This document shows, one piece after another, positions 1-49,963 of a stretch of DNA of 49,963 bases; positions within the stretch are counted from its first letter, which is position 1, and each line of letters begins with the position of its first letter. The notes beneath the pieces are model-generated. The model was not told the origin of the DNA. It did no database searches and saw only the letters and a list, made by a program, of their open reading frames with translations. Location of the stretch: contig DATHWI010000117.1 in NCBI GenBank assembly GCA_035460805.1, forward strand, positions 1 to 49,963, in the 5' to 3' direction. The position numbers and the translations under genes are program-made. This DNA comes from Verrucomicrobiia bacterium. GTDB lineage: Bacteria > Patescibacteriota > UBA1384 > CAILIB01.

Positions 1-693
1 AAGGCCGAGGCCTTGGTGCGCTGGAACCATCCTACCCGCGGCTTTGTCCTGCCAAACGAGTTCATTCCGGTGGCAGAAGAGGGCGGGCTGATTGTGGAGA
101 TTGGTGAGTGGGCCATTGAGCAATCTTTGCTTCAGGTGAAAAAGTGGGAGTCGCAAGGGGTGAGGGACTGCCTCATCATCAGTGTGAACATTTCGCCCAT
201 TCAGTTTATTCAACCCGATTTCATCGATAAGCTGCGGAAGATCTGCAAGCGTCTCAAGGTGAAGGACCTAAGCTGCCTGCAATTTGAGATTACAGAGGGG
301 ACGCTCATGAACAACTTGTTCGTGGCTAGTGAGCAGTTGTATGCCTTGAAGGAACTGGGTGCCAATATTAGCATCGATGACTTTGGGACAGGCTACTCCT
401 CACTGAGCTACCTTAAGGAGCTTCCCATTGATCAGCTTAAGATTGACCAGAGTTTCATCCGCCACTGCCTTACTGACGAGCGGGACCGCGCAATTGTGGC
501 CACCATTATTTCCCTGGCACGCTCCCTTCACCTCAATGTGTGCGCGGAGGGGATTGAACATAGCGAGCAGCTAGGCTTGCTCCGCGGCCTTTCCTGCGAC
601 GCAGGCCAGGGCTACTTGTTCAGCAAGCCGTTGGCCCCAGACGAGTTTGCCCGCCACTGGAAGAAGGGCAAAGCCACGAAGGTATTAAAATAA
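1..693 (+). CDS. EAL-domain c-di-GMP phosphodiesterase, C-terminal fragment (5' end outside window)
   Basis: Frame 1 is open from base 1 and reads KAEALVRW (EAL motif at bases 7-15). Later EAL-family motifs: FEITEG, DDFGTGYSSLSYL, KIDQSFI, EGIE, GQGYLFSKP. Stop TAA at 691-693. Confidence 0.9.
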   Translation, partial: KAEALVRWNHPTRGFVLPNEFIPVAEEGGLIVEIGEWAIEQSLLQVKKWESQGVRDCLIISVNISPIQFIQPDFIDKLRKICKRLKVKDLSCLQFEITEGTLMNNLFVASEQLYALKELGANISIDDFGTGYSSLSYLKELPIDQLKIDQSFIRHCLTDERDRAIVATIISLARSLHLNVCAEGIEHSEQLGLLRGLSCDAGQGYLFSKPLAPDEFARHWKKGKATKVLK

Positions 694-717
694 GACCCCG
701 GGCGGGGTCTTATTTTG
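691..717. terminator. Rho-independent hairpin between convergent ORFs, probably bidirectional
   Basis: Stem TAAGACCCC (691-699) pairs with GGGGTCTTA (704-712), loop GGGC. TTTT follows on the plus strand (713-716) and TTTT also follows on the minus strand (complement of 687-690). Confidence 0.7.
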
Positions 718-822
718 TTATACCAAGGTAAGGATGGCTGCTACGGTGAGGCCGATGCCAAGTGCCACCGTGAAGAGACCCTTTACGCAGTAGTAGTCCG
801 GATCAACGTTGTTGTCCGCCAT
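718..822 (-). CDS. Candidate small hydrophobic peptide, 34 aa (below the ORF-track length cutoff)
   Basis: ATG is the complement of 820-822, TAA the complement of 718-720. Translation: MADNNVDPDYYCVKGLFTVALGIGLTVAAILTLV. GAGGAGG (complement of 827-833) lies 4 nt upstream of the ATG, the same spacing as the thyA SD. The C-terminal ~20 residues look like one TM helix. The ORF runs straight into the bidirectional hairpin. Confidence 0.45.
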   Translation of the reverse strand: MADNNVDPDYYCVKGLFTVALGIGLTVAAILTLV

Positions 823-912
823 AACGCCTCCTCAATTTACGTGGATAGGGTGCTCCCTTCTCCGGGGCACCGTTTTCATAGCTAACTTGTAGCAAGAAAA
901 GGCCAAAATGGC

Positions 913-945
913 AATAAGAAAAGGCCCATCCAGGTTGGATGGGCC
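913..945 (-). terminator. Terminator of the GGDEF gene
   Basis: Stem GGCCCATCC (923-931) pairs with GGATGGGCC (937-945), loop AGGTT. The minus strand then reads TTTTCTT (complement of 916-922). It lies 15 nt past the stop at 960. Confidence 0.65.
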
Positions 946-959
946 ATGAAGGGCTGAGG

Positions 960-2243
960 CTATTCGCCTTGGGGATTTTCCCTGAGCCGCATTTGTTGCT
1001 CATGGTATTCCTTCAGGGTCAGGCCTTTCTCGAGGGCCTCCTCAAGCGAGGGGAGAGGTGCTTTGCCTTCCCGGATATTTAAGAGGTCCTCACGGAGTCT
1101 TTCCCTGGTGTGGCGAAGTATCTTTGTCTCGTCCTTGGAGGCGATCATGTCCAGCGAGGCTTCGTTGACGATGCCCGCAGGGTCCAGGTAGTCGCTGAAA
1201 TCATCGACAATCCTGATGCCGGCAGTGACGCTGACGCGCACTGGCACGCCATCGATGACGATGGTCCGGTTCCGCATGGTTTCCGAGACTCGGCGGGCGA
1301 GGCTCTTGATCAGCTTTACCTGGTCCGAGCGAATGGGCTCGACGCCGTCCGTCTTGATGAGAATGTCCGGGTGTTTCCACCAGGGCAGGTCGTAGGGGAC
1401 GATCCAGCAGAACTCGTCACCGCCTTTTCTGTAGACGGCATCTAGGCTTCGGATGTTCTCGCTAAGGATGGCACCAAGTTCGCGGATGACAATATCACCG
1501 CCGCTGTGCCCGTACTTAGTGTTGAACATTTTGAAGTCATCAATGTCGAAAAAGATGACAGCAAAAGGATGCCTCTGCTCGATGAGCGATTGGATGCACC
1601 GCTTCCCGTGGGCGTCCGTGTAAACACAGCTCACCATTTGGTCACGGTTTTTCAGCTCAAACGTTTCCGTATGGTCCACCAAGTCCACTTTGACGAGTGG
1701 CACGCCTTGCCGTAGCGGTGACGCGGTCACCCCTATGTACCGGGCATGGATCAGGTGGGCCAGCGGCTCATCTTCCCGGTTGGTGTACCGGGGGATGGTG
1801 AGCATGACATGGTCGGTCCTGCCAGCGCGCATTTGCTCGGAAAGGTGTTTCCAATTCCTCATGTGGTCATGATGCCGCTTAAAGAACGGCAGCATCGTGA
1901 AGTAAAAGGGGCTGGGCACCTCTGGCAGGGCAAACATTTCCAAGGCGGGCTCGTTCAGTGCTACGACTACAGGGTCTGCGCTATCGGGCTGAAGGCGTAA
2001 GAGCGCTACCGGAATATCGCTCATGGCGATGTTCTCTTTGCACTCATGAATGAGCTCGCGCTCGGTGCATTGGGGGTCAAAGACCTGTTTGACGTGTGCG
2101 AGCGTTGAGCGCCACGCACGATGAAAATACGTTTTTGGCTGCTTCTGGGCTCTGGTAAACACGTTCTCTCCTTTTTCAAAGTGCCAATATTTTGACACTG
2201 ACAAGCATGCCTTGACCGTACTGCACGAAGCCCTTTTAGTCAA
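960..2243 (-). CDS. Diguanylate cyclase (GGDEF domain) with uncharacterised N-terminal sensory region and a C-terminal extension
   Basis: FFDIDDFKMFNTKYGHSGGD, then RSLD-AVYRK-GGDEF (I-site RxxD five residues before an intact GGDEF). About 200 aa upstream belong to no family I recognise. Start is uncertain: ATG 2243 or internal ATG 2024. Confidence 0.85.
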   Translation of the reverse strand: MTKRASCSTVKACLSVSKYWHFEKGENVFTRAQKQPKTYFHRAWRSTLAHVKQVFDPQCTERELIHECKENIAMSDIPVALLRLQPDSADPVVVALNEPALEMFALPEVPSPFYFTMLPFFKRHHDHMRNWKHLSEQMRAGRTDHVMLTIPRYTNREDEPLAHLIHARYIGVTASPLRQGVPLVKVDLVDHTETFELKNRDQMVSCVYTDAHGKRCIQSLIEQRHPFAVIFFDIDDFKMFNTKYGHSGGDIVIRELGAILSENIRSLDAVYRKGGDEFCWIVPYDLPWWKHPDILIKTDGVEPIRSDQVKLIKSLARRVSETMRNRTIVIDGVPVRVSVTAGIRIVDDFSDYLDPAGIVNEASLDMIASKDETKILRHTRERLREDLLNIREGKAPLPSLEEALEKGLTLKEYHEQQMRLRENPQGE

Positions 2244-2253
2244 CCTGTACAGG

Positions 2254-2913
2254 TTAGAAGAAGGTCAGCGGGTCAAGCCATTTGGTGAGCTCTGCCTTGT
2301 CCTGCACGTACCCCCTAAGGTCAATGGAATCGCTTTTAAGCAAGCCAAAGTGCAGGTGGCGCCTTTCCCCACTCGTCTCGGCGCTATAGGCCGTGCCTAG
2401 TACCCCTAGCTGGTCACCTCGCTTCACTGGACCTTCCTTAATAAGTGAAGATGGCCGGAGGTGGCCATAGATGCTGTATACTTTTTCTTTTTGAAAAAGA
2501 TGTTCAATGACAACCAGTCCGCCGTAGCCATCCACTACGGTGCTGCGGACCACGGTCCCGGCAGCAATAGCCATCACGGGGATGTCGCTGGTGATATCGC
2601 CATACTCTACATCTACGGCTGTGTGGTAGCCCCTAAAGCGCTCTGGCTGTACAGGTGAGTTGGAGGGGCTTACAAACGTGCCTACTACCTTTTTGGTGGC
2701 GCGCTCCCGGAACTCTGCAATGGGAAAGGTGTAGGTGGGAGTGGGTGTGGGTTGCGGAGTGGCGTCAGCGGTGGGGACGGAGCTGGGCGAGGGAGATATA
2801 ACGGGGGAGGCAGTAGGGCTAGGAGTAGCCCTGGGGGGCGTGTCATTGCGCACAAAGAAAAGCCCTGTCCCCAGGATGGCAAGCCCAAAAAGTGTAAGGA
2901 GAAGTTTGTGCAT
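2254..2913 (-). CDS. M23/LytM-family metallopeptidase, membrane anchored
   Basis: HTAVDVEY, SIYGHL and RRHLHFGL metal-ligand motifs. N-terminal TM segment MHKLLLTLFGLAILGTGLFFV, then a Pro/Thr/Ser-rich linker. Start set to ATG at 2913 (complement of 2911-2913) instead of the ORF-track 3018. Confidence 0.85.
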   Translation of the reverse strand: MHKLLLTLFGLAILGTGLFFVRNDTPPRATPSPTASPVISPSPSSVPTADATPQPTPTPTYTFPIAEFRERATKKVVGTFVSPSNSPVQPERFRGYHTAVDVEYGDITSDIPVMAIAAGTVVRSTVVDGYGGLVVIEHLFQKEKVYSIYGHLRPSSLIKEGPVKRGDQLGVLGTAYSAETSGERRHLHFGLLKSDSIDLRGYVQDKAELTKWLDPLTFF

Positions 2914-2992
2914 AGGGTGGTCCTGTATGCCGTATACTGACACTAACATGTTACGCAGTACCGGCAACGCCCGTAGTACTAGGTGAACCCTT

Positions 2993-3577
2993 TTGTTTAA
3001 TATGACAGCTACCTCCATAGAAGAAGCGGCGATTGCCCAATGCCAGGCCGGCGACCAGCAGGCCTTTGGCGTGCTGTACGAGGCTCATGTAGAGGCAATG
3101 TATGCCTACTTCTTTTACCGGGTGCAAGAAAGGGAGTTGGCCGAGGACTTGGTGTCCCAGCTTTTCATGCGGGCGTTGTCCAGAATCAAGCAGTACAAAG
3201 GCGAGAAAGGCAGCTTTAAGGGTTGGCTTTACCGCCTCGCGCGCAACATCCTTATTGACCACTACCGCTCCCACAAAAAAGTTTCTTCTTTGGAAGAAGC
3301 AGAGCAGGTGGCGGGGAAGGATGACGTGGCTAAGGCTGCATCTACCCGCCATCAGTTGGCGGCAGTGGAGGCATACCTGCAAAAGCTCCCGGATGCCCAA
3401 CGCGATATGGTGTATATGCGCCTGTGGGACGAGCTTTCCTATGAAGAAATTGCAGAGCTTACTGGCAAAAGCATTGGCAGCTGCAAAATGATACTTTCAC
3501 GCACCTTGCGCACCGTCCGCCACGACTTGGCGCACGTGCTGCTTGGTTTCATCCTTATGATAATTACCCTCCAATGA
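2993..3577 (+). CDS. ECF-type RNA polymerase sigma-70 family factor
   Basis: Region 2 (FGVLYEAHVEAMYAYFFYRV, WLYRLARNILIDHYR) and region 4 (YMRLWDELSYEEIAELTGKSIGSCKMILSRTL) motifs. ORF-track start 2993 is TTG; ATG at 3002 is an alternative. Confidence 0.85.
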   Translation: MFNMTATSIEEAAIAQCQAGDQQAFGVLYEAHVEAMYAYFFYRVQERELAEDLVSQLFMRALSRIKQYKGEKGSFKGWLYRLARNILIDHYRSHKKVSSLEEAEQVAGKDDVAKAASTRHQLAAVEAYLQKLPDAQRDMVYMRLWDELSYEEIAELTGKSIGSCKMILSRTLRTVRHDLAHVLLGFILMIITLQ

Positions 3578-5025
3578 AGCCTTACCAAACATTGCTTGAA
3601 GAGCTGTTTGCGGCCGACCCTTCCCTTAGGGAGCATGCGGCTGAAATTGAAGCATTACTTCCCACCTTACTAGCGGCAAAGCCAGTCCCTGTTTTGGACG
3701 AAGCTTTCCGGATATCCCTTAAACAGCGCCTTATGGATTCTCCTATTGCACAGCAACCCCTGCCGCATGGCCTCTTTATGCGCAACGCCTTTATTGGCGT
3801 GTTGGCCCTTGCGGTGGCAGGCGTCAGTACCATTACCTACCTGGGTACCCGTTCTGAGCGGGAGGGTACACCTGTGGTGACGACATTGGGCAAGGGGGCA
3901 TTTGGTACGCTGGCCAGCTCCGTGGGCTCTGCTGGTATGAGTGAAACAAAAGCTACGGATATGGCTTCACCGGCCATTGCCAGTTCTGATGGTGGTGCGC
4001 CTAGTGCTGGGGTTACCATGTCCGATGAGCGCTCCAGTTCCAGTACCTCACCTGCTTTGACGGGGGTATACCGGTTCTCCATCCCAGAAGGGGGTATTCC
4101 TGCGCTACCAAGCGACCAGCTGGATGTCTACAAGCGGGTGACCGATGCGCGTATCGCCGAGCAGCTTGGCATCCAGATGCCTTTGGTGAACCTGAAGAGC
4201 TTTGAGAATGCCAAGTTGCAGAACTTTACGCTGAACCAAAAGGATGGGTACACCGTTACGGTTGACCTAGACCGGGGACGGATCTCCATTAGCGACAATG
4301 TGTACCGGACCATGGATTCCACCATGCGGAACACTGTGGCACTTACGGATGATGAGCTAAAAACCATTGCTAAGGACTTCTTGTCTGCACATGGCGTGGC
4401 AACAGGCAGCTATGGTGAACCTGTTGTGCAAAAGTCCTACGATTACGCTGTTGCTGCGGAAAAGCAAATTGCTCCTGAGATGGCCCAGTCCATGATTGCC
4501 TTCCAGGTTCAGACGGGTACAGTCTTGTTCCCACTGCTCCTCAACGGTAAGAAGGTTGTTGGCATGGGAGGTGAGACGGTGGGGATGACCGTAAGCATTG
4601 ATACCCATACAAAGCGCGTAAGCTCTGTGTATGACATCTTTACCAACCACTACGAGAGTTCTGCTTACGACGTAGAAAAATCCGCCGAGAAAATTAAGGA
4701 GATAGCAGAGCTTGGCGGCATGTACAACAAGTATGGCGCCGCAGGGTTCACTGAAGGGGAGACCAAGAGCCTAGGCTTGGACACTCCTGAGCTGGGGTAC
4801 ATGCTTCTCAGTACCTACGTTGAAGGCAAGGACATAGAGTACTTAGTCCCAGCTTATATCTTTGCCATTAAAGATGCTGTAGTAGGCTCTTGGCAGGAGC
4901 GTGTGGTGGTGCCCCTCATCCCTGAGCTGATTGCTGAGGCAGGGGTTGGTGCTAGCGCAGGCGGTGGCGGGGAAATTATGCCTCTTGATGCCGTTGCTCC
5001 TGCAACTGCTATCCCGCAACAGTAG
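3574..5025 (+). CDS. Single-pass membrane protein coupled to the ECF sigma (putative anti-sigma factor)
   Basis: ATGA start/stop overlap with the sigma gene (3574-3577). One TM helix (FIGVLALAVAGVSTITYLG, residues ~72-90) follows a short cytoplasmic N-terminus, then ~390 aa lie outside the membrane. No zf-HC2 motif is seen, so the function is positional inference. Confidence 0.6.
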   Translation: MKPYQTLLEELFAADPSLREHAAEIEALLPTLLAAKPVPVLDEAFRISLKQRLMDSPIAQQPLPHGLFMRNAFIGVLALAVAGVSTITYLGTRSEREGTPVVTTLGKGAFGTLASSVGSAGMSETKATDMASPAIASSDGGAPSAGVTMSDERSSSSTSPALTGVYRFSIPEGGIPALPSDQLDVYKRVTDARIAEQLGIQMPLVNLKSFENAKLQNFTLNQKDGYTVTVDLDRGRISISDNVYRTMDSTMRNTVALTDDELKTIAKDFLSAHGVATGSYGEPVVQKSYDYAVAAEKQIAPEMAQSMIAFQVQTGTVLFPLLLNGKKVVGMGGETVGMTVSIDTHTKRVSSVYDIFTNHYESSAYDVEKSAEKIKEIAELGGMYNKYGAAGFTEGETKSLGLDTPELGYMLLSTYVEGKDIEYLVPAYIFAIKDAVVGSWQERVVVPLIPELIAEAGVGASAGGGGEIMPLDAVAPATAIPQQ

Positions 5026-5440
5026 GGCGCACCTCTTTCCGCCAGACAAACTTCAGGCCCGACCAAACCTGGGAAACTGCGCAGACCTTGACGTCTACCA
5101 GGCCCAGGGGAAGACACACTTCTCGGAGTGTGTCTTCTGTTAAGTCCGTCGCAAAGCCACTCGCTTTCTTGGGCCAACTAATCCAAATGGTACCGTGGGG
5201 ACGTAGTACATCGACCAACGATACAAGCTCTCGACGGAGCTCGTCTTTCCTGGTTACGAACAGGTGAATGAAGTCCACTCGTTCCATAGGCTTTCCAGGT
5301 TTGATCGATGCCTCGAGGGGTAATGGTCCGAGGAGATCTGCGTACTCCGCGGGGCTGTGCACCACATGCACAGTAGTGCCTTCCTTAATGCCAAGCTTGG
5401 CTACCAAGGGGGTGGCGGAGTATCCTTCAAGTGTATTCAT
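5009..5440 (-). CDS. DUF3052-like conserved protein
   Basis: MNTLEGYSATPLVAKLGIKEG...IWISWPKKASGFATDLTEDTLREVCLPLGLVDVKVCAVSQVWSGLKFVWRKE matches my memory of the DUF3052 pattern. Start set to ATG 5440. The ORF-track extension to 5791 would overlap msrB. Confidence 0.7.
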   Translation of the reverse strand: MNTLEGYSATPLVAKLGIKEGTTVHVVHSPAEYADLLGPLPLEASIKPGKPMERVDFIHLFVTRKDELRRELVSLVDVLRPHGTIWISWPKKASGFATDLTEDTLREVCLPLGLVDVKVCAVSQVWSGLKFVWRKEVRPTVAG

Positions 5441-5525
5441 GCGGGTACTGTAGCAGAAAACACCTTGTTTTCTGCGTATTTCTGGTGCACCATGACACCA
5501 AATACCGTCCTTAACCCGCACCTCT

Positions 5526-5921
5526 ATGGAGAAGATTGTCAAAACCGAGGAAGAGTGGCGGAAGGAACTGAGCCCCGAACAGTACCGGGTCCTAAGGGAA
5601 AAGGGCACAGAGCCTCCTTTTGCCAACGAGTATTGGGATAACCATGAATTGGGCACGTATGTGTGTGGTGCCTGTGGCTTGCCCCTCTTTAGTGCGGAAG
5701 CCAAGTTTAACTCTGGGTCAGGTTGGCCCAGCTTCTTTACGCCCCTTGTAGACGAAGCGGTGGAGTTGGTAGGCGATACAACCCACGGCATGGTGCGCGA
5801 TGAGCTGGTCTGTGCCCGCTGTGGCTCTCACCTGGGGCATGTCTTTGACGATGGCCCAGCCCCAACAGGGAAGCGGTACTGCATGAACTCGCTCTCCCTT
5901 CGTTTTTACCCGGAGGAATAA
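5526..5921 (+). CDS. msrB: Peptide-methionine (R)-S-oxide reductase
   Basis: CGACGLPLF...GWPSF...[26 protein letters not shown]: two CxxC pairs and the catalytic RYC motif. Confidence 0.9.
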
Positions 5922-6457
5922 TGACAGAAACAATCACCTTGGGTGGCGGTTGCTTTTGGTGCATCGAAGCGGTCCTCCAAGATTTGAGAGGGGTAGAATC
6001 GGTAGTTTCCGGGTATTCAGGCGGGAGCGTGGCCAACCCCACCTATGAGCAGGTGTGCGGTGAGCGCACAGGTCACGTTGAGGTGGTGCAAGTGGTTTTT
6101 AAACCAGAAGAGATTTCCTTGCATGACTTGCTGACTATCTTCTTTACCTTGCATGACCCCACACAGCTAAACCGTCAGGGGAACGACATTGGCCGACGGT
6201 ACCGATCGGTAATCTTTTATCATACCCCCGAACAGGAGGCTATGGCGAATGCGGTGATAAAAGAAATGGTGCACAAAGAGGTTTGGCCAGGGAAGATTGT
6301 GACTACCCTTGAGCCGTTTGAGGCTTTTTACCCGGCGGGGGAGGACCATCAGCGCTATTATGAGCGGAACATGGACCAGGCGTATTGCCAAGTAATCATC
6401 GCGCCAAAGGTGAGGAAGCTCCGCAAGTTCTACTCAGACAAATTGCGGGACCAGTAG
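5921..6457 (+). CDS. msrA: Peptide-methionine (S)-S-oxide reductase
   Basis: ITLGGGCFWCIEAVL (GCFWC active site) and GYSGG. TAATG overlap with the msrB stop. GGAGGA lies at 5912-5917. Confidence 0.9.
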   Translation: MTETITLGGGCFWCIEAVLQDLRGVESVVSGYSGGSVANPTYEQVCGERTGHVEVVQVVFKPEEISLHDLLTIFFTLHDPTQLNRQGNDIGRRYRSVIFYHTPEQEAMANAVIKEMVHKEVWPGKIVTTLEPFEAFYPAGEDHQRYYERNMDQAYCQVIIAPKVRKLRKFYSDKLRDQ

Positions 6458-6458
6458 G

Positions 6459-6488
6459 GAAAGCTGCCATGGGGCAGCTTCTTTTTTG
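6459..6488 (+). terminator. Rho-independent terminator after msrA
   Basis: Stem AAGCTGCC (6461-6468) pairs with GGCAGCTT (6473-6480), loop ATGG, then CTTTTTT. Confidence 0.8.
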
Positions 6489-6498
6489 TGTAAAGATC

Positions 6499-6528
6499 TT
6501 GACATCAATGGAAAGTATACTTTACATT
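6499..6528 (+). promoter_or_regulatory. Candidate sigma70-type promoter of the clpC-like gene (leaderless geometry)
   Basis: TTGACA at 6499-6504, 18-nt spacer, TACATT at 6523-6528. The ATG at 6535 lies 7 nt after the -10 and has no SD. Confidence 0.4.
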
Positions 6529-6534
6529 TACGGC

Positions 6535-9165
6535 ATGCAACTATGTGATATTTGCGGGCTACGCCCCGCTACAACCAAGTTAGTGGTAAGGAGAAATGGC
6601 CAGGAGCGTGTGCTGCACCTGTGTGCGGAAGACTATGCCCAAATCCGCCAGCGCCAGAGCTCATCTCCCTTTGAGGCATTGCTCTTTGGCGAGCATGACC
6701 CTTTGGATGCGCCTGTAACAAACAGGGAATCGGTTGATATCACCAAATACCTTTCGGAAAGCGCACGGGCAACCCTAGACCGCGCGGCCCTGGTGGCGGG
6801 AAAATTCGGCCGCCGCGAGATTGATACTGAGCACCTCCTCTATGCCCTCACCCAGAGCGAGCTTATCGAGCAAGTGCTCACTGGGTTCAAGCTCCGTACG
6901 GAAGATATCCGCGGCTACATTGACGCCAACACCCTCAACGAAGGCAAGGAAGCAGAGAGCTTTACCCTTACACCACGCGTAAAACAGGTAATGCTTCGTT
7001 CCTTCCAGGTTTCCCAGGAAATGGGTCACAGCTACATTGGTCCCGAGCACATGTTGGTTGCTCTGGTAGAAGAGCAGGACGGTATGGCCGGGGAGCTGTT
7101 GCGCAAACTAGGCCTTACCCCGCAGAACCTCCGCGAAAAGACCCTGAAAGTATTGGGTGCCAAAGAGCGCGGGGCGGACTTGGCTACGGTGGATACGCCA
7201 ACGCTTAACCAGTACTCCCGTGACCTTACCGCCAAGGCCAAACAGGGTAAGTTAGACCCCGTGATTGGCCGGGCCAGTGAGATTGAGAGTACCATCGAGA
7301 TTCTCTCCCGCCGCACCAAAAACAACCCAGTTCTCATTGGCGAACCCGGTGTGGGAAAGACAGCTATTGTAGAGGGCTTGGCTCAGAAAGTAGTCTCCGG
7401 CATGGTGCCGGAAGAATTGCTGAACCGGCGAGTCTTAGAGGTGAATATTAACGCCATTGTGGCGGGTACCCGCTTCCGCGGTGAATTTGAAGAGCGCATT
7501 CAGAACATCCTCAAAGAAATTACCGAACACAAGGACAGCCTGATTGTCTTCATTGACGAGTTGCACACCTTGATTGGCGCGGGCCAAGGCGGGGGTGAGG
7601 GCGGCCTGGATGCATCTAACATTATTAAGCCGGCCCTGGCGCGTGGCGACCTGCACCTGATTGGTGCCACGACGCTTAACGAGTATCAGAAACATATCGA
7701 GAAGGATGCCGCCTTGGAGCGCCGCTTCCAGCCGGTTTTGGTTGGTGAGCCAACGCCGGAGCAGGCCATAGAAATTCTCCGTGGTTTGCGCGATGCCTAT
7801 GAAGCGCACCACAAGGTGCGCATAACTGATGAATCGCTTACTGCTGCTGTGGAGCTTTCTGACCGGTACATTACCAACCGGTTCCTTCCTGACAAGGCAA
7901 TCGATTTGGTAGACCAGGCCGCGGCTCGGGTGAAGATTGCTATGAACTCTTTCCCACCTGAAAAACAAGAAATGGATGAGAAGCTGGCCAGCTTGCGCCG
8001 TGAGCACGAGGCGGCAATCAGCCATAAAGATGACCAGCGGGTAGAGAAGTTGGCCAAGGAGATAGAGAAGACGGAGGTGCAGTGTAACAAGCTGGTGGAC
8101 AAGTGGCGCAAAGAGAAGGGGGTTGCCTCGCCAGAGGTGACCGTGCGCCATATTGCAGAGGTGGTAGCCAAGCTTACCGGCGTGCCCGTGTCAGAGCTGA
8201 CGGAAGAAGAAAAAGAGCGACTGACCCGGCTGGAAGAGCGTTTGAAGCAGCGGGTCATTGGACAAGAAGAGGCTATCACCGCAGTGGCCAATGCTGTCCG
8301 CGTGTCCCGTGCTGGACTGACAGAAGGAAAGCGCCCGATTGCCACCCTTATGTTCCTGGGGCCTACTGGTGTGGGTAAGACGGAGCTGGCCAAAGCGCTG
8401 GCAGAAATGGTCTTCGGCAGCGAAGATGCCATGATCCGCATTGATATGTCGGAGTATATGGAGCGGCACTCCGTTTCCCGCATGATCGGTTCCCCTCCAG
8501 GCTATGTGGGATATGACGAAGGTGGGCAGCTGACCGAGCCTGTGCGCCGCCGTCCGTACGCTGTCATCCTTTTGGATGAGATTGAAAAGGCACACCCCGA
8601 TGTCTACAACATCCTCTTGCAACTCTTTGACGATGGCCGTCTCACGGACGGCAAGGGACGGGTGGTGGACTTCAGTAATACCATTATCATTGCCACGAGC
8701 AACTTGGGGTCAGACCTGCGGACGGAGTTTGATGGCATTGGGTTCAAGACTGCCGCCGGAAGCGAGAAGCCCACCGATGAGGCAAAGGATCGGCTCATGA
8801 ACGTGTTGCGCGGCCACTTCCGCCCGGAGTTCATTAACCGCCTCGATGAGGTGGTGGTGTTCCATCAGCTTTCCGAAGAGCAGATTGCCTCCATTGTGCG
8901 TCTTCAGCTGGAGCGCGTTATCCGTGTGGCGCATGGCCAGGGGATTACTCTTTCACTTGATGAGAGCGTGGTCCGGCATTTGGCAGAAGTAGGGTATGCC
9001 CCTGAGTTTGGGGCACGTGAACTGCGGCGTAAGATTAAGCGGGAACTGGAGAACGAATTGGCCCGACAGATGTTGGAGGGGATAGTTAAGGAAGGTGCGG
9101 CCGTAAAGGTTTCCTATACCAAAGGAGCTGTTTCCTTTAAGGTTGCCAAACCTGTGGCTGCGTAA
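6535..9165 (+). CDS. clpC: ClpC-type class I AAA+ unfoldase with extra N-terminal Cys-rich segment
   Basis: Two Walker A motifs ([30 protein letters not shown]). Clp_N repeats. Short middle domain (~65 aa, UVR-like [28 protein letters not shown]), unlike the long ClpB M-domain. GIGF tripeptide loop sits between TSNLGS and [10 protein letters not shown], where ClpP-docking loops sit. Start is placed after the msrA terminator; ATG 6508 is an alternative. Confidence 0.85.
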
Positions 9166-9233
9166 GCCAAATCGCTTGCCCCTACTGGAAAGTCTTTCTA
9201 GGGGATGATATCCAGAAAAAATTTGGTGCGGAA

Positions 9234-9536
9234 ATGATAATTTTCAGATTGCCCTTTCTGGTGAATGATGGCAAAATGATGCTTATCATGCTTCGCACGA
9301 GCCGATTTTTCCTTATCCTCCTCCTACTTGGTGCTGCCGTAGCCGCAGGGGTTATGTTCACTGGCATCTTTACGGATTTCAACGATCCAATCTTTCAGCG
9401 CGCCCTTCTTCGCCTTCTGGCTGTAGTGGGGCTGGCTTCCCTGTTGGCGATGACCGTTTCACTTATGGCGCGTGTGGAAGGTGAGGAGCTGGCACCTACG
9501 CCCGCCCCTAGTCCTCGCCGTTCGCGCCGCTCATGA
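9234..9536 (+). CDS. Small membrane protein (two predicted TM helices)
   Basis: FFLILLLLGAAVAAGVMFTGIF and LLAVVGLASLLAMTVSLMA. ATGA overlap with pgl at 9533-9536. Several in-frame ATGs make the start uncertain. Confidence 0.5.
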   Translation: MIIFRLPFLVNDGKMMLIMLRTSRFFLILLLLGAAVAAGVMFTGIFTDFNDPIFQRALLRLLAVVGLASLLAMTVSLMARVEGEELAPTPAPSPRRSRRS

Positions 9537-10246
9537 TTGAGCACATTTTCGTTTTCTCAAACGAGTCCGACCTCTGGGCGGTGTGTGAACAGAAGTTGCG
9601 GGAATCAGTTGACTGGGTGAGTGGTACGGGGCGCCGGCCGGGTGTCTTTTTTTCTGGTGGTGGCACCTTTATCCCGTTTTATGAACGCTTTGGTGATATC
9701 CAAGGCGACGTGTTCCCTACCGATGACCGGATGGTACCGGAGGGGACGGTGAGCGATACCACCTCCATGCTGCGAAGGGAATGGCACAGGAAGGTGGTGG
9801 AGCCCGGCAGCCGCGTGGTAGGGGTGGAGCGCTTGGGGAGTGCTCAGGAGACCGCTGCCCAGTACGAACAAAAAATCCGCACCTGGACAGAGCGGGGCGG
9901 GGTTTTTGCGGCCGCCTTGTTGGGAGTGGGTTCTGACGGGCATACGGCATCCCTCTTTCCGGGCCAAAGGGATATGTGGGAAACAACGCAGTCCTGGGTT
10001 GTTGCAACCGAAGGCGAGCAAGAACCGTTAGTGCCACGCGTAACCGTGACGCCGGAGCTACTGCGCACCGTGCCGCGTCATATTTACGTCCTCATGGGTT
10101 CGGGGAAGCTTCCCATTGCCAATGCTTGGTTGAAAGAACGGAAAGTACTGCCATGTGAGCTTGTCCAGCCGGCAGAGGAGCGGTACGTGCTCCTTGATTC
10201 CGTTGCTGCCCGTGACTTGGATCCAAAAACCTATACGCGCTACTAG
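9533..10246 (+). CDS. pgl: 6-phosphogluconolactonase-like (SugarP_isomerase family)
   Basis: FSGGGTFIPFY...DDRMVP...LLGVGSDGHTASLFPG is the signature arrangement of 6PGL/DevB. Confidence 0.75.
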   Translation: MIEHIFVFSNESDLWAVCEQKLRESVDWVSGTGRRPGVFFSGGGTFIPFYERFGDIQGDVFPTDDRMVPEGTVSDTTSMLRREWHRKVVEPGSRVVGVERLGSAQETAAQYEQKIRTWTERGGVFAAALLGVGSDGHTASLFPGQRDMWETTQSWVVATEGEQEPLVPRVTVTPELLRTVPRHIYVLMGSGKLPIANAWLKERKVLPCELVQPAEERYVLLDSVAARDLDPKTYTRY

Positions 10247-11367
10247 ACCAAGAGACGGGGTAGGAGAGGGTTCAGGCGGGCAACCACTTCGTAGTTAATG
10301 GTCTGGGAGTGGGAAGCCAATTCTTCTGCACTGACACGGTCTTCTCCTTCTTCACCCAAGAGCACTACGGTGTCGCCAGCCGAGACCTTGGCCAACTGGG
10401 TGACATCTACGGCAAACATATTCATGGCCACGCGGCCAAGCACCGGGCAACGGGTGCTTTTTATAAGGACCTCGCCTTTGCTGGAAAGGAGGCGGTCGTA
10501 GCCGTCACTGTACCCCTGCGGGACAATGCCGAGGCGGATTGGATGTGGGGCAATATAGGTCAGGCCGTAGCCCACGGGGTGACCGGCGGGGATGTCCTTA
10601 ACTTGGGCGAGCGAGGTCCTCCAACGTAGGGCTGGCTGCAATTCTAAGGGCTCATATTCGGCCGCAAGCTGGGGTGAAGGATACAATCCATAAAGACTGA
10701 TCCCTAGGCGCACCAAGGGCCGTTTGCTGCGGTTTCCTTCGTACGTCAAAATGCCGGCGCTGGAAGAAATGTGTTCCTCAAAATGTTTGAAGCCTGCTTC
10801 GCGGATCATCTCCACAGCTACCTCAAAAAGGGCAAGCTGTGCATCGCCGTGTTCATGAGAACTGGTGTCTTCGAGGTTGGAGAAATGGGAATACACACCG
10901 GCAAGCTGGACATGTGGCGCACGGCGCAGCGCCTCGAGGAAGGGGGGCAGGCTGGCGGGAAGGAGGCCTTGGCGCCCGAGCAGGGCGTCTACTTTAAGGT
11001 GGATGCGGACAGGGCTTTCAGGTGTCGCAATCTCGCTGAGGATGTGGAGGCGTTCTTGGTCATAGACGGCAAGTTCCGCATTAAGGGCCACGGCTTCGGG
11101 GAGCTCGGAAGGTTGGATATACCCCAGGACGAGCGCGCGTTTTTCAGTGTGGTTGCGCAATTCCCTAAGCTCCTCAATATCATCTACCTGAAAGGCATCC
11201 ACAACATCGTCAATTGCTTCTACTACTTGGGCAATGCCGTGGCCGTATGCATTTGCCTTCACTACGGCCATTACTTGTTGATGTCTTCCAACAACTCTGC
11301 GGATAGCGGCAACGTTGTGACGCAAAGCATCACGGGAAATCTCTAGGTAGGAAAGGGGGAGGTTCAT
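10243..11367 (-). CDS. alr: Alanine racemase
   Basis: AVVKANAYGHG (PLP lysine) and a C-terminal beta domain with INYEV. 4-nt overlap with murI. Confidence 0.9.
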   Translation of the reverse strand: MNLPLSYLEISRDALRHNVAAIRRVVGRHQQVMAVVKANAYGHGIAQVVEAIDDVVDAFQVDDIEELRELRNHTEKRALVLGYIQPSELPEAVALNAELAVYDQERLHILSEIATPESPVRIHLKVDALLGRQGLLPASLPPFLEALRRAPHVQLAGVYSHFSNLEDTSSHEHGDAQLALFEVAVEMIREAGFKHFEEHISSSAGILTYEGNRSKRPLVRLGISLYGLYPSPQLAAEYEPLELQPALRWRTSLAQVKDIPAGHPVGYGLTYIAPHPIRLGIVPQGYSDGYDRLLSSKGEVLIKSTRCPVLGRVAMNMFAVDVTQLAKVSAGDTVVLLGEEGEDRVSAEELASHSQTINYEVVARLNPLLPRLLV

Positions 11368-12161
11368 ACGGGAAGGTCTATTCGTTCAAAGGAGATTGGC
11401 TGGCCAATCAGCGTGGCAGAGAGGGTGCCGTAATGGTCCAGTACGTCAGTGACAAAGTACTGGCGGCTGCCGTTTTGGGTGAGGGTGTTGGCAATCTCAG
11501 GGTGCCTTTCCAGGTAGGAAACCAGCTTGTCCGGGATAATATCCTCTTGTGCCAGGATAAGTACGCCGGGGAGATGCTGTTCAATAAGTGCCTTGGCCAG
11601 GCCGTAGTGGGTGCAGCCTAGGATGAGCTCGGTAATGCCCGCTTCCTTGAGTGGCTGTACGTACTCTTCTACGACGGGCTCTGCCCACTTGAGGGCATCG
11701 TTCTCAATGAGGGGGACAAGGAGCGGCGCAGCGGCCTGAATGACTTGAAGATGAGGATGTAGCTTTTCAAGCTCGCGCGGAAAGGCTTGGGAACGCACCG
11801 TGCTGCGTGTAGCAAGGACACCAACTGGTCCATTTCCCGTGATACTTTCGGCAGTTGGGATGATGACGCCCAGTACACGGCGGTTAGGGTAGTGGGCGGG
11901 GAGGTATTCTTGCTGAATACGGCGTAATGCCTCGGAGGACGCGGTATTACAAGCGACAATTATGAGGCCACATTCCAGGTTAACGAACAATTCGTCCACC
12001 GCGGCCGCGGTGAAGCGAAAGATGGCCTCTTGCGAGCGGTCGCCGTAAGGCACGCGGGCCGTATCGCCCAAATACACGAGGTCGTGATGGGGTAATGCGC
12101 GGGCAATGGCTGCTGTGACAACAAGCCCGCCAAGGCCTGAGTCAAAAATGCCGATACGCAT
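11364..12161 (-). CDS. murI: Glutamate racemase
   Basis: IGIFDSGLGGL, VACNTAS and LGCTHY catalytic Cys motifs. Confidence 0.9.
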   Translation of the reverse strand: MRIGIFDSGLGGLVVTAAIARALPHHDLVYLGDTARVPYGDRSQEAIFRFTAAAVDELFVNLECGLIIVACNTASSEALRRIQQEYLPAHYPNRRVLGVIIPTAESITGNGPVGVLATRSTVRSQAFPRELEKLHPHLQVIQAAAPLLVPLIENDALKWAEPVVEEYVQPLKEAGITELILGCTHYGLAKALIEQHLPGVLILAQEDIIPDKLVSYLERHPEIANTLTQNGSRQYFVTDVLDHYGTLSATLIGQPISFERIDLPV

Positions 12162-12328
12162 TACTGGGGAACGGGAGTGGGGGAGATGAACATCATGCTG
12201 AGTAGGCTTAAGGCGAGCACAACGATGATCACAGCAATGACCACCTTCACGAAGAGGGGTTTGTCTTGTGCTTGAGGAGCAGATTTTGCTGCCTCTGCCA
12301 GTTTGCGGCGCTTTGCTGAACTACTCAT
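12161..12328 (-). CDS. Small single-TM protein upstream of murI
   Basis: MSSSAKRRKLAEAAKSAPQAQDKPLFVKVVIAVIIVVLALSLLSMMFISP. The stop overlaps the murI start. Start set to the internal ATG at 12328. Confidence 0.45.
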   Translation of the reverse strand: MSSSAKRRKLAEAAKSAPQAQDKPLFVKVVIAVIIVVLALSLLSMMFISPTPVPQ

Positions 12329-12390
12329 TACTTCCAGAGTATAGCAAACTGGGCATCCCATTACACAGTGCTGGCATGTATACTAAATGC

Positions 12391-13464
12391 ATGTCCAAAT
12401 CGCTCTCTATTCTCCCAGGCATTATTAAAGAGGCGGTCAGCCAAAATGCTGCCGACATCATCCTTTCCGAAGGGTGTTTTCCGGTGCTGAAGGTAGGGAG
12501 TTCCCTCAAAAAACTGAACGACTTTGGTGAGTTGTCTGACGACGCCATTCATGGCGTAGTAAGCGATATCCTTCCTTCAGCGAAGCTGAAGACCCTTGAG
12601 GATGACCGCCAGGTAGACCTGGCCTATGCCCAGGGCGATGCCCGCTTCCGCGTCAATGTCTTCTACCAGCGTGGCCACCTAACGGTGGTGATGCGGTATG
12701 TGAAGAATAAAATCCTCTCTCTAGAGGAGCTGGGTTTGCCAAGTTTACTCAAGGAGCTCGTAGAAAACGACAATGGCCTCATCCTCATGGTGGGCCCTAC
12801 CGGATCTGGTAAGTCTACTTCTTTGGCGGCCATGATTGACCATATTAATGGCAACTTCGAGAAGCACATCATTACCATCGAGGATCCCATTGAGTATGTT
12901 TACGATAATAAACAGTCTGTCATCGAACAGCGCGAAGTAGGGGTTGATGCGGTTAGTTTTTCCTCCGCCCTCCGCTCCGCCCTCCGAGAAGCGCCAGATG
13001 TGATCCTCCTTGGTGAAATGCGAGACCTGGAAAGCGTGTCCACTGCCGTGACGGTGGCGGAGACCGGTCACTTGGTCCTCTCTACCATTCATGCCAACAG
13101 TGCACCTGGTACCATTGACCGTATTATCGATATTTTCCCACCCGAGCAGAAAGAACAGATTAGGATTCAGCTTGCCGACATTCTGGTGGCAGTTCTGAAC
13201 CAGCGGCTTATTCCACGGGCTGATGGCGTGGGCATGACAGTTGCCTTAGAGGTGATGATTGCCAATTCAGCCGTGAAGAATGCTGTCCGCACCGGGAACA
13301 CGGCCCAGCTGCCCACCATCATGCAGACGGGCGCTGCTGACGGCATGGTGCTTTTGGATGACATCCTCATTAAGGCAGCCAAGCACGGCGAGATTACGAA
13401 GGAAAGCGCTTTGGCATATGCGAATGATAGGGATGAGGTGCGCAAAGGGCTTTCTGCGGTTTAA
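12391..13464 (+). CDS. pilT: Type IV pilus retraction ATPase PilT
   Basis: GPTGSGKSTS (Walker A), DVILLGEMRD (Walker B), GHLVLSTIHANSA (His box), ~357 aa. TATACT at 12379-12384 ends 7 nt before ATG 12391 with no SD (leaderless geometry). Confidence 0.9.
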   Translation: MSKSLSILPGIIKEAVSQNAADIILSEGCFPVLKVGSSLKKLNDFGELSDDAIHGVVSDILPSAKLKTLEDDRQVDLAYAQGDARFRVNVFYQRGHLTVVMRYVKNKILSLEELGLPSLLKELVENDNGLILMVGPTGSGKSTSLAAMIDHINGNFEKHIITIEDPIEYVYDNKQSVIEQREVGVDAVSFSSALRSALREAPDVILLGEMRDLESVSTAVTVAETGHLVLSTIHANSAPGTIDRIIDIFPPEQKEQIRIQLADILVAVLNQRLIPRADGVGMTVALEVMIANSAVKNAVRTGNTAQLPTIMQTGAADGMVLLDDILIKAAKHGEITKESALAYANDRDEVRKGLSAV

Positions 13465-13547
13465 GTACTTTTTTGCTGGCGGGATTGAGAGGCTTTTGGT
13501 AGGATCTCCTCACAGTATGTGTACCTTGTACAACTTGAGGAGGAATT

Positions 13548-14564
13548 TTGGATATAAGCTATAAGCCTTTTTTGGAGCGCACACCTGATTCGCAATATCA
13601 GGATGCCCTGCGCGCAGTATTCGAGCGCGGCGTCCGCGCCAGCTCGGCGCACGAAACCGGTTCAGTGACCCTCATGGGCCAGGTGAACTTCTGCTACCAC
13701 ATGTCCAACGGTTATCCGCTTATACCGGATCGCAATATGGACCCCCCACCATCTGAAAAGATGCCCATCCCGCAGTGGCAACAGGCCAAGGCGGAGATAC
13801 TGGCGTTCATCAATGGTGCCCACACACAGGAAGAGCTAGAGAAATTTGGCTGCCTGAGCTTCTGGCGTGACACTGTCACGGGAGAAGAAGGGGAACGCAA
13901 ATGCAAAAAGCGCGGCTTGGAGGTTGGGGACCTGGGACCTGCATCATACGGTGCGGTCTTTGGGAAGTTTCCCCTGATTGAGCCAAAGCTGCTGCAGAAG
14001 ATCCGCCATACCCTCTCTCCCGATGCTTTGACGGAGTTTGACGCTGCCCTCAGGGCACTTAAGGTGGCCGATGGCTTTAACCAGGTCAAAGCGGTACTCA
14101 ACCAGATCAAGAATGAGCCCAAGCTCCGGACACACTGGATTGAGCCGTGGTATTCCCCAGGCATTTGGCGCGAGGACCAATCCGTGGTCGTGTGCCCTTG
14201 TCACGGGTGGATTCACATCCGTATCCTGGACGATGGCCAGCTCTACTACCACATGCACCAGCGCTCCGGCGACATGGTGTTGGGGGTTCCCAACAATATT
14301 GTGGAGCATGCAGGGTTGGCGTTGGCGTTTGCGCGGGCAACGGGATACCCCTTAGCCCAGTACAGCCACTCCATCTCGGACGCCCACCTCTATCTAAACC
14401 ATATGGAGGCGGTGGAAACACTGCTCTCCCGCCCACCTCGCCGGCTTCCAACCATGAAGCTGCGTGAAGGTGTGGATGACCTGTTTGCTATCCGTAGGGA
14501 GGACTTTATCCTTTCCGACTATTTCCCACACCCTGGGATCGGAGGGATACCATTAAGCGTATGA
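13548..14564 (+). CDS. thyA: Thymidylate synthase (ThyA family), divergent and extended
   Basis: CPCHGW (catalytic Cys), HQRSGDMVLGVPNNIVEH and SDAHLYLNH align by eye with E. coli PCH / QRSCDVFLGLPFNI / DTHLYSNH. TTG start with GAGGAGGA at 13537-13544. 338 aa. Confidence 0.8.
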   Translation: MDISYKPFLERTPDSQYQDALRAVFERGVRASSAHETGSVTLMGQVNFCYHMSNGYPLIPDRNMDPPPSEKMPIPQWQQAKAEILAFINGAHTQEELEKFGCLSFWRDTVTGEEGERKCKKRGLEVGDLGPASYGAVFGKFPLIEPKLLQKIRHTLSPDALTEFDAALRALKVADGFNQVKAVLNQIKNEPKLRTHWIEPWYSPGIWREDQSVVVCPCHGWIHIRILDDGQLYYHMHQRSGDMVLGVPNNIVEHAGLALAFARATGYPLAQYSHSISDAHLYLNHMEAVETLLSRPPRRLPTMKLREGVDDLFAIRREDFILSDYFPHPGIGGIPLSV

Positions 14565-15514
14565 AAGGATCTACCTTTTCCATCATGATCGCCATCGCTA
14601 AGAACGGCGTAATCGGCAAGGATAACGACCTGCCGTGGCCTAGCTTGCGGACGGACATGCGCCATTTCATGGCGACAACGAAGGGTAAGCCGGTCATGGC
14701 GGCACGGAAAACCCACGAATCAATCCTGGCTCGCAGCAAAGGCAAGCCGCTTGTTGGGCGCCACACCATGGTGCTCACACGCAACCAGGAGTACACCACC
14801 GACCCCAAATGCATTGTTTTTCAGGATCAGGCAAAGCTCTTAGAGTATGCCGACTCCCTGAACGATGAGGTGTTCGTGATTGGTGGTGCCGAGCTCTACC
14901 ATATGATGCTGCCTGTGGCCGACAAGGCCTATGTCACCATCGTGGACGCAGAGCCGGAAGGGGATGCGTTCTTTCCTCTTGAAAGCTTCTCGAGAGAGAA
15001 TGGCTGGAAAGAGGTGAGTCGCACCCACTTTGAAGCCGATGAGGAGAATACGTACCCAGGTGACATCGTCATCTATGAGCGGTTGAGCCCGTACGTGTAC
15101 ATCCCCAATGCGCGGACCTTTGACCAGCGCATGATCATGCGCCAGATAAGGGCCGACGGCGTCTGTCCATTCTGCAGGGAGAACCTGGAACGGTACCACA
15201 CCCAGCCAATCCTGGCTGAGGGAAGGTACTGGGTGATTTCACCTAGCCAGTATCCGCGGAAAGGGGCGTCCCGCTACCTCATGGCCTTCTACAAGGCTTC
15301 GCACATCATGCATCTCCACGAGCTGCCTGGTGAAGCGATGGTGGAGCTACTAGACCATGCCCAACGGCTTGGCATTGGTGCTTCTGGCGGCTTGGCAATC
15401 CGCTTCGGTGAACCAAAGGATACGGGTGGAAGTGTCCACCATCTCCACGCGCACCTCATTTTCCCAGATCCTAACCAGGACCCCGTCCGGTTTAAGATCG
15501 GTCCCAATATGTAG
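14561..15514 (+). CDS. folA: Dihydrofolate reductase fused to a C-terminal HIT (histidine triad) domain
   Basis: DHFR in residues 1-175: IAIAKNGVIGKDNDLPW, VFVIGGAELY, TIVDAEPEGDAFFP. HIT domain in residues ~180-317: CPFC...VHHLHAHLIFP (H-phi-H-phi-H-phi-phi). ATGA overlap with thyA. Confidence 0.85.
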   Translation: MKGSTFSIMIAIAKNGVIGKDNDLPWPSLRTDMRHFMATTKGKPVMAARKTHESILARSKGKPLVGRHTMVLTRNQEYTTDPKCIVFQDQAKLLEYADSLNDEVFVIGGAELYHMMLPVADKAYVTIVDAEPEGDAFFPLESFSRENGWKEVSRTHFEADEENTYPGDIVIYERLSPYVYIPNARTFDQRMIMRQIRADGVCPFCRENLERYHTQPILAEGRYWVISPSQYPRKGASRYLMAFYKASHIMHLHELPGEAMVELLDHAQRLGIGASGGLAIRFGEPKDTGGSVHHLHAHLIFPDPNQDPVRFKIGPNM

Positions 15515-15528
15515 GGACAAAAATATAA

Positions 15529-15556
15529 CCCCTCACCTTACGGTGAGGGGCTTTTA
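15529..15556. terminator. Bidirectional hairpin between convergent folA-HIT and deaminase genes
   Basis: Stem CCCCTCACC (15529-15537) pairs with GGTGAGGGG (15542-15550), loop TTAC, then CTTTTA. The deaminase stop codon (15538-15540) sits in the loop. Confidence 0.7.
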
Positions 15557-16395
15557 ATGTGTACGCGCACCAGCTTGGTGCCGGCATCGCGAAGAACGGT
15601 TGCTCCATCGAGGGTTCCGTACCCTTCGCCAAAGTAGCATGTGGCAAAGCCTGCTTCCGCAACCAGCTTGGCACATGGCGGACAGGGGAAGGTGGAGGAA
15701 TAAAGGGTTGCTCCCTCTAGTGCGATGCCGTTTCGGGCTGCACGAGAGATGAGGGTCGCCTCAGCATGGTTGGCTGTGCTGCACTCAATGTGGAGGCCTT
15801 TCTTGAAGTCTGACCGAGGATCCCCATCGATATACGGGGTGTACTCAGTGGGGAGGTGGTGGTTGTAGGCGGTGATGAGGATTTCCCCGTCACGTACCGC
15901 TACGGCACCAACCTGTCGCCACCAGTCTGAAGACTGCTCAGAAACCTGAAAGGCCTTGCCCATAAGCTGCTGCTGCAGCTCTTCGGTGCTGACCTCGCAG
16001 TCAAACTCGATCTCCTTGGGGGTGGTTGAGTTTTCAGATGTGTGCCGGAGAAAGGTGGAAACCCATTCGACACGGTCTGTAATGCCCAGCCAATCCGCCA
16101 GGTCGCGCATTATGTCCTCGTTAGGGAGGACAAATGTGCACTTTTGATTGACGAAGTGCTCACGCAAGGCCTCCTCCTCAAGGACTTCCACGCGAAAACC
16201 CATTCCTCGTAAAGATTTCCTTGCACTCTCGGGTGAGAGGCGTCGGAGGTCTTTTTTAAGGTGTGGATAGCGTTCGAGTAGGGTGGATCCCATGACGTAG
16301 ATGGCATTCACCGTCCCGTCCAGCTCTTGAAGGAGCTTTTCGTACCCGGCATGGGGAGTGGGCACGTAGCCAAGGAAGATGCGAAGAGCGCCCAT
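15538..16395 (-). CDS. dCMP/cytidine deaminase domain with ~140-aa N-terminal domain of unknown family
   Basis: C-terminal half carries HAE...PCPPC zinc motifs (NHAEATLISRAA, STFPCPPCAKLV). The N-terminal half (GYVPTPHAGYEKLL...) is unassigned. TAATG overlap with the upstream gene at 16393-16397. Confidence 0.8.
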   Translation of the reverse strand: MGALRIFLGYVPTPHAGYEKLLQELDGTVNAIYVMGSTLLERYPHLKKDLRRLSPESARKSLRGMGFRVEVLEEEALREHFVNQKCTFVLPNEDIMRDLADWLGITDRVEWVSTFLRHTSENSTTPKEIEFDCEVSTEELQQQLMGKAFQVSEQSSDWWRQVGAVAVRDGEILITAYNHHLPTEYTPYIDGDPRSDFKKGLHIECSTANHAEATLISRAARNGIALEGATLYSSTFPCPPCAKLVAEAGFATCYFGEGYGTLDGATVLRDAGTKLVRVHIKSPSP

Positions 16396-17060
16396 TAGCC
16401 ACCGCCTTGGGCACTGGTAGCGTGAAGCCGTCCGAGCACGTCCTCGATGATTTCCGGAATACGCCTTGTAAGCGCGTCACGGACGTCGTTTGAGACGGAC
16501 TCCGGCAGGGTTTGAAGAAGAGAGTCGCGGAACTCTTGGGCACCGCCGCGCATCATGCGCCGCATGTGCTCACTAGTGCCTTGAGTGGCGAAGGGCTCCT
16601 GCACAACCACCTCACCGCAGAACTCCTTGAGGGCTTCAAGTTCCTCAGGGCTATACGTTTCCTTGGTTGCCTGCAGGACATGGGGTTTCACCACTTTGAT
16701 GAGCGCCCACTTTTCTTGGTCGACATCCTTCAGGGTGATGACATCGACGGGTCGCTGGCCGGCTAGTTGCCGGACGCGAACGTTTTGTGAAAAAAACGGG
16801 CGCAAGTCATATTCGCTCTTCTGTTTCCGTTGTCGGATTTTTGCGTCGCTATCGAGACCGACAACGAGGAAATCTCCGAGTGCCTTAGCAGCTTCAAGGT
16901 AGTCCTGGTGACCCTCGTGGATGATGTCGTACGAACCAGAGGTCAGGACGACTTTCATGCCAAGAGTTTTGCACGCGGTAACTACTTCAGCGAGTTTGGC
17001 ATAGTCCGGAATGAAGCGATCGTTAACATTGGCTCGTGGACTAAAAATCCCGGTGTTCAT
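16395..17060 (-). CDS. Cytidylyltransferase-like nucleotidyltransferase (RfaE domain II-like) with C-terminal extension
   Basis: VVLTSGSYDIIHEGHQDYLEAAKALGDFLVVGLDSDAKIR has the HxGH motif and the layout of HldE/RfaE domain II. A ~70-aa extra C-terminus follows. Confidence 0.75.
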   Translation of the reverse strand: MNTGIFSPRANVNDRFIPDYAKLAEVVTACKTLGMKVVLTSGSYDIIHEGHQDYLEAAKALGDFLVVGLDSDAKIRQRKQKSEYDLRPFFSQNVRVRQLAGQRPVDVITLKDVDQEKWALIKVVKPHVLQATKETYSPEELEALKEFCGEVVVQEPFATQGTSEHMRRMMRGGAQEFRDSLLQTLPESVSNDVRDALTRRIPEIIEDVLGRLHATSAQGGG

Positions 17061-17188
17061 TCTTTCATGCTCCTGTCAAAGTCCAGTTGGACTCCAAATC
17101 ATGCTAACAGGAGTAGGAAAATAGAGAAGGCTTCGTAAAACACACTCGAAATTCTTTACGAATTTCTCAATGGTTTTACTACGCCTCT

Positions 17189-18274
17189 CTATTTTCCAAA
17201 GGGTTTAACGTACTTCTCATTAAAGAGATGGGTGGCCACAATGAACATGCTCTCACTCCAACCAAGTGGGGAGTTCTCGTTATGCTCGTGAGAGTGTGAG
17301 AAATAGAGCTCGGGAATATCACCACCCTTGTTTACCGTAGCCATGGCCCGCTGCAAGTAGTGCTTTGCCTTTTCCTGGTCTCCCATTTGCTCATAAATAA
17401 TGGCAAGCCAGGAAAAACCAAAGGTCCACTCTGCCTCTTGGGAGCGCCCGTCTACCTTATCGCTGTTGTAGTACATGTCGTTTTTGTACCGCAACACGCC
17501 CATGTCCTTTACTAGGTGGTACTCCATGTTGCGCAAAATCTCGTCCCGCTCAGTGGCGGTCACAATGTTGTACGGGTAGATGAGGGAAAGCAGGGCAAGA
17601 TCGGTGAATTTTTGCTCACTTTCTCGCGGAAGCATCTTCCTAAGCACCTCTTCGCCGCGCGTAATAAGCTGGGGTTTGACCTTAATAAAACCCAGCTCCT
17701 GTATCTTCTTTAAACCTGCTACACATGCCCCGACGGACGAGGCGTGAACCTCTTCGTTTTCCTCCCACATGCCATTGTCCGTATCCATCCAGTATTCCAA
17801 GCTCTCCAAGTAGTTCACCAGCTTCTGAACGATGCGTTTGTCGTTGGCGTTTTCTATCAAACTGAACTCTGGGTGCTGCTCCAGCTCGCCGATGCGGAAG
17901 AGAATGGCGCCCACGGCGTCGTTCTGTTTGTTGCCCCAGTCCTCCCAAAATTGTTCAAACGTAGTGGGGTGGTAGCGGGGGTGAATATAGGCGTGCGCAA
18001 TGGTGGGCTTCTTCTTGATTGCCTTGTCTATCTGCGCCTCATGCTTGAGAAAGATATCCAAAATGGCCCGGTAAGTCTTGCGGACGATATCCCAGCGTCC
18101 TACGTACTCAAAAGCCAGGCATTCGTAGAAATTGTCACGTAACCAGGCCTTGTCGTACCCGGTAGTCACACTGGAGGCGGAAGCCCTGAATAGCCCAGAA
18201 GGGGCCTGGAGTTTTTCCAGTACCTTTAAGTGGTGGGCAATGATGGAGTCGTAGTCTAAGTGGGCGCGCGGCAT
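17189..18274 (-). CDS. GH15 glucoamylase-like protein (phosphorylase-kinase alpha/beta-like catalytic-domain type)
   Basis: GYDKAWLRDNFY, EEVHASSVGACVAGL and PLGWSESMF; (alpha/alpha)6-barrel type pattern. 9-nt gap after glgP. Confidence 0.75.
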   Translation of the reverse strand: MPRAHLDYDSIIAHHLKVLEKLQAPSGLFRASASSVTTGYDKAWLRDNFYECLAFEYVGRWDIVRKTYRAILDIFLKHEAQIDKAIKKKPTIAHAYIHPRYHPTTFEQFWEDWGNKQNDAVGAILFRIGELEQHPEFSLIENANDKRIVQKLVNYLESLEYWMDTDNGMWEENEEVHASSVGACVAGLKKIQELGFIKVKPQLITRGEEVLRKMLPRESEQKFTDLALLSLIYPYNIVTATERDEILRNMEYHLVKDMGVLRYKNDMYYNSDKVDGRSQEAEWTFGFSWLAIIYEQMGDQEKAKHYLQRAMATVNKGGDIPELYFSHSHEHNENSPLGWSESMFIVATHLFNEKYVKPFGK

Positions 18275-18283
18275 ACCAGTCTG

Positions 18284-20044
18284 TTAGCCCTGCGTGTCGT
18301 AGAGCTCTCTTGTATAGTCGTGAACCATGCGGGCACTGGAGTAGGCGGGGGAAACGCTGGCGATGGTCTCTAGCATCATGGCTACCCAAAGCTCGGGGAC
18401 ATCGTCATGATTACGCCGGAAGAAGGTTGGGATGGCCTTGCGCTCCAGGATGCTGTAAATGGCCTTCTCTGCGCCTTCTGCGGGTAGTTCGTAGCCCATG
18501 CCGTACCAGTCAACTTCGTGGGCCCAGCCATCAGAGACGGTAACCTGAACAACGCCGTTGGCGGATGCCTTCATGCCGCTTGTGCCAGAAGCCTCTAGTC
18601 CAAAGACTGGAGTGTTGAGCCAAATATCGGCACCAGAAACCAAAAGGCGGGAGAGCGAAATGGAATAGTCTTCCAGGAACACCACCTTGCCCTGTAACTC
18701 GGTAAGGGCCAAGTCTTCAATCTTCTGGATGATCTCTTTGCCTTGGGTGTCGGCAGGGTGCGCCTTGCCGGCCACAATGATCTGAATAGGCCGGTCTGAA
18801 CGGAAGATGAATTTCTTCAAACGGTTCAGGTCGCTAAAGAGCAGGTCCGGGCGCTTGTATGTGGCGAAACGGCGGGCCCAGACAATGGTCAGGGCGCGTT
18901 CGTCCATCTGCATGCCGGTACGCAGCTCAACCTCTGCCAACATGCGCCGTTTCAGGGTCATGTGTACCTCCCAGAGGCGCTCGTGTGGCATGCGCCGCAC
19001 ACCACGCCATACTTTAGGATCGGCGGCGTTAGGGCGCCATTCCGGGGCAAACTCCGCGTAGAGCTTTTGCAGTTCGGGTGCAATCCAGCCAGGTAGGAAT
19101 ACGCCGTTGGTAATAGGGACTAACGGGTGATGCGGCCAGAGGGAGAGTGCCTTTTCTGCATGTAGGCGGCTGACTGCGGTAGAAACACCGGCCATACGCA
19201 GTGCCAGCATGGTCATGGAGAAGGAGTTGGGCTGTTCAGGCGCATTTCCCCAGTTGATAATCTCGCTCATGGTAAGGCCGCTCTCTGCCGCAAAGAGGGT
19301 CAGGTAGCTGCGTACCAGGGTGTGGGAGAATGCATCGTTACCTGCGGCAACCAGGGTGTGGTTGGTAAAGCGGAGGCAGCCCTTGGCAATCTTGCGCGCG
19401 TGCTCACTAGGAATGTCCTGGTCGCGCATGAGGCTGCTTACAAGCTCCAAGGAGAGGAAGGCGGAATGGCCTTCGTTCATGTGGTAGACCTCGGGTTTGT
19501 ACTTCATGAAGCGGAGTGCCCGGAAGCCCCCAATACCCAGCACAATTTCCTGTTCGATGCGCTTGGCCTGGTCACCGCTGTAGAGCTGGTCCGTAATGGC
19601 GCGGTCCTCGGCGGAGTTTTTCCAATGGTCCGTATCAAGAAGATAGAGATTTACCGTAGAACCAAGTTTCCAACGCCAAATTTGCACATACACGATGCGC
19701 TCCGCGATAGGGACTTCTATGAGGACGGTTTCCCCGTCTTTGTCCCTGATGAGCTCTAAGCCGCTTGCCACCGGGTCAATGGTGGTGGTGAACTCGTGCT
19801 GGCCTTTGGTGTCTACGTGCTGGTGAAAGTATCCTTTGCGGTAAAACAAGCCAATGGCAGCAACGGGGAGCTTTTGCTCCGCCGCCTCTTGGACAATATC
19901 CCCAGCCAAAACCCCTAAGCCACCTGAGTAAATAGGGGTGGCATCGTTAATGCCGTATTCTGCACAAAAATAAGCAACCAGGCGACTGCCTTTCTGTACA
20001 CGCGTGCTGACTGCAGCCCCTCTTTTGCGGTCACGAATCTTCAT
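18284..20044 (-). CDS. glgP: Alpha-glucan (glycogen/maltodextrin) phosphorylase, short GT35 type
   Basis: FCAEYGI...PIYSGGLGVLAGD and LEASGTSGMKA (PLP lysine). Confidence 0.9.
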   Translation of the reverse strand: MKIRDRKRGAAVSTRVQKGSRLVAYFCAEYGINDATPIYSGGLGVLAGDIVQEAAEQKLPVAAIGLFYRKGYFHQHVDTKGQHEFTTTIDPVASGLELIRDKDGETVLIEVPIAERIVYVQIWRWKLGSTVNLYLLDTDHWKNSAEDRAITDQLYSGDQAKRIEQEIVLGIGGFRALRFMKYKPEVYHMNEGHSAFLSLELVSSLMRDQDIPSEHARKIAKGCLRFTNHTLVAAGNDAFSHTLVRSYLTLFAAESGLTMSEIINWGNAPEQPNSFSMTMLALRMAGVSTAVSRLHAEKALSLWPHHPLVPITNGVFLPGWIAPELQKLYAEFAPEWRPNAADPKVWRGVRRMPHERLWEVHMTLKRRMLAEVELRTGMQMDERALTIVWARRFATYKRPDLLFSDLNRLKKFIFRSDRPIQIIVAGKAHPADTQGKEIIQKIEDLALTELQGKVVFLEDYSISLSRLLVSGADIWLNTPVFGLEASGTSGMKASANGVVQVTVSDGWAHEVDWYGMGYELPAEGAEKAIYSILERKAIPTFFRRNHDDVPELWVAMMLETIASVSPAYSSARMVHDYTRELYDTQG

Positions 20045-20077
20045 TACCTTTAGTATACCGACCCTTCCAGGAAAGGG

Positions 20078-21361
20078 CTACAGCATGCTGAGGATCCAGA
20101 GGATGGCAATGGCCAAGATGAACCAGAACCAACCTGCTTCATCGTGACGGACCTGAGCCCGTTCGGCGGGTGCTAATTGAGGAAGTTCTTCGCCTAGGTG
20201 CTCCCAGCTTGTGTTTGGCAGGACCATAAGTGAATGGGACCAGCGGGTCTGGCGGCGGGTGCTGAGGACGGCGATAAGGATGAGGAGGATGCCACCCACG
20301 AGGAGGAGGATGGGCCAGAAAGCGGCCAACTCTTTGATACCGAGGAGAATGAGGCGGATGGCTGCAATAACCACGCCGGCTACGCCGAGCCCACGGAACC
20401 AACTCACCCGGATCTGTGTGCTGAGGCCGATACTCACAATGCTTGCGCCAAGGAGTACTAGGAAGGCACCGGAACTATCGGTAAGGAGGGTGGCAAGCGC
20501 GGCGGGGATGATCATGAAGGCGGCAGCCAGGTGCTCACTAAAGCTGCGAATACCATGGTAGTAGTGAGAGTCCTTGTTTGCCTGCCAGAGGCGGCTGTAG
20601 ACAACGGCCAAGCCAAGGGAGAGGAAGCCGGCGGCTACATAGTAGAGCGGGATAAGGGTTGCGTTGATCTCTTCACCGCGCATTCCCTCTACAAGGGCAG
20701 GGGGAAGGATAAAGAGGCTGGCAAGGAAGAAAATGACACCAATACTGTGCCAGGCAGTCGTGCGCTCTTCCTGGTCGGGCTCTTGGCTCTGAATGAGGGC
20801 AAGGGCAATCATGAGGGCGCCAGTGATGAGAATGAGGGCAGCGGCACCTGCCACTTCTAGGTTGAACCAGCTGACCAAGGCCACATCGGCCACTATGAGG
20901 GATGTAATAGTCAGTGGGGTGTGCATCTTGTCCCGGTACAGGAACTCAATGATCCCAGAGTTGGCGGCACTGAGGAGCGCGAGTGCGGCAATGAGTGCCG
21001 CGTCTACTTGCGGGTAAAGGCCGCTTTGGAAGACCACTACGCCAAGGACAAACGGGGCAATGACACTTGCCGTGATGCGGGCGTACTTACTAATGGCGTG
21101 CGATTCCGCGTCACGGGAGGCAAACGCCGTGAGGGCGTATAGGATAACCAGGGGTAGCACGGCCGTAATGATGCGCCCGGTTGGCGTGAACGAAGCCCAG
21201 CTGGCAATGATGAGTGCCAAGATACCCATAACGACCAAGATTCCACCGAGAATGGCCAGGATCTGCGCGGTACGATGATGCGGAGCGTGTTCTTCCATGT
21301 GATTGTGCAGGGGTAACCCACTATTTAGCTTGCGCTCAGTATAGGCTCCTGTGTACACCAT
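20078..21361 (-). CDS. Polytopic membrane protein, unknown function
   Basis: At least 10 hydrophobic segments and no catalytic motif recognised. Internal ATG 21298 is an alternative start. Confidence 0.7.
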   Translation of the reverse strand: MVYTGAYTERKLNSGLPLHNHMEEHAPHHRTAQILAILGGILVVMGILALIIASWASFTPTGRIITAVLPLVILYALTAFASRDAESHAISKYARITASVIAPFVLGVVVFQSGLYPQVDAALIAALALLSAANSGIIEFLYRDKMHTPLTITSLIVADVALVSWFNLEVAGAAALILITGALMIALALIQSQEPDQEERTTAWHSIGVIFFLASLFILPPALVEGMRGEEINATLIPLYYVAAGFLSLGLAVVYSRLWQANKDSHYYHGIRSFSEHLAAAFMIIPAALATLLTDSSGAFLVLLGASIVSIGLSTQIRVSWFRGLGVAGVVIAAIRLILLGIKELAAFWPILLLVGGILLILIAVLSTRRQTRWSHSLMVLPNTSWEHLGEELPQLAPAERAQVRHDEAGWFWFILAIAILWILSML

Positions 21362-21388
21362 CGCAAATACGGCTTATGATAGTTGTAT

Positions 21389-21868
21389 ATGAACGATCTG
21401 GATCGCGAGCATCTTTTGCAGAAAGTAGTTGCAGTAAGCGGGTTCCTTTTTGCCCTGCTTATTCTTCCTATTGCCCAGTATATGTTGGTGAATGGGCGTG
21501 AAGGCGTAGCGGAAAAAGGCGCAGTGGCAGGTGTCTCTACTGGTGAGACGGTATTGGGGAGTGTGGTGGCGGATGACCCGGTAGCCTGTCAGGCTACCAA
21601 GGAGAAGGATTTGCGTGAGCTCCAGGAATGGAGCGACTCCCGTTTGCTAGCCTTGCAGCGCGATTACAATGCAGCGATTGCACCGTACGAGCAGGCCATT
21701 CCCTTGGTGACGGGTCAGAATGTGGAGCAAGAGCGGGGGGCGTTGTCCAAGTTGATTGCGGGGGAGACGGTTTCCTACAACGCCAAGAAAGAGCAGATTG
21801 CTGCTGCGGTAGACGGTAAGGTGTCAGAAATCTCACGGGTCGATTGCGGTACTGTTCCTGCTGAATAA
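21389..21868 (+). CDS. Hypothetical single-TM protein
   Basis: N-terminal TM VVAVSGFLFALLILPIAQYML. TATGAT at 21375-21380 precedes ATG 21389 (near-leaderless geometry). ORF-track TTG 21383 is an alternative. Confidence 0.6.
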   Translation: MNDLDREHLLQKVVAVSGFLFALLILPIAQYMLVNGREGVAEKGAVAGVSTGETVLGSVVADDPVACQATKEKDLRELQEWSDSRLLALQRDYNAAIAPYEQAIPLVTGQNVEQERGALSKLIAGETVSYNAKKEQIAAAVDGKVSEISRVDCGTVPAE

Positions 21869-21883
21869 CATTGCCCAGAGCCT

Positions 21884-21910
21884 AAAAGCCCTTGACAAAA
21901 AGGGCTTTTT
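21884..21910 (+). terminator. Rho-independent terminator
   Basis: Stem AGCCCTT (21887-21893) pairs with AAGGGCT (21900-21906), 6-nt loop, then TTTT. Confidence 0.75.
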
Positions 21911-21920
21911 GTGGTAAAGT
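21892..21920 (+). promoter_or_regulatory. Candidate sigma70 promoter embedded in the preceding terminator
   Basis: TTGACA at 21892-21897, exactly 17 nt, then TAAAGT at 21915-21920. Confidence 0.5.
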
Positions 21921-21926
21921 TCCGCT

Positions 21927-22199
21927 CGTGATTGAGAACAAGATTGAGCGTGTAGTGCACGGAAGGTCTTCGTCCAACGATGTTTGGGCCCCGGCCAAAA
22001 GGCGCTCCAAGAAGCGCCTCGCACACAAGCGCGCTCGCGTCTTGCATAGCAACGAGAAGGGCTTCGCCTTCGCTCGCAGCTAGTGCGTCACATCGCCAAA
22101 ACTTTTACGACAAAGAAGAGGGTAAGAAGGTATGGTGTAACAGTTCCACACAAAAAACTGAATAGCGATCCACAGGGCTCCCGCAAGGGAGCTTTTTTC
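21927..22199 (+). other. Orphan transcription unit: small basic leaderless ORF (GTG 21928 to TAG 22083, 51 codons) or ncRNA
   Basis: Bounded by the promoter above and the terminator at 22175-22199. Contains local hairpins GGCGCT/AGCGCC (22001-22018) and GAAGG/CCTTC (22056-22071). No family recognised. Confidence 0.3.
22175..22199 (+). terminator. Rho-independent terminator
   Basis: Stem GCTCCC (22177-22182) pairs with GGGAGC (22187-22192), loop GCAA, then TTTTTT (22193-22198). Confidence 0.7.
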
Positions 22200-22204
22200 T
22201 TTGC

Positions 22205-23965
22205 CTAAAAACCAAGTTCTTCGGTGAAGAAAAGATACGTGCCGGCAGAGAATGCCTGGGCGCCACAGCCCCAAGATGCGCCATCAGCGGCGGAGGCAAT
22301 TTCCCCAGAGTGGCCAATGGTGTGTTTCCAGAGAATCTCCTCCGTACTGCTACGGAGGATTTCTTGGACAACGGGCTTAAATTGTTTCATGCCAAACCGG
22401 TTGAGCGCTACGCCAGCCAGGTTGTTCACAAAGAACCAGCTGTCACCTTGGTGGTAACTCTTGTTGTCTTCGCCAGTGCTGTGCGCCTGGAAAGAGGGGT
22501 GGTTCTGATCTAGGGAAGCCAGGCCGCCCCAGCTGGTGCGGAGTGGGGCCAACGCTTTGCCAAAGGCACGCTCCCACTCAACGCCGGAAAGCAGGTCTGG
22601 CTGCAATAGGTATGCCAAGAAAATGTTAGGCCTGATGGTGGCATCGTCATAGCCATCCCAGAGAGCGCCTTTCTTGAAGAAGTGGGAACGGACCAGCTTG
22701 ATCCACGCCTTGCGTTGTTCGTTGTACGTTGGATCTTCTGTAAGGTCGCCCAAGAGTTCCAGGGCAAGGCCGTACATGGCCTGGATCTCAATGCGGCAGC
22801 CACTGCGGCCGATGGTATCCATCCAGGTGGCATTGTGGCCAGAAGTCACCAGCCCTTCCGGTGAGAAGTGACTTTCCCTGATCCCCGCCAATGCTTCCAG
22901 AAAGAACCTGGTGGCGCGCTTTTGCTCTGTGGGCTTAAGGGTGCTTACGCCGTATTCCCGGATGAGAAGGGCAAGCCAACCTACGCCATCGGCACATGTC
23001 GTACCGGAACCTACGAAGGTGGGGAGTTCACCTCCGCCCAGGCTGGTTTTGAGATACTTCTTTATACAAGCCAACTGGTCTGTGCGGGGCATGCCGAGGG
23101 CAGCAAGCAGCTCGTCACGTGACCACACTTGGTGAAACCAGGGAAGCCCGGCATAGGTGCCGGTTTCGTGCATAAGGATGGCCAAGGTCTCGGCAGTGCT
23201 GAACCGGGCGGCGTGGACTTCTTCGGTGAGGGTGTCTGAGGCGTGGGCGATGCCAATCCCAACCAGGGGAAAAGGCTCCCGCGCAGCCATGGCGCAGGCT
23301 TGTTGGGCGGCTTCCGCCGAAGTACCGGCACCAAAGGCGGTCCAGTTAGCATTGCAGACCCCTAAGGTGTAGACACTTTTCTCTGTGGGGCTAGAGTTGC
23401 GCTCCTTGTCCCAAGGGTATTGTACGGTTTCCCAGGTTCCTTGAAGGGTGAACTCGCCATCGGTCTTCATCGCCACATATACAGTCTGGCCAATGAGTGG
23501 GTCATCATACTGGATGAAAATGCCGCCGGGGACTTGGTGTACTTGGTGTACTTGGTACGCCCTTCCCACGTCTGGACTCTGGTAAATGCCGCGGATGTCG
23601 AACGTAAAGGAAAGGGCGCTCTTGCGGGCAGATTGGAACCGCAGCGCAGGCACATCGGGTGGGGCATAAAAGCCAATCCGGGCGCCATCTGCATATTCCC
23701 AAAAAGCGTGCTCGCCGTTAACGGTGACACCGAGCGGGGAGGCGGGAACATTGTGTTCTTCACCTTTAACATAGCTTACTCTCTCGAGTATTTTGAGAAA
23801 GCTGTGAGGAAGGGTGCGGCTGTCTTCTATGAACCAGCCTTCGTAGCGGCTCTGCCGTTCCGTACTCATGCCAAACCAATTACTGGCACTTCCAATACAG
23901 AACCCTACGGGGCCTTCTACCTCTTTCCTACAAGATGCAATAGGGTAGATGTGCCGGACGCGCAT
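22205..23965 (-). CDS. Amylo-alpha-1,6-glucosidase / glycogen debranching enzyme (GDE C-terminal type)
   Basis: GHNATWMDT, AYLLQPDLL and SYHQGDSWFFVNN. Start set to ATG 23965, 4 nt after the upstream stop. The ORF-track extension to 24040 overlaps the synthase gene. Confidence 0.85.
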   Translation of the reverse strand: MRVRHIYPIASCRKEVEGPVGFCIGSASNWFGMSTERQSRYEGWFIEDSRTLPHSFLKILERVSYVKGEEHNVPASPLGVTVNGEHAFWEYADGARIGFYAPPDVPALRFQSARKSALSFTFDIRGIYQSPDVGRAYQVHQVHQVPGGIFIQYDDPLIGQTVYVAMKTDGEFTLQGTWETVQYPWDKERNSSPTEKSVYTLGVCNANWTAFGAGTSAEAAQQACAMAAREPFPLVGIGIAHASDTLTEEVHAARFSTAETLAILMHETGTYAGLPWFHQVWSRDELLAALGMPRTDQLACIKKYLKTSLGGGELPTFVGSGTTCADGVGWLALLIREYGVSTLKPTEQKRATRFFLEALAGIRESHFSPEGLVTSGHNATWMDTIGRSGCRIEIQAMYGLALELLGDLTEDPTYNEQRKAWIKLVRSHFFKKGALWDGYDDATIRPNIFLAYLLQPDLLSGVEWERAFGKALAPLRTSWGGLASLDQNHPSFQAHSTGEDNKSYHQGDSWFFVNNLAGVALNRFGMKQFKPVVQEILRSSTEEILWKHTIGHSGEIASAADGASWGCGAQAFSAGTYLFFTEELGF

Positions 23966-23969
23966 AAGG

Positions 23970-25730
23970 TTAGTCTGAGGCTTGTGCGGTTTGGTATGCG
24001 GCCAGGTATTTAGGGTAAAGCTCCGCCCAGTCAAAGGCATCTACAATCTGGTAGGCTGCCAAGCGGCGCGCTACCCACTGGCGCTTGGACTCGGTCAGGG
24101 GAAGTCGCATAAGGCGCACTAACTCGGCCAACTCTTCTTCGTGTTTGTCGTTGTCCCGGTCCAGCACAAAGGCTCCCTTGGTTTCCTTAATAGCCTGGCC
24201 AAACCCGGCTAGGGTACTGGTGATAGCAGGGACGCCAAGCGCCACACTTTCTACCGGGGTGTATCCCCATGGCTCATAGAGGGAGGTGAAGAGGCCTAGG
24301 TCGCAGCCACTTACCAAATCATAGAGCGGCAGGTTGAAGGCACCATCGAAACCATCTAGGTACACAGGGAAGAAGAGGACTTTTACGCGGTCTTCCTTGG
24401 TGTTGTTAAGGCCAAATGCTGCCGCTCCCTTAATGATGGCGTCTTCTTCAGGGTGCCTCAGGTCAAACGGGGAAACGAGCGGGTCCTTGTCGGTGCGTAC
24501 CCCATCCAAGAGGCGACGGGCATGGTCGCGCGCACTCTCTGGCATAAGGCTGCAAGAGCATTCAACATCGTCCCAAATTTCGCGTTCTACCCGCCGGGCC
24601 TCAGAGGTTGAGAAATCCTTAAGGATGCCATTAAGGTGCTGGTAGGTGACCAGTTGGTGGGTGACATCTGGACGGAGGCGCAGGCTGTCACCAGGCACAA
24701 AGAAGAAGGCGACAATGGTCTGATTGCTCTTTTCCGCTTTCAGCTCTTCGTTGAGTTTGCCCAAACCTTCCAGTTCAATATCGTACCCTTTGTTCTTGTA
24801 CTCGTACCGCCCCATGGTGAAGAGGTAGCGGGTATCGGCCAGGTTAAAACGGTAGCTGGGGAAGAAGTAGGCGCTGATAAAGTCATCCAATTTCTCGCGG
24901 ATTTCTGGGCGTTGGTTCACAATCTCGTCGTACGTAGGAAAGAGCGCACCGTCGATGCCGTTCTCTACCACTATAGGCTTGCGGCCCAGGAAGGCAGTGG
25001 CTTCTTTGGCGGTCACTTCGCTTACGGTAGTGAACACATCCGCCTCGTTAGCTCCAAGCTTCTCCAGCTGCCACTTGCTGACAATGCGGTACTTCTTGGC
25101 TTCTTCCTCCGGCTTGAAACTATCTAGCTTATCGTAGATAAACTCGTTGTTTGAGCAGAGGGAGCGGCCAAGGATGGTCGCATGGGTAGTGAAAACGGTC
25201 TTAACGGGGGCCTTGCGCTGCTTTGCAATGAGGATGGCACCAGTAGTGAGCCATTCATGGGCATGCAAAACAATAGGGGTGCCAGGGTGGGCGGCGGCAT
25301 ACTCTGCCACAAAGTGACCCACGGCGGCAGACCACAGCAGGGGTTCGTCGGTATCAGGGCCTGCATCCAGGGTGTCCAGCTTGAAATCTGTCCAAAGTGT
25401 CCCCTTCATGGTGTTGAGCTGCGGCAGAAGACCGTCCCATCCAAGGAGGATGGCGACGGGCTTGCCAGGGACTTGCCAGGTGCCGTAGTGGAAGGCGACA
25501 CCTAGCTTTTCAAGATTCGTGGCGATGCCACGCCACTCTTCTGGAACATCGGATTCTAAAAAGTCCTGGATAGGGGTGCGGTATGCGCCCACGGGAATAT
25601 ACTGCGTTCCCGGAAAGTGGGCACGCGCATGTTCCAGCTTGGTGGTGAGGACGGTATAAATACCCCCATCTTTATGGGCAACCTCCCACGAAGCCTCAAT
25701 GAGGACTGTTTTAGGATCGATATTTGGCAT
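23970..25730 (-). CDS. Glycogen synthase of the eukaryote-like GT3 family
   Basis: N-terminal EASWEVAHKDGGIYTVLTTK and C-terminal SLYEPWGYTPVESVALGVPAITSTLAGFG closely resemble the animal/fungal glycogen synthase motifs AWEVANKVGGIYTV and YEPWGYTPAEC. Confidence 0.85.
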   Translation of the reverse strand: MPNIDPKTVLIEASWEVAHKDGGIYTVLTTKLEHARAHFPGTQYIPVGAYRTPIQDFLESDVPEEWRGIATNLEKLGVAFHYGTWQVPGKPVAILLGWDGLLPQLNTMKGTLWTDFKLDTLDAGPDTDEPLLWSAAVGHFVAEYAAAHPGTPIVLHAHEWLTTGAILIAKQRKAPVKTVFTTHATILGRSLCSNNEFIYDKLDSFKPEEEAKKYRIVSKWQLEKLGANEADVFTTVSEVTAKEATAFLGRKPIVVENGIDGALFPTYDEIVNQRPEIREKLDDFISAYFFPSYRFNLADTRYLFTMGRYEYKNKGYDIELEGLGKLNEELKAEKSNQTIVAFFFVPGDSLRLRPDVTHQLVTYQHLNGILKDFSTSEARRVEREIWDDVECSCSLMPESARDHARRLLDGVRTDKDPLVSPFDLRHPEEDAIIKGAAAFGLNNTKEDRVKVLFFPVYLDGFDGAFNLPLYDLVSGCDLGLFTSLYEPWGYTPVESVALGVPAITSTLAGFGQAIKETKGAFVLDRDNDKHEEELAELVRLMRLPLTESKRQWVARRLAAYQIVDAFDWAELYPKYLAAYQTAQASD

Positions 25731-25736
25731 GCGAGC

Positions 25737-26069
25737 TTAAGCGGCTTGCTCTGCGTTGGCGTTGGAATCTTCTAGCGGGGCCAGGTTGTTCCGGAGGAAC
25801 TTCTCAATGTGAACCATCATGCGGAGCGGAGTAGGGTAGCGACGGAGGTACTCTGAAAGGAGTTGCTCGTCAAAAACGTGCTGGACCCATGACGCAAAGT
25901 CATTCTTCTCAGCATTCACGTGGTGCATGAATGTCTCAGGGTCAATAAGGTTGATGGCCTCACTAAGGTCATCAAGGCTCTTAAGCTCCTGACCGCTTAC
26001 CAACTGGAAACTTTTACCCTCTGGGACCTGCCAGTGCCGGCGGTCCTCAACTTCTGTAGGAATTGGCAT
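25737..26069 (-). CDS. Small conserved-looking hypothetical protein, first gene of the synthase operon
   Basis: Strong SD (AGGAGGAAGG, complement of ~26073-26082) and a 6-nt gap to the synthase gene. 110 aa, acidic, no motif recognised with certainty. Confidence 0.7.
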   Translation of the reverse strand: MPIPTEVEDRRHWQVPEGKSFQLVSGQELKSLDDLSEAINLIDPETFMHHVNAEKNDFASWVQHVFDEQLLSEYLRRYPTPLRMMVHIEKFLRNNLAPLEDSNANAEQAA

Positions 26070-26119
26070 ATTCCTTCCTCCTGGTTACTGTTGAAGTACT
26101 TAAACAAATGTACTCTCAT

Positions 26120-26148
26120 ATTGTATGACGAGGGGAAATAAAATGCAA
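26120..26148 (-). promoter_or_regulatory. Candidate sigma70 promoter of the 26069-22205 operon
   Basis: Minus strand reads TTGCAT (complement of 26143-26148), exactly 17 nt, then TACAAT (complement of 26120-26125). Inverted repeat CAATAGC (26146-26152) / GCTATTG (26170-26176) overlaps the -35. Confidence 0.55.
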
Positions 26149-26198
26149 TAGCGCGGTAGGGGCAAAGCTGCTATTGTGCCAATTATCAGATATGGAGG

Positions 26199-26798
26199 AT
26201 GAGAAACTTGAAAATTACAGTCCCTACTTTTGGCTCAGAGAGTAAGTCTCTACTTGAGCACCCAACCCTAAGAGACATGGAAAGCTTCAGAGCACTCAAT
26301 AGGGAGGTGGTGGCGCAGGTCGTGAGAGTATGCCAAAAGCATATCTCCAAGGTCATTGTGGGCCCCCATGCTTTTTTCCGGGGCGGTCCCCATAACCCGC
26401 GTGGAATGGAATCCTTTCTCAACGAGCGGCTTCAAGAAGACAAGGACAAGCTAAGGGCCTTGGATCCTGAGAGCTCGGGCTTGGTGATCCTGAACTCCCC
26501 AGATATGTTTGGCGCGCCCCACCTCCGCCTTCATAATATGGAGCTCTACCAAACTATCAACCTCCCTCCTTTTCTTGGGGTGATACCAGAGGAGGAAGCG
26601 GAGTGGAATGATGAGTGGCAGGCAAAGTTTGACTTACTGATGCTCATTCAGCACTTGCAGTTTGAGATGGGGGTTTATAGGCAGAAGCAGGCGCATCTTC
26701 TTGCGTTCTCTGAGGACTTGGAGGAACTCTTCAAGCAACTAGACATGCTCATGTCCGCATGGACTAACCCTGCATCGGTTGCAGAGCCGGAGGCATAA
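26199..26798 (+). CDS. Hypothetical protein, no recognisable family
   Basis: 199-aa ORF followed by a strong terminator. GGAGG at 26194-26198 abuts the ATG, so TTG 26208 is an alternative start. Confidence 0.6.
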   Translation: MRNLKITVPTFGSESKSLLEHPTLRDMESFRALNREVVAQVVRVCQKHISKVIVGPHAFFRGGPHNPRGMESFLNERLQEDKDKLRALDPESSGLVILNSPDMFGAPHLRLHNMELYQTINLPPFLGVIPEEEAEWNDEWQAKFDLLMLIQHLQFEMGVYRQKQAHLLAFSEDLEELFKQLDMLMSAWTNPASVAEPEA

Positions 26799-26804
26799 AT
26801 TAGC

Positions 26805-26832
26805 GAGGCACCCATAGGGTGCCTCTTTTTTT
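26805..26832 (+). terminator. Rho-independent terminator
   Basis: Stem GAGGCACCC (26805-26813) pairs with GGGTGCCTC (26817-26825), loop ATA, then TTTTTTT. Confidence 0.8.
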
Positions 26833-26844
26833 ATTTGCTACACT

Positions 26845-26930
26845 AGGAATAGCTCCGTGCGCTCAGAACTGCGTTTTGCGCAAAACAGACGCGCAAAGCC
26901 GATCATTCTTCGCTGCACATAGCTATTCCT
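26845..26930 (+). promoter_or_regulatory. Nested inverted repeats immediately upstream of the ATL gene
   Basis: Perfect 10-bp arms AGGAATAGCT (26845-26854) and AGCTATTCCT (26921-26930) enclose a perfect 14-bp palindrome GTTTTGCGCAAAAC (26873-26886). The right arm ends 1 nt before ATG 26932. Confidence 0.3.
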
Positions 26931-26931
26931 T

Positions 26932-27285
26932 ATGCCCAAATCCCCACTCTACCAAGATATCTACGCCGCTATCCGCACCATCCCTTTTGGGGAGGTGGCT
27001 AGTTATTCCCAGGTTGCCAAATCTGTGGGCTTGCCACGTGGGGCGCAGGTGGTGGGTTGGGCACTAGGGGCACTCTCAGGCCTTGAGAACACAGACATCC
27101 CTTGGTGGCGGGTCATTAATGCCAAGCGCTGGCTTACCATAACAAACAAGCAGGCGGGGCCTGCCGATCAGAAGCTCTGGTTAGAAAAAGAAGGCCGGAC
27201 GGTTACAGAGAAAGAGGGCGTGTTCGTCGTGGACGGGGAAGACTGGTGGGACGCGCCGGTTGTTCCGCCTCGGGGCGCTTTTTAG
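26932..27285 (+). CDS. Alkyltransferase-like (ATL) / MGMT-family DNA-binding protein lacking the acceptor cysteine
   Basis: IPFGEVASYSQVA and PRGAQVVGWAL, with IPWWRVIN where MGMT has PCHRV. Confidence 0.75.
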   Translation: MPKSPLYQDIYAAIRTIPFGEVASYSQVAKSVGLPRGAQVVGWALGALSGLENTDIPWWRVINAKRWLTITNKQAGPADQKLWLEKEGRTVTEKEGVFVVDGEDWWDAPVVPPRGAF

Positions 27286-28510
27286 GGGCAGAGAAGGCAT
27301 CCATAGAGCGCTTTTTGGCGTGGACAGGGTGTTCCTCTAGAAGCATCTCTAAGTCAGTCAGGATGTTGCTTAAGTAGACGTAGGCCTCATGAGGTGACTC
27401 GTAACAAGAGAAGTGTTTGTGTACGTCACCATCAGCCCAGAACTTGGTGCACATATAATAGAAGTGGTCCGAGGTCTGCAGCTTCCTCCAAGTGTGCAGC
27501 AGCTTAGGGTCATTGGTGGCGCGCACTTGCTCACCTACCTTATATACCCACGCAATGGCGCCATCCTGCATGGGGTTGCCAAGCCAGGCGGAGGTGTCGC
27601 GTTCCATGTCTGCCCAAGAAATAGGAATGGGAACGTCCAGCTTTTCACGGGCAGGGTAGCGGTCTGCTACTTCGCTCGGTGTGGCAAAGTCAAAATCTGG
27701 GTGTTTAAGGAGAGCGGCCGGCAGGTGGCGCAGAAACTCAAAGATGCCCGTCTCTTCCCATTGGTGCTCGCCAAAGGTTTCATAGTCCATGAATAGGTTG
27801 AGCGTCTCGCCGTTGCCCGCAAGCTTATGTGCCCACATGGCAAACTTGTCAGGAGTGAGGGGCCAGGAAGGCCAAGAGCGCTCGGAGAAACGGAAGGCGA
27901 TGTCATCGGAAAGCTTGTAGCTCTTAAGGAGGAGCTTCATGTCGTCGCTGTGCATGGGGGCGTAAACGTGGGCAGGTGACCGGTGGCCCAGGATTTGGTC
28001 TGCACCCTCCGTAAGCATCACCTTGAAGCCCATTGCCTCTACCATGGCGGCAATCTCATTGGAGTAGATAAGCTCCGTGTTGCGGAAGGCAGTAGGGGTG
28101 ACACCGAAGTGCTCCTTAATGGCCTCTACGTGCTTCTCCACTTGGGAGCGGAACTCCTGCGGGTCAAAGAGGGCGGAGAGGGAGTGGTAGTACGTCTCTG
28201 CCAGAAACTCCACTTGCCCTGTAGCGGCCAGTTCTTTGAAGGATGCCAAAACCTCGGGGGAGTATTCTTCAAACTGTTCCAGGGTGATGCCGGAAATGCT
28301 GTAGGAGATCTTAAACTTCCCAGGATTCTCCTTAATGAGCTGGAGCATCAGCTTATTGGTAGGGAGGTAGCACTTGCGGGCTACTTTCTCACAAATTTCT
28401 TTGTTCAGCTCGTCGTTGAAGTACGAGGCTTTTGTGCCAATGTCAAACACGCGGTAGGGCCGCATGCGGTAAGGCTGATGAACCTGAAAATAAAAGCAGA
28501 CGCTAGGCAT
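27203..28510 (-). CDS. GH57-family alpha-glucan-active enzyme (amylase or branching-enzyme type)
   Basis: N-terminal CFYFQVHQPYR and the overall GH57 layout. The 83-nt convergent overlap with the ATL gene covers only its low-complexity basic tail. Confidence 0.85.
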   Translation of the reverse strand: MPSVCFYFQVHQPYRMRPYRVFDIGTKASYFNDELNKEICEKVARKCYLPTNKLMLQLIKENPGKFKISYSISGITLEQFEEYSPEVLASFKELAATGQVEFLAETYYHSLSALFDPQEFRSQVEKHVEAIKEHFGVTPTAFRNTELIYSNEIAAMVEAMGFKVMLTEGADQILGHRSPAHVYAPMHSDDMKLLLKSYKLSDDIAFRFSERSWPSWPLTPDKFAMWAHKLAGNGETLNLFMDYETFGEHQWEETGIFEFLRHLPAALLKHPDFDFATPSEVADRYPAREKLDVPIPISWADMERDTSAWLGNPMQDGAIAWVYKVGEQVRATNDPKLLHTWRKLQTSDHFYYMCTKFWADGDVHKHFSCYESPHEAYVYLSNILTDLEMLLEEHPVHAKKRSMDAFSAPKKRPEAEQPARPTSLPRPRRTRPLSL

Positions 28511-28517
28511 GAAAGGG

Positions 28518-29822
28518 TTAAGAAGCGGTCGGCCGGAACGTGCGGACTACGTCTTGGTATACGTCATGAAGGGCCTTCCCAGAGTCGTTCCAGGTGAGGC
28601 GAGTAAGGTCGGCGAGGCCGCCCTTTTTAAGCTTGAGACGGCGGGCTGGACTGCGCAGGATGCTTACTACCTCTGAAGCCATCTTGTCGGTGTCCCAAAA
28701 GTCTACCTTCACCATGTTGTTGGTTACCTCTGCAACGCCGGACTGCTTGGAAACGAGTACCGGTGTACCGTTCTGGATAGCCTCAAGGGCAACGATGCCA
28801 AACGGCTCGGAAACAGATGGCATGACAAAGAGGTCGGCCAGCTGGTAGGCACGGTCAACATCCACGCCACGCAGGAAGGAGGAGAAGAGCATCTTGCCGG
28901 TCAAGCCTTGGCGGGCGGCGCTCTCAATGCACTTGCGTTCCATATCTCCACTCCCAACCATGACAAAACGGACATTTGGGTCTTGGGAGGTCACCTTTTT
29001 GGCAAGCTCTACAAAGTAGTCGGGGCCCTTTTGCATAGTGATGCGGCCCATGAAAAGCACAATCTTGTACTTTTTCTTGAGCTTGGCCAGGTCAAACTTA
29101 GCGGGTTCCCGGTAAGTAGGGATGCCGTTGTACACCACGGAGATTTTTTCCCGTGGGATGTTGTAGTGCTTGTGGATGACCTCTTTGGTGTAGTGGCTTA
29201 CGGCAACAATACGGTCAGCGGCAGCCAGGCCCTTCTTTTCAATCTCAATAATGTCTGGGTCGCCATGAATGCCACAGCGATCAATTTCCGTGGCGTGGAC
29301 ATGTGCCACGATAGGGACATGCTTGTGATGTACCTTCTTGGCAATTTTCTGTGCAGCAATGCCGGCGTAGTAGGTCATCCAGTCATGGGTGTGGATGACT
29401 TCGTAGTCGCCCTGCTCACGGGCAATGTGCTCTGCCTTGTTGGCGTACCAGGTGGCCTGGATATGTGCGGGGACACGGGCACCACCGTTTTCCATCTGTT
29501 CAATCCAGACCCGCTTCTGGTCATCGATAGAGAGCTTGTTGCCATACCCAACGGCAGAGGCAAGAAGCTCTTCATCGATTTCTGCATCCGCAAGCAGCTC
29601 ACGGAGGTCCGCTGTTGTACCGTACTCGGTGGCATCTACCACCTCCATGTGGGTGTATGGCATGGCACCAAAAACCTTGGGCACTACAAAGCGGATGGAC
29701 ACGCCCAGTGGGGCAAGTCCCTCTGTCAAACCAAGGCTAGCTGTGCCCAGGCCGCCAGAGTTGTATGGTGGCAACTCCCAGCCCAGCATTAATACGTTGA
29801 TGCCGCTCCTTTCGTATCGCAC
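28518..29822 (-). CDS. Glycosyltransferase, GT4/GT5 glycogen-synthase-like
   Basis: INVLMLGWELPPYNSGGLGTA (GlgA-like N-terminus) and MPSVSEPFGIVALEAIQNGTPVLVS (E-x7-E region). GTG start is uncertain. 7-nt gap to the GH57 gene. Confidence 0.8.
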   Translation of the reverse strand: MRYERSGINVLMLGWELPPYNSGGLGTASLGLTEGLAPLGVSIRFVVPKVFGAMPYTHMEVVDATEYGTTADLRELLADAEIDEELLASAVGYGNKLSIDDQKRVWIEQMENGGARVPAHIQATWYANKAEHIAREQGDYEVIHTHDWMTYYAGIAAQKIAKKVHHKHVPIVAHVHATEIDRCGIHGDPDIIEIEKKGLAAADRIVAVSHYTKEVIHKHYNIPREKISVVYNGIPTYREPAKFDLAKLKKKYKIVLFMGRITMQKGPDYFVELAKKVTSQDPNVRFVMVGSGDMERKCIESAARQGLTGKMLFSSFLRGVDVDRAYQLADLFVMPSVSEPFGIVALEAIQNGTPVLVSKQSGVAEVTNNMVKVDFWDTDKMASEVVSILRSPARRLKLKKGGLADLTRLTWNDSGKALHDVYQDVVRTFRPTAS

Positions 29823-29858
29823 ATGAGGCAGATACCGAACTATTTACAGTACGTATTT

Positions 29859-29887
29859 AGTGTAAGGGAGCCCTTCTTGATTTGCAA
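29859..29887 (-). promoter_or_regulatory. Candidate sigma70 promoter of the GT-GH57 operon
   Basis: Minus strand reads TTGCAA (29882-29887), exactly 17 nt, then TACACT (complement of 29859-29864). Confidence 0.5.
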
Positions 29888-29991
29888 CCGATTTAAAGGC
29901 TCTGTAAATGATTAATTTCCAATAATACTTTCCAGAGCCATTATCCATTTTGTTGATTTTAATCAACAGTTTTGGCAAAAAGGTTTTGCCC

Positions 29992-30019
29992 TGGACGCAA
30001 CCTGGCAGTTTGGTAGTAT
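29992..30019 (+). promoter_or_regulatory. Candidate promoter of the 30052 gene
   Basis: TGGACG at 29992-29997, 16 nt, then an extended -10 TGGTAGTAT (30011-30019). Confidence 0.4.
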
Positions 30020-30051
30020 GGTTTTAACCTTAAGTACTTCCTGAAACCCTT

Positions 30052-31107
30052 ATGCGCACCATACGTACATTCTTACTGGGCCTGCTGGCGGCCGCATCTG
30101 TTGGCACCACCGCTGCCCTGGCGGTTGCCCCACAATTTGACACCGTAAAAGATATCAACCTTGAAGATATCTATAGTGCCCCCCAGGAAATCACCAATGT
30201 CTTTGAGGAGACGGGGGTGTACGGGAAGCTTGATAGCTACGCTGACGTATATAAGTTCACGGCTAGCCAGGATGGTGAGCAGACCATTGCCCTTATGGGT
30301 GTGGCAAGCTCAAAGGCCCAGCCTTACTTGGTGCTCTTGGACCCTACCGATGTGACTGAGGCGCGTGAGTTGGGCATTCCTGTCCCAGGTGAGGGCTACC
30401 ACACCTCGTTGGTGAAGCCGGTGGAGGGATTGAAGGTTTACAACGAGACGCTCCTGTTTCAGAAATACAACCTCTACGCAGAGGAGCGTATCAAGCTTCA
30501 GAAAGACAAGACGTACTACCTGATCGTGTTTGATGCTGCCTCAGAGATGAAGCGTTACACCATTCGTTTTGGTGATGGCAAGGTATGGAGCGGTGGTGAC
30601 CTCTTCCTCCACTTCGGTTCTTGGTTGAAGGTAAAGGCCGATAGCTATGGTGGCACAAGCCCGTTCGATTTCACGCCTGCCACGTTTGGTTCCATCCTCT
30701 TCTTCCTTTCCTTTGCCATCCTGCTTGGTATGTGGGTGATTGAAAGCACATTTGCCTTCCTGGCCGCCAAGACAAAGATGGCTGGCTACCTCTTGATCAA
30801 GCTTCAGTACTACGGGCGCATCTTTACCTGGATCGGACTGTGGTTCATGGCGATCGGCGGGTACATTTACTTTGGTGCTGCAGGCTGGCCTGGCATCCCG
30901 TTCATTCTGGCCATCGTCTTTATCCTTATGGCGGCTGTCTTCATTACCCGTTCCTTTGTCCTGAGCCCTAAGCTTATGGCGATTGAAGTGACCAAGCAGG
31001 AAGCGGCTATCCCTAAGAAGCTGCAGAAGCTGAACTACCTATTCTTTGTCCTTTCAGTCATCACCGTGGGCTCGTTCCTTACCCTCCTTACGGTCCATCT
31101 CTCGTAA
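30052..31107 (+). CDS. Secreted-domain plus polytopic membrane protein, unknown function
   Basis: Signal-like N-terminus, then a ~170-aa beta-rich domain (DVYKFTASQDGEQTIAL resembles pre-peptidase C-terminal-type domains), then ~5 TM helices. Confidence 0.7.
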   Translation: MRTIRTFLLGLLAAASVGTTAALAVAPQFDTVKDINLEDIYSAPQEITNVFEETGVYGKLDSYADVYKFTASQDGEQTIALMGVASSKAQPYLVLLDPTDVTEARELGIPVPGEGYHTSLVKPVEGLKVYNETLLFQKYNLYAEERIKLQKDKTYYLIVFDAASEMKRYTIRFGDGKVWSGGDLFLHFGSWLKVKADSYGGTSPFDFTPATFGSILFFLSFAILLGMWVIESTFAFLAAKTKMAGYLLIKLQYYGRIFTWIGLWFMAIGGYIYFGAAGWPGIPFILAIVFILMAAVFITRSFVLSPKLMAIEVTKQEAAIPKKLQKLNYLFFVLSVITVGSFLTLLTVHLS

Positions 31108-31110
31108 GCA

Positions 31111-31506
31111 ATGGCAGAGACTCCCATGGAACCCGGGAAGGAGCAGCTAGGTACTCAGATGATGACCCCTAAGCAGGCAAAGCCCCATCCAGACACGCTA
31201 CGCTTTGCCCGGGGCTTCATGCACTTTGTGCGTCAGTACAATGTAATCCCGCTCGCCATAGCGGTGGTGATAGGTAACTCGTTGAACGATGTGGTGAAGG
31301 TGGTGGTGGAGGGGATGGTGACACCGTTCATTTCACTCATCTTGCCAAGCACGGCTTTGCAGGGGTACGAGATTACGGTGAGGAACTCCACGTTCCAAAT
31401 TGGTGCGGTTGTGAATGCGGTACTTGGCTTCCTGGTTGTGGCCCTCATTGTCTACGTCTTTGCCAAGAAGGTTTTGCACGACGAAAAGGTCCTTGAGAAG
31501 AAGTAG
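31111..31506 (+). CDS. mscL: Large-conductance mechanosensitive channel
   Basis: FMHFVRQYNVIPLAIAVVIGNSLNDVVKVVVEGMVTPFISLI and a second TM VVNAVLGFLVVALIVYVF. The ~30-aa N-terminal extension makes the start uncertain. Confidence 0.85.
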   Translation: MAETPMEPGKEQLGTQMMTPKQAKPHPDTLRFARGFMHFVRQYNVIPLAIAVVIGNSLNDVVKVVVEGMVTPFISLILPSTALQGYEITVRNSTFQIGAVVNAVLGFLVVALIVYVFAKKVLHDEKVLEKK

Positions 31507-31507
31507 G

Positions 31508-31557
31508 CTTCGGCCTCTGTGGCCGAAGAAAAGCCCTTTCCTATGAAAGGGCTTTTT
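31508..31557 (+). terminator. Tandem hairpin terminator
   Basis: First hairpin: CTTCGGCC (31508-31515) pairs with GGCCGAAG (31521-31528). Second: AAAGCCCTTT (31530-31539) pairs with AAAGGGCTTT (31546-31555), followed by a short T run. Confidence 0.8.
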
Positions 31558-31607
31558 ACTTGCCAGATTTTTTGGTACACCTAGACAGCATCGAATGGAG
31601 GAAACCA

Positions 31608-32012
31608 ATGGAGCTTGCGTACGTGCACCTTGAGCCAAACCCCGGGATTCGGATTTTGCTACAAAAAGCACTTCCGGGAACCAAGTACGAATATGTGGCC
31701 TGTCCTGAGGCGCCAAGCTTTCACGAAGCCGTGGAGAGGCTGACGGCCGACAGCGGGAAGAAGGTGGTGGCAATTGTTCACCCGAGCAAACTAAAGGGAA
31801 GCCTTACTCTGGGAGGGCTAAAACAGGTGTATCCCCGCCTTGTTGTAGTCTGCTTCTGCAACCAGACGGACGAAGAAGTAGCGCGTGATCACGGCGAAAT
31901 CCGTGGCGATTACTTTATTTCTATGCGGGTGGCAGAAAGCCCAGCCCACCTTAGGGCTGAGTTGGCCAGAATCATGGAAGAGGTGCTCCCGGGCACCGTT
32001 CCCGCAGCCTAG
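31608..32012 (+). CDS. Hypothetical protein, possibly a degenerate receiver-like (CheY-fold) domain
   Basis: GGAGGA at 31597-31602 lies 5 nt before ATG 31608. Alternating beta/alpha pattern (ILLQKAL..VVAIVHPS..LVVVCFCN) but the acidic pocket residues are not conserved. Confidence 0.6.
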   Translation: MELAYVHLEPNPGIRILLQKALPGTKYEYVACPEAPSFHEAVERLTADSGKKVVAIVHPSKLKGSLTLGGLKQVYPRLVVVCFCNQTDEEVARDHGEIRGDYFISMRVAESPAHLRAELARIMEEVLPGTVPAA

Positions 32013-32016
32013 TTGC

Positions 32017-32049
32017 AAAAGACCGCCACATGGCGGTCTTTTTTCTTTT
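32017..32049. terminator. Bidirectional terminator between convergent genes
   Basis: Stem AAGACCGCC (32019-32027) pairs with GGCGGTCTT (32032-32040), loop ACAT. T runs follow on both strands. Confidence 0.8.
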
Positions 32050-32060
32050 GGTAGACAGGT

Positions 32061-32381
32061 TTAAAGAGGCCAGATTTGGTTGCCTTCCGCATCCTTTACG
32101 ATGATGGCGTTAAAAGGACAGATCTTAGCGGATTCCAGTACAAGCCGCTGCATTTCTTCCGGGGTCCTCCCGTCAGGGTTCACAAGGTCACTGATTGCCA
32201 CCTCACCCTCCATGTCGCGCAGGGGGTTGGTTTCATCGTCAGAATTTTGACCGTTATTAGTGAGGAGAACGGCCTTGCCTTCGTCATCCAGCTCATACAT
32301 ATGGTATGCCAAGCAGATGGCAGCCGTTTGGCACATCTCCCGGTCCACAAACACGGAATGAGGCGTAGCTTCTTCAGACAT
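32061..32381 (-). CDS. Single-cluster ferredoxin, 3Fe-4S-type ligand pattern
   Basis: VFVDREMCQTAAICLAY...AKICPFNAIIV: CxxAxxC...CP, with the middle Cys of CxxCxxC replaced. TAATG overlap with the dnaX stop at 32379-32383. Confidence 0.7.
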   Translation of the reverse strand: MSEEATPHSVFVDREMCQTAAICLAYHMYELDDEGKAVLLTNNGQNSDDETNPLRDMEGEVAISDLVNPDGRTPEEMQRLVLESAKICPFNAIIVKDAEGNQIWPL

Positions 32382-33949
32382 TACGCTGTTGCTCCAAATA
32401 CGGCCGCGGCGGCCTCTGCGGTAGCGGCGGTTATTTCTTTGGCAGGGCTCCTGCGGGGGAGGGTGTCCTTCAGTTGGTAGTCCACAATCCACTTGTCGTG
32501 GGTAATCTGCTCAAGGAGTCCTTCTACGCGAGTGCGGTGCTTTTTCTCAGAGAGCTTCTCCACGTGGAACTTGTACTTAATATGTACGGTAATGATAAAG
32601 TCTTCCGCGGTGTGGATGACGGCTTCACGCAGCATCTGTGCCATGGGGGCACTGTCGCGCCCAACGGCTTTGATCATTTCCTTCCAGGCTTGTCGAACAT
32701 CCCGAACAGGTGACTCGCGGAGCTCCACTACCGGGGCCTTTGGCTCTCGTACAGGTTCAGGAGTGACAGAGATGGCCTCCTTGACTACCCGGGGCGCTGC
32801 AGGGGCTGGTGTGGCCGGCAGGGTAATGCGTTCTTCTGTGGCTGGTGCAGCTGGATGGCTGTCTTCCAAGATAGGGGCCGCATCTGCCCTAATTCCCTTT
32901 TGGCCAGAAGCCGCTATTTCGTAACAGGTAGATTCCAAGACGAGCTTGGGGTGGGGTGAGCCTTTGATAAGTACAAAGCCTTCCAAGAGGAAGGTGAGGC
33001 CTCCCGTGAGGTGGATCAACTGCTCCTCTGTGGGGGCGGGTGATGTATAAATCTTTGCCCGGGTCCGCTCAATAAGTTCTGTCATGAGCATTTCGCAACG
33101 ATGTTGGTCGTTTACCTCAATTGCGGTGAGCGCCAGACGCGTTTCGGTGAGCGATCCCTTCTGTACTGCCTCGAATAATTGCTCAACCTGGTCGGCATCG
33201 GTAATACCTAGGGCGTCGATGCATTTTTTTAAGGTTAGAGGAGCAAAACGGGTACCTAATTGTTCAAGGAGTGTTTCGGCATCACGGAAGCCGCCTTGGG
33301 CATGTTCCGCAATAAGTTTGGTCACCCCTTCTTCTGCTTCCCAGCCTGAAGAAGCCACGATGTGGTCAAGCTTGGCCGAAATGGACTCAACGCTACCTCG
33401 CTCAAAGCGGATGAGTTGGCAGCGGGACCGGATGGTGGCGGGGACCTTGTGCAACTCAGTAGTAGCGAGGATAAACACGCAGTGTTTTGGCGGCTCCTCG
33501 AGTGTCTTAAGGAGGGCGTTAAATGCATCGGAGGTCAGCATGTGAACCTCATCGATGATGTACACCTTCTTCTTGAGTGAAAGGGGAAGGTAGTGGGCCT
33601 GCTCACGCAGCTGACGGATGTCCTCAATGCCCCGGTTGGAGGCGGCATCTATTTCGACAATGTCAGGGGCTTGGTCTTGGAGTTGGGCCACGCAGCTAGC
33701 GCATGTGTTGCAAGGCTCAAACACTGAGGCGCCCTTCTTTTCCTTGGTTACAGGGTGCTCGCAGGTAGCGGCACGGGCAAGGATGCGCGCGGTAGTTGTT
33801 TTGCCGGTGCCCCTAGGGCCACTGAACAGATAGGCATGCGACAGACGGTCCTGGTTCAGGGCGTTTTGCAAGATAGTACGAGCAGTATCCTGCCCAAAGA
33901 GGGCGGAGAATGTGGTGGGACGATACTGACGGTACAGGGTGAGGGCCAT
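32381..33949 (-). CDS. dnaX: DNA polymerase III gamma/tau subunit
   Basis: GPRGTGKTTTARILA, CNTCASC zinc module, DIVEIDAASNRGIEDIR, VYIIDEVHML, SRCQ. Start set to ATG 33949 (MALTLYRQYRP). Confidence 0.9.
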   Translation of the reverse strand: MALTLYRQYRPTTFSALFGQDTARTILQNALNQDRLSHAYLFSGPRGTGKTTTARILARAATCEHPVTKEKKGASVFEPCNTCASCVAQLQDQAPDIVEIDAASNRGIEDIRQLREQAHYLPLSLKKKVYIIDEVHMLTSDAFNALLKTLEEPPKHCVFILATTELHKVPATIRSRCQLIRFERGSVESISAKLDHIVASSGWEAEEGVTKLIAEHAQGGFRDAETLLEQLGTRFAPLTLKKCIDALGITDADQVEQLFEAVQKGSLTETRLALTAIEVNDQHRCEMLMTELIERTRAKIYTSPAPTEEQLIHLTGGLTFLLEGFVLIKGSPHPKLVLESTCYEIAASGQKGIRADAAPILEDSHPAAPATEERITLPATPAPAAPRVVKEAISVTPEPVREPKAPVVELRESPVRDVRQAWKEMIKAVGRDSAPMAQMLREAVIHTAEDFIITVHIKYKFHVEKLSEKKHRTRVEGLLEQITHDKWIVDYQLKDTLPRRSPAKEITAATAEAAAAVFGATA

Positions 33950-33950
33950 G

Positions 33951-34682
33951 TTACTCAGGACGGATGATTGCGAGCGGGGTTTGTTCGTTGGTTTGACCGA
34001 GGGGGTTATCGGCAAAAAGTGCCTTAACCAGGTCTACGGAAGCTCCCCTGGGAGCGCTTCCCAATACTTCTACGCCAAGGTCATTGGCATCGATGACAAA
34101 GAATGGGACACCGAGCGCGGCAGATACTTCTGCGGCAACCTTGGCTGGCTTGGCAGGAGCCAAAGTGACAGCGCGGTTATAGGGCGGCAAGGTAAAATCG
34201 CACGGCCCATCAATGCCGGCAACGGCACGGCCAGCGACGTGGTAGAAAAGGCCGCGCATACCAAGTGGCTTGGTAATGGCTGCTACGAGTGCGGCGATAA
34301 GGATGCGGGGGAGGCCAACTTCTTCCAGTGCTTTTTGCATGGTGAAGGGGCTGGCCAGTCCAATGCCGTGAGGGCTCTTGGTCACAAATTTATAGAGGAA
34401 ACGGGCCCAAGGGCCAGGTTTAATATCCTCAAGAGGAAAAGATCGCCCCTGCATAATAGCAATAACCCGCTCGCTCATGGCAACCATATCGCCAGCTTGC
34501 AGGTTTGGCTTTACGTACTGGGAGAGGAAATCCAGCAAGACTTCGCCACGCTGTACCACATGGGTCTTAACGGGGATCCTTTGGTAGGATTTTCCCTCAA
34601 CGGTGACAGCAAGCTCTTTACCGGAATTTGGCATTGCATTCATAGCTATGATTATAGCAGGCCTTTCCATGTACGTGCCCAT
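33951..34682 (-). CDS. CofE-like (F420-0:gamma-glutamyl ligase family) protein
   Basis: GDMVAMSERVIAIMQGR and the overall pattern of the CofE/FbiB N-terminal family. Start is ATG 34682 or 34670. Its stop lies 1 nt before the dnaX start. Confidence 0.75.
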   Translation of the reverse strand: MGTYMERPAIIIAMNAMPNSGKELAVTVEGKSYQRIPVKTHVVQRGEVLLDFLSQYVKPNLQAGDMVAMSERVIAIMQGRSFPLEDIKPGPWARFLYKFVTKSPHGIGLASPFTMQKALEEVGLPRILIAALVAAITKPLGMRGLFYHVAGRAVAGIDGPCDFTLPPYNRAVTLAPAKPAKVAAEVSAALGVPFFVIDANDLGVEVLGSAPRGASVDLVKALFADNPLGQTNEQTPLAIIRPE

Positions 34683-34727
34683 TTGTCCATAAGACGGCAA
34701 AGCTTTAGTTGCGATGCGTTTCACCTG

Positions 34728-34733
34728 TATAAT
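34728..34733 (+). promoter_or_regulatory. Candidate -10 box for the pilB operon
   Basis: Perfect TATAAT with TG immediately upstream, 30 nt before GTG 34763. The -35 is weak. GGAGAGG at 34751-34757 could serve as SD. Confidence 0.35.
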
Positions 34734-34762
34734 GACAACATGTACAGACAGGAGAGGGCAGA

Positions 34763-36721
34763 GTGAACAGTACTGATCTTTCTCGCGCCTTAGCAAGTGC
34801 GGCCGAGCTGGTGGAAAAAGACGCCACCCTTCTTAATGACGCCCTTTGGGAGTGCATTGCCCGCGAACTTTCGGTGGGAGAGGAAGTGGTTATCGACGGG
34901 CTTGGGCGCTTTTTCACCGTGAAAGAACCCGCCCGCAACGTGGATGGCAAGATAACCTTGCCAAGCATTGAGGTGGAGTTTGAGCCAGCACGCGTGTTGG
35001 CAAAGCATGTAGAAACTGAGATAGAGGCGCATCCGGATTTGTTTGCGGAAGAAATGCCAGATGTACCAGATGAGGATAAGGCTGCCCCTGTGGCCGTTGC
35101 CCAGTCTGCCCCGCCACCTGCACCCAAGCCAGCTTCAGCAGAAGAAGAGTCGCCAAAAGAGAAGCCGTTAGGCAGGGTTTCCCATGTCGAGTTCCTGGAT
35201 ACAAGCAATGTGAAGGTTGACAGGGAAATCCTGGCCCTTCTTCCTGAGCATATTGCCAAGCAGTACAACGTAGTCCCTCTTGACTTGAAAGAGGGGATCC
35301 TGACGGTAGCCATGATTAACCCAGAGGACTTTGATGCCCTCCAGGTCATCCGCAAGGAGTCGGGGCTTGTGGTCAAACCTGCCCTTTCTACTAAGGAGGG
35401 CATTAACGCCATTTTGGACCAGTACACCGGGCTTCAAGCTGAGGTGCAGGAGGTAATTGAGAACTCCGACCTGGGCATTTCCAAGAAGGACTTGGCTGCC
35501 GCCCAAGAAGAGGACATTGACCAGACAAACGACGATGCGCCAACTGCCCATATCGTATATTCGCTCCTGAAGCGTGCTGTGAAAGAAAAAGCTTCGGATA
35601 TCCACATTGAGCCTTACGAAAAGAGGGTGGCAGTCCGTTTCCGTGAGGACGGCGTACTAATGGAGAAGGTGACACTGCCTAAGGAAATCCAGTCTGCAGT
35701 CACCGCGCGTTTGAAGATCCTGGCTAACCTGAAGATTGATGAGCAGCGCTTGCCACAGGACGGCCGTTTCTCCTTGACGATTGAAAAGCGCCAGGTAGAT
35801 TTCCGTTTCTCAACCATCCCGGTGGTGTACGGCGAAAAGATCGTAATGCGTATCTTAGACAAGTCGGTGGGTATCTTGGAGCTTGAGCAGGTAGGCCTGA
35901 CTGGGTACGGCTTTGACATCCTCTCCAAGAACTTGCGCCGCAGCCACGGCATGATCTTGGTCACCGGGCCTACGGGTTCTGGTAAAACCACCTCGCTGTA
36001 TGCTGTCTTGGGTAAGATGATGGCGCCGGACGTAAACATCCTGACGCTGGAAGACCCGGTGGAATACCGTATTGAGAGTATTAACCAGAGCCAGGTCCAT
36101 AGTGCCATTGGCTATACCTTTGCTTCTGGTTTGCGTGCCATTGTCCGCCAAGACCCGGACATTGTGATGCTTGGTGAAATCCGCGACCAAGAAACCGCAG
36201 ACATGGCCATCCACGCTGCGCTTACGGGACATATTGTACTTTCTACACTTCACACCAATGATGCAGCCGGTGCGTTTCCCCGCCTGATTGACATGGGCAT
36301 TGAGCCGTTCCTCATCACTAGTTCCGTGCATACCGTTATCGCGCAGCGCCTTACCCGGAAGATCTGTGAAGACTGCAAAGAGGAGCTTCACTTGTCCAAA
36401 GAGGAGATGGCGGAAATTGACGAGGAAATTGCCCGCATGCCTAAGGATGTCCGCGAGGCAATCAAGGACAAGCGCACCCTCTACCATGGCAAGGGCTGTG
36501 ATTCATGCGGCGGCAAGGGCTACAAGGGCCGCCTCGGTGTATTTGAGGTTTTGGATGTTACCGAACCGGTGCGTGACCTTGTGTTGAAGCGCTCCAGCGG
36601 ACTTACCATAACCGAGGAAGCAATCAGCAACGGCATGGTTACCATGGTGCAGGACGGCATCCTGAAGGCGCTTAACGGCGATACTACTATCTCAGAAGTC
36701 TGGCGGGTCACACGAGAATAA
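34763..36721 (+). CDS. pilB: Type IV pilus assembly ATPase PilB (GspE family) with N-terminal HU-fold domain
   Basis: T2SSE_N-type domain (ILALLPEHIAKQYNVVPLDLKEGILTVAM). GPTGSGKTTS, DPDIVMLGEIRD, GHIVLSTLHTNDA, tetracysteine CEDC...CDSCGG. The first ~88 aa are HU-like (see findings). Confidence 0.9.
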   Translation: MNSTDLSRALASAAELVEKDATLLNDALWECIARELSVGEEVVIDGLGRFFTVKEPARNVDGKITLPSIEVEFEPARVLAKHVETEIEAHPDLFAEEMPDVPDEDKAAPVAVAQSAPPPAPKPASAEEESPKEKPLGRVSHVEFLDTSNVKVDREILALLPEHIAKQYNVVPLDLKEGILTVAMINPEDFDALQVIRKESGLVVKPALSTKEGINAILDQYTGLQAEVQEVIENSDLGISKKDLAAAQEEDIDQTNDDAPTAHIVYSLLKRAVKEKASDIHIEPYEKRVAVRFREDGVLMEKVTLPKEIQSAVTARLKILANLKIDEQRLPQDGRFSLTIEKRQVDFRFSTIPVVYGEKIVMRILDKSVGILELEQVGLTGYGFDILSKNLRRSHGMILVTGPTGSGKTTSLYAVLGKMMAPDVNILTLEDPVEYRIESINQSQVHSAIGYTFASGLRAIVRQDPDIVMLGEIRDQETADMAIHAALTGHIVLSTLHTNDAAGAFPRLIDMGIEPFLITSSVHTVIAQRLTRKICEDCKEELHLSKEEMAEIDEEIARMPKDVREAIKDKRTLYHGKGCDSCGGKGYKGRLGVFEVLDVTEPVRDLVLKRSSGLTITEEAISNGMVTMVQDGILKALNGDTTISEVWRVTRE

Positions 36722-36722
36722 T

Positions 36723-37928
36723 ATGGCTACCTACCAGTACAAGCTCCGCACGCCGGAGGGAAAACTTGAGAAGGGGACACTGCAAGGCGGTTCGCAATCC
36801 GACGCCCTGCTTAAGGTTAAAAAGCTGGATGGCATCCTTATCTCTCTAGAAGAGGTAAAGGAATCCACCTCGTTTGCCGCGGGGTTTTTCCGAGGAAAAA
36901 TCAGCCTCAAGGACCGCATTATCCTGACAGAGCAGCTGGCAGTCATGTTGAACGCCGGCATTACCCTGGTACAAGCGCTACGGAGCCTGGAAGAAGAGTC
37001 TTCCAACAAGGCCTTGAAGCATGTCCTCTCGCACTTGGTGACGGATGTCCAAGGCGGGGTGCAGTTCTCCTACGCCTTAGAGAAGCACCCTAAAGTCTTT
37101 TCCAACATCTTTATTCAGATGGTCCGCTCTGCGGAGAAGACGGGCAACCTGGCAGAAATCCTGAACAAACTGACAGTGCAGCAGCAGAAAGAGTACGAGC
37201 TGCGGGGGAAGGTCCGCGGTGCGCTTATGTACCCAGCAATTGTCAGCATCCTCATGATTGGTGTCATTGTGCTGGTTATTACGTTCATCCTGCCAAAGCT
37301 TACCGGCATGTTTGTGGATTCCGGGCAGGATCTTCCCGCTAGCACCCGCTTCCTGATGGCTCTCTCCAGTCTCATGACCCATCAGTGGTACCTGTTCATC
37401 ATTGCAATAGGTGGCCTGACGGTGGGCGCAAAGCTCTTGGTGCGCAACCCGCGTGGCCGTTTGCTGTGGGACACCTTTAAACTTCGTATACCGGTATTGG
37501 GCTCATTCATGAAAAAATCATGTATGGCCAGGTTTTCCCAAAGCTTTGGATCGCTTGCCCAAGCTGGGGTGCCGGTATTAGAGGTGTTTCAGACTGTGAA
37601 AGGGGTGGTTGGCAACTCGCTCTACGAGCAGGAAATTGAAAAAATTTCCAAAGATGTTGCCAACGGTATCAAGGTTTCGGTGGCCATCAGGAAGAGCAAG
37701 CACTTCCCCGCTATGATTGGCCAGCTTGTGGCGGTGGGTGAGCAGTCCGGGGACCTGGCTGGCATTTTCAAAGTGCTAGGCGATTTCTTCGAGAAAGAGG
37801 TGGATGGAATGGCGAAAAACCTCTCAACATTGCTTGAGCCGGTTATTATGATTGTGATGGGTGTGGTGATTGGTTTCATCCTGGTTTCTGTACTCCAACC
37901 TATCTACGGGTTGGTGAATGCCGTTTAA
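36723..37928 (+). CDS. pilC: Type IV pilus platform protein PilC (T2SS F family)
   Basis: Two T2SSF repeats, three TM segments, 401 aa. Starts 1 nt after the pilB stop. Confidence 0.9.
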   Translation: MATYQYKLRTPEGKLEKGTLQGGSQSDALLKVKKLDGILISLEEVKESTSFAAGFFRGKISLKDRIILTEQLAVMLNAGITLVQALRSLEEESSNKALKHVLSHLVTDVQGGVQFSYALEKHPKVFSNIFIQMVRSAEKTGNLAEILNKLTVQQQKEYELRGKVRGALMYPAIVSILMIGVIVLVITFILPKLTGMFVDSGQDLPASTRFLMALSSLMTHQWYLFIIAIGGLTVGAKLLVRNPRGRLLWDTFKLRIPVLGSFMKKSCMARFSQSFGSLAQAGVPVLEVFQTVKGVVGNSLYEQEIEKISKDVANGIKVSVAIRKSKHFPAMIGQLVAVGEQSGDLAGIFKVLGDFFEKEVDGMAKNLSTLLEPVIMIVMGVVIGFILVSVLQPIYGLVNAV

Positions 37929-37951
37929 GACCGTATACTGAAAGGGAAGTT

Positions 37952-38926
37952 ATGGGGCTCTTTGGATCCAACCAAGTTGTGGGCATTGATCTGGGCTATG
38001 CGAGTATTCGCGTGGTTGGACTTTCGCTTGGGAAAAAGCCCTCGGTGAGCGGTTGTGCGGAGATACCAGTGGATGCCAAGCTTCTTCAAAAAGATGCGCT
38101 TGAGCAGCCAGCTGAGGTGGCGAAGGCATTGAAAGAGGCTTTGAAATCGGCAACGCCGCACGCGGTGAAGACGAAAGAGGCCTATGTGACGGTTGGTGAG
38201 TCTTCCGTGTTTCGGAAGATCCTAGAAATTCCGCGGAATGTGAAGGATTCTGAATTGGATGCAGTGGTTCGTTCGGCGATTGTAGAGTTTCTTCCTGATG
38301 ACTTGGATAACTTGGAGCTTGATTACCAGCCTTTGGCTACTCCACAGGATACTGAGCATCAGCAGATGATGGTTGTGGCGGTGAGTAAGAAGTCCATAGA
38401 GCAGTATTTGAACCTTTGTGAGTTGGCTGGACTTACTGTGCGGGCAATTGAGCCGAGACCATCGGCTCTTTTGCGTTCAGCAATTGGCCCAAAGCTCAGG
38501 GAGCCAATTGTGGTGATTGATGTTGGTTCGGAGATCAGTACCTTGGCATTGTGTGCGGACCAGTCCGTATGGGTTGCCAGTGCGGTGACAGCGGGAAGTA
38601 ATATGCTTGTGGATTCCGCAACTGGCCAGGTTGATGAGGACAAGCGTGCAGAGAAGACGAAGCGGTTGGTGGGTATGTTGACTGATGAACTTGACCACGT
38701 GGTCAAGTTCTATACCAACCGCGCAAGCTTCTCTGCCGCTGCCGTTAAAGAGGTGCGCCTTTGTGGTAAGGGGTCGTTGATTGAGGGCTTGGATGCTGCC
38801 CTGGCTGCGGCCTGTGATATCAAAGTCACGTATGCCAAGCCAATTGTGGAGCTTCCATCAGGCTTTGACAGAAGGTATATGGGTGCACTGGGTTCCGCGC
38901 TCTATCCAATGTACGAACTGCTATGA
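37952..38926 (+). CDS. pilM: Type IV pilus assembly protein PilM (actin-like ATPase fold)
   Basis: VVGIDLGYASIRVV N-terminal phosphate-1 motif, ~324 aa, positioned directly before pilN. Confidence 0.85.
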   Translation: MGLFGSNQVVGIDLGYASIRVVGLSLGKKPSVSGCAEIPVDAKLLQKDALEQPAEVAKALKEALKSATPHAVKTKEAYVTVGESSVFRKILEIPRNVKDSELDAVVRSAIVEFLPDDLDNLELDYQPLATPQDTEHQQMMVVAVSKKSIEQYLNLCELAGLTVRAIEPRPSALLRSAIGPKLREPIVVIDVGSEISTLALCADQSVWVASAVTAGSNMLVDSATGQVDEDKRAEKTKRLVGMLTDELDHVVKFYTNRASFSAAAVKEVRLCGKGSLIEGLDAALAAACDIKVTYAKPIVELPSGFDRRYMGALGSALYPMYELL

Positions 38927-39495
38927 AACAGTTGAACTTACTTCCCCAAGCAGTACGGCATAAGGCGGCCAACCGGCAGTCTGTACCGTACATGGTGCTG
39001 GCTGGCCTCGTTGGGTTGGCCCTTGGGCTTACCGTTTGGTTTGGGTTCAGCATGGAAGCCCGCTCCCTGGATAAGGAGAAGGAGATGCTCATTGCGGATG
39101 CCACGGCAGCCCAGCAGAAGGCCGCCAAGGAAGTAGCAGACCTTAAGGTCTCAGGAGACCTTAAGACCCGGGTGAACCACCTCAATACATTGGCTCAGGC
39201 CGATGTGGATTGGGATCGTTCCTTCGAGTATGTTGCTTCACTGGTGCCTAAGGACATCGTGCTCTCTTCCTACAGCTTTGGGGTGAGCCAGGGGAATGTA
39301 ACCTTGAAAATGACAGGTGAAGCCCCTTCCAACGTGAGTTACGCAACTTTTGCTGAATACCTTAAACAGAATACGGGTAAGACAGTTACCAGCTTTAAGG
39401 TCGACGGCTATGTGTATGCGCCTCAGACTGGCAAAGTCACATTTACCGTTACAGTGGTTGCCCCGCCCACAGCCGTTAAGTACCCCAAGTCATGA
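38923..39495 (+). CDS. pilN: PilN-like pilus alignment protein
   Basis: N-terminal LNLLPQ motif (the conserved INLLP of PilN), one TM helix, ATGA overlap with pilM. Confidence 0.7.
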   Translation: MKQLNLLPQAVRHKAANRQSVPYMVLAGLVGLALGLTVWFGFSMEARSLDKEKEMLIADATAAQQKAAKEVADLKVSGDLKTRVNHLNTLAQADVDWDRSFEYVASLVPKDIVLSSYSFGVSQGNVTLKMTGEAPSNVSYATFAEYLKQNTGKTVTSFKVDGYVYAPQTGKVTFTVTVVAPPTAVKYPKS

Positions 39496-40097
39496 GGTCA
39501 ATGACGCTTTCCAGTAAGATGCTGCTCTGCTTTGTCCTGCCCTTGGCCGTGGGCTATCACTTCCTGGCGCTTCCCCAGATGAAGAAGACTGCGGAAGCCA
39601 GGGCAAGCGTTAAGGAGCTCCGCCAATCAACAGCGGCCGTTTCAAGTGCCAAGCAGCGTGAGGAATACAGGGCCAAAGCTGTGCAGGTCCAGGAAAAGGC
39701 CCTAGGTCTTATGCCTGTCTCGGATGACCAGTACGACCTTTCCGTGCAGGTAGAGGCCCTGGCCAAGGCTAATAACCTTACTATTGGGGGGCTTACTATC
39801 AACGCTGCTGCGGCCACTGTGCTTCCCAAGACTACACCTCCAAAGGATGATGTCCCCACTACAACCACGGCTGCGGCAACCCCGGTTGCGACGGCTGCGC
39901 CATCGAGTAGCGGACCGCTTAAGGTACAGGTTACGGCCAGTGTCGTAGGTGGTTATGCCGATACTAAGAAGTTTGTGACCGGCCTTACTACGCTGGAACG
40001 GTTTGTCCAGGTTGACCAAGTTTCAATCACAGCAGCTGCAGATGGTAGGCTGACCACGTCCATTGTGGCCAGCGCATACTATCTTCCTGCCCAGTAG
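39492..40097 (+). CDS. pilO: PilO-like pilus alignment protein
   Basis: N-terminal TM, coiled-coil segment, C-terminal ferredoxin-like part (VTASVVGGYADTKKFVTGL). 4-nt overlap with pilN. The call is mainly positional. Confidence 0.55.
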   Translation: MRSMTLSSKMLLCFVLPLAVGYHFLALPQMKKTAEARASVKELRQSTAAVSSAKQREEYRAKAVQVQEKALGLMPVSDDQYDLSVQVEALAKANNLTIGGLTINAAAATVLPKTTPPKDDVPTTTTAAATPVATAAPSSSGPLKVQVTASVVGGYADTKKFVTGLTTLERFVQVDQVSITAAADGRLTTSIVASAYYLPAQ

Positions 40098-40106
40098 GTG
40101 ACACAT

Positions 40107-40418
40107 ATGCCTAAACAAACCCCCACTACCCCTGAATCGCAAGCCAAAGCTGCTCCGGTCCCTACCCGTAAGGACAAGAAGCAGTTCAGCGTGTCGCCAG
40201 CCTTGCTCACCCTGCTCTGTGTGGCGGGTGTGGTTGGTTACCTTGCCTTTGCCAGCTGGCAGGCCCTCACGGCCACTCCAGCAGCCGGTGGAGCGCCACT
40301 CGTAGCCGCTACGCCCCCCGTTCCCCAGCTCAAGCTGAATGGGGACAACAAGCGGTCTGTGCCAGATATATCCGTGGACGAAAAGGCCATTGGCAAGGAC
40401 AACCCCTTCGTGAAATAG
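40107..40418 (+). CDS. Small Pro/Ala-rich single-TM protein, last gene of the pilus operon
   Basis: LLTLLCVAGVVGYLAFASW TM segment. GTG 40098 is an alternative start. Followed by a strong terminator. Confidence 0.5.
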   Translation: MPKQTPTTPESQAKAAPVPTRKDKKQFSVSPALLTLLCVAGVVGYLAFASWQALTATPAAGGAPLVAATPPVPQLKLNGDNKRSVPDISVDEKAIGKDNPFVK

Positions 40419-40432
40419 GTACAAAAAAACTC

Positions 40433-40462
40433 CCCGGTAGGGGAGTTTTTTTGTGGGGCACT
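40433..40462. terminator. Bidirectional terminator between the pilus operon and the response-regulator gene
   Basis: AAAAAACTCCCC (40434-40445) pairs with GGGGAGTTTTTT (40450-40461), loop GGTA (40446-49). A and T runs lie on both sides. Confidence 0.8.
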
Positions 40463-40871
40463 AGGCGTTAACTTCGCCTTCTGGGGCAACTTCCCGGTTG
40501 AGGCGGGTTTTGACCTGTTCAATAATCTCTGCCGGCAAGACTTCTGACTTTACGATGTAGGCATCGGCTGGGTTCATCATCTTGTTGATCTTCTCAATTT
40601 CCTGAACCAGTGCGGTCACGATGATGACAGGGATGTTCTTGGTCTCAGGGTTTTCCTTGAGGGCCTTAAGCACGTCGAGGCCGTTCATCTTAGGCATCAT
40701 GATGTCCAAGATAATGAGTGACGGGTTGTACTCAGTCACCATCTTAAGGGCATCTTCACCGTTATTGGCGTGAACTACCGTAAAGCCTTCCTGCTTGAGG
40801 CGGTCGGTGTACAGCTCGGCCAGGATAACGTCATCTTCGGCAAGCAGGATAGTGGTACCTTCGTAGGCCAT
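40461..40871 (-). CDS. Stand-alone CheY-like response regulator (receiver only)
   Basis: ILLAEDDVIL, LIILDIMMPKMNG, IIVTAL and AYIVKS (DD / D / T / K set). 136 aa with no output domain. Confidence 0.9.
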   Translation of the reverse strand: MAYEGTTILLAEDDVILAELYTDRLKQEGFTVVHANNGEDALKMVTEYNPSLIILDIMMPKMNGLDVLKALKENPETKNIPVIIVTALVQEIEKINKMMNPADAYIVKSEVLPAEIIEQVKTRLNREVAPEGEVNA

Positions 40872-40937
40872 GGTATGCAGTTAATATACGTTTTTAGTCT
40901 AGCACAGGATAAGCGGTTGGATGTATTTTCCCGCTAC

Positions 40938-43112
40938 CTAAACCATGGTTGAGGTTTCAACCTTAAAGAGGGGAAGGATAAACGAGAAGGTGCTGCCTTT
41001 GCCCACTTCGCTCTTTACCGTAATGGCACCGCCCATCTTCTCGATGATTGACTTGGTGATGTACAAACCTAGCCCTGTCCCTACTATGCCTGTGGTCTCA
41101 GGTGTATCTACCCGGTAGAACTGGGTAAAGAGGTGCTGCATGTTGGCCTTGGACATACCAATACCGGTATCGGAGATGGCAGTAGTCATGTAGCCGGCCT
41201 TTTTATCGATACTGAGGGTAATGGTAAGGCCGCCTTGTTTGGTGTATTTGATAGAGTTGCTTACCAGGTTGACGAGTACCTGCATGGTGCGGTCTGGGTC
41301 GGCCCAGACAGGTGGGCACTCGGAAGGCGGGTTGTAGGAAATAGTCAGGTTCTTGTCAGCCGCCATAAAGCGGAGCTGGTCGATGGTGTCGTTGACCATT
41401 TTGTTCATGTCCAGCTGCTGCGGGTCAATCTTCATCTTCCCAGATTCAATGCGGGAAACGGACAGCAGGTCTTTGATGAGGAGGGAGAGGCGCCGGGCCG
41501 AAGTGTACACCTTGGTGAGGTAGTCGCGGGCCTTGTCATCTACCTGCCCGATGTTTTCATCCAGGATCATGGAGAGATAGCCTTCAATGGCAGAGATTGG
41601 CGTGAGTAGCTCGTGTGAGGCAATGGAGACGAACTCGCTCTTCATCTGGTCACCCTCGTACAGCTTGGCCTTTTGGATGGAAGAAATGGCTTGGCCTCCT
41701 ACTACCTCCAAAAGGGAGAGGTCTTCATGGGAATAGCTTTCACCATTCAGCTTTTCTGAAAGCATAATGAGACCAATGGCTTGCCCGTTTAGGTGAAGGG
41801 GAACGGCTACGGCAGTGTCCAGCGAGGTGAGCTTTTGGTAGACGGCCTGCTTAATGGCGTGGGCGCGGACTGCTTGGCCATCGCCATTCTTTTTAGAGAG
41901 CGCTTCCTCGCGTTCCAGTTCCAGTTGCATGTCGCGCACCAAGGCGGTGGCGGGGTGTTCTGCAAAATATGACACGGTGAAATCGCGGTCTTCCAAGAAG
42001 AGTTTGGCCGAAGAGCTGTATCCCACCTGCTTCACGCGCTTTACCGCAAAGCCGTTGTTCTCGGCAGGCTGGAAGACGTACGTAACCGCATGCTTGAGGT
42101 GCAGGACCTTCACAATGGTCTGCATCACAATCTCCAAGGCTTCATCTAACGCAATGACATCGTTGAGCTTTTTGGACAGGTCCCTAATAACCACTTGTTG
42201 CTCGTACTCCTTCTTGAAGAGCCACTTGTCAGTGCGCTCCGAAATGAAGTTGCGCATAGGTTCAAAGGAGAACCCAACGGCAATGGCGGCGGCCAGGTTG
42301 ATGGCATAGCCTCGAATGGAGGTTGCTTCTTCCTGGAAGAGGCGGGAGAGCAGGACGATGACGGCGGTGTAAACAACAAAGCTGAAGGCAACGAGCGCCG
42401 TAAAGATAACGGTGCGCTTGATGACCAGCCGGATATCAAAGAGATGGTGCGCCACAATGGCATATGCCGTGATAAACACGAACAAGAGGGAGAGGTACGG
42501 GGCTACCGGCAAGAGGGAGGTGATGCCCAGTAGGTTTACAAAGACAAAGTTGGTGATGAACGCCACTACATAACTAAGCCCTACTGCGCCCATAAGGTAC
42601 TGGAGCTGGGTACGTCGCGCACCATGGGCGGCCTTGGCGCGACGGATGATGATATAGACCGAGGCAATGAGGAAGCCAAGGTTGGCTAACCCATAGACGG
42701 GGATGAGTGTCCCCGGTGTGACCTCCACATTGGTCCCCGTGCCTACAATGCTGGAGAACACGTACGGGGTTTGGGTGAGGGCAATCACCGCCGCTGTCCC
42801 CAGTCCCAAAAGGACCAAGGAGAAAGGCTTGATAGTAAGCTGGTTCCCAGGGAAGGTGCTCACCGTCAGGAGTACGCAGAAGGAATAGAGGATGCCGGCA
42901 CCCAGCTCCCAGCGGGCAAAGTGAAGCGTATCAAGGGAGGTTGCCTGGGTAAGGGAGAGGTAGTTGGCAATGGTCCAAAAAGCAGCAGCGCTCGTTAGGA
43001 GGAAGAATGTCCAGTTCGTGGCGCTCTTAGGCTTAAAAAGCAATACGAAAAAGCCTGTGAAGAGATTGGCAGCGACTGCCGCAATGACCAGTAATAAGTT
43101 GAGCCCCACCAT
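40938..43112 (-). CDS. Sensor histidine kinase: N-terminal 7TM-type membrane domain, GAF, HisKA, HATPase_c
   Basis: About 7 TM helices, then a GAF-like block (LDEALEIVMQTIVKVL...GLIMLSEK). H-box FVSIASHELLTPI. N/G boxes LVSNSIKYT, DTGIGM, GTGLGLYITK. Confidence 0.9.
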   Translation of the reverse strand: MVGLNLLLVIAAVAANLFTGFFVLLFKPKSATNWTFFLLTSAAAFWTIANYLSLTQATSLDTLHFARWELGAGILYSFCVLLTVSTFPGNQLTIKPFSLVLLGLGTAAVIALTQTPYVFSSIVGTGTNVEVTPGTLIPVYGLANLGFLIASVYIIIRRAKAAHGARRTQLQYLMGAVGLSYVVAFITNFVFVNLLGITSLLPVAPYLSLLFVFITAYAIVAHHLFDIRLVIKRTVIFTALVAFSFVVYTAVIVLLSRLFQEEATSIRGYAINLAAAIAVGFSFEPMRNFISERTDKWLFKKEYEQQVVIRDLSKKLNDVIALDEALEIVMQTIVKVLHLKHAVTYVFQPAENNGFAVKRVKQVGYSSSAKLFLEDRDFTVSYFAEHPATALVRDMQLELEREEALSKKNGDGQAVRAHAIKQAVYQKLTSLDTAVAVPLHLNGQAIGLIMLSEKLNGESYSHEDLSLLEVVGGQAISSIQKAKLYEGDQMKSEFVSIASHELLTPISAIEGYLSMILDENIGQVDDKARDYLTKVYTSARRLSLLIKDLLSVSRIESGKMKIDPQQLDMNKMVNDTIDQLRFMAADKNLTISYNPPSECPPVWADPDRTMQVLVNLVSNSIKYTKQGGLTITLSIDKKAGYMTTAISDTGIGMSKANMQHLFTQFYRVDTPETTGIVGTGLGLYITKSIIEKMGGAITVKSEVGKGSTFSFILPLFKVETSTMV

Positions 43113-43128
43113 ATAGGTTTAGTATACG

Positions 43129-44139
43129 CTACTCACCCGCAATGCTCGATACTGTGCGCCTAGGGGATTGGTGGGTAAACGAGGGATCCTGAGGAAAACC
43201 TATCCTAAAAGTGAGTTGCGGCCGGCCTTCCGTTGCAAGAAGGCGCTTCATACGGGGGACAAACGGCGGGATCTCGGTAGGGGCAGCCGCAATGCAATGG
43301 GCAAGGCCCAGGCTGGCCGCCAGGTTGAGGAAACGCTGGACGGTGCGCCCAACTGCCAACCAGGACGGCATGTCGTCCTGAGGTGTACTGACTACCACGA
43401 TGAGGGGCGTAGAGCGGAACTTCTCGTAGGCAAAGCGGGCCTCACCGGGGATGTCTATGCCGTTAAGGATGAACTGCTCTCCTGTTTCGCTTGGGACGGG
43501 GTTCTTCACCATGGCCTTCACGAGCATGCCAACGGTACTATCTTCCTTTTCCCACTTCACAAACCTGGCCAGCTCGCGCCGGAGGCCTGGCATGGTGACG
43601 GCGGTGCGGAGGCCACGGCCTGCCATCTCCGCAATTTGTTCCTTGTCTTCAACAGAATCGATGAAATGAAGGGTTACATTCTCTTCCCGAGGCATATCGC
43701 CAAGGGTTTTGAGTGTAGTTTCTGCCAGCGGTTCCGGCTGGTAGAGGCCGCGGTTGGTGTGCCGTTTTGTCATGCCGGTAAAGGCGGGGTTGTCACTTTT
43801 TGCGCCAGCCCATGTCACGGTAAGTGGAATTTCCAATTGGCTTAGTGGGACGGAGAGGGGAATTTTGCCCATGTGCACAGCAAAACCAAAGTGCTCGGCG
43901 GCGCAGGCGAAGTTTTCCACGAAAGCACCCAGTGATACTGTGGTGAGTCGAGGTATTCCAGCGGTAGCTAGTTCCAGGTTTGGACGTACAATTATGCCAT
44001 CTTCCAAAATGGCCACATCCCATGGCTGGTTGTTGTGTGCGGAGGGCGCAAGGGCGGCAAATTGCAGCCAAAAACTGAGCTTTTCACGCAGTGTCCATCC
44101 CTCATTGTACGCATCTACGTCAAAATCCCAGGCGCTCAT
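43129..44139 (-). CDS. Acg-type double-length nitroreductase-fold protein
   Basis: LAPSAHNNQPW near the N-terminus, 336 aa, nitroreductase-like pattern through to the C-terminus. 16-nt gap to the kinase gene. Confidence 0.8.
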   Translation of the reverse strand: MSAWDFDVDAYNEGWTLREKLSFWLQFAALAPSAHNNQPWDVAILEDGIIVRPNLELATAGIPRLTTVSLGAFVENFACAAEHFGFAVHMGKIPLSVPLSQLEIPLTVTWAGAKSDNPAFTGMTKRHTNRGLYQPEPLAETTLKTLGDMPREENVTLHFIDSVEDKEQIAEMAGRGLRTAVTMPGLRRELARFVKWEKEDSTVGMLVKAMVKNPVPSETGEQFILNGIDIPGEARFAYEKFRSTPLIVVVSTPQDDMPSWLAVGRTVQRFLNLAASLGLAHCIAAAPTEIPPFVPRMKRLLATEGRPQLTFRIGFPQDPSFTHQSPRRTVSSIAGE

Positions 44140-45308
44140 AGGGGATCCTCCAGGCGGTTAAAGATGAGGTCAAAGCCAAGGTCAAATTCGTCAGTCAAAC
44201 GCTGCCGTTCAGCCGTTGCCTTGGAGGAATTGAAGCTTGGGTCAATGTCGCGGTCAAAGTGTACCGTGTAACGGCCGGATGGCATCTCTTCGCCGGTCAG
44301 AATGCGCCGTGCGGTATAGCTGGTGGCTGCCCCGGAGAGAATGGCGGCGTTGCCTAGCTGGGGCCACGAGGGCAGCGTTTGGCCTACCTGCATGAGGGAG
44401 TACTGGGTGCGAGGGGTGATATCTGAACCAACAATGGCGCTGGCCAGTTTTACCTTTTCAGAGTTAGGCATGGTGGCGCTTGCCCGGCTAAGGAGTTCCT
44501 CGTCTGCACGCCCGTGGAAGAGAGGCCGGTCTGGCTCCAGGTCAAAGCGCTCCACATCGATAATAGTGTTGTCCCCGTTGTCTGTGGCCATGATTACAGG
44601 CACGCCCAGCTCCCGTGCTTTGCGACGGGTAAGCACCTTGAGAAGGATGTCATCCACCTCTTCAATGAAAAGATCTAGTTTGCCACCTTCAACAAAGAAA
44701 GCATCCAGCTTTTCTTCGGTGACACCATCCCAGAAGGGCACCAGCTCTGCGTAGGGGTTAATCTCATAGACCCGCCGCATGGCGGCAGTCAGCTTGGGAA
44801 CCGTCAGGTCACACACAGAACCAAAGAGGCGGTTCAGGTTGGTGATGGACAGGGTGTCGTGATCGGCCAGGCGAAGGTGCTTGCCGCCTCCGGAAAGGAC
44901 GAGGGCATTCAGGACGGACGAGCCCACGCTCATGCCTGCAATGCCAATCTTTGCGCCGTAGAAAGCCCGTTGCTCCTCTTCTGTGATGAGGAACTTGTTG
45001 CGTGCAGTACGGAGCTCGTGGAAGGTTTCTTCATCTGGCAGGTGAACCAGGGTGTTCTTCCAGGGAAAGTAGGCCCATTGGGATTTTTCTTCCACCTGAG
45101 GGGCGCCCCAGGCATCCGTATCCCAAGCGGCGCGGGTTGCCTTGGCTTCGGAAGAGCCAGGCATGAGGTGGGGGAAGCGGATCTTAAAGAGGTCATCCAG
45201 CGCTTCAGGCATGGCCTCAATGACCAGCGGCGCATGTTCCTCCTTGAGGGCAGCTAGCGCCGGGTCATCCACACGGTAGAATTGTGGCGTTACTGCTTGC
45301 TGGTCCAT
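44136..45308 (-). CDS. ThiF/MoeB/E1-like adenylyltransferase-fold protein with N-terminal extension (Rv1355c N-half-like)
   Basis: IGIAGMSVGSSVLNALVLSGGGKHLRLADHDTLSITNLNR (nucleotide-binding loop plus DxD..NLNR). ATGA overlap with the nitroreductase gene. Confidence 0.8.
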   Translation of the reverse strand: MDQQAVTPQFYRVDDPALAALKEEHAPLVIEAMPEALDDLFKIRFPHLMPGSSEAKATRAAWDTDAWGAPQVEEKSQWAYFPWKNTLVHLPDEETFHELRTARNKFLITEEEQRAFYGAKIGIAGMSVGSSVLNALVLSGGGKHLRLADHDTLSITNLNRLFGSVCDLTVPKLTAAMRRVYEINPYAELVPFWDGVTEEKLDAFFVEGGKLDLFIEEVDDILLKVLTRRKARELGVPVIMATDNGDNTIIDVERFDLEPDRPLFHGRADEELLSRASATMPNSEKVKLASAIVGSDITPRTQYSLMQVGQTLPSWPQLGNAAILSGAATSYTARRILTGEEMPSGRYTVHFDRDIDPSFNSSKATAERQRLTDEFDLGFDLIFNRLEDPL

Positions 45309-46720
45309 CGGTGTTTGATCTTTATCTCAAATTCCGGGGCGCCATAAGCCAAGAGGTGGATGCGTGGCCGGGCCTTGGCTCCCATTTCGCTGTAGAGCTT
45401 GTTGTACTCGCTGTTGTACTTACGCAGGCTGCCCATGACGGCTTCTTGTATCTCAAACGCCAGTGACTCGCTCTGTTTCTTGTCGCGCCGGAGCTCCACA
45501 TAGAGGTGGAGGGTCTGGTTCTGCTTGCGGTCGTACTCGCTGCGCAAGACAAATTTTCCGGTAATACGTTCCTGGAGCTCGTGACTCTCTAGTCCATATT
45601 TAATGTTCTCCGGAAAGATATCGAGGGCGTAAAAGGTGGTGGAAACATCGGAGCGGCCGTAGAGTGCCAGGTATTGGTCATAGCCGTGTGCCTGGATAAG
45701 GTCTGCGGGTATTTCTATGTCAGATTCAGCCAGGGCAGCCGTCAGCTCCTCTCCTGTAATAAGGCGGCCTTCGTCGTTGATCTTGTACCTAATGAGCGGC
45801 ATGGCGTTGTCCGCAGTAAAGAGAAGGTAGTTCTTGTTGGTCTCAAAGTAGCGCATGTCCGGTCGGTAGCCCACCAGCGTTGGAAGGAGGGTTGCCTGAG
45901 GGAAGAGGCTTTTCATGAGGGCCTCATTTTCTACGATTTTCCGGCGGGCAAAGATGGAGAACGGATTCTCAAATCCCATGATCCCGGCATCGGCCGTACC
46001 GTAAATGCCTACCGAGGCGGTGATGTCGTTCTGCTTGCCAATCTTCTTCAAGACATAATCCCGCCACATTTCCGAGTAGTTCTCGCCGGCAAAGAGGAGG
46101 GAGACATTGAGGGTAGTGAGGGGTGCGCCTGCCTCTTCCGCATCGTCCAGCACGTCTTTGACAAAGGGAGGGTACCCAGCAATGACGGTACGCTCAAAGT
46201 GAGGAGCCAGGTTCTTGAGGATGTGGATGATCTCACCCTTGTTGATGCCAGGGGTGACCAGGGAGATGTGGTGGTCTTCTTCGGCCAGCTTAAGAATTCC
46301 GGTGAACATGTAGGTGCCGGCAATCCAGGTGCCCATGGCGTACGCAATAATGACCAGTGTTTTCTCTTCGTGGGACTTATAGCTTGTCCGGAAGAGGGTG
46401 TTGTTGAGTTCAACGGATTGGCGGGTGGCAATGTCGTTCCTAAACCAGAAAGAGGGCGTGCCGCTGGAGCCGGAACTCATGGAGACCACATGGCCCGTGG
46501 TAACATCGCCATCTTTTAGGAGATCAGGAAGGGGGTACGCTTTGAGGTAGTTCTCCTTGGTGACAGGGGGGACAACCGAAAAGTCCTCGGGAGTGGTCAC
46601 CTTTTCCGGGTCAATGCTGTTCTTTACCAAAAAGTCACGGTACGCAGGTACCCTGGTAGCTGCTTCTTGAAATGTAGCCAGTGCCTCAGCAAAACCAGCA
46701 GGATGCGGATTCGTTTTCAT
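45290..46720 (-). CDS. PaaK/CapK/F390-synthetase-like adenylate-forming (ANL) enzyme
   Basis: VSMSSGSSGTPSFW (P-loop-like AMP motif), YGTADAG, PLIRYKINDEG. Start uncertain: ATG 46720, 46753 or 46804. 19-nt overlap with the ThiF-like gene. Confidence 0.8.
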   Translation of the reverse strand: MKTNPHPAGFAEALATFQEAATRVPAYRDFLVKNSIDPEKVTTPEDFSVVPPVTKENYLKAYPLPDLLKDGDVTTGHVVSMSSGSSGTPSFWFRNDIATRQSVELNNTLFRTSYKSHEEKTLVIIAYAMGTWIAGTYMFTGILKLAEEDHHISLVTPGINKGEIIHILKNLAPHFERTVIAGYPPFVKDVLDDAEEAGAPLTTLNVSLLFAGENYSEMWRDYVLKKIGKQNDITASVGIYGTADAGIMGFENPFSIFARRKIVENEALMKSLFPQATLLPTLVGYRPDMRYFETNKNYLLFTADNAMPLIRYKINDEGRLITGEELTAALAESDIEIPADLIQAHGYDQYLALYGRSDVSTTFYALDIFPENIKYGLESHELQERITGKFVLRSEYDRKQNQTLHLYVELRRDKKQSESLAFEIQEAVMGSLRKYNSEYNKLYSEMGAKARPRIHLLAYGAPEFEIKIKHRWTSKQ

Positions 46721-46813
46721 GAGTACTTTAAGCGTACGGGATAAAGGGGTCATAGGGCAATTGTCATCCACTTTCTTTTGTCTGCGGGTACCTTCTGCTA
46801 GCATGAGAGAACT

Positions 46814-47785
46814 ATGTCCCGAATCGTTACTGGTATCCAATCTACGGGGAACATTCACCTCGGAAACTACATTGGCGCAATGCGCCCTTTTGTGGAGCTG
46901 CAGAATTCCCACGAATGCTTTGTCTTCGTGGCCGATTTGCATGCGTTGAACGGTGTCCATGATCCCAAGGTGCTGCAAGAAAATGTCATGGTTATTGCCA
47001 AGGCCTACCTGGCCGTAGGCCTAGACCCTGAGAAGGTGACTATCTTCCGCCAATCAGCAGTTCAGGAGCATGCGGAGCTGGCAGTGATACTGGCGCCTTT
47101 CACTAGTCATGGTCTTTTGGAGCGTGCGCATGCCTACAAGGATGCGGTGGCCAAGGGGAAACCGGTGAATGCCGGCCTCTTCTACTACCCTGTGCTTATG
47201 GCTGCCGATATTTTGCTCTACAAACCTGAACTTGTTCCCGTTGGGGCAGATCAACAGCAGCACTTGGAAATGACGCGTGAGATAGCGGAGCGGTTCAACC
47301 ATGTGTATGGCGAGACCTTCCCGCTTCCCAAGGCGCACCTTATGGGCAGCGAAGAGCACATCCTCAAGGGGTTGGATGGCCGCAAAATGTCCAAGAGCTA
47401 CGATAATGTGATTGGTATTTTTGATGCACCAGACATTATCCGCCAGAAAGTGGCCCGTATTGTGACAGACTCCAAGCGGCCAGAGGAACCAAAGGACCCT
47501 GCCACAGATACGCTCTTCTCCATCTACCGGCATGTGGCCAGCCCTGAGGCAGTGGCAGAGCTCTACGAGCGGTACACACAGGGCGGAATAGGGTATAAAG
47601 AGGCAAAGGACCTGCTGGCGGAGGCTGTCATTGCCTATGTGGCACCCATGCAGGCCAAGAAAGCCGAGCTGGACCAGGATGAAGACGGGGTACGGGCAAT
47701 TTTGGAGAATGGCGCAATGAGGGCACGCGCAGTGGCTGAACAAACCGTGAGGGAAGTAAAGGAGAAAATCGGTCTCCTACCGTAA
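46814..47785 (+). CDS. trpS: Tryptophan-tRNA ligase
   Basis: TGIQSTGNIHLGNYIGA (HIGH region), KMSKS present as RKMSKSY, 323 aa. Confidence 0.9.
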   Translation: MSRIVTGIQSTGNIHLGNYIGAMRPFVELQNSHECFVFVADLHALNGVHDPKVLQENVMVIAKAYLAVGLDPEKVTIFRQSAVQEHAELAVILAPFTSHGLLERAHAYKDAVAKGKPVNAGLFYYPVLMAADILLYKPELVPVGADQQQHLEMTREIAERFNHVYGETFPLPKAHLMGSEEHILKGLDGRKMSKSYDNVIGIFDAPDIIRQKVARIVTDSKRPEEPKDPATDTLFSIYRHVASPEAVAELYERYTQGGIGYKEAKDLLAEAVIAYVAPMQAKKAELDQDEDGVRAILENGAMRARAVAEQTVREVKEKIGLLP

Positions 47786-47794
47786 CGTTTACGT

Positions 47795-49189
47795 ATGTCA
47801 ACAGAACCGCGCCGCCGCTTCGAAAAGAAGGAAGAGGTACCGCGTGGGCCAATAATTGGCCGCATGCCGCCTCAAAACCTGGACGCCGAGATCTCCACAC
47901 TTGGCGCCCTCCTTCTCGATACAGAAGCCATCATGAAGGTGGTGGATTTGTTGACCCCGGAAGATTTTTACCGCCCAGATCACGGCCAGATTTATGCCGC
48001 CATGCAGTCTTTGTTTGAGAAGCGGACCCCTATGGACCTGGTTACTGTGGCCGGAGAACTGGAGCGTAACAAGAAGCTGGATGAAGTAGGGGGCATGGCC
48101 AAGCTTTCGAGCCTAGTTAGCTCGGTGGCAACTGCTGCCAACATTGTCCACTACGCTACCATTGTCCGGGAAAAAGCGTTGTTGCGCCGCCTCATTGGCG
48201 CTGCCGGCACTATTGGTGAACTTGGTTTCCAGGAAGAGCTGGAAGTGGACGCCCTGCTTGATACCGCAGAGCGCACGCTCTTTGGTATTACGCAGCGTTT
48301 CCTGAAACAGAACTTTATCTCCGTACGGTCTATCTTGGATGATTCCTTTGAGCGTCTCGGCATGCTTGCCAAGCAGGACGGTGCCTTGCGGGGTATTCCT
48401 ACGGGTTTTCGACAGCTGGACCGGCTCCTTGGCGGCTTGCAGCGTTCGGATTTGCTTATCATTGCCGCCCGCCCGTCCATGGGTAAAACGGCTTTTGTAA
48501 TGAACATTGCAGAGCACGTAGCGGTGCAGGAGAAGAAAACCGTGGGCATTTTCTCCCTGGAAATGAGCAAGGAGCAGCTGGTGGACCGCCTTATTTCTTC
48601 CATGGGAAGAGTGGACTCTTGGAAACTGCGCAATGGCCAGCTTTCGGAGGACGACATGTCCAGCCTTATCCAAGCCCAGGCCCAACTGGCAGAAGCCAAC
48701 CTCTTTATTGACGATGCCCCGATGGCTTCTGTTATGGAGGTGCGCGCCAAAGCCCGTCGGCTGCAGTCTGAGCATGGCCTAGACCTGATCTGTATCGACT
48801 ACTTGCAGCTCATGGTGGGTAGTGCCAAGAACCAGGACAACCGCGTACAGGAGGTATCCGAGATCTCCCGCTCCCTTAAGGCCTTGGCTAAGGAGCTGAA
48901 CTGCCCCGTCATTGCGTTGTCGCAGCTTTCCCGTGCCGTGGAGGCTAGGAATGACAAGCGCCCGATGCTTTCGGACCTGCGTGAGTCAGGATCCATTGAG
49001 CAGGATGCTGACGTGGTCATGTTCTTGTACCGTGAGGACTACTATAACAAGAACCGCGAAGAGCACTCCAACTTGCTGGAAGTGATCATTTCTAAACACC
49101 GCAACGGCCCCACGGGGGATGCCAAGCTTTCTGCGCAGCTGCAGCACAGTCGTTTTTACGACATAGACCTACGTTCTGATTCTCATTAG
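47795..49189 (+). CDS. dnaB: Replicative DNA helicase DnaB
   Basis: PPQNLDAEISTLGALLLD N-terminus, Walker A ARPSMGKTAF, IDYLQLM, ALSQLSR, DADVVMFLYR. No intein-sized insertion. Confidence 0.9.
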   Translation: MSTEPRRRFEKKEEVPRGPIIGRMPPQNLDAEISTLGALLLDTEAIMKVVDLLTPEDFYRPDHGQIYAAMQSLFEKRTPMDLVTVAGELERNKKLDEVGGMAKLSSLVSSVATAANIVHYATIVREKALLRRLIGAAGTIGELGFQEELEVDALLDTAERTLFGITQRFLKQNFISVRSILDDSFERLGMLAKQDGALRGIPTGFRQLDRLLGGLQRSDLLIIAARPSMGKTAFVMNIAEHVAVQEKKTVGIFSLEMSKEQLVDRLISSMGRVDSWKLRNGQLSEDDMSSLIQAQAQLAEANLFIDDAPMASVMEVRAKARRLQSEHGLDLICIDYLQLMVGSAKNQDNRVQEVSEISRSLKALAKELNCPVIALSQLSRAVEARNDKRPMLSDLRESGSIEQDADVVMFLYREDYYNKNREEHSNLLEVIISKHRNGPTGDAKLSAQLQHSRFYDIDLRSDSH

Positions 49190-49367
49190 TGGGTCTATGG
49201 CGATCGGCGAACATTGACCTCTATAGACTGTGAGCCGATATGATATTGACATCAGACACGATTCTTAAAAAAAGTATTGTGCTTCCGTAGCTTACATTCG
49301 TTAAAAAATTGTGTGTAAGTTAAGACGAAATATATACATTGATGGTCGATGTAAGTAGGGAACTTTT

Positions 49368-49392
49368 GCTAGGCCTTGAACCTAGCATTTTT
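49368..49392 (+). terminator. Terminator-like hairpin inside the AT-rich tail
   Basis: GCTAGG (49368-49373) pairs with CCTAGC (49381-49386), 7-nt loop, then ATTTTT. Confidence 0.4.
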
Positions 49393-49497
49393 CATTGCCA
49401 ACCGAGTGACAAAAAAGTGCCGAAAAGATTCCTAGCGAAATAATGGCTTCCTAAGCCATTTAACGCATACTACAGGTTAACAACCCACTCTAGCTCA

Positions 49498-49526
49498 TTG
49501 ACCGGGGAGCATTGGAGGATTATAAT
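49498..49526 (+). promoter_or_regulatory. Near-consensus sigma70 promoter
   Basis: TTGACC at 49498-49503, exactly 17 nt, then TATAAT at 49521-49526. Confidence 0.6.
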
Positions 49527-49532
49527 TAGTGC

Positions 49533-49768
49533 GTTGAGGATCAGTTTACCAATGTTGGTCCCAACAAGTGCCTGGCGGAAAAATAATACAAATACCTTAA
49601 TAATTTTTGTACCTTTTCTCCTCGTACTGGCTGGAGTGATACTACTAGCCTGAGTAAGACACAAGTTTTGTTTGGGTGCCAAGCAAGACACTTCAGTTTA
49701 CAAAAACGATTCGCATCACAGGGTTTAACCATCAAGTGCCCACAGTGATCAATGCGAATCGTTTTTTT
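49533..49768 (+). ncRNA. Candidate ~235-nt non-coding transcript (or long attenuated leader), family not recognised
   Basis: Runs from the near-consensus promoter to a long hairpin terminator. The longest plus-strand ORF I see inside is ~10 codons (ATG 49551). AT-rich. Confidence 0.35.
49702..49768. terminator. Long-stem bidirectional terminator
   Basis: AACGATTCGCAT (49705-49716) pairs with ATGCGAATCGTT (49752-49763). T7 follows on the plus strand and T5 on the minus strand. Inner ATCAC/GTGAT pairing extends the stem. Confidence 0.7.
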
Positions 49769-49787
49769 GTGTTTAAAATTTAAAGGG

Positions 49788-49816
49788 TTGACAGGTTGAC
49801 ATCCCTCATGTATGAT
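49788..49816 (+). promoter_or_regulatory. Near-consensus sigma70 promoter of the last (truncated) gene
   Basis: TTGACA at 49788-49793, exactly 17 nt, then TATGAT at 49811-49816. Confidence 0.55.
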
Positions 49817-49919
49817 TCAGATTCGTTTCGGGGTGAGCAATATGAGGTGTCATGGAAGCCTTTTGGTTATCTGGGCACTAGCCCATGAGCCTGACCTTCT
49901 CAAAGAGGAGGTGAGGAAG

Positions 49920-49963
49920 ATGACGGAAGAACATATAGGAAATTGCCTTACTTGTAAGGCACT
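49920..49963 (+). CDS. 5' end of an unidentified gene running out of the window
   Basis: GAGGAGG at 49905-49911, then ATG at 49920. Reads MTEEHIGNCLTCKA and stays open to the window end. Too short to identify. Confidence 0.4.
   Translation, partial: MTEEHIGNCLTCKA

Follow-up and report, generated by a model that had tools for sequence, protein, structure and literature searches.

Thymidylate synthesis, which proceeds through dCMP deaminase, ThyA or ThyX, DHFR and SHMT, is regarded as fully mapped and is a classic drug target. The locus described here lies in a stretch of 49,963 nucleotides from a member of the Patescibacteria (the whole of this stretch is called the window below), and it raises the question of why a gene for dihydrofolate reductase (DHFR) continues in frame into a histidine-triad (HIT) domain, and what such a domain could contribute next to a thymidylate synthase gene. 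The host is an ultra-small bacterium. In our judgement the product is very probably a bifunctional protein that arose by fusion of two neighbouring genes in a conserved five-part thymidylate module, the parts of which are a divergent thymidylate-synthase homologue (ThyA*), usually DHFR, the HIT domain in question (HIT*), a dCMP deaminase bearing an additional N-domain (DeamN) and an RfaE-II-like nucleotidyltransferase (NT).

The first-pass annotation of this DNA had described an uninterrupted ORF of 317 codons with DHFR motifs in its first half, HIT motifs in its second and a start that overlaps thyA, and each of these readings proved correct. One open frame runs along the forward strand (Table 1); the DHFR strings IAIAKNGVIGKDNDLPW, VFVIGGAELY and TIVDAEPEGDAFFP occupy residues 10-26, 104-113 and 126-139, the HIT strings CPFC and VHHLHAHLIFP occupy residues 202-205 and 292-302, and the ThyA-family ORF ends in TGA at 14562-14564, with ATGA common to both genes. 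The identity of the N-terminal half as DHFR was borne out by Pfam (DHFR_1, E 1.5e-42). A DHFR-TS in one polypeptide was not found at this locus: the ThyA homologue has an ORF of its own, and the fused partner is the HIT domain. From its sequence, the hairpin downstream of the fusion gene looks like a bidirectional terminator between two convergent operons.

Table 1. Features of the thymidylate module in the window
Feature	Position	Strand	Basis or remark
ThyA*, divergent thymidylate-synthase homologue, 338 aa	13548..14564	+	Pfam Thymidylat_synt, E 9.6e-44
DHFR-HIT* fusion gene, 317 aa	14561..15514	+	One open frame; full-length homologues 30-51% identical
DHFR domain, residues 6-174	14576..15082	+	Pfam DHFR_1
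HIT* domain, residues 177-314	15089..15502	+	N-terminal helix, then CPFC, then HIT alpha/beta core
CPFC motif (C202, C205)	15164..15175	+	Probable Zn site with H248 and H294
Histidine triad H294-L-H296-A-H298	15440..15454	+	H296 is the predicted nucleophile
Hairpin, G+C-rich, T-runs on both strands	15527..15552	.	Consensus scan
Long dCMP-deaminase-family protein, 285 aa	15538..16395	-	Pfam dCMP_cyt_deam_1, residues 140-256
NT, RfaE-II/TagD-like nucleotidyltransferase, 221 aa	16395..17060	-	Pfam CTP_transf_like

The DHFR-HIT* gene is a genuine single ORF and not an assembly artefact. Because folA and the HIT gene overlap as separate genes in relatives (L001, with an overlap of 17 nt, G170, G073, G048 and G386), a single base error could mimic a fusion, and an assembly frameshift or a lost stop might then have merged two genes in the window; this explanation is nevertheless extremely improbable, since the linker shows in-frame conservation with that of the closest relative, P0002 (ERLSPYVYIPNARTFDQR versus DRQSAYVYLPNARTREQE; 51% identity over the full length), since the window protein falls with good support into a clade made up of 12 fused representatives, and since fused ORFs are carried by the genomes of six other species. 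The junction is conserved at the protein level in nine full-length homologues (30-51% identity). Of 401 genomes sampled from the phylum, 16 bear the module and 7 of these have the fused form, and about 87 representatives of this architecture (clusters at 50% identity) are present among 1.84 billion cluster representatives. A FastTree phylogeny of the HIT domain, which rests on some 140 alignment columns and on sets of uneven sampling, requires 13 or more changes of the fused state, as against about 67 in label shuffles. The annotation had named no precedent for such a fusion; our literature search likewise found no paper on a DHFR-HIT fusion or on the five-part module, but the architecture itself is recurrent. 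For Patescibacteria, only transfer of thyA is mentioned in PMC12455944. Recent horizontal transfer of the module was considered and rejected, the G+C content being flat (0.54-0.57) across it, even though the two other genomes of the source's family contain neither DHFR nor HIT*.

The DHFR domain scores 145.4 bits against a cut-off of 25 (Pfam PF00186) over profile positions 2-159 of 159, and its predicted fold (AF2 and Foldseek) best matches 8f09_A (E 6.8e-18, TM 0.89 on the target). It keeps the equivalents of D27, W22, F31, R44, T46, I50, R57, G95-G96, Y100 and T113 (E. coli numbering), as compared with an E. coli reference sequence of 159 aa, and the 1.23-Mb genome has no other DHFR. The DHFR half of the fusion is therefore predicted to be functional. 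Elsewhere, the fused DHFR domain of P0020 is degenerate (D27H, F31S) and a second DHFR is encoded next door.

Assignment of the C-terminal half to the HIT superfamily stands, although the evidence in this single sequence is weaker than the annotation had implied. Taken alone, the domain stays below the Pfam thresholds for both DcpS_C (E 0.0016; 19.4 bits, cut-off 24) and HIT (E 0.013; 16.5 bits, cut-off 21.5). A profile of nine homologous C-domains, however, matches solved HIT, GalT, Fhit and Hint structures with E values of 3e-7 to 1e-5, and at a relaxed cut-off (E at or below 1) the Pfam HIT model matches eight of these nine domains (best E 1.5e-6) and DcpS_C all nine (best 4.9e-7). The full-length AF2 model (pLDDT 83.5, pTM 0.78) returned DHFR matches only in Foldseek, so the HIT domain was modelled separately; the resulting AlphaFold model (pLDDT 93.2) matched Hint1, Hint2, Zn-HIT, Ap4A phosphorylase and Fhit with a Foldseek probability of 1.0 and target TM-scores of 0.55-0.68. 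Profile, model and Foldseek thus agree that HIT* is a divergent HIT-superfamily domain.

The H-phi-H-phi-H-phi-phi motif is present, with its central His, as H294-L-H296-A-H298-L-I. Across 210 HIT* members, R185, C202, P203, F204, C205, W224, P232, H248, R281, G283, G289, V292, H294 and H296 are invariant or nearly so; C202 and C205 were found in 209 members, H248 in all 210 and H294 and H296 in 209, and the third His of the triad, at position 298, is kept in 160 members and replaced by Q in 30 and by N in 15. By analogy with GalT, whose Zn site consists of Cys52, Cys55, His115 and His164, and with bacterial HIT proteins that bind Zn, for example 3o0m, one of the Foldseek matches of the HIT* model, C202, C205, H248 and H294 probably form a Zn site. 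The residues typical of the Hint branch (ribose Asp, alpha-phosphate Asn and C-terminal Trp) were not found in HIT* by our own motif alignment, which used Hint1 numbering: the ribose position is Asn in the HIT* family and Ser in the window protein, and the Asn position is the invariant Arg281. A role of HIT* as a housekeeping Hint was rejected, the genome having two canonical HIT genes away from HIT*. Some of the standalone members are labelled 'Ap4A hydrolase' or 'ATP adenylyltransferase' in their sources.

HIT* might also serve DHFR and ThyA* without catalysis, as a dimerization scaffold or as a nucleotide-sensing regulatory domain. Hint and Fhit illustrate that HIT proteins are obligate dimers, which fits a scaffold; the window protein and P0002 have lost four consensus residues of the family in the shell (T227S, N229S, Y233R and H239Y); and the degenerate DHFR of P0020 shows that the halves of such fusions can decay. 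Still, we consider a non-catalytic role quite unlikely, as H294, H296, R281, G283 and the Cys/His set persist in 208 to 210 of the 210 members, the window protein included, and a domain serving purely as a scaffold would not be expected to keep its nucleophile so strictly; in addition, HIT* occurs just as frequently as a separate protein of about 150 aa. Given the four lost consensus residues, the specificity or activity of the window HIT* could differ from that of its family.

The genomic distribution of HIT* is informative about its partners. HIT* occurs in 16 of the 401 sampled species genomes of the phylum, always within this module; ThyA* and the long deaminase lie within about 4 kb of it in all 16. 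DHFR was found in 15 of the 16, and NT in all of the HIT* modules examined in which the contig extends to that side. Of the 401 genomes, 15 score with a DeamN profile, and each of these is a HIT* genome; at the sixteenth HIT* locus the contig ends inside the deaminase gene. HIT* was not found in 49 genomes with a canonical ThyA (from a subsample of 141 genomes), and the nine canonical loci inspected contain thyA-folA alone. A HIT* that accompanies ThyA throughout the phylum is thus not borne out. The arrangement of the module varies: a standalone HIT* gene lies directly 3' of folA or thyA in L001, L007 and L008, and in several genomes HIT* directly follows thyA and DHFR is located elsewhere. 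In a DHFR-less variant, NT, the HIT gene and the deaminase gene lie beside that of a ThyA-like/pterin-binding protein, with translational coupling between NT and the HIT gene. HIT* goes with the whole five-part module, and specifically with the divergent ThyA clade, rather than with DHFR or the folate cycle per se. The first-pass annotation had suggested a nucleotide-directed accessory activity, which might be proofreading, salvage or regulation, coupled to the folate cycle; gene linkage strongly backs HIT* as a putative nucleotide-directed accessory of the dUMP-to-dTMP set, and it is the tie to DHFR and the folate cycle as such that has to be dropped. Co-inheritance of the module shows a shared pathway or a shared transfer and no particular reaction. 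Given the fixed gene set of HIT*, ThyA*, deaminase and NT, the set may hold an unstudied thymine-making step.

The other parts of the module are unusual as well. ThyA* scores 125 bits against TIGR03284 (cut-off 108), and its C-terminal half aligns to solved TS structures (E 5.5e-32); its N-terminal half aligns poorly. It keeps the catalytic Cys as well as residues equivalent to R166, S167, D169, N177, H207 and Y209, but the positions of R21 and R127 are non-Arg in the ThyA* of the window, as they are in 19 of 20 and 15 of 21 ThyA* sequences, respectively, whereas both Arg are kept in nine of nine canonical ThyAs. Neither another ThyA nor a ThyX was found in the window genome. In the long deaminase, DeamN (about residues 1-135) precedes the zinc deaminase domain and has no Pfam, NCBIfam or PDB match. 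The NT gene is translationally coupled to the deaminase gene; NT scores 81 bits against TIGR02199 (rfaE_dom_II), below the cut-off of 181, and its PDB matches are ECT, HldC-like and TagD proteins. The module proteins are small and soluble-looking. The product of the module is dTMP: tmk is present in the window genome (G000) and in four of five module genomes, and it adjoins ThyA* in two of them (G048 and G073). For the same reason we rejected phosphorolysis by HIT* to dTDP, which would bypass thymidylate kinase.

Our preferred reading is that both halves of the fusion are enzymes. Because its residues are intact and the chemistry is established, the DHFR half would recycle the dihydrofolate made by ThyA* to tetrahydrofolate with NADPH. 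HIT* would be a catalytically competent HIT enzyme in which C202, C205, H248 and H294 hold a structural Zn and H296 attacks the alpha-phosphate of a pyrimidine (deoxy)nucleotide derivative, forming a covalent nucleotidyl-His intermediate; its output would be a 5'-monophosphate used or made by the module (dCMP, dUMP or dTMP). The likeliest substrate may be a dNTP or dNDP, or a nucleotide conjugate made by the NT of the module. The source genome encodes a dUTPase, which would make a simple dUTP-to-dUMP role of HIT* redundant; HIT* as a substitute for dUTPase was rejected on this ground, and L007 has a dUTPase beside the module. Fusion sets a 1:1 ratio of the two proteins, which in relatives are co-translated from overlapping genes, and since HIT proteins are dimers, two DHFR domains would be tethered, as they are by TS in protozoan DHFR-TS.

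A bolder scheme, a carrier-linked route to dTMP, would find a use for each of the three parts that lack an explanation and that are inherited strictly together. NT would add a handle to a cytosine deoxynucleotide (dCTP and X-P giving dCDP-X, or ATP and dCMP giving a dinucleoside diphosphate), the deaminase and perhaps ThyA* would act on the conjugate, and HIT* would release dUMP or dTMP, so that free dUTP would never accumulate. The translational coupling of NT and the HIT gene in the DHFR-less variant is in line with this scheme, the absence of Arg from two of the four canonical phosphate-binding positions of ThyA* fits a bulkier 5' substituent, and our motif alignment places the invariant Arg281 near the leaving-group site, where Hint and Fhit have Asn or Gln. 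We know of no carrier-linked pathway of this kind, however, and the carrier itself is hypothetical; R21 and R127 are presumably the substitution-tolerant pair of the TS phosphate Arg residues, according to TS mutagenesis work, and with the N-terminal half of ThyA* so poorly aligned, the loss could be offset by an Arg that lies four residues upstream. Nor is a relationship of DeamN to nucleotidyltransferases significant, its PVxHxGY being a look-alike only of the HxGH motif (hhalign probability 1.7%). We therefore regard the carrier-linked route as unlikely.

The new elements of this work are the confinement of HIT* to 16 of 401 genomes, its fixed module with ThyA*, the failure to find it in the 49 genomes with a canonical ThyA and the DHFR-less variant of that module. 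This subset of the Patescibacteria has a distinct thymidylate module, in which a divergent ThyA is always accompanied by a HIT enzyme, an NT and an extra deaminase domain, all without an assigned role, and the DHFR-HIT fusion, as Rosetta-stone evidence, indicates that the HIT enzyme belongs to the thymidylate pathway. Once known, the reaction of HIT* would be either a new activity of the HIT superfamily or a new step in the supply or release of pyrimidine deoxynucleotides in scavenging organisms; the carrier-linked route, if true, would be a previously unknown path to dTMP that needs no pool of free dUTP or dUMP.

Among known HIT proteins, the Zn-binding Hint types (Entamoeba 3OJ7/3OMF, M. smegmatis 3O0M and human Hint1/Hint2) are the best profile and fold matches and share with HIT* a CxxC close to the N-terminus, a strand of the form 'xxxPxxH' and the HxHxHxx motif. 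The likeness is limited to TM-scores of only 0.6-0.68 and identities of 16-25%, and HIT* differs in its extra N-terminal helix (NARxxDQRxxMxxI), in an invariant Arg-Phe-Gly in place of the Asn/Gln-x-Gly of Hint and Fhit, in a third His that varies (H, Q or N), and in its fixed genomic partners ThyA*, long deaminase and NT, with canonical HIT genes coexisting in the genome. The branch of Fhit, Ap4A phosphorylase (Rv2613c, 3ANO) and GalT is also matched by the HIT* profile, within the E range of 3e-7 to 1e-5; about 14% of HIT* members have the GalT-like HxHxQ variant, and the Cys-Cys-His-His set resembles the Zn site of GalT. Unlike the duplicated architecture of GalT, however, HIT* has just one HIT domain, about 140 aa long, and it lacks the N-terminal domain of Ap4A phosphorylase. 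Phage T4 clusters frd (DHFR), td (TS) and cd (dCMP deaminase) with the gp56 dCTPase/dUTPase, which converts dNTP substrates to dNMP. These deoxynucleotide enzymes may offer a functional analogy to the module, but gp56 is not a HIT protein and T4 lacks a nucleotidyltransferase partner. The bifunctional DHFR-TS of protozoa and plants (for example Plasmodium, Leishmania and Toxoplasma) differs in that the partner here is a HIT-fold nucleotide enzyme, TS being encoded by a separate, overlapping upstream gene, in that there is no evidence of substrate channelling for DHFR-HIT*, and in that the host is a bacterium. In both, nonetheless, an N-terminal DHFR is joined to a dimer-forming enzyme of the thymidylate cycle, and neighbouring pathway genes have been fused with their stoichiometry fixed.

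The first-pass annotation had described a single uninterrupted ORF joining DHFR to a HIT domain and overlapping the thymidylate synthase gene by ATGA, and this description was confirmed in the window: the frame is open throughout, it contains all of the DHFR and HIT sequence strings that had been quoted, and its start shares the ATGA with the stop of the ThyA-family ORF. Pfam DHFR_1 matches residues 6-174 (E 1.5e-42, 145 bits), every E. coli DHFR catalytic and ligand residue examined is kept, and the full-length AlphaFold model (pLDDT 83.5, pTM 0.78) resembles solved DHFRs at TM 0.85-0.9; by residues and model, the DHFR half is intact. Between the convergent fusion and deaminase genes lies a hairpin, G+C-rich and perfect over 9-11 bp, that has T-runs on both strands and looks like a bidirectional terminator.

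Features discussed in the text (L, cut-out loci; G, genomes, with G000 the source genome; C, contigs; P, homologous proteins; NT, RfaE-II-like nucleotidyltransferase)
Feature	Location	Strand	Remark
ThyA-family ORF (ThyA*)	13548-14564	+	upstream of fusion gene, ATGA overlap
Fusion ORF (DHFR-HIT*)	14561-15514	+	open frame, 317 codons
Hairpin	15527-15552		
Long deaminase gene	15538-16395	-	DeamN, residues 1-135
NT gene	16395-17060	-	
ThyA* genes of other loci	L001, L004, L007, L008, L022-L030, L040, L042-L048, L051, L052		module-linked clade
DHFR-less gene sets	L049 3936-7931 (G051); L050 (G076); L063 (G104); L056 (G142)		
Divergent fusion P0020	L006 6001-8605 (NCBI GCA_023246095.1)		
Second HIT*-like ORF	L048 5516-5920 (G386:C13:11515-11919)		
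Canonical HIT genes	G000 C104:17484-17768; C29:21428-21715		

Eight other full-length proteins (30-51% identity) have the same architecture, with a conserved in-frame linker between DHFR and the divergent HIT domain (HIT*). When 1.84 billion cluster representatives were searched by profile, full-length DHFR-HIT* fusions ranked top, and a domain count over the proteins retrieved gave 87 with DHFR N-terminal to HIT*; free-standing HIT* forms at least 590 clusters (~140-175 aa) from Parcubacteria-type lineages, labelled at source 'HIT domain-containing', 'Ap4A hydrolase' or 'ATP adenylyltransferase'. In a FastTree phylogeny of 210 HIT* domains, where the window fusion groups into a clade (support 92) made up of 12 fused representatives, the fused state requires at least 13 changes against ~67 with shuffled labels, a figure that is indicative only because the tree is short and the fused and free-standing sets were sampled differently; fusion or fission therefore occurred repeatedly. 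Judged from these comparisons, the DHFR-HIT* fusion is real and recurrent, and in the literature we found neither a DHFR-HIT fusion nor the five-part module (ThyA*, DHFR, HIT*, long deaminase and NT) described. The divergent fusion P0020 lacks the D27 and F31 equivalents in its DHFR half, its triad reads HTHVE, and its gene is directly followed by a normal 163-aa DHFR and thyA; it looks like a decaying or repurposed copy. At another locus (L048), a second, weaker HIT*-like ORF (68 bits) directly after the first suggests a tandem duplication.

The reading of the C-terminal half as a HIT domain was upheld by motif, profile and predicted fold, which place HIT* in the HIT superfamily, but the domain is divergent and sub-threshold in Pfam alone (DcpS_C, E 0.0016; HIT, E 0.013), and NCBIfam returned no match for this half. 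Among nine homologous C-domains, Pfam HIT was found in eight (best E 1.5e-6) and DcpS_C in all nine (best E 4.9e-7) at a relaxed E<=1, and their profile matches solved GalT, HIT, Fhit, Ap4A-phosphorylase, Hint and aprataxin chains (E 3e-7 to 1e-3). A model of residues 176-317, with 16 free-standing homologues in the input, reached pLDDT 93.2; Foldseek matched it to Hint1, Hint2, a Zn-bound bacterial HIT, Ap4A phosphorylase and Fhit (probability 1.0, TM 0.55-0.68). The predicted catalytic core is intact: R185, C202-P-F-C205, W224, P232, H248, R281-x-G283, G289, V292, H294 and H296 are near-invariant in the 210 members, and at the third triad position 160 members have H, 30 have Q and 15 have N. 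With GalT and Zn-bound HIT proteins as models, C202, C205, H248 and H294 are predicted to form a zinc site and H296 to be the nucleophile. The window protein and its closest relative, P0002, share four shell departures from the consensus (T227S, N229S, Y233R and H239Y).

Among 401 GTDB species genomes from the same phylum as the window, the HIT* profile gave strong matches (E <= 3e-28) in 16, and the profile of DeamN, the N-domain of the long dCMP-deaminase-family protein, was confined to 15, every one among those 16; at the sixteenth locus the contig ends within the deaminase gene. DeamN is conserved across the module, carries the motifs Y-x-P-V-x-H-x-G-Y, D-I-R-A-L and F-L-R-W-D, and matched nothing in Pfam, NCBIfam or the PDB. 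All HIT* loci were cut out and their ORFs scored with home-made HMMs: ThyA*, HIT* and the long deaminase lie within ~4 kb in 16/16, NT is present wherever the contig extends to that side, DHFR is found in 15 (G350 being without an adjacent DHFR), and DHFR-HIT* is one ORF in seven. Free-standing HIT* lies directly 3' of folA with a 17-nt overlap in L001 and directly 3' of thyA in L007 and L008 (ATGA overlap in L008), followed in all three by a convergent pair, a ~280-aa dCMP-deaminase-family gene and a CTP_transf_like gene; the locus of the fused P0004 is identical in layout to the window. Pfam ThyA scores in a 141-genome subsample formed three groups: 49 canonical (290-420 bits), 12 divergent (150-228 bits) and 13 partial matches inside ~500-aa ORFs. 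All seven HIT* genomes of this subsample have a divergent ThyA, and HIT* is absent from the 49 canonical-ThyA genomes, which rules it out as a general ThyA companion; in nine canonical-ThyA genomes inspected, HIT*, NT and DeamN were absent and thyA-folA stood alone. The association of HIT* is with one ThyA clade and with the deaminase/NT pair, and it is obligately inherited together with ThyA*, the long deaminase and NT.

In 21 module-linked ThyA* proteins, numbered on the E. coli ThyA sequence, C146, E58, Q165, R166, S167, D169, N177, H207 and Y209 are kept, which argues that the enzyme methylates uracil nucleotides. Arg is missing from the R21 position in 19 of 20, a call made where the N-terminal half is poorly aligned and an Arg is present four residues upstream; R127 is non-Arg in 15/21 and F176 is replaced in 15/21, and all three residues are retained in nine canonical Patescibacteria ThyAs. 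Among the phosphate arginines of thymidylate synthase, R21 and R127 tolerate substitution best. Both the catalytic Cys and the Asn that specifies uracil are conserved in the module-linked clade, and the window copy carries a ~35-aa insertion. Another Patescibacteria ThyA class (L024, G020; L027, G147; L028, G090; L029, G026) has Asp at N177 and a non-His at 147, a combination associated, within the thymidylate-synthase family, with dCMP-directed enzymes such as dCMP hydroxymethylases or methylases; HIT*, NT and DeamN are all absent from the vicinity of these four.

A DHFR-less variant occurs in G051, G076 and G104, where an RfaE-II-like NT gene and a HIT gene (overlapping by 8 nt in G051) adjoin a 311-aa deaminase and a ~500-aa protein with an MtrA-like domain, a ThyA-like core and PterinBD-DUF4346; its HIT exceeds the Pfam threshold (43 bits). 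The layout in G142 matches, but no HIT was detected there. The ~500-aa protein, also present in nine other genomes with the trio not nearby, may be a thymidylate-synthase-type enzyme using another pterin. The NT/HIT/deaminase trio therefore recurs with two different ThyA-type enzymes, and this recurrence places its role around the cytosine-to-uracil supply of nucleotides to a C5-methylating enzyme, not around folate. Of the proposal of a nucleotide-directed accessory activity, placed inside a dUMP-to-dTMP gene set and coupled to the folate cycle, the linkage to that gene set stands, and the folate focus does not.

A search of the whole 1.23-Mb source genome (100% complete) found one ThyA homologue, no second DHFR and no ThyX, together with thymidine kinase, thymidylate kinase and dUTPase. 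Replacement of dUTPase by HIT* was rejected, a dUTPase being already encoded, as was a housekeeping Hint function, given two canonical HIT genes elsewhere in this genome, one of which sits inside a 366-aa open frame and may be another HIT fusion. Because tmk is present and sometimes adjacent to the module, the output of the module is dTMP; a bypass of thymidylate kinase was rejected on the same ground. We propose that His296 cleaves an alpha-phosphate-linked leaving group off a pyrimidine deoxynucleotide derivative, which would yield a 5'-monophosphate; the substrate might be a dNTP or dNDP, hydrolysed by analogy with T4 gp56, or, in a carrier model, a conjugate made by NT.

What is new here is that HIT* has a prevalence of ~4% and is linked exclusively to the ThyA* clade and DeamN, that ThyA* is altered at phosphate-pocket positions, and that a DHFR-less variant exists. 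HIT* has an invariant Arg281 where Hint and Fhit carry Asn or Gln, it fails the Hint-type residue pattern, and it is assignable to no branch of the HIT superfamily; as a domain, its nearest known relatives are the Zn-binding Hint-type HIT proteins, and as an architecture, the nearest known counterpart of DHFR-HIT* is the DHFR-TS of protozoa and plants.

Follow-up and report, generated by a model that had tools for sequence, protein, structure and literature searches.

Three adjoining genes in the analysed window, a 49,963-nt stretch of DNA from a Patescibacteria-type (candidate-phyla-radiation) organism, stand about an even chance, in our estimate, of encoding a ligase-dependent variant of acyl-oxazolone (tyrazolone/tryptazolone) biosynthesis. 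The acyl-oxazolone pathway itself is known; what looks new here is an ATP-dependent ligase in the place of the acyltransferase.

The initial annotation had described three packed ORFs on the same strand, and the sequence agreed with it at every junction (Table 1). ORF1 and ORF2 overlap by 19 nt (45290-45308), ORF2 and ORF3 share an ATGA (44136-44139, a 4-nt overlap), and 16 nt separate the ORF3 stop from the kinase ATG at 43112. A response regulator gene starts 66 nt downstream of the kinase. The longest ORF1 frame spans 45290-46978, and its upstream portion overlaps the opposite-strand trpS; from the ATG at 46720, the protein has the same length as the NCBI-called protein P0121, and the ATG at 46753 is an alternative start. 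Provided that the five genes are co-transcribed, the divergent region between ORF1 and trpS would be the sole possible promoter site for the module; a scan confined to sigma-70-like promoters scored no site in it.

Table 1. Coordinates of the predicted module and the adjoining features in the window
Feature	Coordinates	Strand	Remarks
ORF1, predicted PaaK-fold adenylate-forming (ANL) enzyme	45290-46720	minus	476 aa
ORF2, ThiF-like enzyme of the Rv1355c/TrzS clade	44136-45308	minus	390 aa
ORF3, nitroreductase-superfamily flavin-dependent oxidase (candidate)	43129-44139	minus	Pfam Nitroreductase
HisKA_7TM histidine kinase	40938-43112	minus	724 aa; Pfam HisKA_7TM, GAF, HisKA, HATPase_c
Receiver-only response regulator	40461-40871	minus	136 aa; Pfam Response_reg alone
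Divergent intergenic region, ORF1/trpS	46721-46813	no strand	93 nt; sequence read

The trio proved to be conserved as neighbours when 25 independent clustered loci were compared, a comparison that the initial annotation had proposed. The ligase was present in 25/25, the ThiF protein in 24/25 and the oxidase in 21/25, and the ligase adjoined the ThiF gene in 24 loci through four gene-order permutations. Ligase-ThiF fusion proteins were found in both orders (P0364 and P0432), and P0413, present in two assemblies, is a triple fusion of an amino-acid dehydrogenase, the ligase and the ThiF protein. The same neighbours over 25 loci, together with the fusions, indicate an association far beyond chance. 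Among the best 80 loci of the ORF1 family, about half had no ThiF neighbour, chiefly those of more distant members. The Nocardia and Gordonia loci carried the ligase and ThiF genes with no oxidase detected, which fits cyclisation first and desaturation as a later and optional step.

The three motifs quoted in the initial annotation were all found in the translations: SSGSSGTP in ORF1, the ThiF nucleotide-binding block (IGIAGMSVGSS...NLNR) in ORF2 and APSAHNNQPW in ORF3. Its reading of a split Rv1355c-like pair of ThiF and nitroreductase proteins with a PaaK-type enzyme was borne out by Pfam, NCBIfam, Foldseek and pairwise identities. ORF2 matched Pfam ThiF (residues 107-242, E 1.4e-15) and the NCBIfam model of the Rv1355c family, NF005901, at E 3e-93 (313 bits, model positions 23-349 of 722), while the runner-up ThiF-type NCBIfam model reached 70 bits. 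A Rhodococcus Rv1355c-family protein was 44% identical over 296 aa, with all conserved blocks in common. Conserved positions of ORF2 included R100/R103/N104, G125-S127-G129, R146, D151, N159-R160, K172 and E216-D219, and the nucleotide-binding residues were invariant or nearly so across 37 homologues. The AlphaFold model (pLDDT 91.9) matched AclA, ThiF and MoeB in Foldseek. ORF2 contains one Cys and therefore has neither a CxxC zinc site nor a catalytic cysteine loop. By sequence, ORF2 belongs to the Rv1355c/TrzS clade and stands apart from the MoeB/ThiF equivalogs.

A role in primary metabolism, with ORF2 adenylylating a sulfur carrier or a tRNA in the manner of MoeB/ThiF/TcdA, ORF1 as a catabolic PaaK and the clustering incidental, is extremely improbable. 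Some annotations give homologues the names 'molybdopterin/thiamine biosynthesis adenylyltransferase' or 'tRNA threonylcarbamoyladenosine dehydratase', and weak model matches agree with these names, but the bit scores lay far below the equivalog cutoffs (ThiF 47.6 vs 159, MoeB 24 vs 376, TcdA 25 vs 304, PaaK 37-39 vs 646-700). The single Cys of ORF2 also speaks against it, as does the clustering, which survives gene-order permutation and gene fusion, and no ThiS/MoaD-like, thi, moa or paa genes were found in the neighbourhood.

The Rv1355c family had been called functionally unassigned in the initial annotation, which is outdated. Rv1355c is TrzS, which first cyclises N-acyl tryptophan in an ATP-dependent step and then desaturates it with O2, yielding N-acyl tryptazolone (JBC 2025, PMC12856293), and equivalent cyclisation and desaturation of N-acyl Tyr/Phe are carried out by TyzB/TyzC and OxzB (PMC10404671; bioRxiv 10.1101/2020.06.11.147165). 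Substrate and product had likewise been given as unknown. Since the biochemistry of the ThiF-cyclase/oxidase pair is now known, their class can be predicted: acyl-oxazolones, made by a ThiF cyclase and a flavin-dependent oxidase.

ORF3 matched the Acg-family model NF047509 at 174.7 bits, under its cutoff of 199, and aligned full-length with Acg and with PDB 2YMV. It also aligned to positions 381-567 of the Rv1355c model, the oxidase half, at 71 bits, and thus fits the Acg/Rv3131 model (175 bits) better. The oxidase domain of an Rv1355c-family protein was 24% identical to ORF3 (E 6e-8), and the APSxxNxQPW and RxxxR motifs were common to both. S33, N36, Q38, P39, W40, R126, R130, G204 and G264 were invariant in an alignment of 22 sequences.

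ORF1 had no match in Pfam, and its matches to PaaK/F390-synthetase models in NCBIfam were weak. The initial annotation had raised kinship with catabolic PaaK; the score against the PaaK equivalogs was far under the cutoffs, as given above, and no paa genes lie near ORF1. The AlphaFold model (pLDDT 89.6) matched PaaK1, PaaK2 and BT_0428 in Foldseek at E ~1e-20, with HCL, ClxA and the amide synthetase McbA as further matches. The PaaK-family enzymes PaaK1/2 (2Y27/2Y4O), BT_0428 (4R1L), HCL (6HE0) and ClxA (9S45) resemble ORF1 in their two-domain fold, at TM-scores of 0.64-0.70, and have the phosphate-binding loop SSGSxG in common with it, whereas their identity to ORF1 is 15-17%. SSGSxG, K389 and K469 were invariant over 39 homologues, and the family numbered 497 representatives at E<=1e-30. 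ORF1 belongs to a small, separate PaaK-fold adenylating family that has no Pfam model, and we propose that it is an ATP-dependent ligase supplying the N-acyl amino acid and replacing the acyltransferase OxzA/TyzA/TrzA. ClxA is a PaaK-like enzyme whose ester- or amide-forming reaction does not require CoA.

All close solved relatives of ORF1 (PaaK, BT_0428 and HCL) are CoA ligases, so ORF1 could just make acyl-CoA. It would then be an ordinary acyl-CoA (e.g. arylacetyl-CoA) ligase feeding an N-acyl amino acid synthase whose gene lies elsewhere in the genome, with ORF2 and ORF3 acting as in the known pathway. We consider this improbable, even though the top structural matches are all CoA ligases, the family is annotated as phenylacetate-CoA ligase and acyl-CoA donors are used by the known oxazolone systems. 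No acyltransferase-like gene recurred in the 25 clustered loci or in loci L098, L100 and L101, the PaaK equivalog scores were low, and CoA and fatty-acid metabolism is generally scant in Patescibacteria. The direct ligase-ThiF fusions argue for consecutive steps with no intermediate enzyme. A GNAT-type acyltransferase precedes the same ThiF clade in the ligase-less loci L099 and L087, which fits non-orthologous replacement by the ligase.

The amino-acid-related genes near the ligase bear on what is ligated. Glu/Leu/Phe/Val dehydrogenase or aminotransferase genes lay immediately 5' of the ligase in L009, L027, L081, L026, L038, L051, L061 and L098, and such genes adjoined the ligase upstream or were fused to it in at least 10 loci. 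In L003, L004 and L014, an SDR-type gene with the precomputed tag 'Beta_methylindole_red_C' was oriented divergently to the ligase. With these partners, the acyl unit may be a 2-oxo or 2-hydroxy acid and the ring perhaps not an oxazolone. The same ligate-cyclise-oxidise logic would hold, with ORF1 coupling an amino-acid-derived 2-oxo/2-hydroxy acid to an amino acid and the ThiF protein closing a different ring, such as a six-membered heterocycle of the morpholinedione or pyrazinone type, that the oxidase would aromatise. The 2-hydroxy-acid ligase HCL ranks among the top structural matches of ORF1, and ThiF-like enzymes form lactones, imides and thiolactones besides oxazolones (PMC12596934). 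However, the window and many of the loci lack the accessory genes, which may serve only to supply the amino acid, the nearest characterised ThiF relatives are all oxazolone makers, and the methylindole-reductase tag was not reproduced by a local Pfam scan; a non-oxazolone product is unlikely, at roughly one chance in five.

A domain of ~100 aa precedes the ThiF core of ORF2, and the longest Foldseek alignments (~345 columns) were to MccB and PaaA, compared with ~260 columns to ThiF/MoeB. The longer alignments may reach the N-terminal domain (rmsd >10 A), so a peptide-binding role is conceivable. In a RiPP-like or protein-tail modification, ORF2 would adenylate a peptide C-terminus or side chain (cf. 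MccB, PaaA, GrcB, EnfB), ORF3 would be a SagB-type dehydrogenase and ORF1 would acyl-cap the product; E1-like and flavin dehydrogenase pairs do occur in azole-forming RiPP systems. Such a modification is very unlikely, as no conserved ORF of 12-70 aa was found in or around the modules of the 25 loci, where the genes are tightly packed with hardly any gaps, and no YcaO, protease or dedicated transporter was found at the module loci. In addition, the enzymes of the accessory genes, like the dehydrogenase domain of the triple fusion, belong to free amino-acid metabolism, and the N-terminal region is partly common to the small-molecule Rv1355c family (NF005901 model position 23 aligns to ORF2 residue 14). 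The initial annotation had seen no GG-ending carrier, YcaO or precursor peptide, and the short-ORF scan and neighbourhood annotation of the 25 loci agreed. Its suggestion of activation followed by cyclisation or oxidation holds for a small acid, which matches the known ThiF/oxidase biochemistry; a peptide, offered there as an equal option, is disfavoured by the accessory aminotransferase/dehydrogenase genes and the dehydrogenase-ligase-ThiF fusion.

For the acyl-oxazolone pathway that we prefer, ORF1 and ATP would activate a carboxylic acid, possibly an arylacetate or an amino-acid-derived 2-oxo/2-hydroxy acid, and couple it with an amino acid, at the amino group, to give an N-acyl amino acid. 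ORF2, the proposed ATP-dependent cyclase, would adenylate the free carboxylate of this product, and attack by the amide oxygen would close a five-membered oxazolone ring, a chemistry we infer from TrzS, TyzB and OxzB. ORF3, the proposed O2-dependent desaturase, would act as an FMN oxidase and desaturate the C-alpha/C-beta bond using O2, as TyzC and the TrzS oxidase domain suggest. For all three steps, the predicted chemistry is carried over from homologues at 24-44% identity.

The known acyl-oxazolone systems OxzAB (2021), TyzACB (2023) and TrzAS (2025) include an N-acyl amino acid synthase. TrzAS (Rv1356c-Rv1355c) occurs in M. tuberculosis, M. smegmatis and Rhodococcus jostii (PMC12856293). 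The trio resembles it in having ORF2 in the NCBIfam family of TrzS, a nitroreductase-superfamily flavin-dependent oxidase as partner, the same expected order of cyclisation (ATP) and desaturation (O2), and an adjoining signalling gene (c-di-GMP genes in M. tuberculosis, a plasmid-borne GGDEF gene in Rhodococcus, a histidine kinase here). In contrast, TrzS is one protein of 720-730 aa, whereas cyclase and oxidase are split here into translationally coupled genes, with ORF3 merely 24% identical and closer to the Acg model; TrzA is missing, a PaaK-fold ligase occupying its position, and the TrzAS hosts are mycolic-acid actinobacteria. TyzACB of M. tuberculosis (Rv2336/Rv2337c/Rv2338c, C12:0-tyrazolone; PMC10404671) is likewise an operon with a separate ThiF protein (TyzB), an oxidase (TyzC) and an enzyme making the N-acyl amino acid, but TyzA is a FeeM/AHL-synthase-like acyl-CoA N-acyltransferase, and TyzB (318 aa) mostly lacks the N-terminal extension of ORF2. 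OxzAB of Pseudoalteromonas rubra shares the ThiF and nitroreductase-fold chemistry on a small N-acyl amino acid, and its product was proposed as a labile signal (de Rond et al., bioRxiv 10.1101/2020.06.11.147165); OxzB is fused, however, OxzA is an N-acyltransferase, and a ligase or kinase partner was not described. The proposed ORF1 step has a parallel in OlsH of Singulisphaera, a GH3-like adenylating enzyme that substitutes for the acyltransferase OlsB in ATP-driven N-acyl ornithine synthesis (PMC12493201), although OlsH belongs to the GH3 branch, serves a membrane-lipid pathway and is not partnered by a ThiF protein or an oxidase.

The initial annotation had treated the locus as a three-gene unit. 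The trio is indeed conserved, but in Patescibacteria the conserved neighbourhood is larger and takes in the downstream kinase. In 20 of the 25 clustered loci, all 20 Patescibacteria-type, the gene of a homologous seven-transmembrane HisKA_7TM histidine kinase follows the trio in the same orientation despite the shuffled gene order, and the kinase is likewise downstream of the trio in L098, L100 and L101; no further gene family recurs in the 25 loci. Only 8/25 loci have a receiver-domain gene close to the module, a looser linkage than that of the kinase. The syntenic relative L088 is a counter-case, with the kinase present and the trio absent; kinase-regulator-pil synteny is kept there, and the response regulator is 86% identical. 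The response regulator is likely the partner of the kinase.

Autoinducer synthases are paired with polytopic sensor kinases in CqsA-CqsS, LuxM-LuxN and AgrBD-AgrC. The present locus is similar in placing putative genes for a small hydrophobic molecule beside a multi-pass membrane histidine kinase, although these systems are unrelated to the trio in sequence, the likeness is one of gene context alone, and in L088 the kinase is found where the trio is missing. We propose that the kinase is a sensor connected with the product of the module; it may detect this product or control the module. A module of this kind beside a membrane sensor kinase offers a testable lead on the function of oxazolones.

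All three ORFs proposed in the initial annotation were borne out on the minus strand, and every motif claimed for them was found in the translations. Direct reading of the sequence likewise confirmed the 19-nt overlap of ORF1 and ORF2, the 4-nt ATGA overlap of ORF2 and ORF3, and the 16-nt spacer before the next gene. The longer frame of ORF1 reaches position 46978 and overlaps trpS on the opposite strand. No tRNA or Rfam family was found in the window, and the promoter/terminator scan gave no excess over the shuffled expectation. Named relatives of the window's DnaB belonged to Patescibacteria (72% identity) and Berkelbacteria (60%), none being verrucomicrobial, and the nearest named relatives of the module, among the best 80 of at least 584 ORF1 relatives, were Saccharibacteria. 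Because of these DnaB and module relatives, the window was treated as a Patescibacteria-type genome; the label 'Verrucomicrobiae bacterium' of record GCA_041287945.1, contig JBGGMR010000048.1, is probably wrong. The window also carries a glycogen cluster, which is listed with the other features in the table.

Features of the window and of related loci (L handles), with coordinates
Feature	Location	Strand	Remarks
ORF1, PaaK-fold ligase	45290-46720	minus	476 aa; agrees with NCBI protein P0121
ORF2, ThiF-like protein	44136-45308	minus	390 aa
ORF3, nitroreductase-fold oxidase	43129-44139	minus	336 aa
Histidine kinase	40938-43112		16 nt downstream of ORF3; HisKA_7TM-GAF-HisKA-HATPase
Receiver-only response regulator	40461-40871		follows the kinase
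Type IV pilus operon	34763-40418	plus	pilB, pilC, pilM, pilN, pilO, 106-aa gene; converges on the receiver-only regulator
Glycogen cluster	18284-29822	minus	phosphorylase-like, amylo-alpha-1,6-glucosidase, glycogen synthase, GH57, GT4/starch-synthase-like
Tryptophanyl-tRNA synthetase	46814-47785	plus	by the module
DnaB	47795-49189
Tryptophanyl-tRNA synthetase	L029:16927-17394		by the module
Tryptophanyl-tRNA synthetase	L081:13428-14375		by the module
Ligase-less locus	L099:5943-8772		Acidimicrobiales MAG; GNAT-like gene, ThiF, metallo-beta-lactamase-fold hydrolase
Ligase-less locus	L087:3830-6727		Streptomyces plasmid; MerR, ThiF, GNAT
304-310-aa gene	L030:11551-12480		no Pfam match
304-310-aa gene	L042:3948-4862		no Pfam match
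304-310-aa gene	L076:8453-9385		no Pfam match
Conserved stretch upstream of ThiF	L018:4375-4479
Conserved stretch upstream of ThiF	L025:6754-6853
Trio beside lasso-peptide cluster	L002:10292-15045		Streptomyces, GCA_044329785.1
Apparently split oxidase gene	L001:9137-10119		1-Mb ENA contig
nSTAND1 NTPase-WD40 protein	L006:4049-7819		Nocardia
nSTAND1 NTPase-WD40 protein	L001:1-434		actinobacterial contig
Kinase-pil locus lacking the trio	L088:1-5331		compared with window 40938-46720

A Pfam ThiF domain occupies residues 107-242 of ORF2, and an N-terminal domain of ~100 aa precedes the ThiF part. By far the best NCBIfam match was NF005901, 'Rv1355c family' (E 3e-93, 313 bits, model positions 23-349, that is, the N-terminal half), with the runner-up ThiF-type model at 70 bits. 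A plasmid of Rhodococcus qingshengii encodes an annotated Rv1355c-family protein whose ThiF half was 44% identical to ORF2 over 296 residues (E 4e-70). In an alignment of 37 homologues the ATP-site residues were conserved, and the arginine-finger region, the GxSxG glycine-rich loop, RLAD.D, NLNR, K172 and EExDD were invariant or nearly so. D219 of ORF2 is the putative counterpart of D217 in TrzS. The C-terminal ~260 residues of the AlphaFold model (pLDDT 91.9) superimposed on AclA, ThiF and MoeB; the closest structural match was AclA (PDB 9EGB), a protein of ThiF type from Tenacibaculum discolor whose structure, released in 2025, includes its substrate. This match may bear on the chemistry of ORF2's clade.

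The assignment of ORF2 to bona fide MoeB/ThiF sulfur-carrier adenylyltransferases, raised beforehand as the contrary case, was rejected. The ThiF, MoeB and TcdA equivalogs scored 24-48 bits, well under the MoeB/ThiF-type cutoffs of 152-376, and no conserved small ORF that could serve as a ThiS/MoaD partner was found in or around the modules of 25 loci. With a single cysteine in its translation, ORF2 has neither the zinc CxxC motifs nor the catalytic cysteine known from sulfur-carrier/E1 enzymes. ORF2 was instead placed in the ThiF cyclase clade of TrzS, TyzB and OxzB. It is not an Rv1355c equivalog in the strict sense: that equivalog is a single protein of ~720 aa scoring at least 476 bits, and here the genes are split, with 313 bits for ORF2 and 71 bits for ORF3.

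ORF3 has the nitroreductase fold (Pfam Nitroreductase). The Acg family model NF047509 was its best-scoring model and aligned over the full length, at 174.7 bits, under the cutoff of 199; M. smegmatis Acg (2YMV) also aligned over the full length. Alignments were obtained as well with the oxidase part of the Rv1355c model and with that of the Rhodococcus protein. APSxxNxQPW and RxxxR were invariant in 22 sequences, and FMN-type motifs are common to ORF3 and the oxidase domain of the Rv1355c family. ORF3 resembles the Acg group more closely than it does the TrzS oxidase. As in the acyl-oxazolone systems, where a flavin oxidase is fused or adjacent to ThiF, ORF3 adjoins ORF2 through the 4-nt overlap.

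ORF1 gave no Pfam match and weak PaaK/F390-synthetase matches. Its AlphaFold model (pLDDT 89.6) nevertheless showed the PaaK fold, with a Foldseek E of 4e-21 to 2Y27 and TM-scores of 0.64-0.70 against PaaK2 (2Y4O) and BT_0428 (4R1L); weaker structural matches were the 2-hydroxy-acid ligase HCL, ClxA and the amide synthetase McbA. The Ser/Gly-rich phosphate loop SSGSSGTP was invariant across the family, and ORF1 combines it with the two-domain adenylating fold of PaaK. Among 1.84 billion cluster representatives scanned exhaustively with HMMER, only 497 relatives reached E<=1e-30; the family is small and distinct. A PaaK equivalog was ruled out (TIGR02155 and NF041878 at 36.7 and 38.6 bits, against cutoffs of 646 and 700), and the association with catabolic PaaK beside paa genes, which had been considered at the outset, was not seen, no paa gene lying nearby. 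The current name 'phenylacetate-CoA ligase family' is probably misleading for the ORF1 family, for which Pfam has no model. ORF1 might use CoA. Around ThiF-less ORF1 homologues (Sorangium, cyanobacteria, Nonomuraea, Methylococcaceae) no neighbour was kept across taxa; those in Nostoc had Ser/Thr kinases and a TetR regulator as neighbours.

N-acyl oxazolones are made by OxzAB of Pseudoalteromonas (2021; bioRxiv 10.1101/2020.06.11.147165), by TyzACB of M. tuberculosis (2023; PMC10404671) and by TrzAS, that is, Rv1356c/Rv1355c (December 2025; PMC12856293). In these systems Tyr, Phe or Trp is first acylated from acyl-CoA by an N-acyl amino acid synthase. A ThiF-like protein then closes the ring with ATP, and desaturation with O2 falls to a flavin-dependent oxidase belonging to the nitroreductase superfamily; in TrzS, desaturation requires prior cyclisation (PMC12856293). 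The product expected of this class is a 2-alkyl-4-arylidene-oxazol-5-one derived from an N-acyl aromatic amino acid. Oxazolones are destroyed by acid or methanol (PMC12856293). The architecture described in the initial annotation, a split Rv1355c-like pair with a PaaK-type enzyme, was upheld. Its account of existing knowledge was outdated: Rv1355c/MoeY was called functionally unassigned, and Rv1355c is TrzS of N-acyl oxazolone synthesis. The cyclase/oxidase pair is common to the window and the three known systems, ORF2 and ORF3 being its split version. OxzAB, TyzACB and TrzAS all have an acyltransferase, whereas the window has a PaaK-fold ligase in that position. No FeeM/AHL-synthase-like acyl-CoA N-acyltransferase was present in the window or in the recurring gene clusters of 25 loci, and a literature search found no description of a PaaK-like partner of an oxazolone-type system. 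A precedent for an adenylating enzyme in an acyltransferase's place comes from N-acyl ornithine, in which the acyltransferase OlsB is replaced by the GH3-like adenylating enzyme OlsH (PMC12493201).

ORF1 relatives were collected with one genome per GTDB species, the best 80 of at least 584 being analysed, and 25 module-bearing loci were compared by tblastn and ORF clustering. The ligase was found in 25/25 loci, ThiF in 24/25, the oxidase in 21/25 and the histidine kinase in 20/25; the next family reached 4 loci. The trio is therefore kept as neighbours in relatives, and the opposite outcome, allowed for in advance, was not seen. Four gene orders occurred (ligase-ThiF-oxidase, ThiF-ligase-oxidase, oxidase-ThiF-ligase and ligase-oxidase-ThiF), in hosts including Saccharibacteria, Paceibacteria, Yanofsky-, Nomura-, Terry- and Kaiserbacteria and two MAGs labelled Gammaproteobacteria. 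Streptomyces has the trio without the kinase, and Nocardia and Gordonia have ligase and ThiF only. Natural fusions were found as ThiF-ligase (protein P0364), ligase-ThiF (P0432) and a 1242-aa Glu/Leu/Phe/Val-dehydrogenase-ligase-ThiF triple fusion (P0413), which occurs in two assemblies, with the oxidase gene before it and genes for an alpha/beta hydrolase and a HisKA_7TM kinase after it.

Immediately upstream of the ligase lies an amino-acid dehydrogenase gene in three loci (L009, L027, L081), a class I/II aminotransferase in four (L026, L038, L051, L061) and an IlvE-type aminotransferase in one (L098). Enzymes of unrelated kinds, all converting amino acids and 2-oxo acids into one another, have thus been recruited repeatedly, which indicates that the pathway acts on free small molecules derived from amino acids. 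In two ligase-less loci, a GNAT-type acyltransferase gene comes before a ThiF gene of ORF2's clade (L099, with a 4-nt overlap, and L087), which is the expected look of a non-orthologous replacement of the first step; the other partners in these loci make it seem that the ThiF clade takes part in several pathway variants.

Further genes accompany the module in single loci or small groups. A gene for a conserved protein of 304-310 aa lies between the ligase/ThiF gene and the kinase in three Patescibacteria loci, L030, L042 and L076, and proved unrelated to the alpha/beta hydrolase of L100. The slot before the kinase holds an alpha/beta hydrolase in L100 and L101 and a methyltransferase-like gene in L005. 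In L018 and L025, ~100 nt upstream of ThiF are conserved in all reading frames; a tRNA check excluded a tRNA, and the stretch may be a regulatory or RNA element or reflect plain close relatedness. In a 381-aa ThiF subgroup with many members, the oxidase gene of L001 appears split into two ~100-aa fragments and may be a pseudogene or an assembly/frameshift problem. A large nSTAND1 NTPase-WD40 protein is encoded immediately upstream of the ligase-ThiF pair in L006, L007 and L010 (Nocardia) and on the L001 contig.

A peptide substrate was considered with a search for small ORFs of 12-70 aa in six frames, covering the modules of 25 loci and 700 nt around them, compared all-against-all. Apart from two near-identical loci, no conserved precursor peptide or carrier was found, in line with what had been reported for the window at first. 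An azole-forming RiPP system (E1-like protein, YcaO and SagB-type dehydrogenase) was rejected, with no YcaO or precursor in the window or related loci. The Streptomyces trio of L002 directly adjoins a lasso-peptide cluster (Asn_synthase, PqqD, transglutaminase-like protease, ABC exporter and a 35-aa DUF5972 precursor). Anti-phage defence was also rejected, PADLOC giving only generic E1 and HATPase domain matches of 13-25 bits. In the window, L029 and L081, in arrangements unrelated to one another, a tryptophanyl-tRNA synthetase gene stands by the module. This is curious, given that tryptophan is used by TrzAS, a characterised pathway; as a hint of a tryptophan substrate it was discarded (3/~22 loci, not significant after multiple testing).

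The data point to a second, CoA-independent entry to the oxazolone pathway, with a ligase for the acyltransferase, and the natural fusions support it. In the proposed mechanism, ORF1 would adenylate a carboxylic acid and form an N-acyl amino acid by transferring it onto an amino acid. ORF2, by the chemistry of TrzS, TyzB and OxzB, to whose family it belongs, would then adenylate the free carboxylate, and the amide oxygen would close the oxazolone ring. ORF3 would finally desaturate the ring with FMN and O2, as transferred from TyzC and TrzS. This cyclisation-first order fits the Nocardia and Gordonia pairs of ligase and ThiF without an oxidase. If the acyl unit were of the 2-oxo or 2-hydroxy type, another ring would form.

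The linkage of trio to kinase is nearly universal in the Patescibacteria loci: where a kinase is present, it almost always comes last and on the same strand, and the gap before it is usually <110 nt. A reverse search from the kinase, with a three-sequence alignment, gave 10 loci. In locus L088 the window's kinase, regulator and PilB have counterparts of 60%, 86% and 77% identity, the pilO-N-M-C-B synteny is kept, and unrelated small genes replace the trio upstream of the kinase. The trio has thus been either inserted into the kinase-pil locus or deleted from it. The kinase without the trio was also seen in L090 and L091, so it does not depend on the trio, and the idea of a kinase type exclusive to the trio was dropped, its family being broader than the module. 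The kinase-regulator-pil arrangement is kept in L088 and L098, which suggests that the two-component pair may act on pilus function.

Taken together, these genes appear to form a split oxazolone-type module that depends on a ligase, is coupled to a 7TM sensor kinase and has a predicted product. The module occurs widely in candidate-phyla-radiation bacteria. It would extend the oxazolone-type pathway to Patescibacteria, and also to Streptomyces and Nocardia. Patescibacteria are usually thought to be nearly devoid of specialised metabolism. Acyl-oxazolones themselves were discovered only in 2021-2025; their physiological role is described as 'a major unresolved question' (PMC12856293). The oxazolone papers propose a signalling role and record c-di-GMP genes adjoining trzAS. 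A GGDEF gene also adjoins the Rv1355c-family gene on the Rhodococcus plasmid. The near-constant site upstream of a polytopic sensor kinase offers a handle on oxazolones as signals, with the c-di-GMP genes by trzAS in actinobacteria as a parallel. It is conceivable, if rather unlikely, that the trio product is a labile oxazolone-type signal cognate to the adjacent 7TM kinase. The circuit would be quorum-sensing-like or host-sensing, would be native to candidate-phyla-radiation bacteria and, in the window's lineage, would act via the receiver-only regulator beside the type IV pilus operon. If true, this would be the first defined physiological role of oxazolones.
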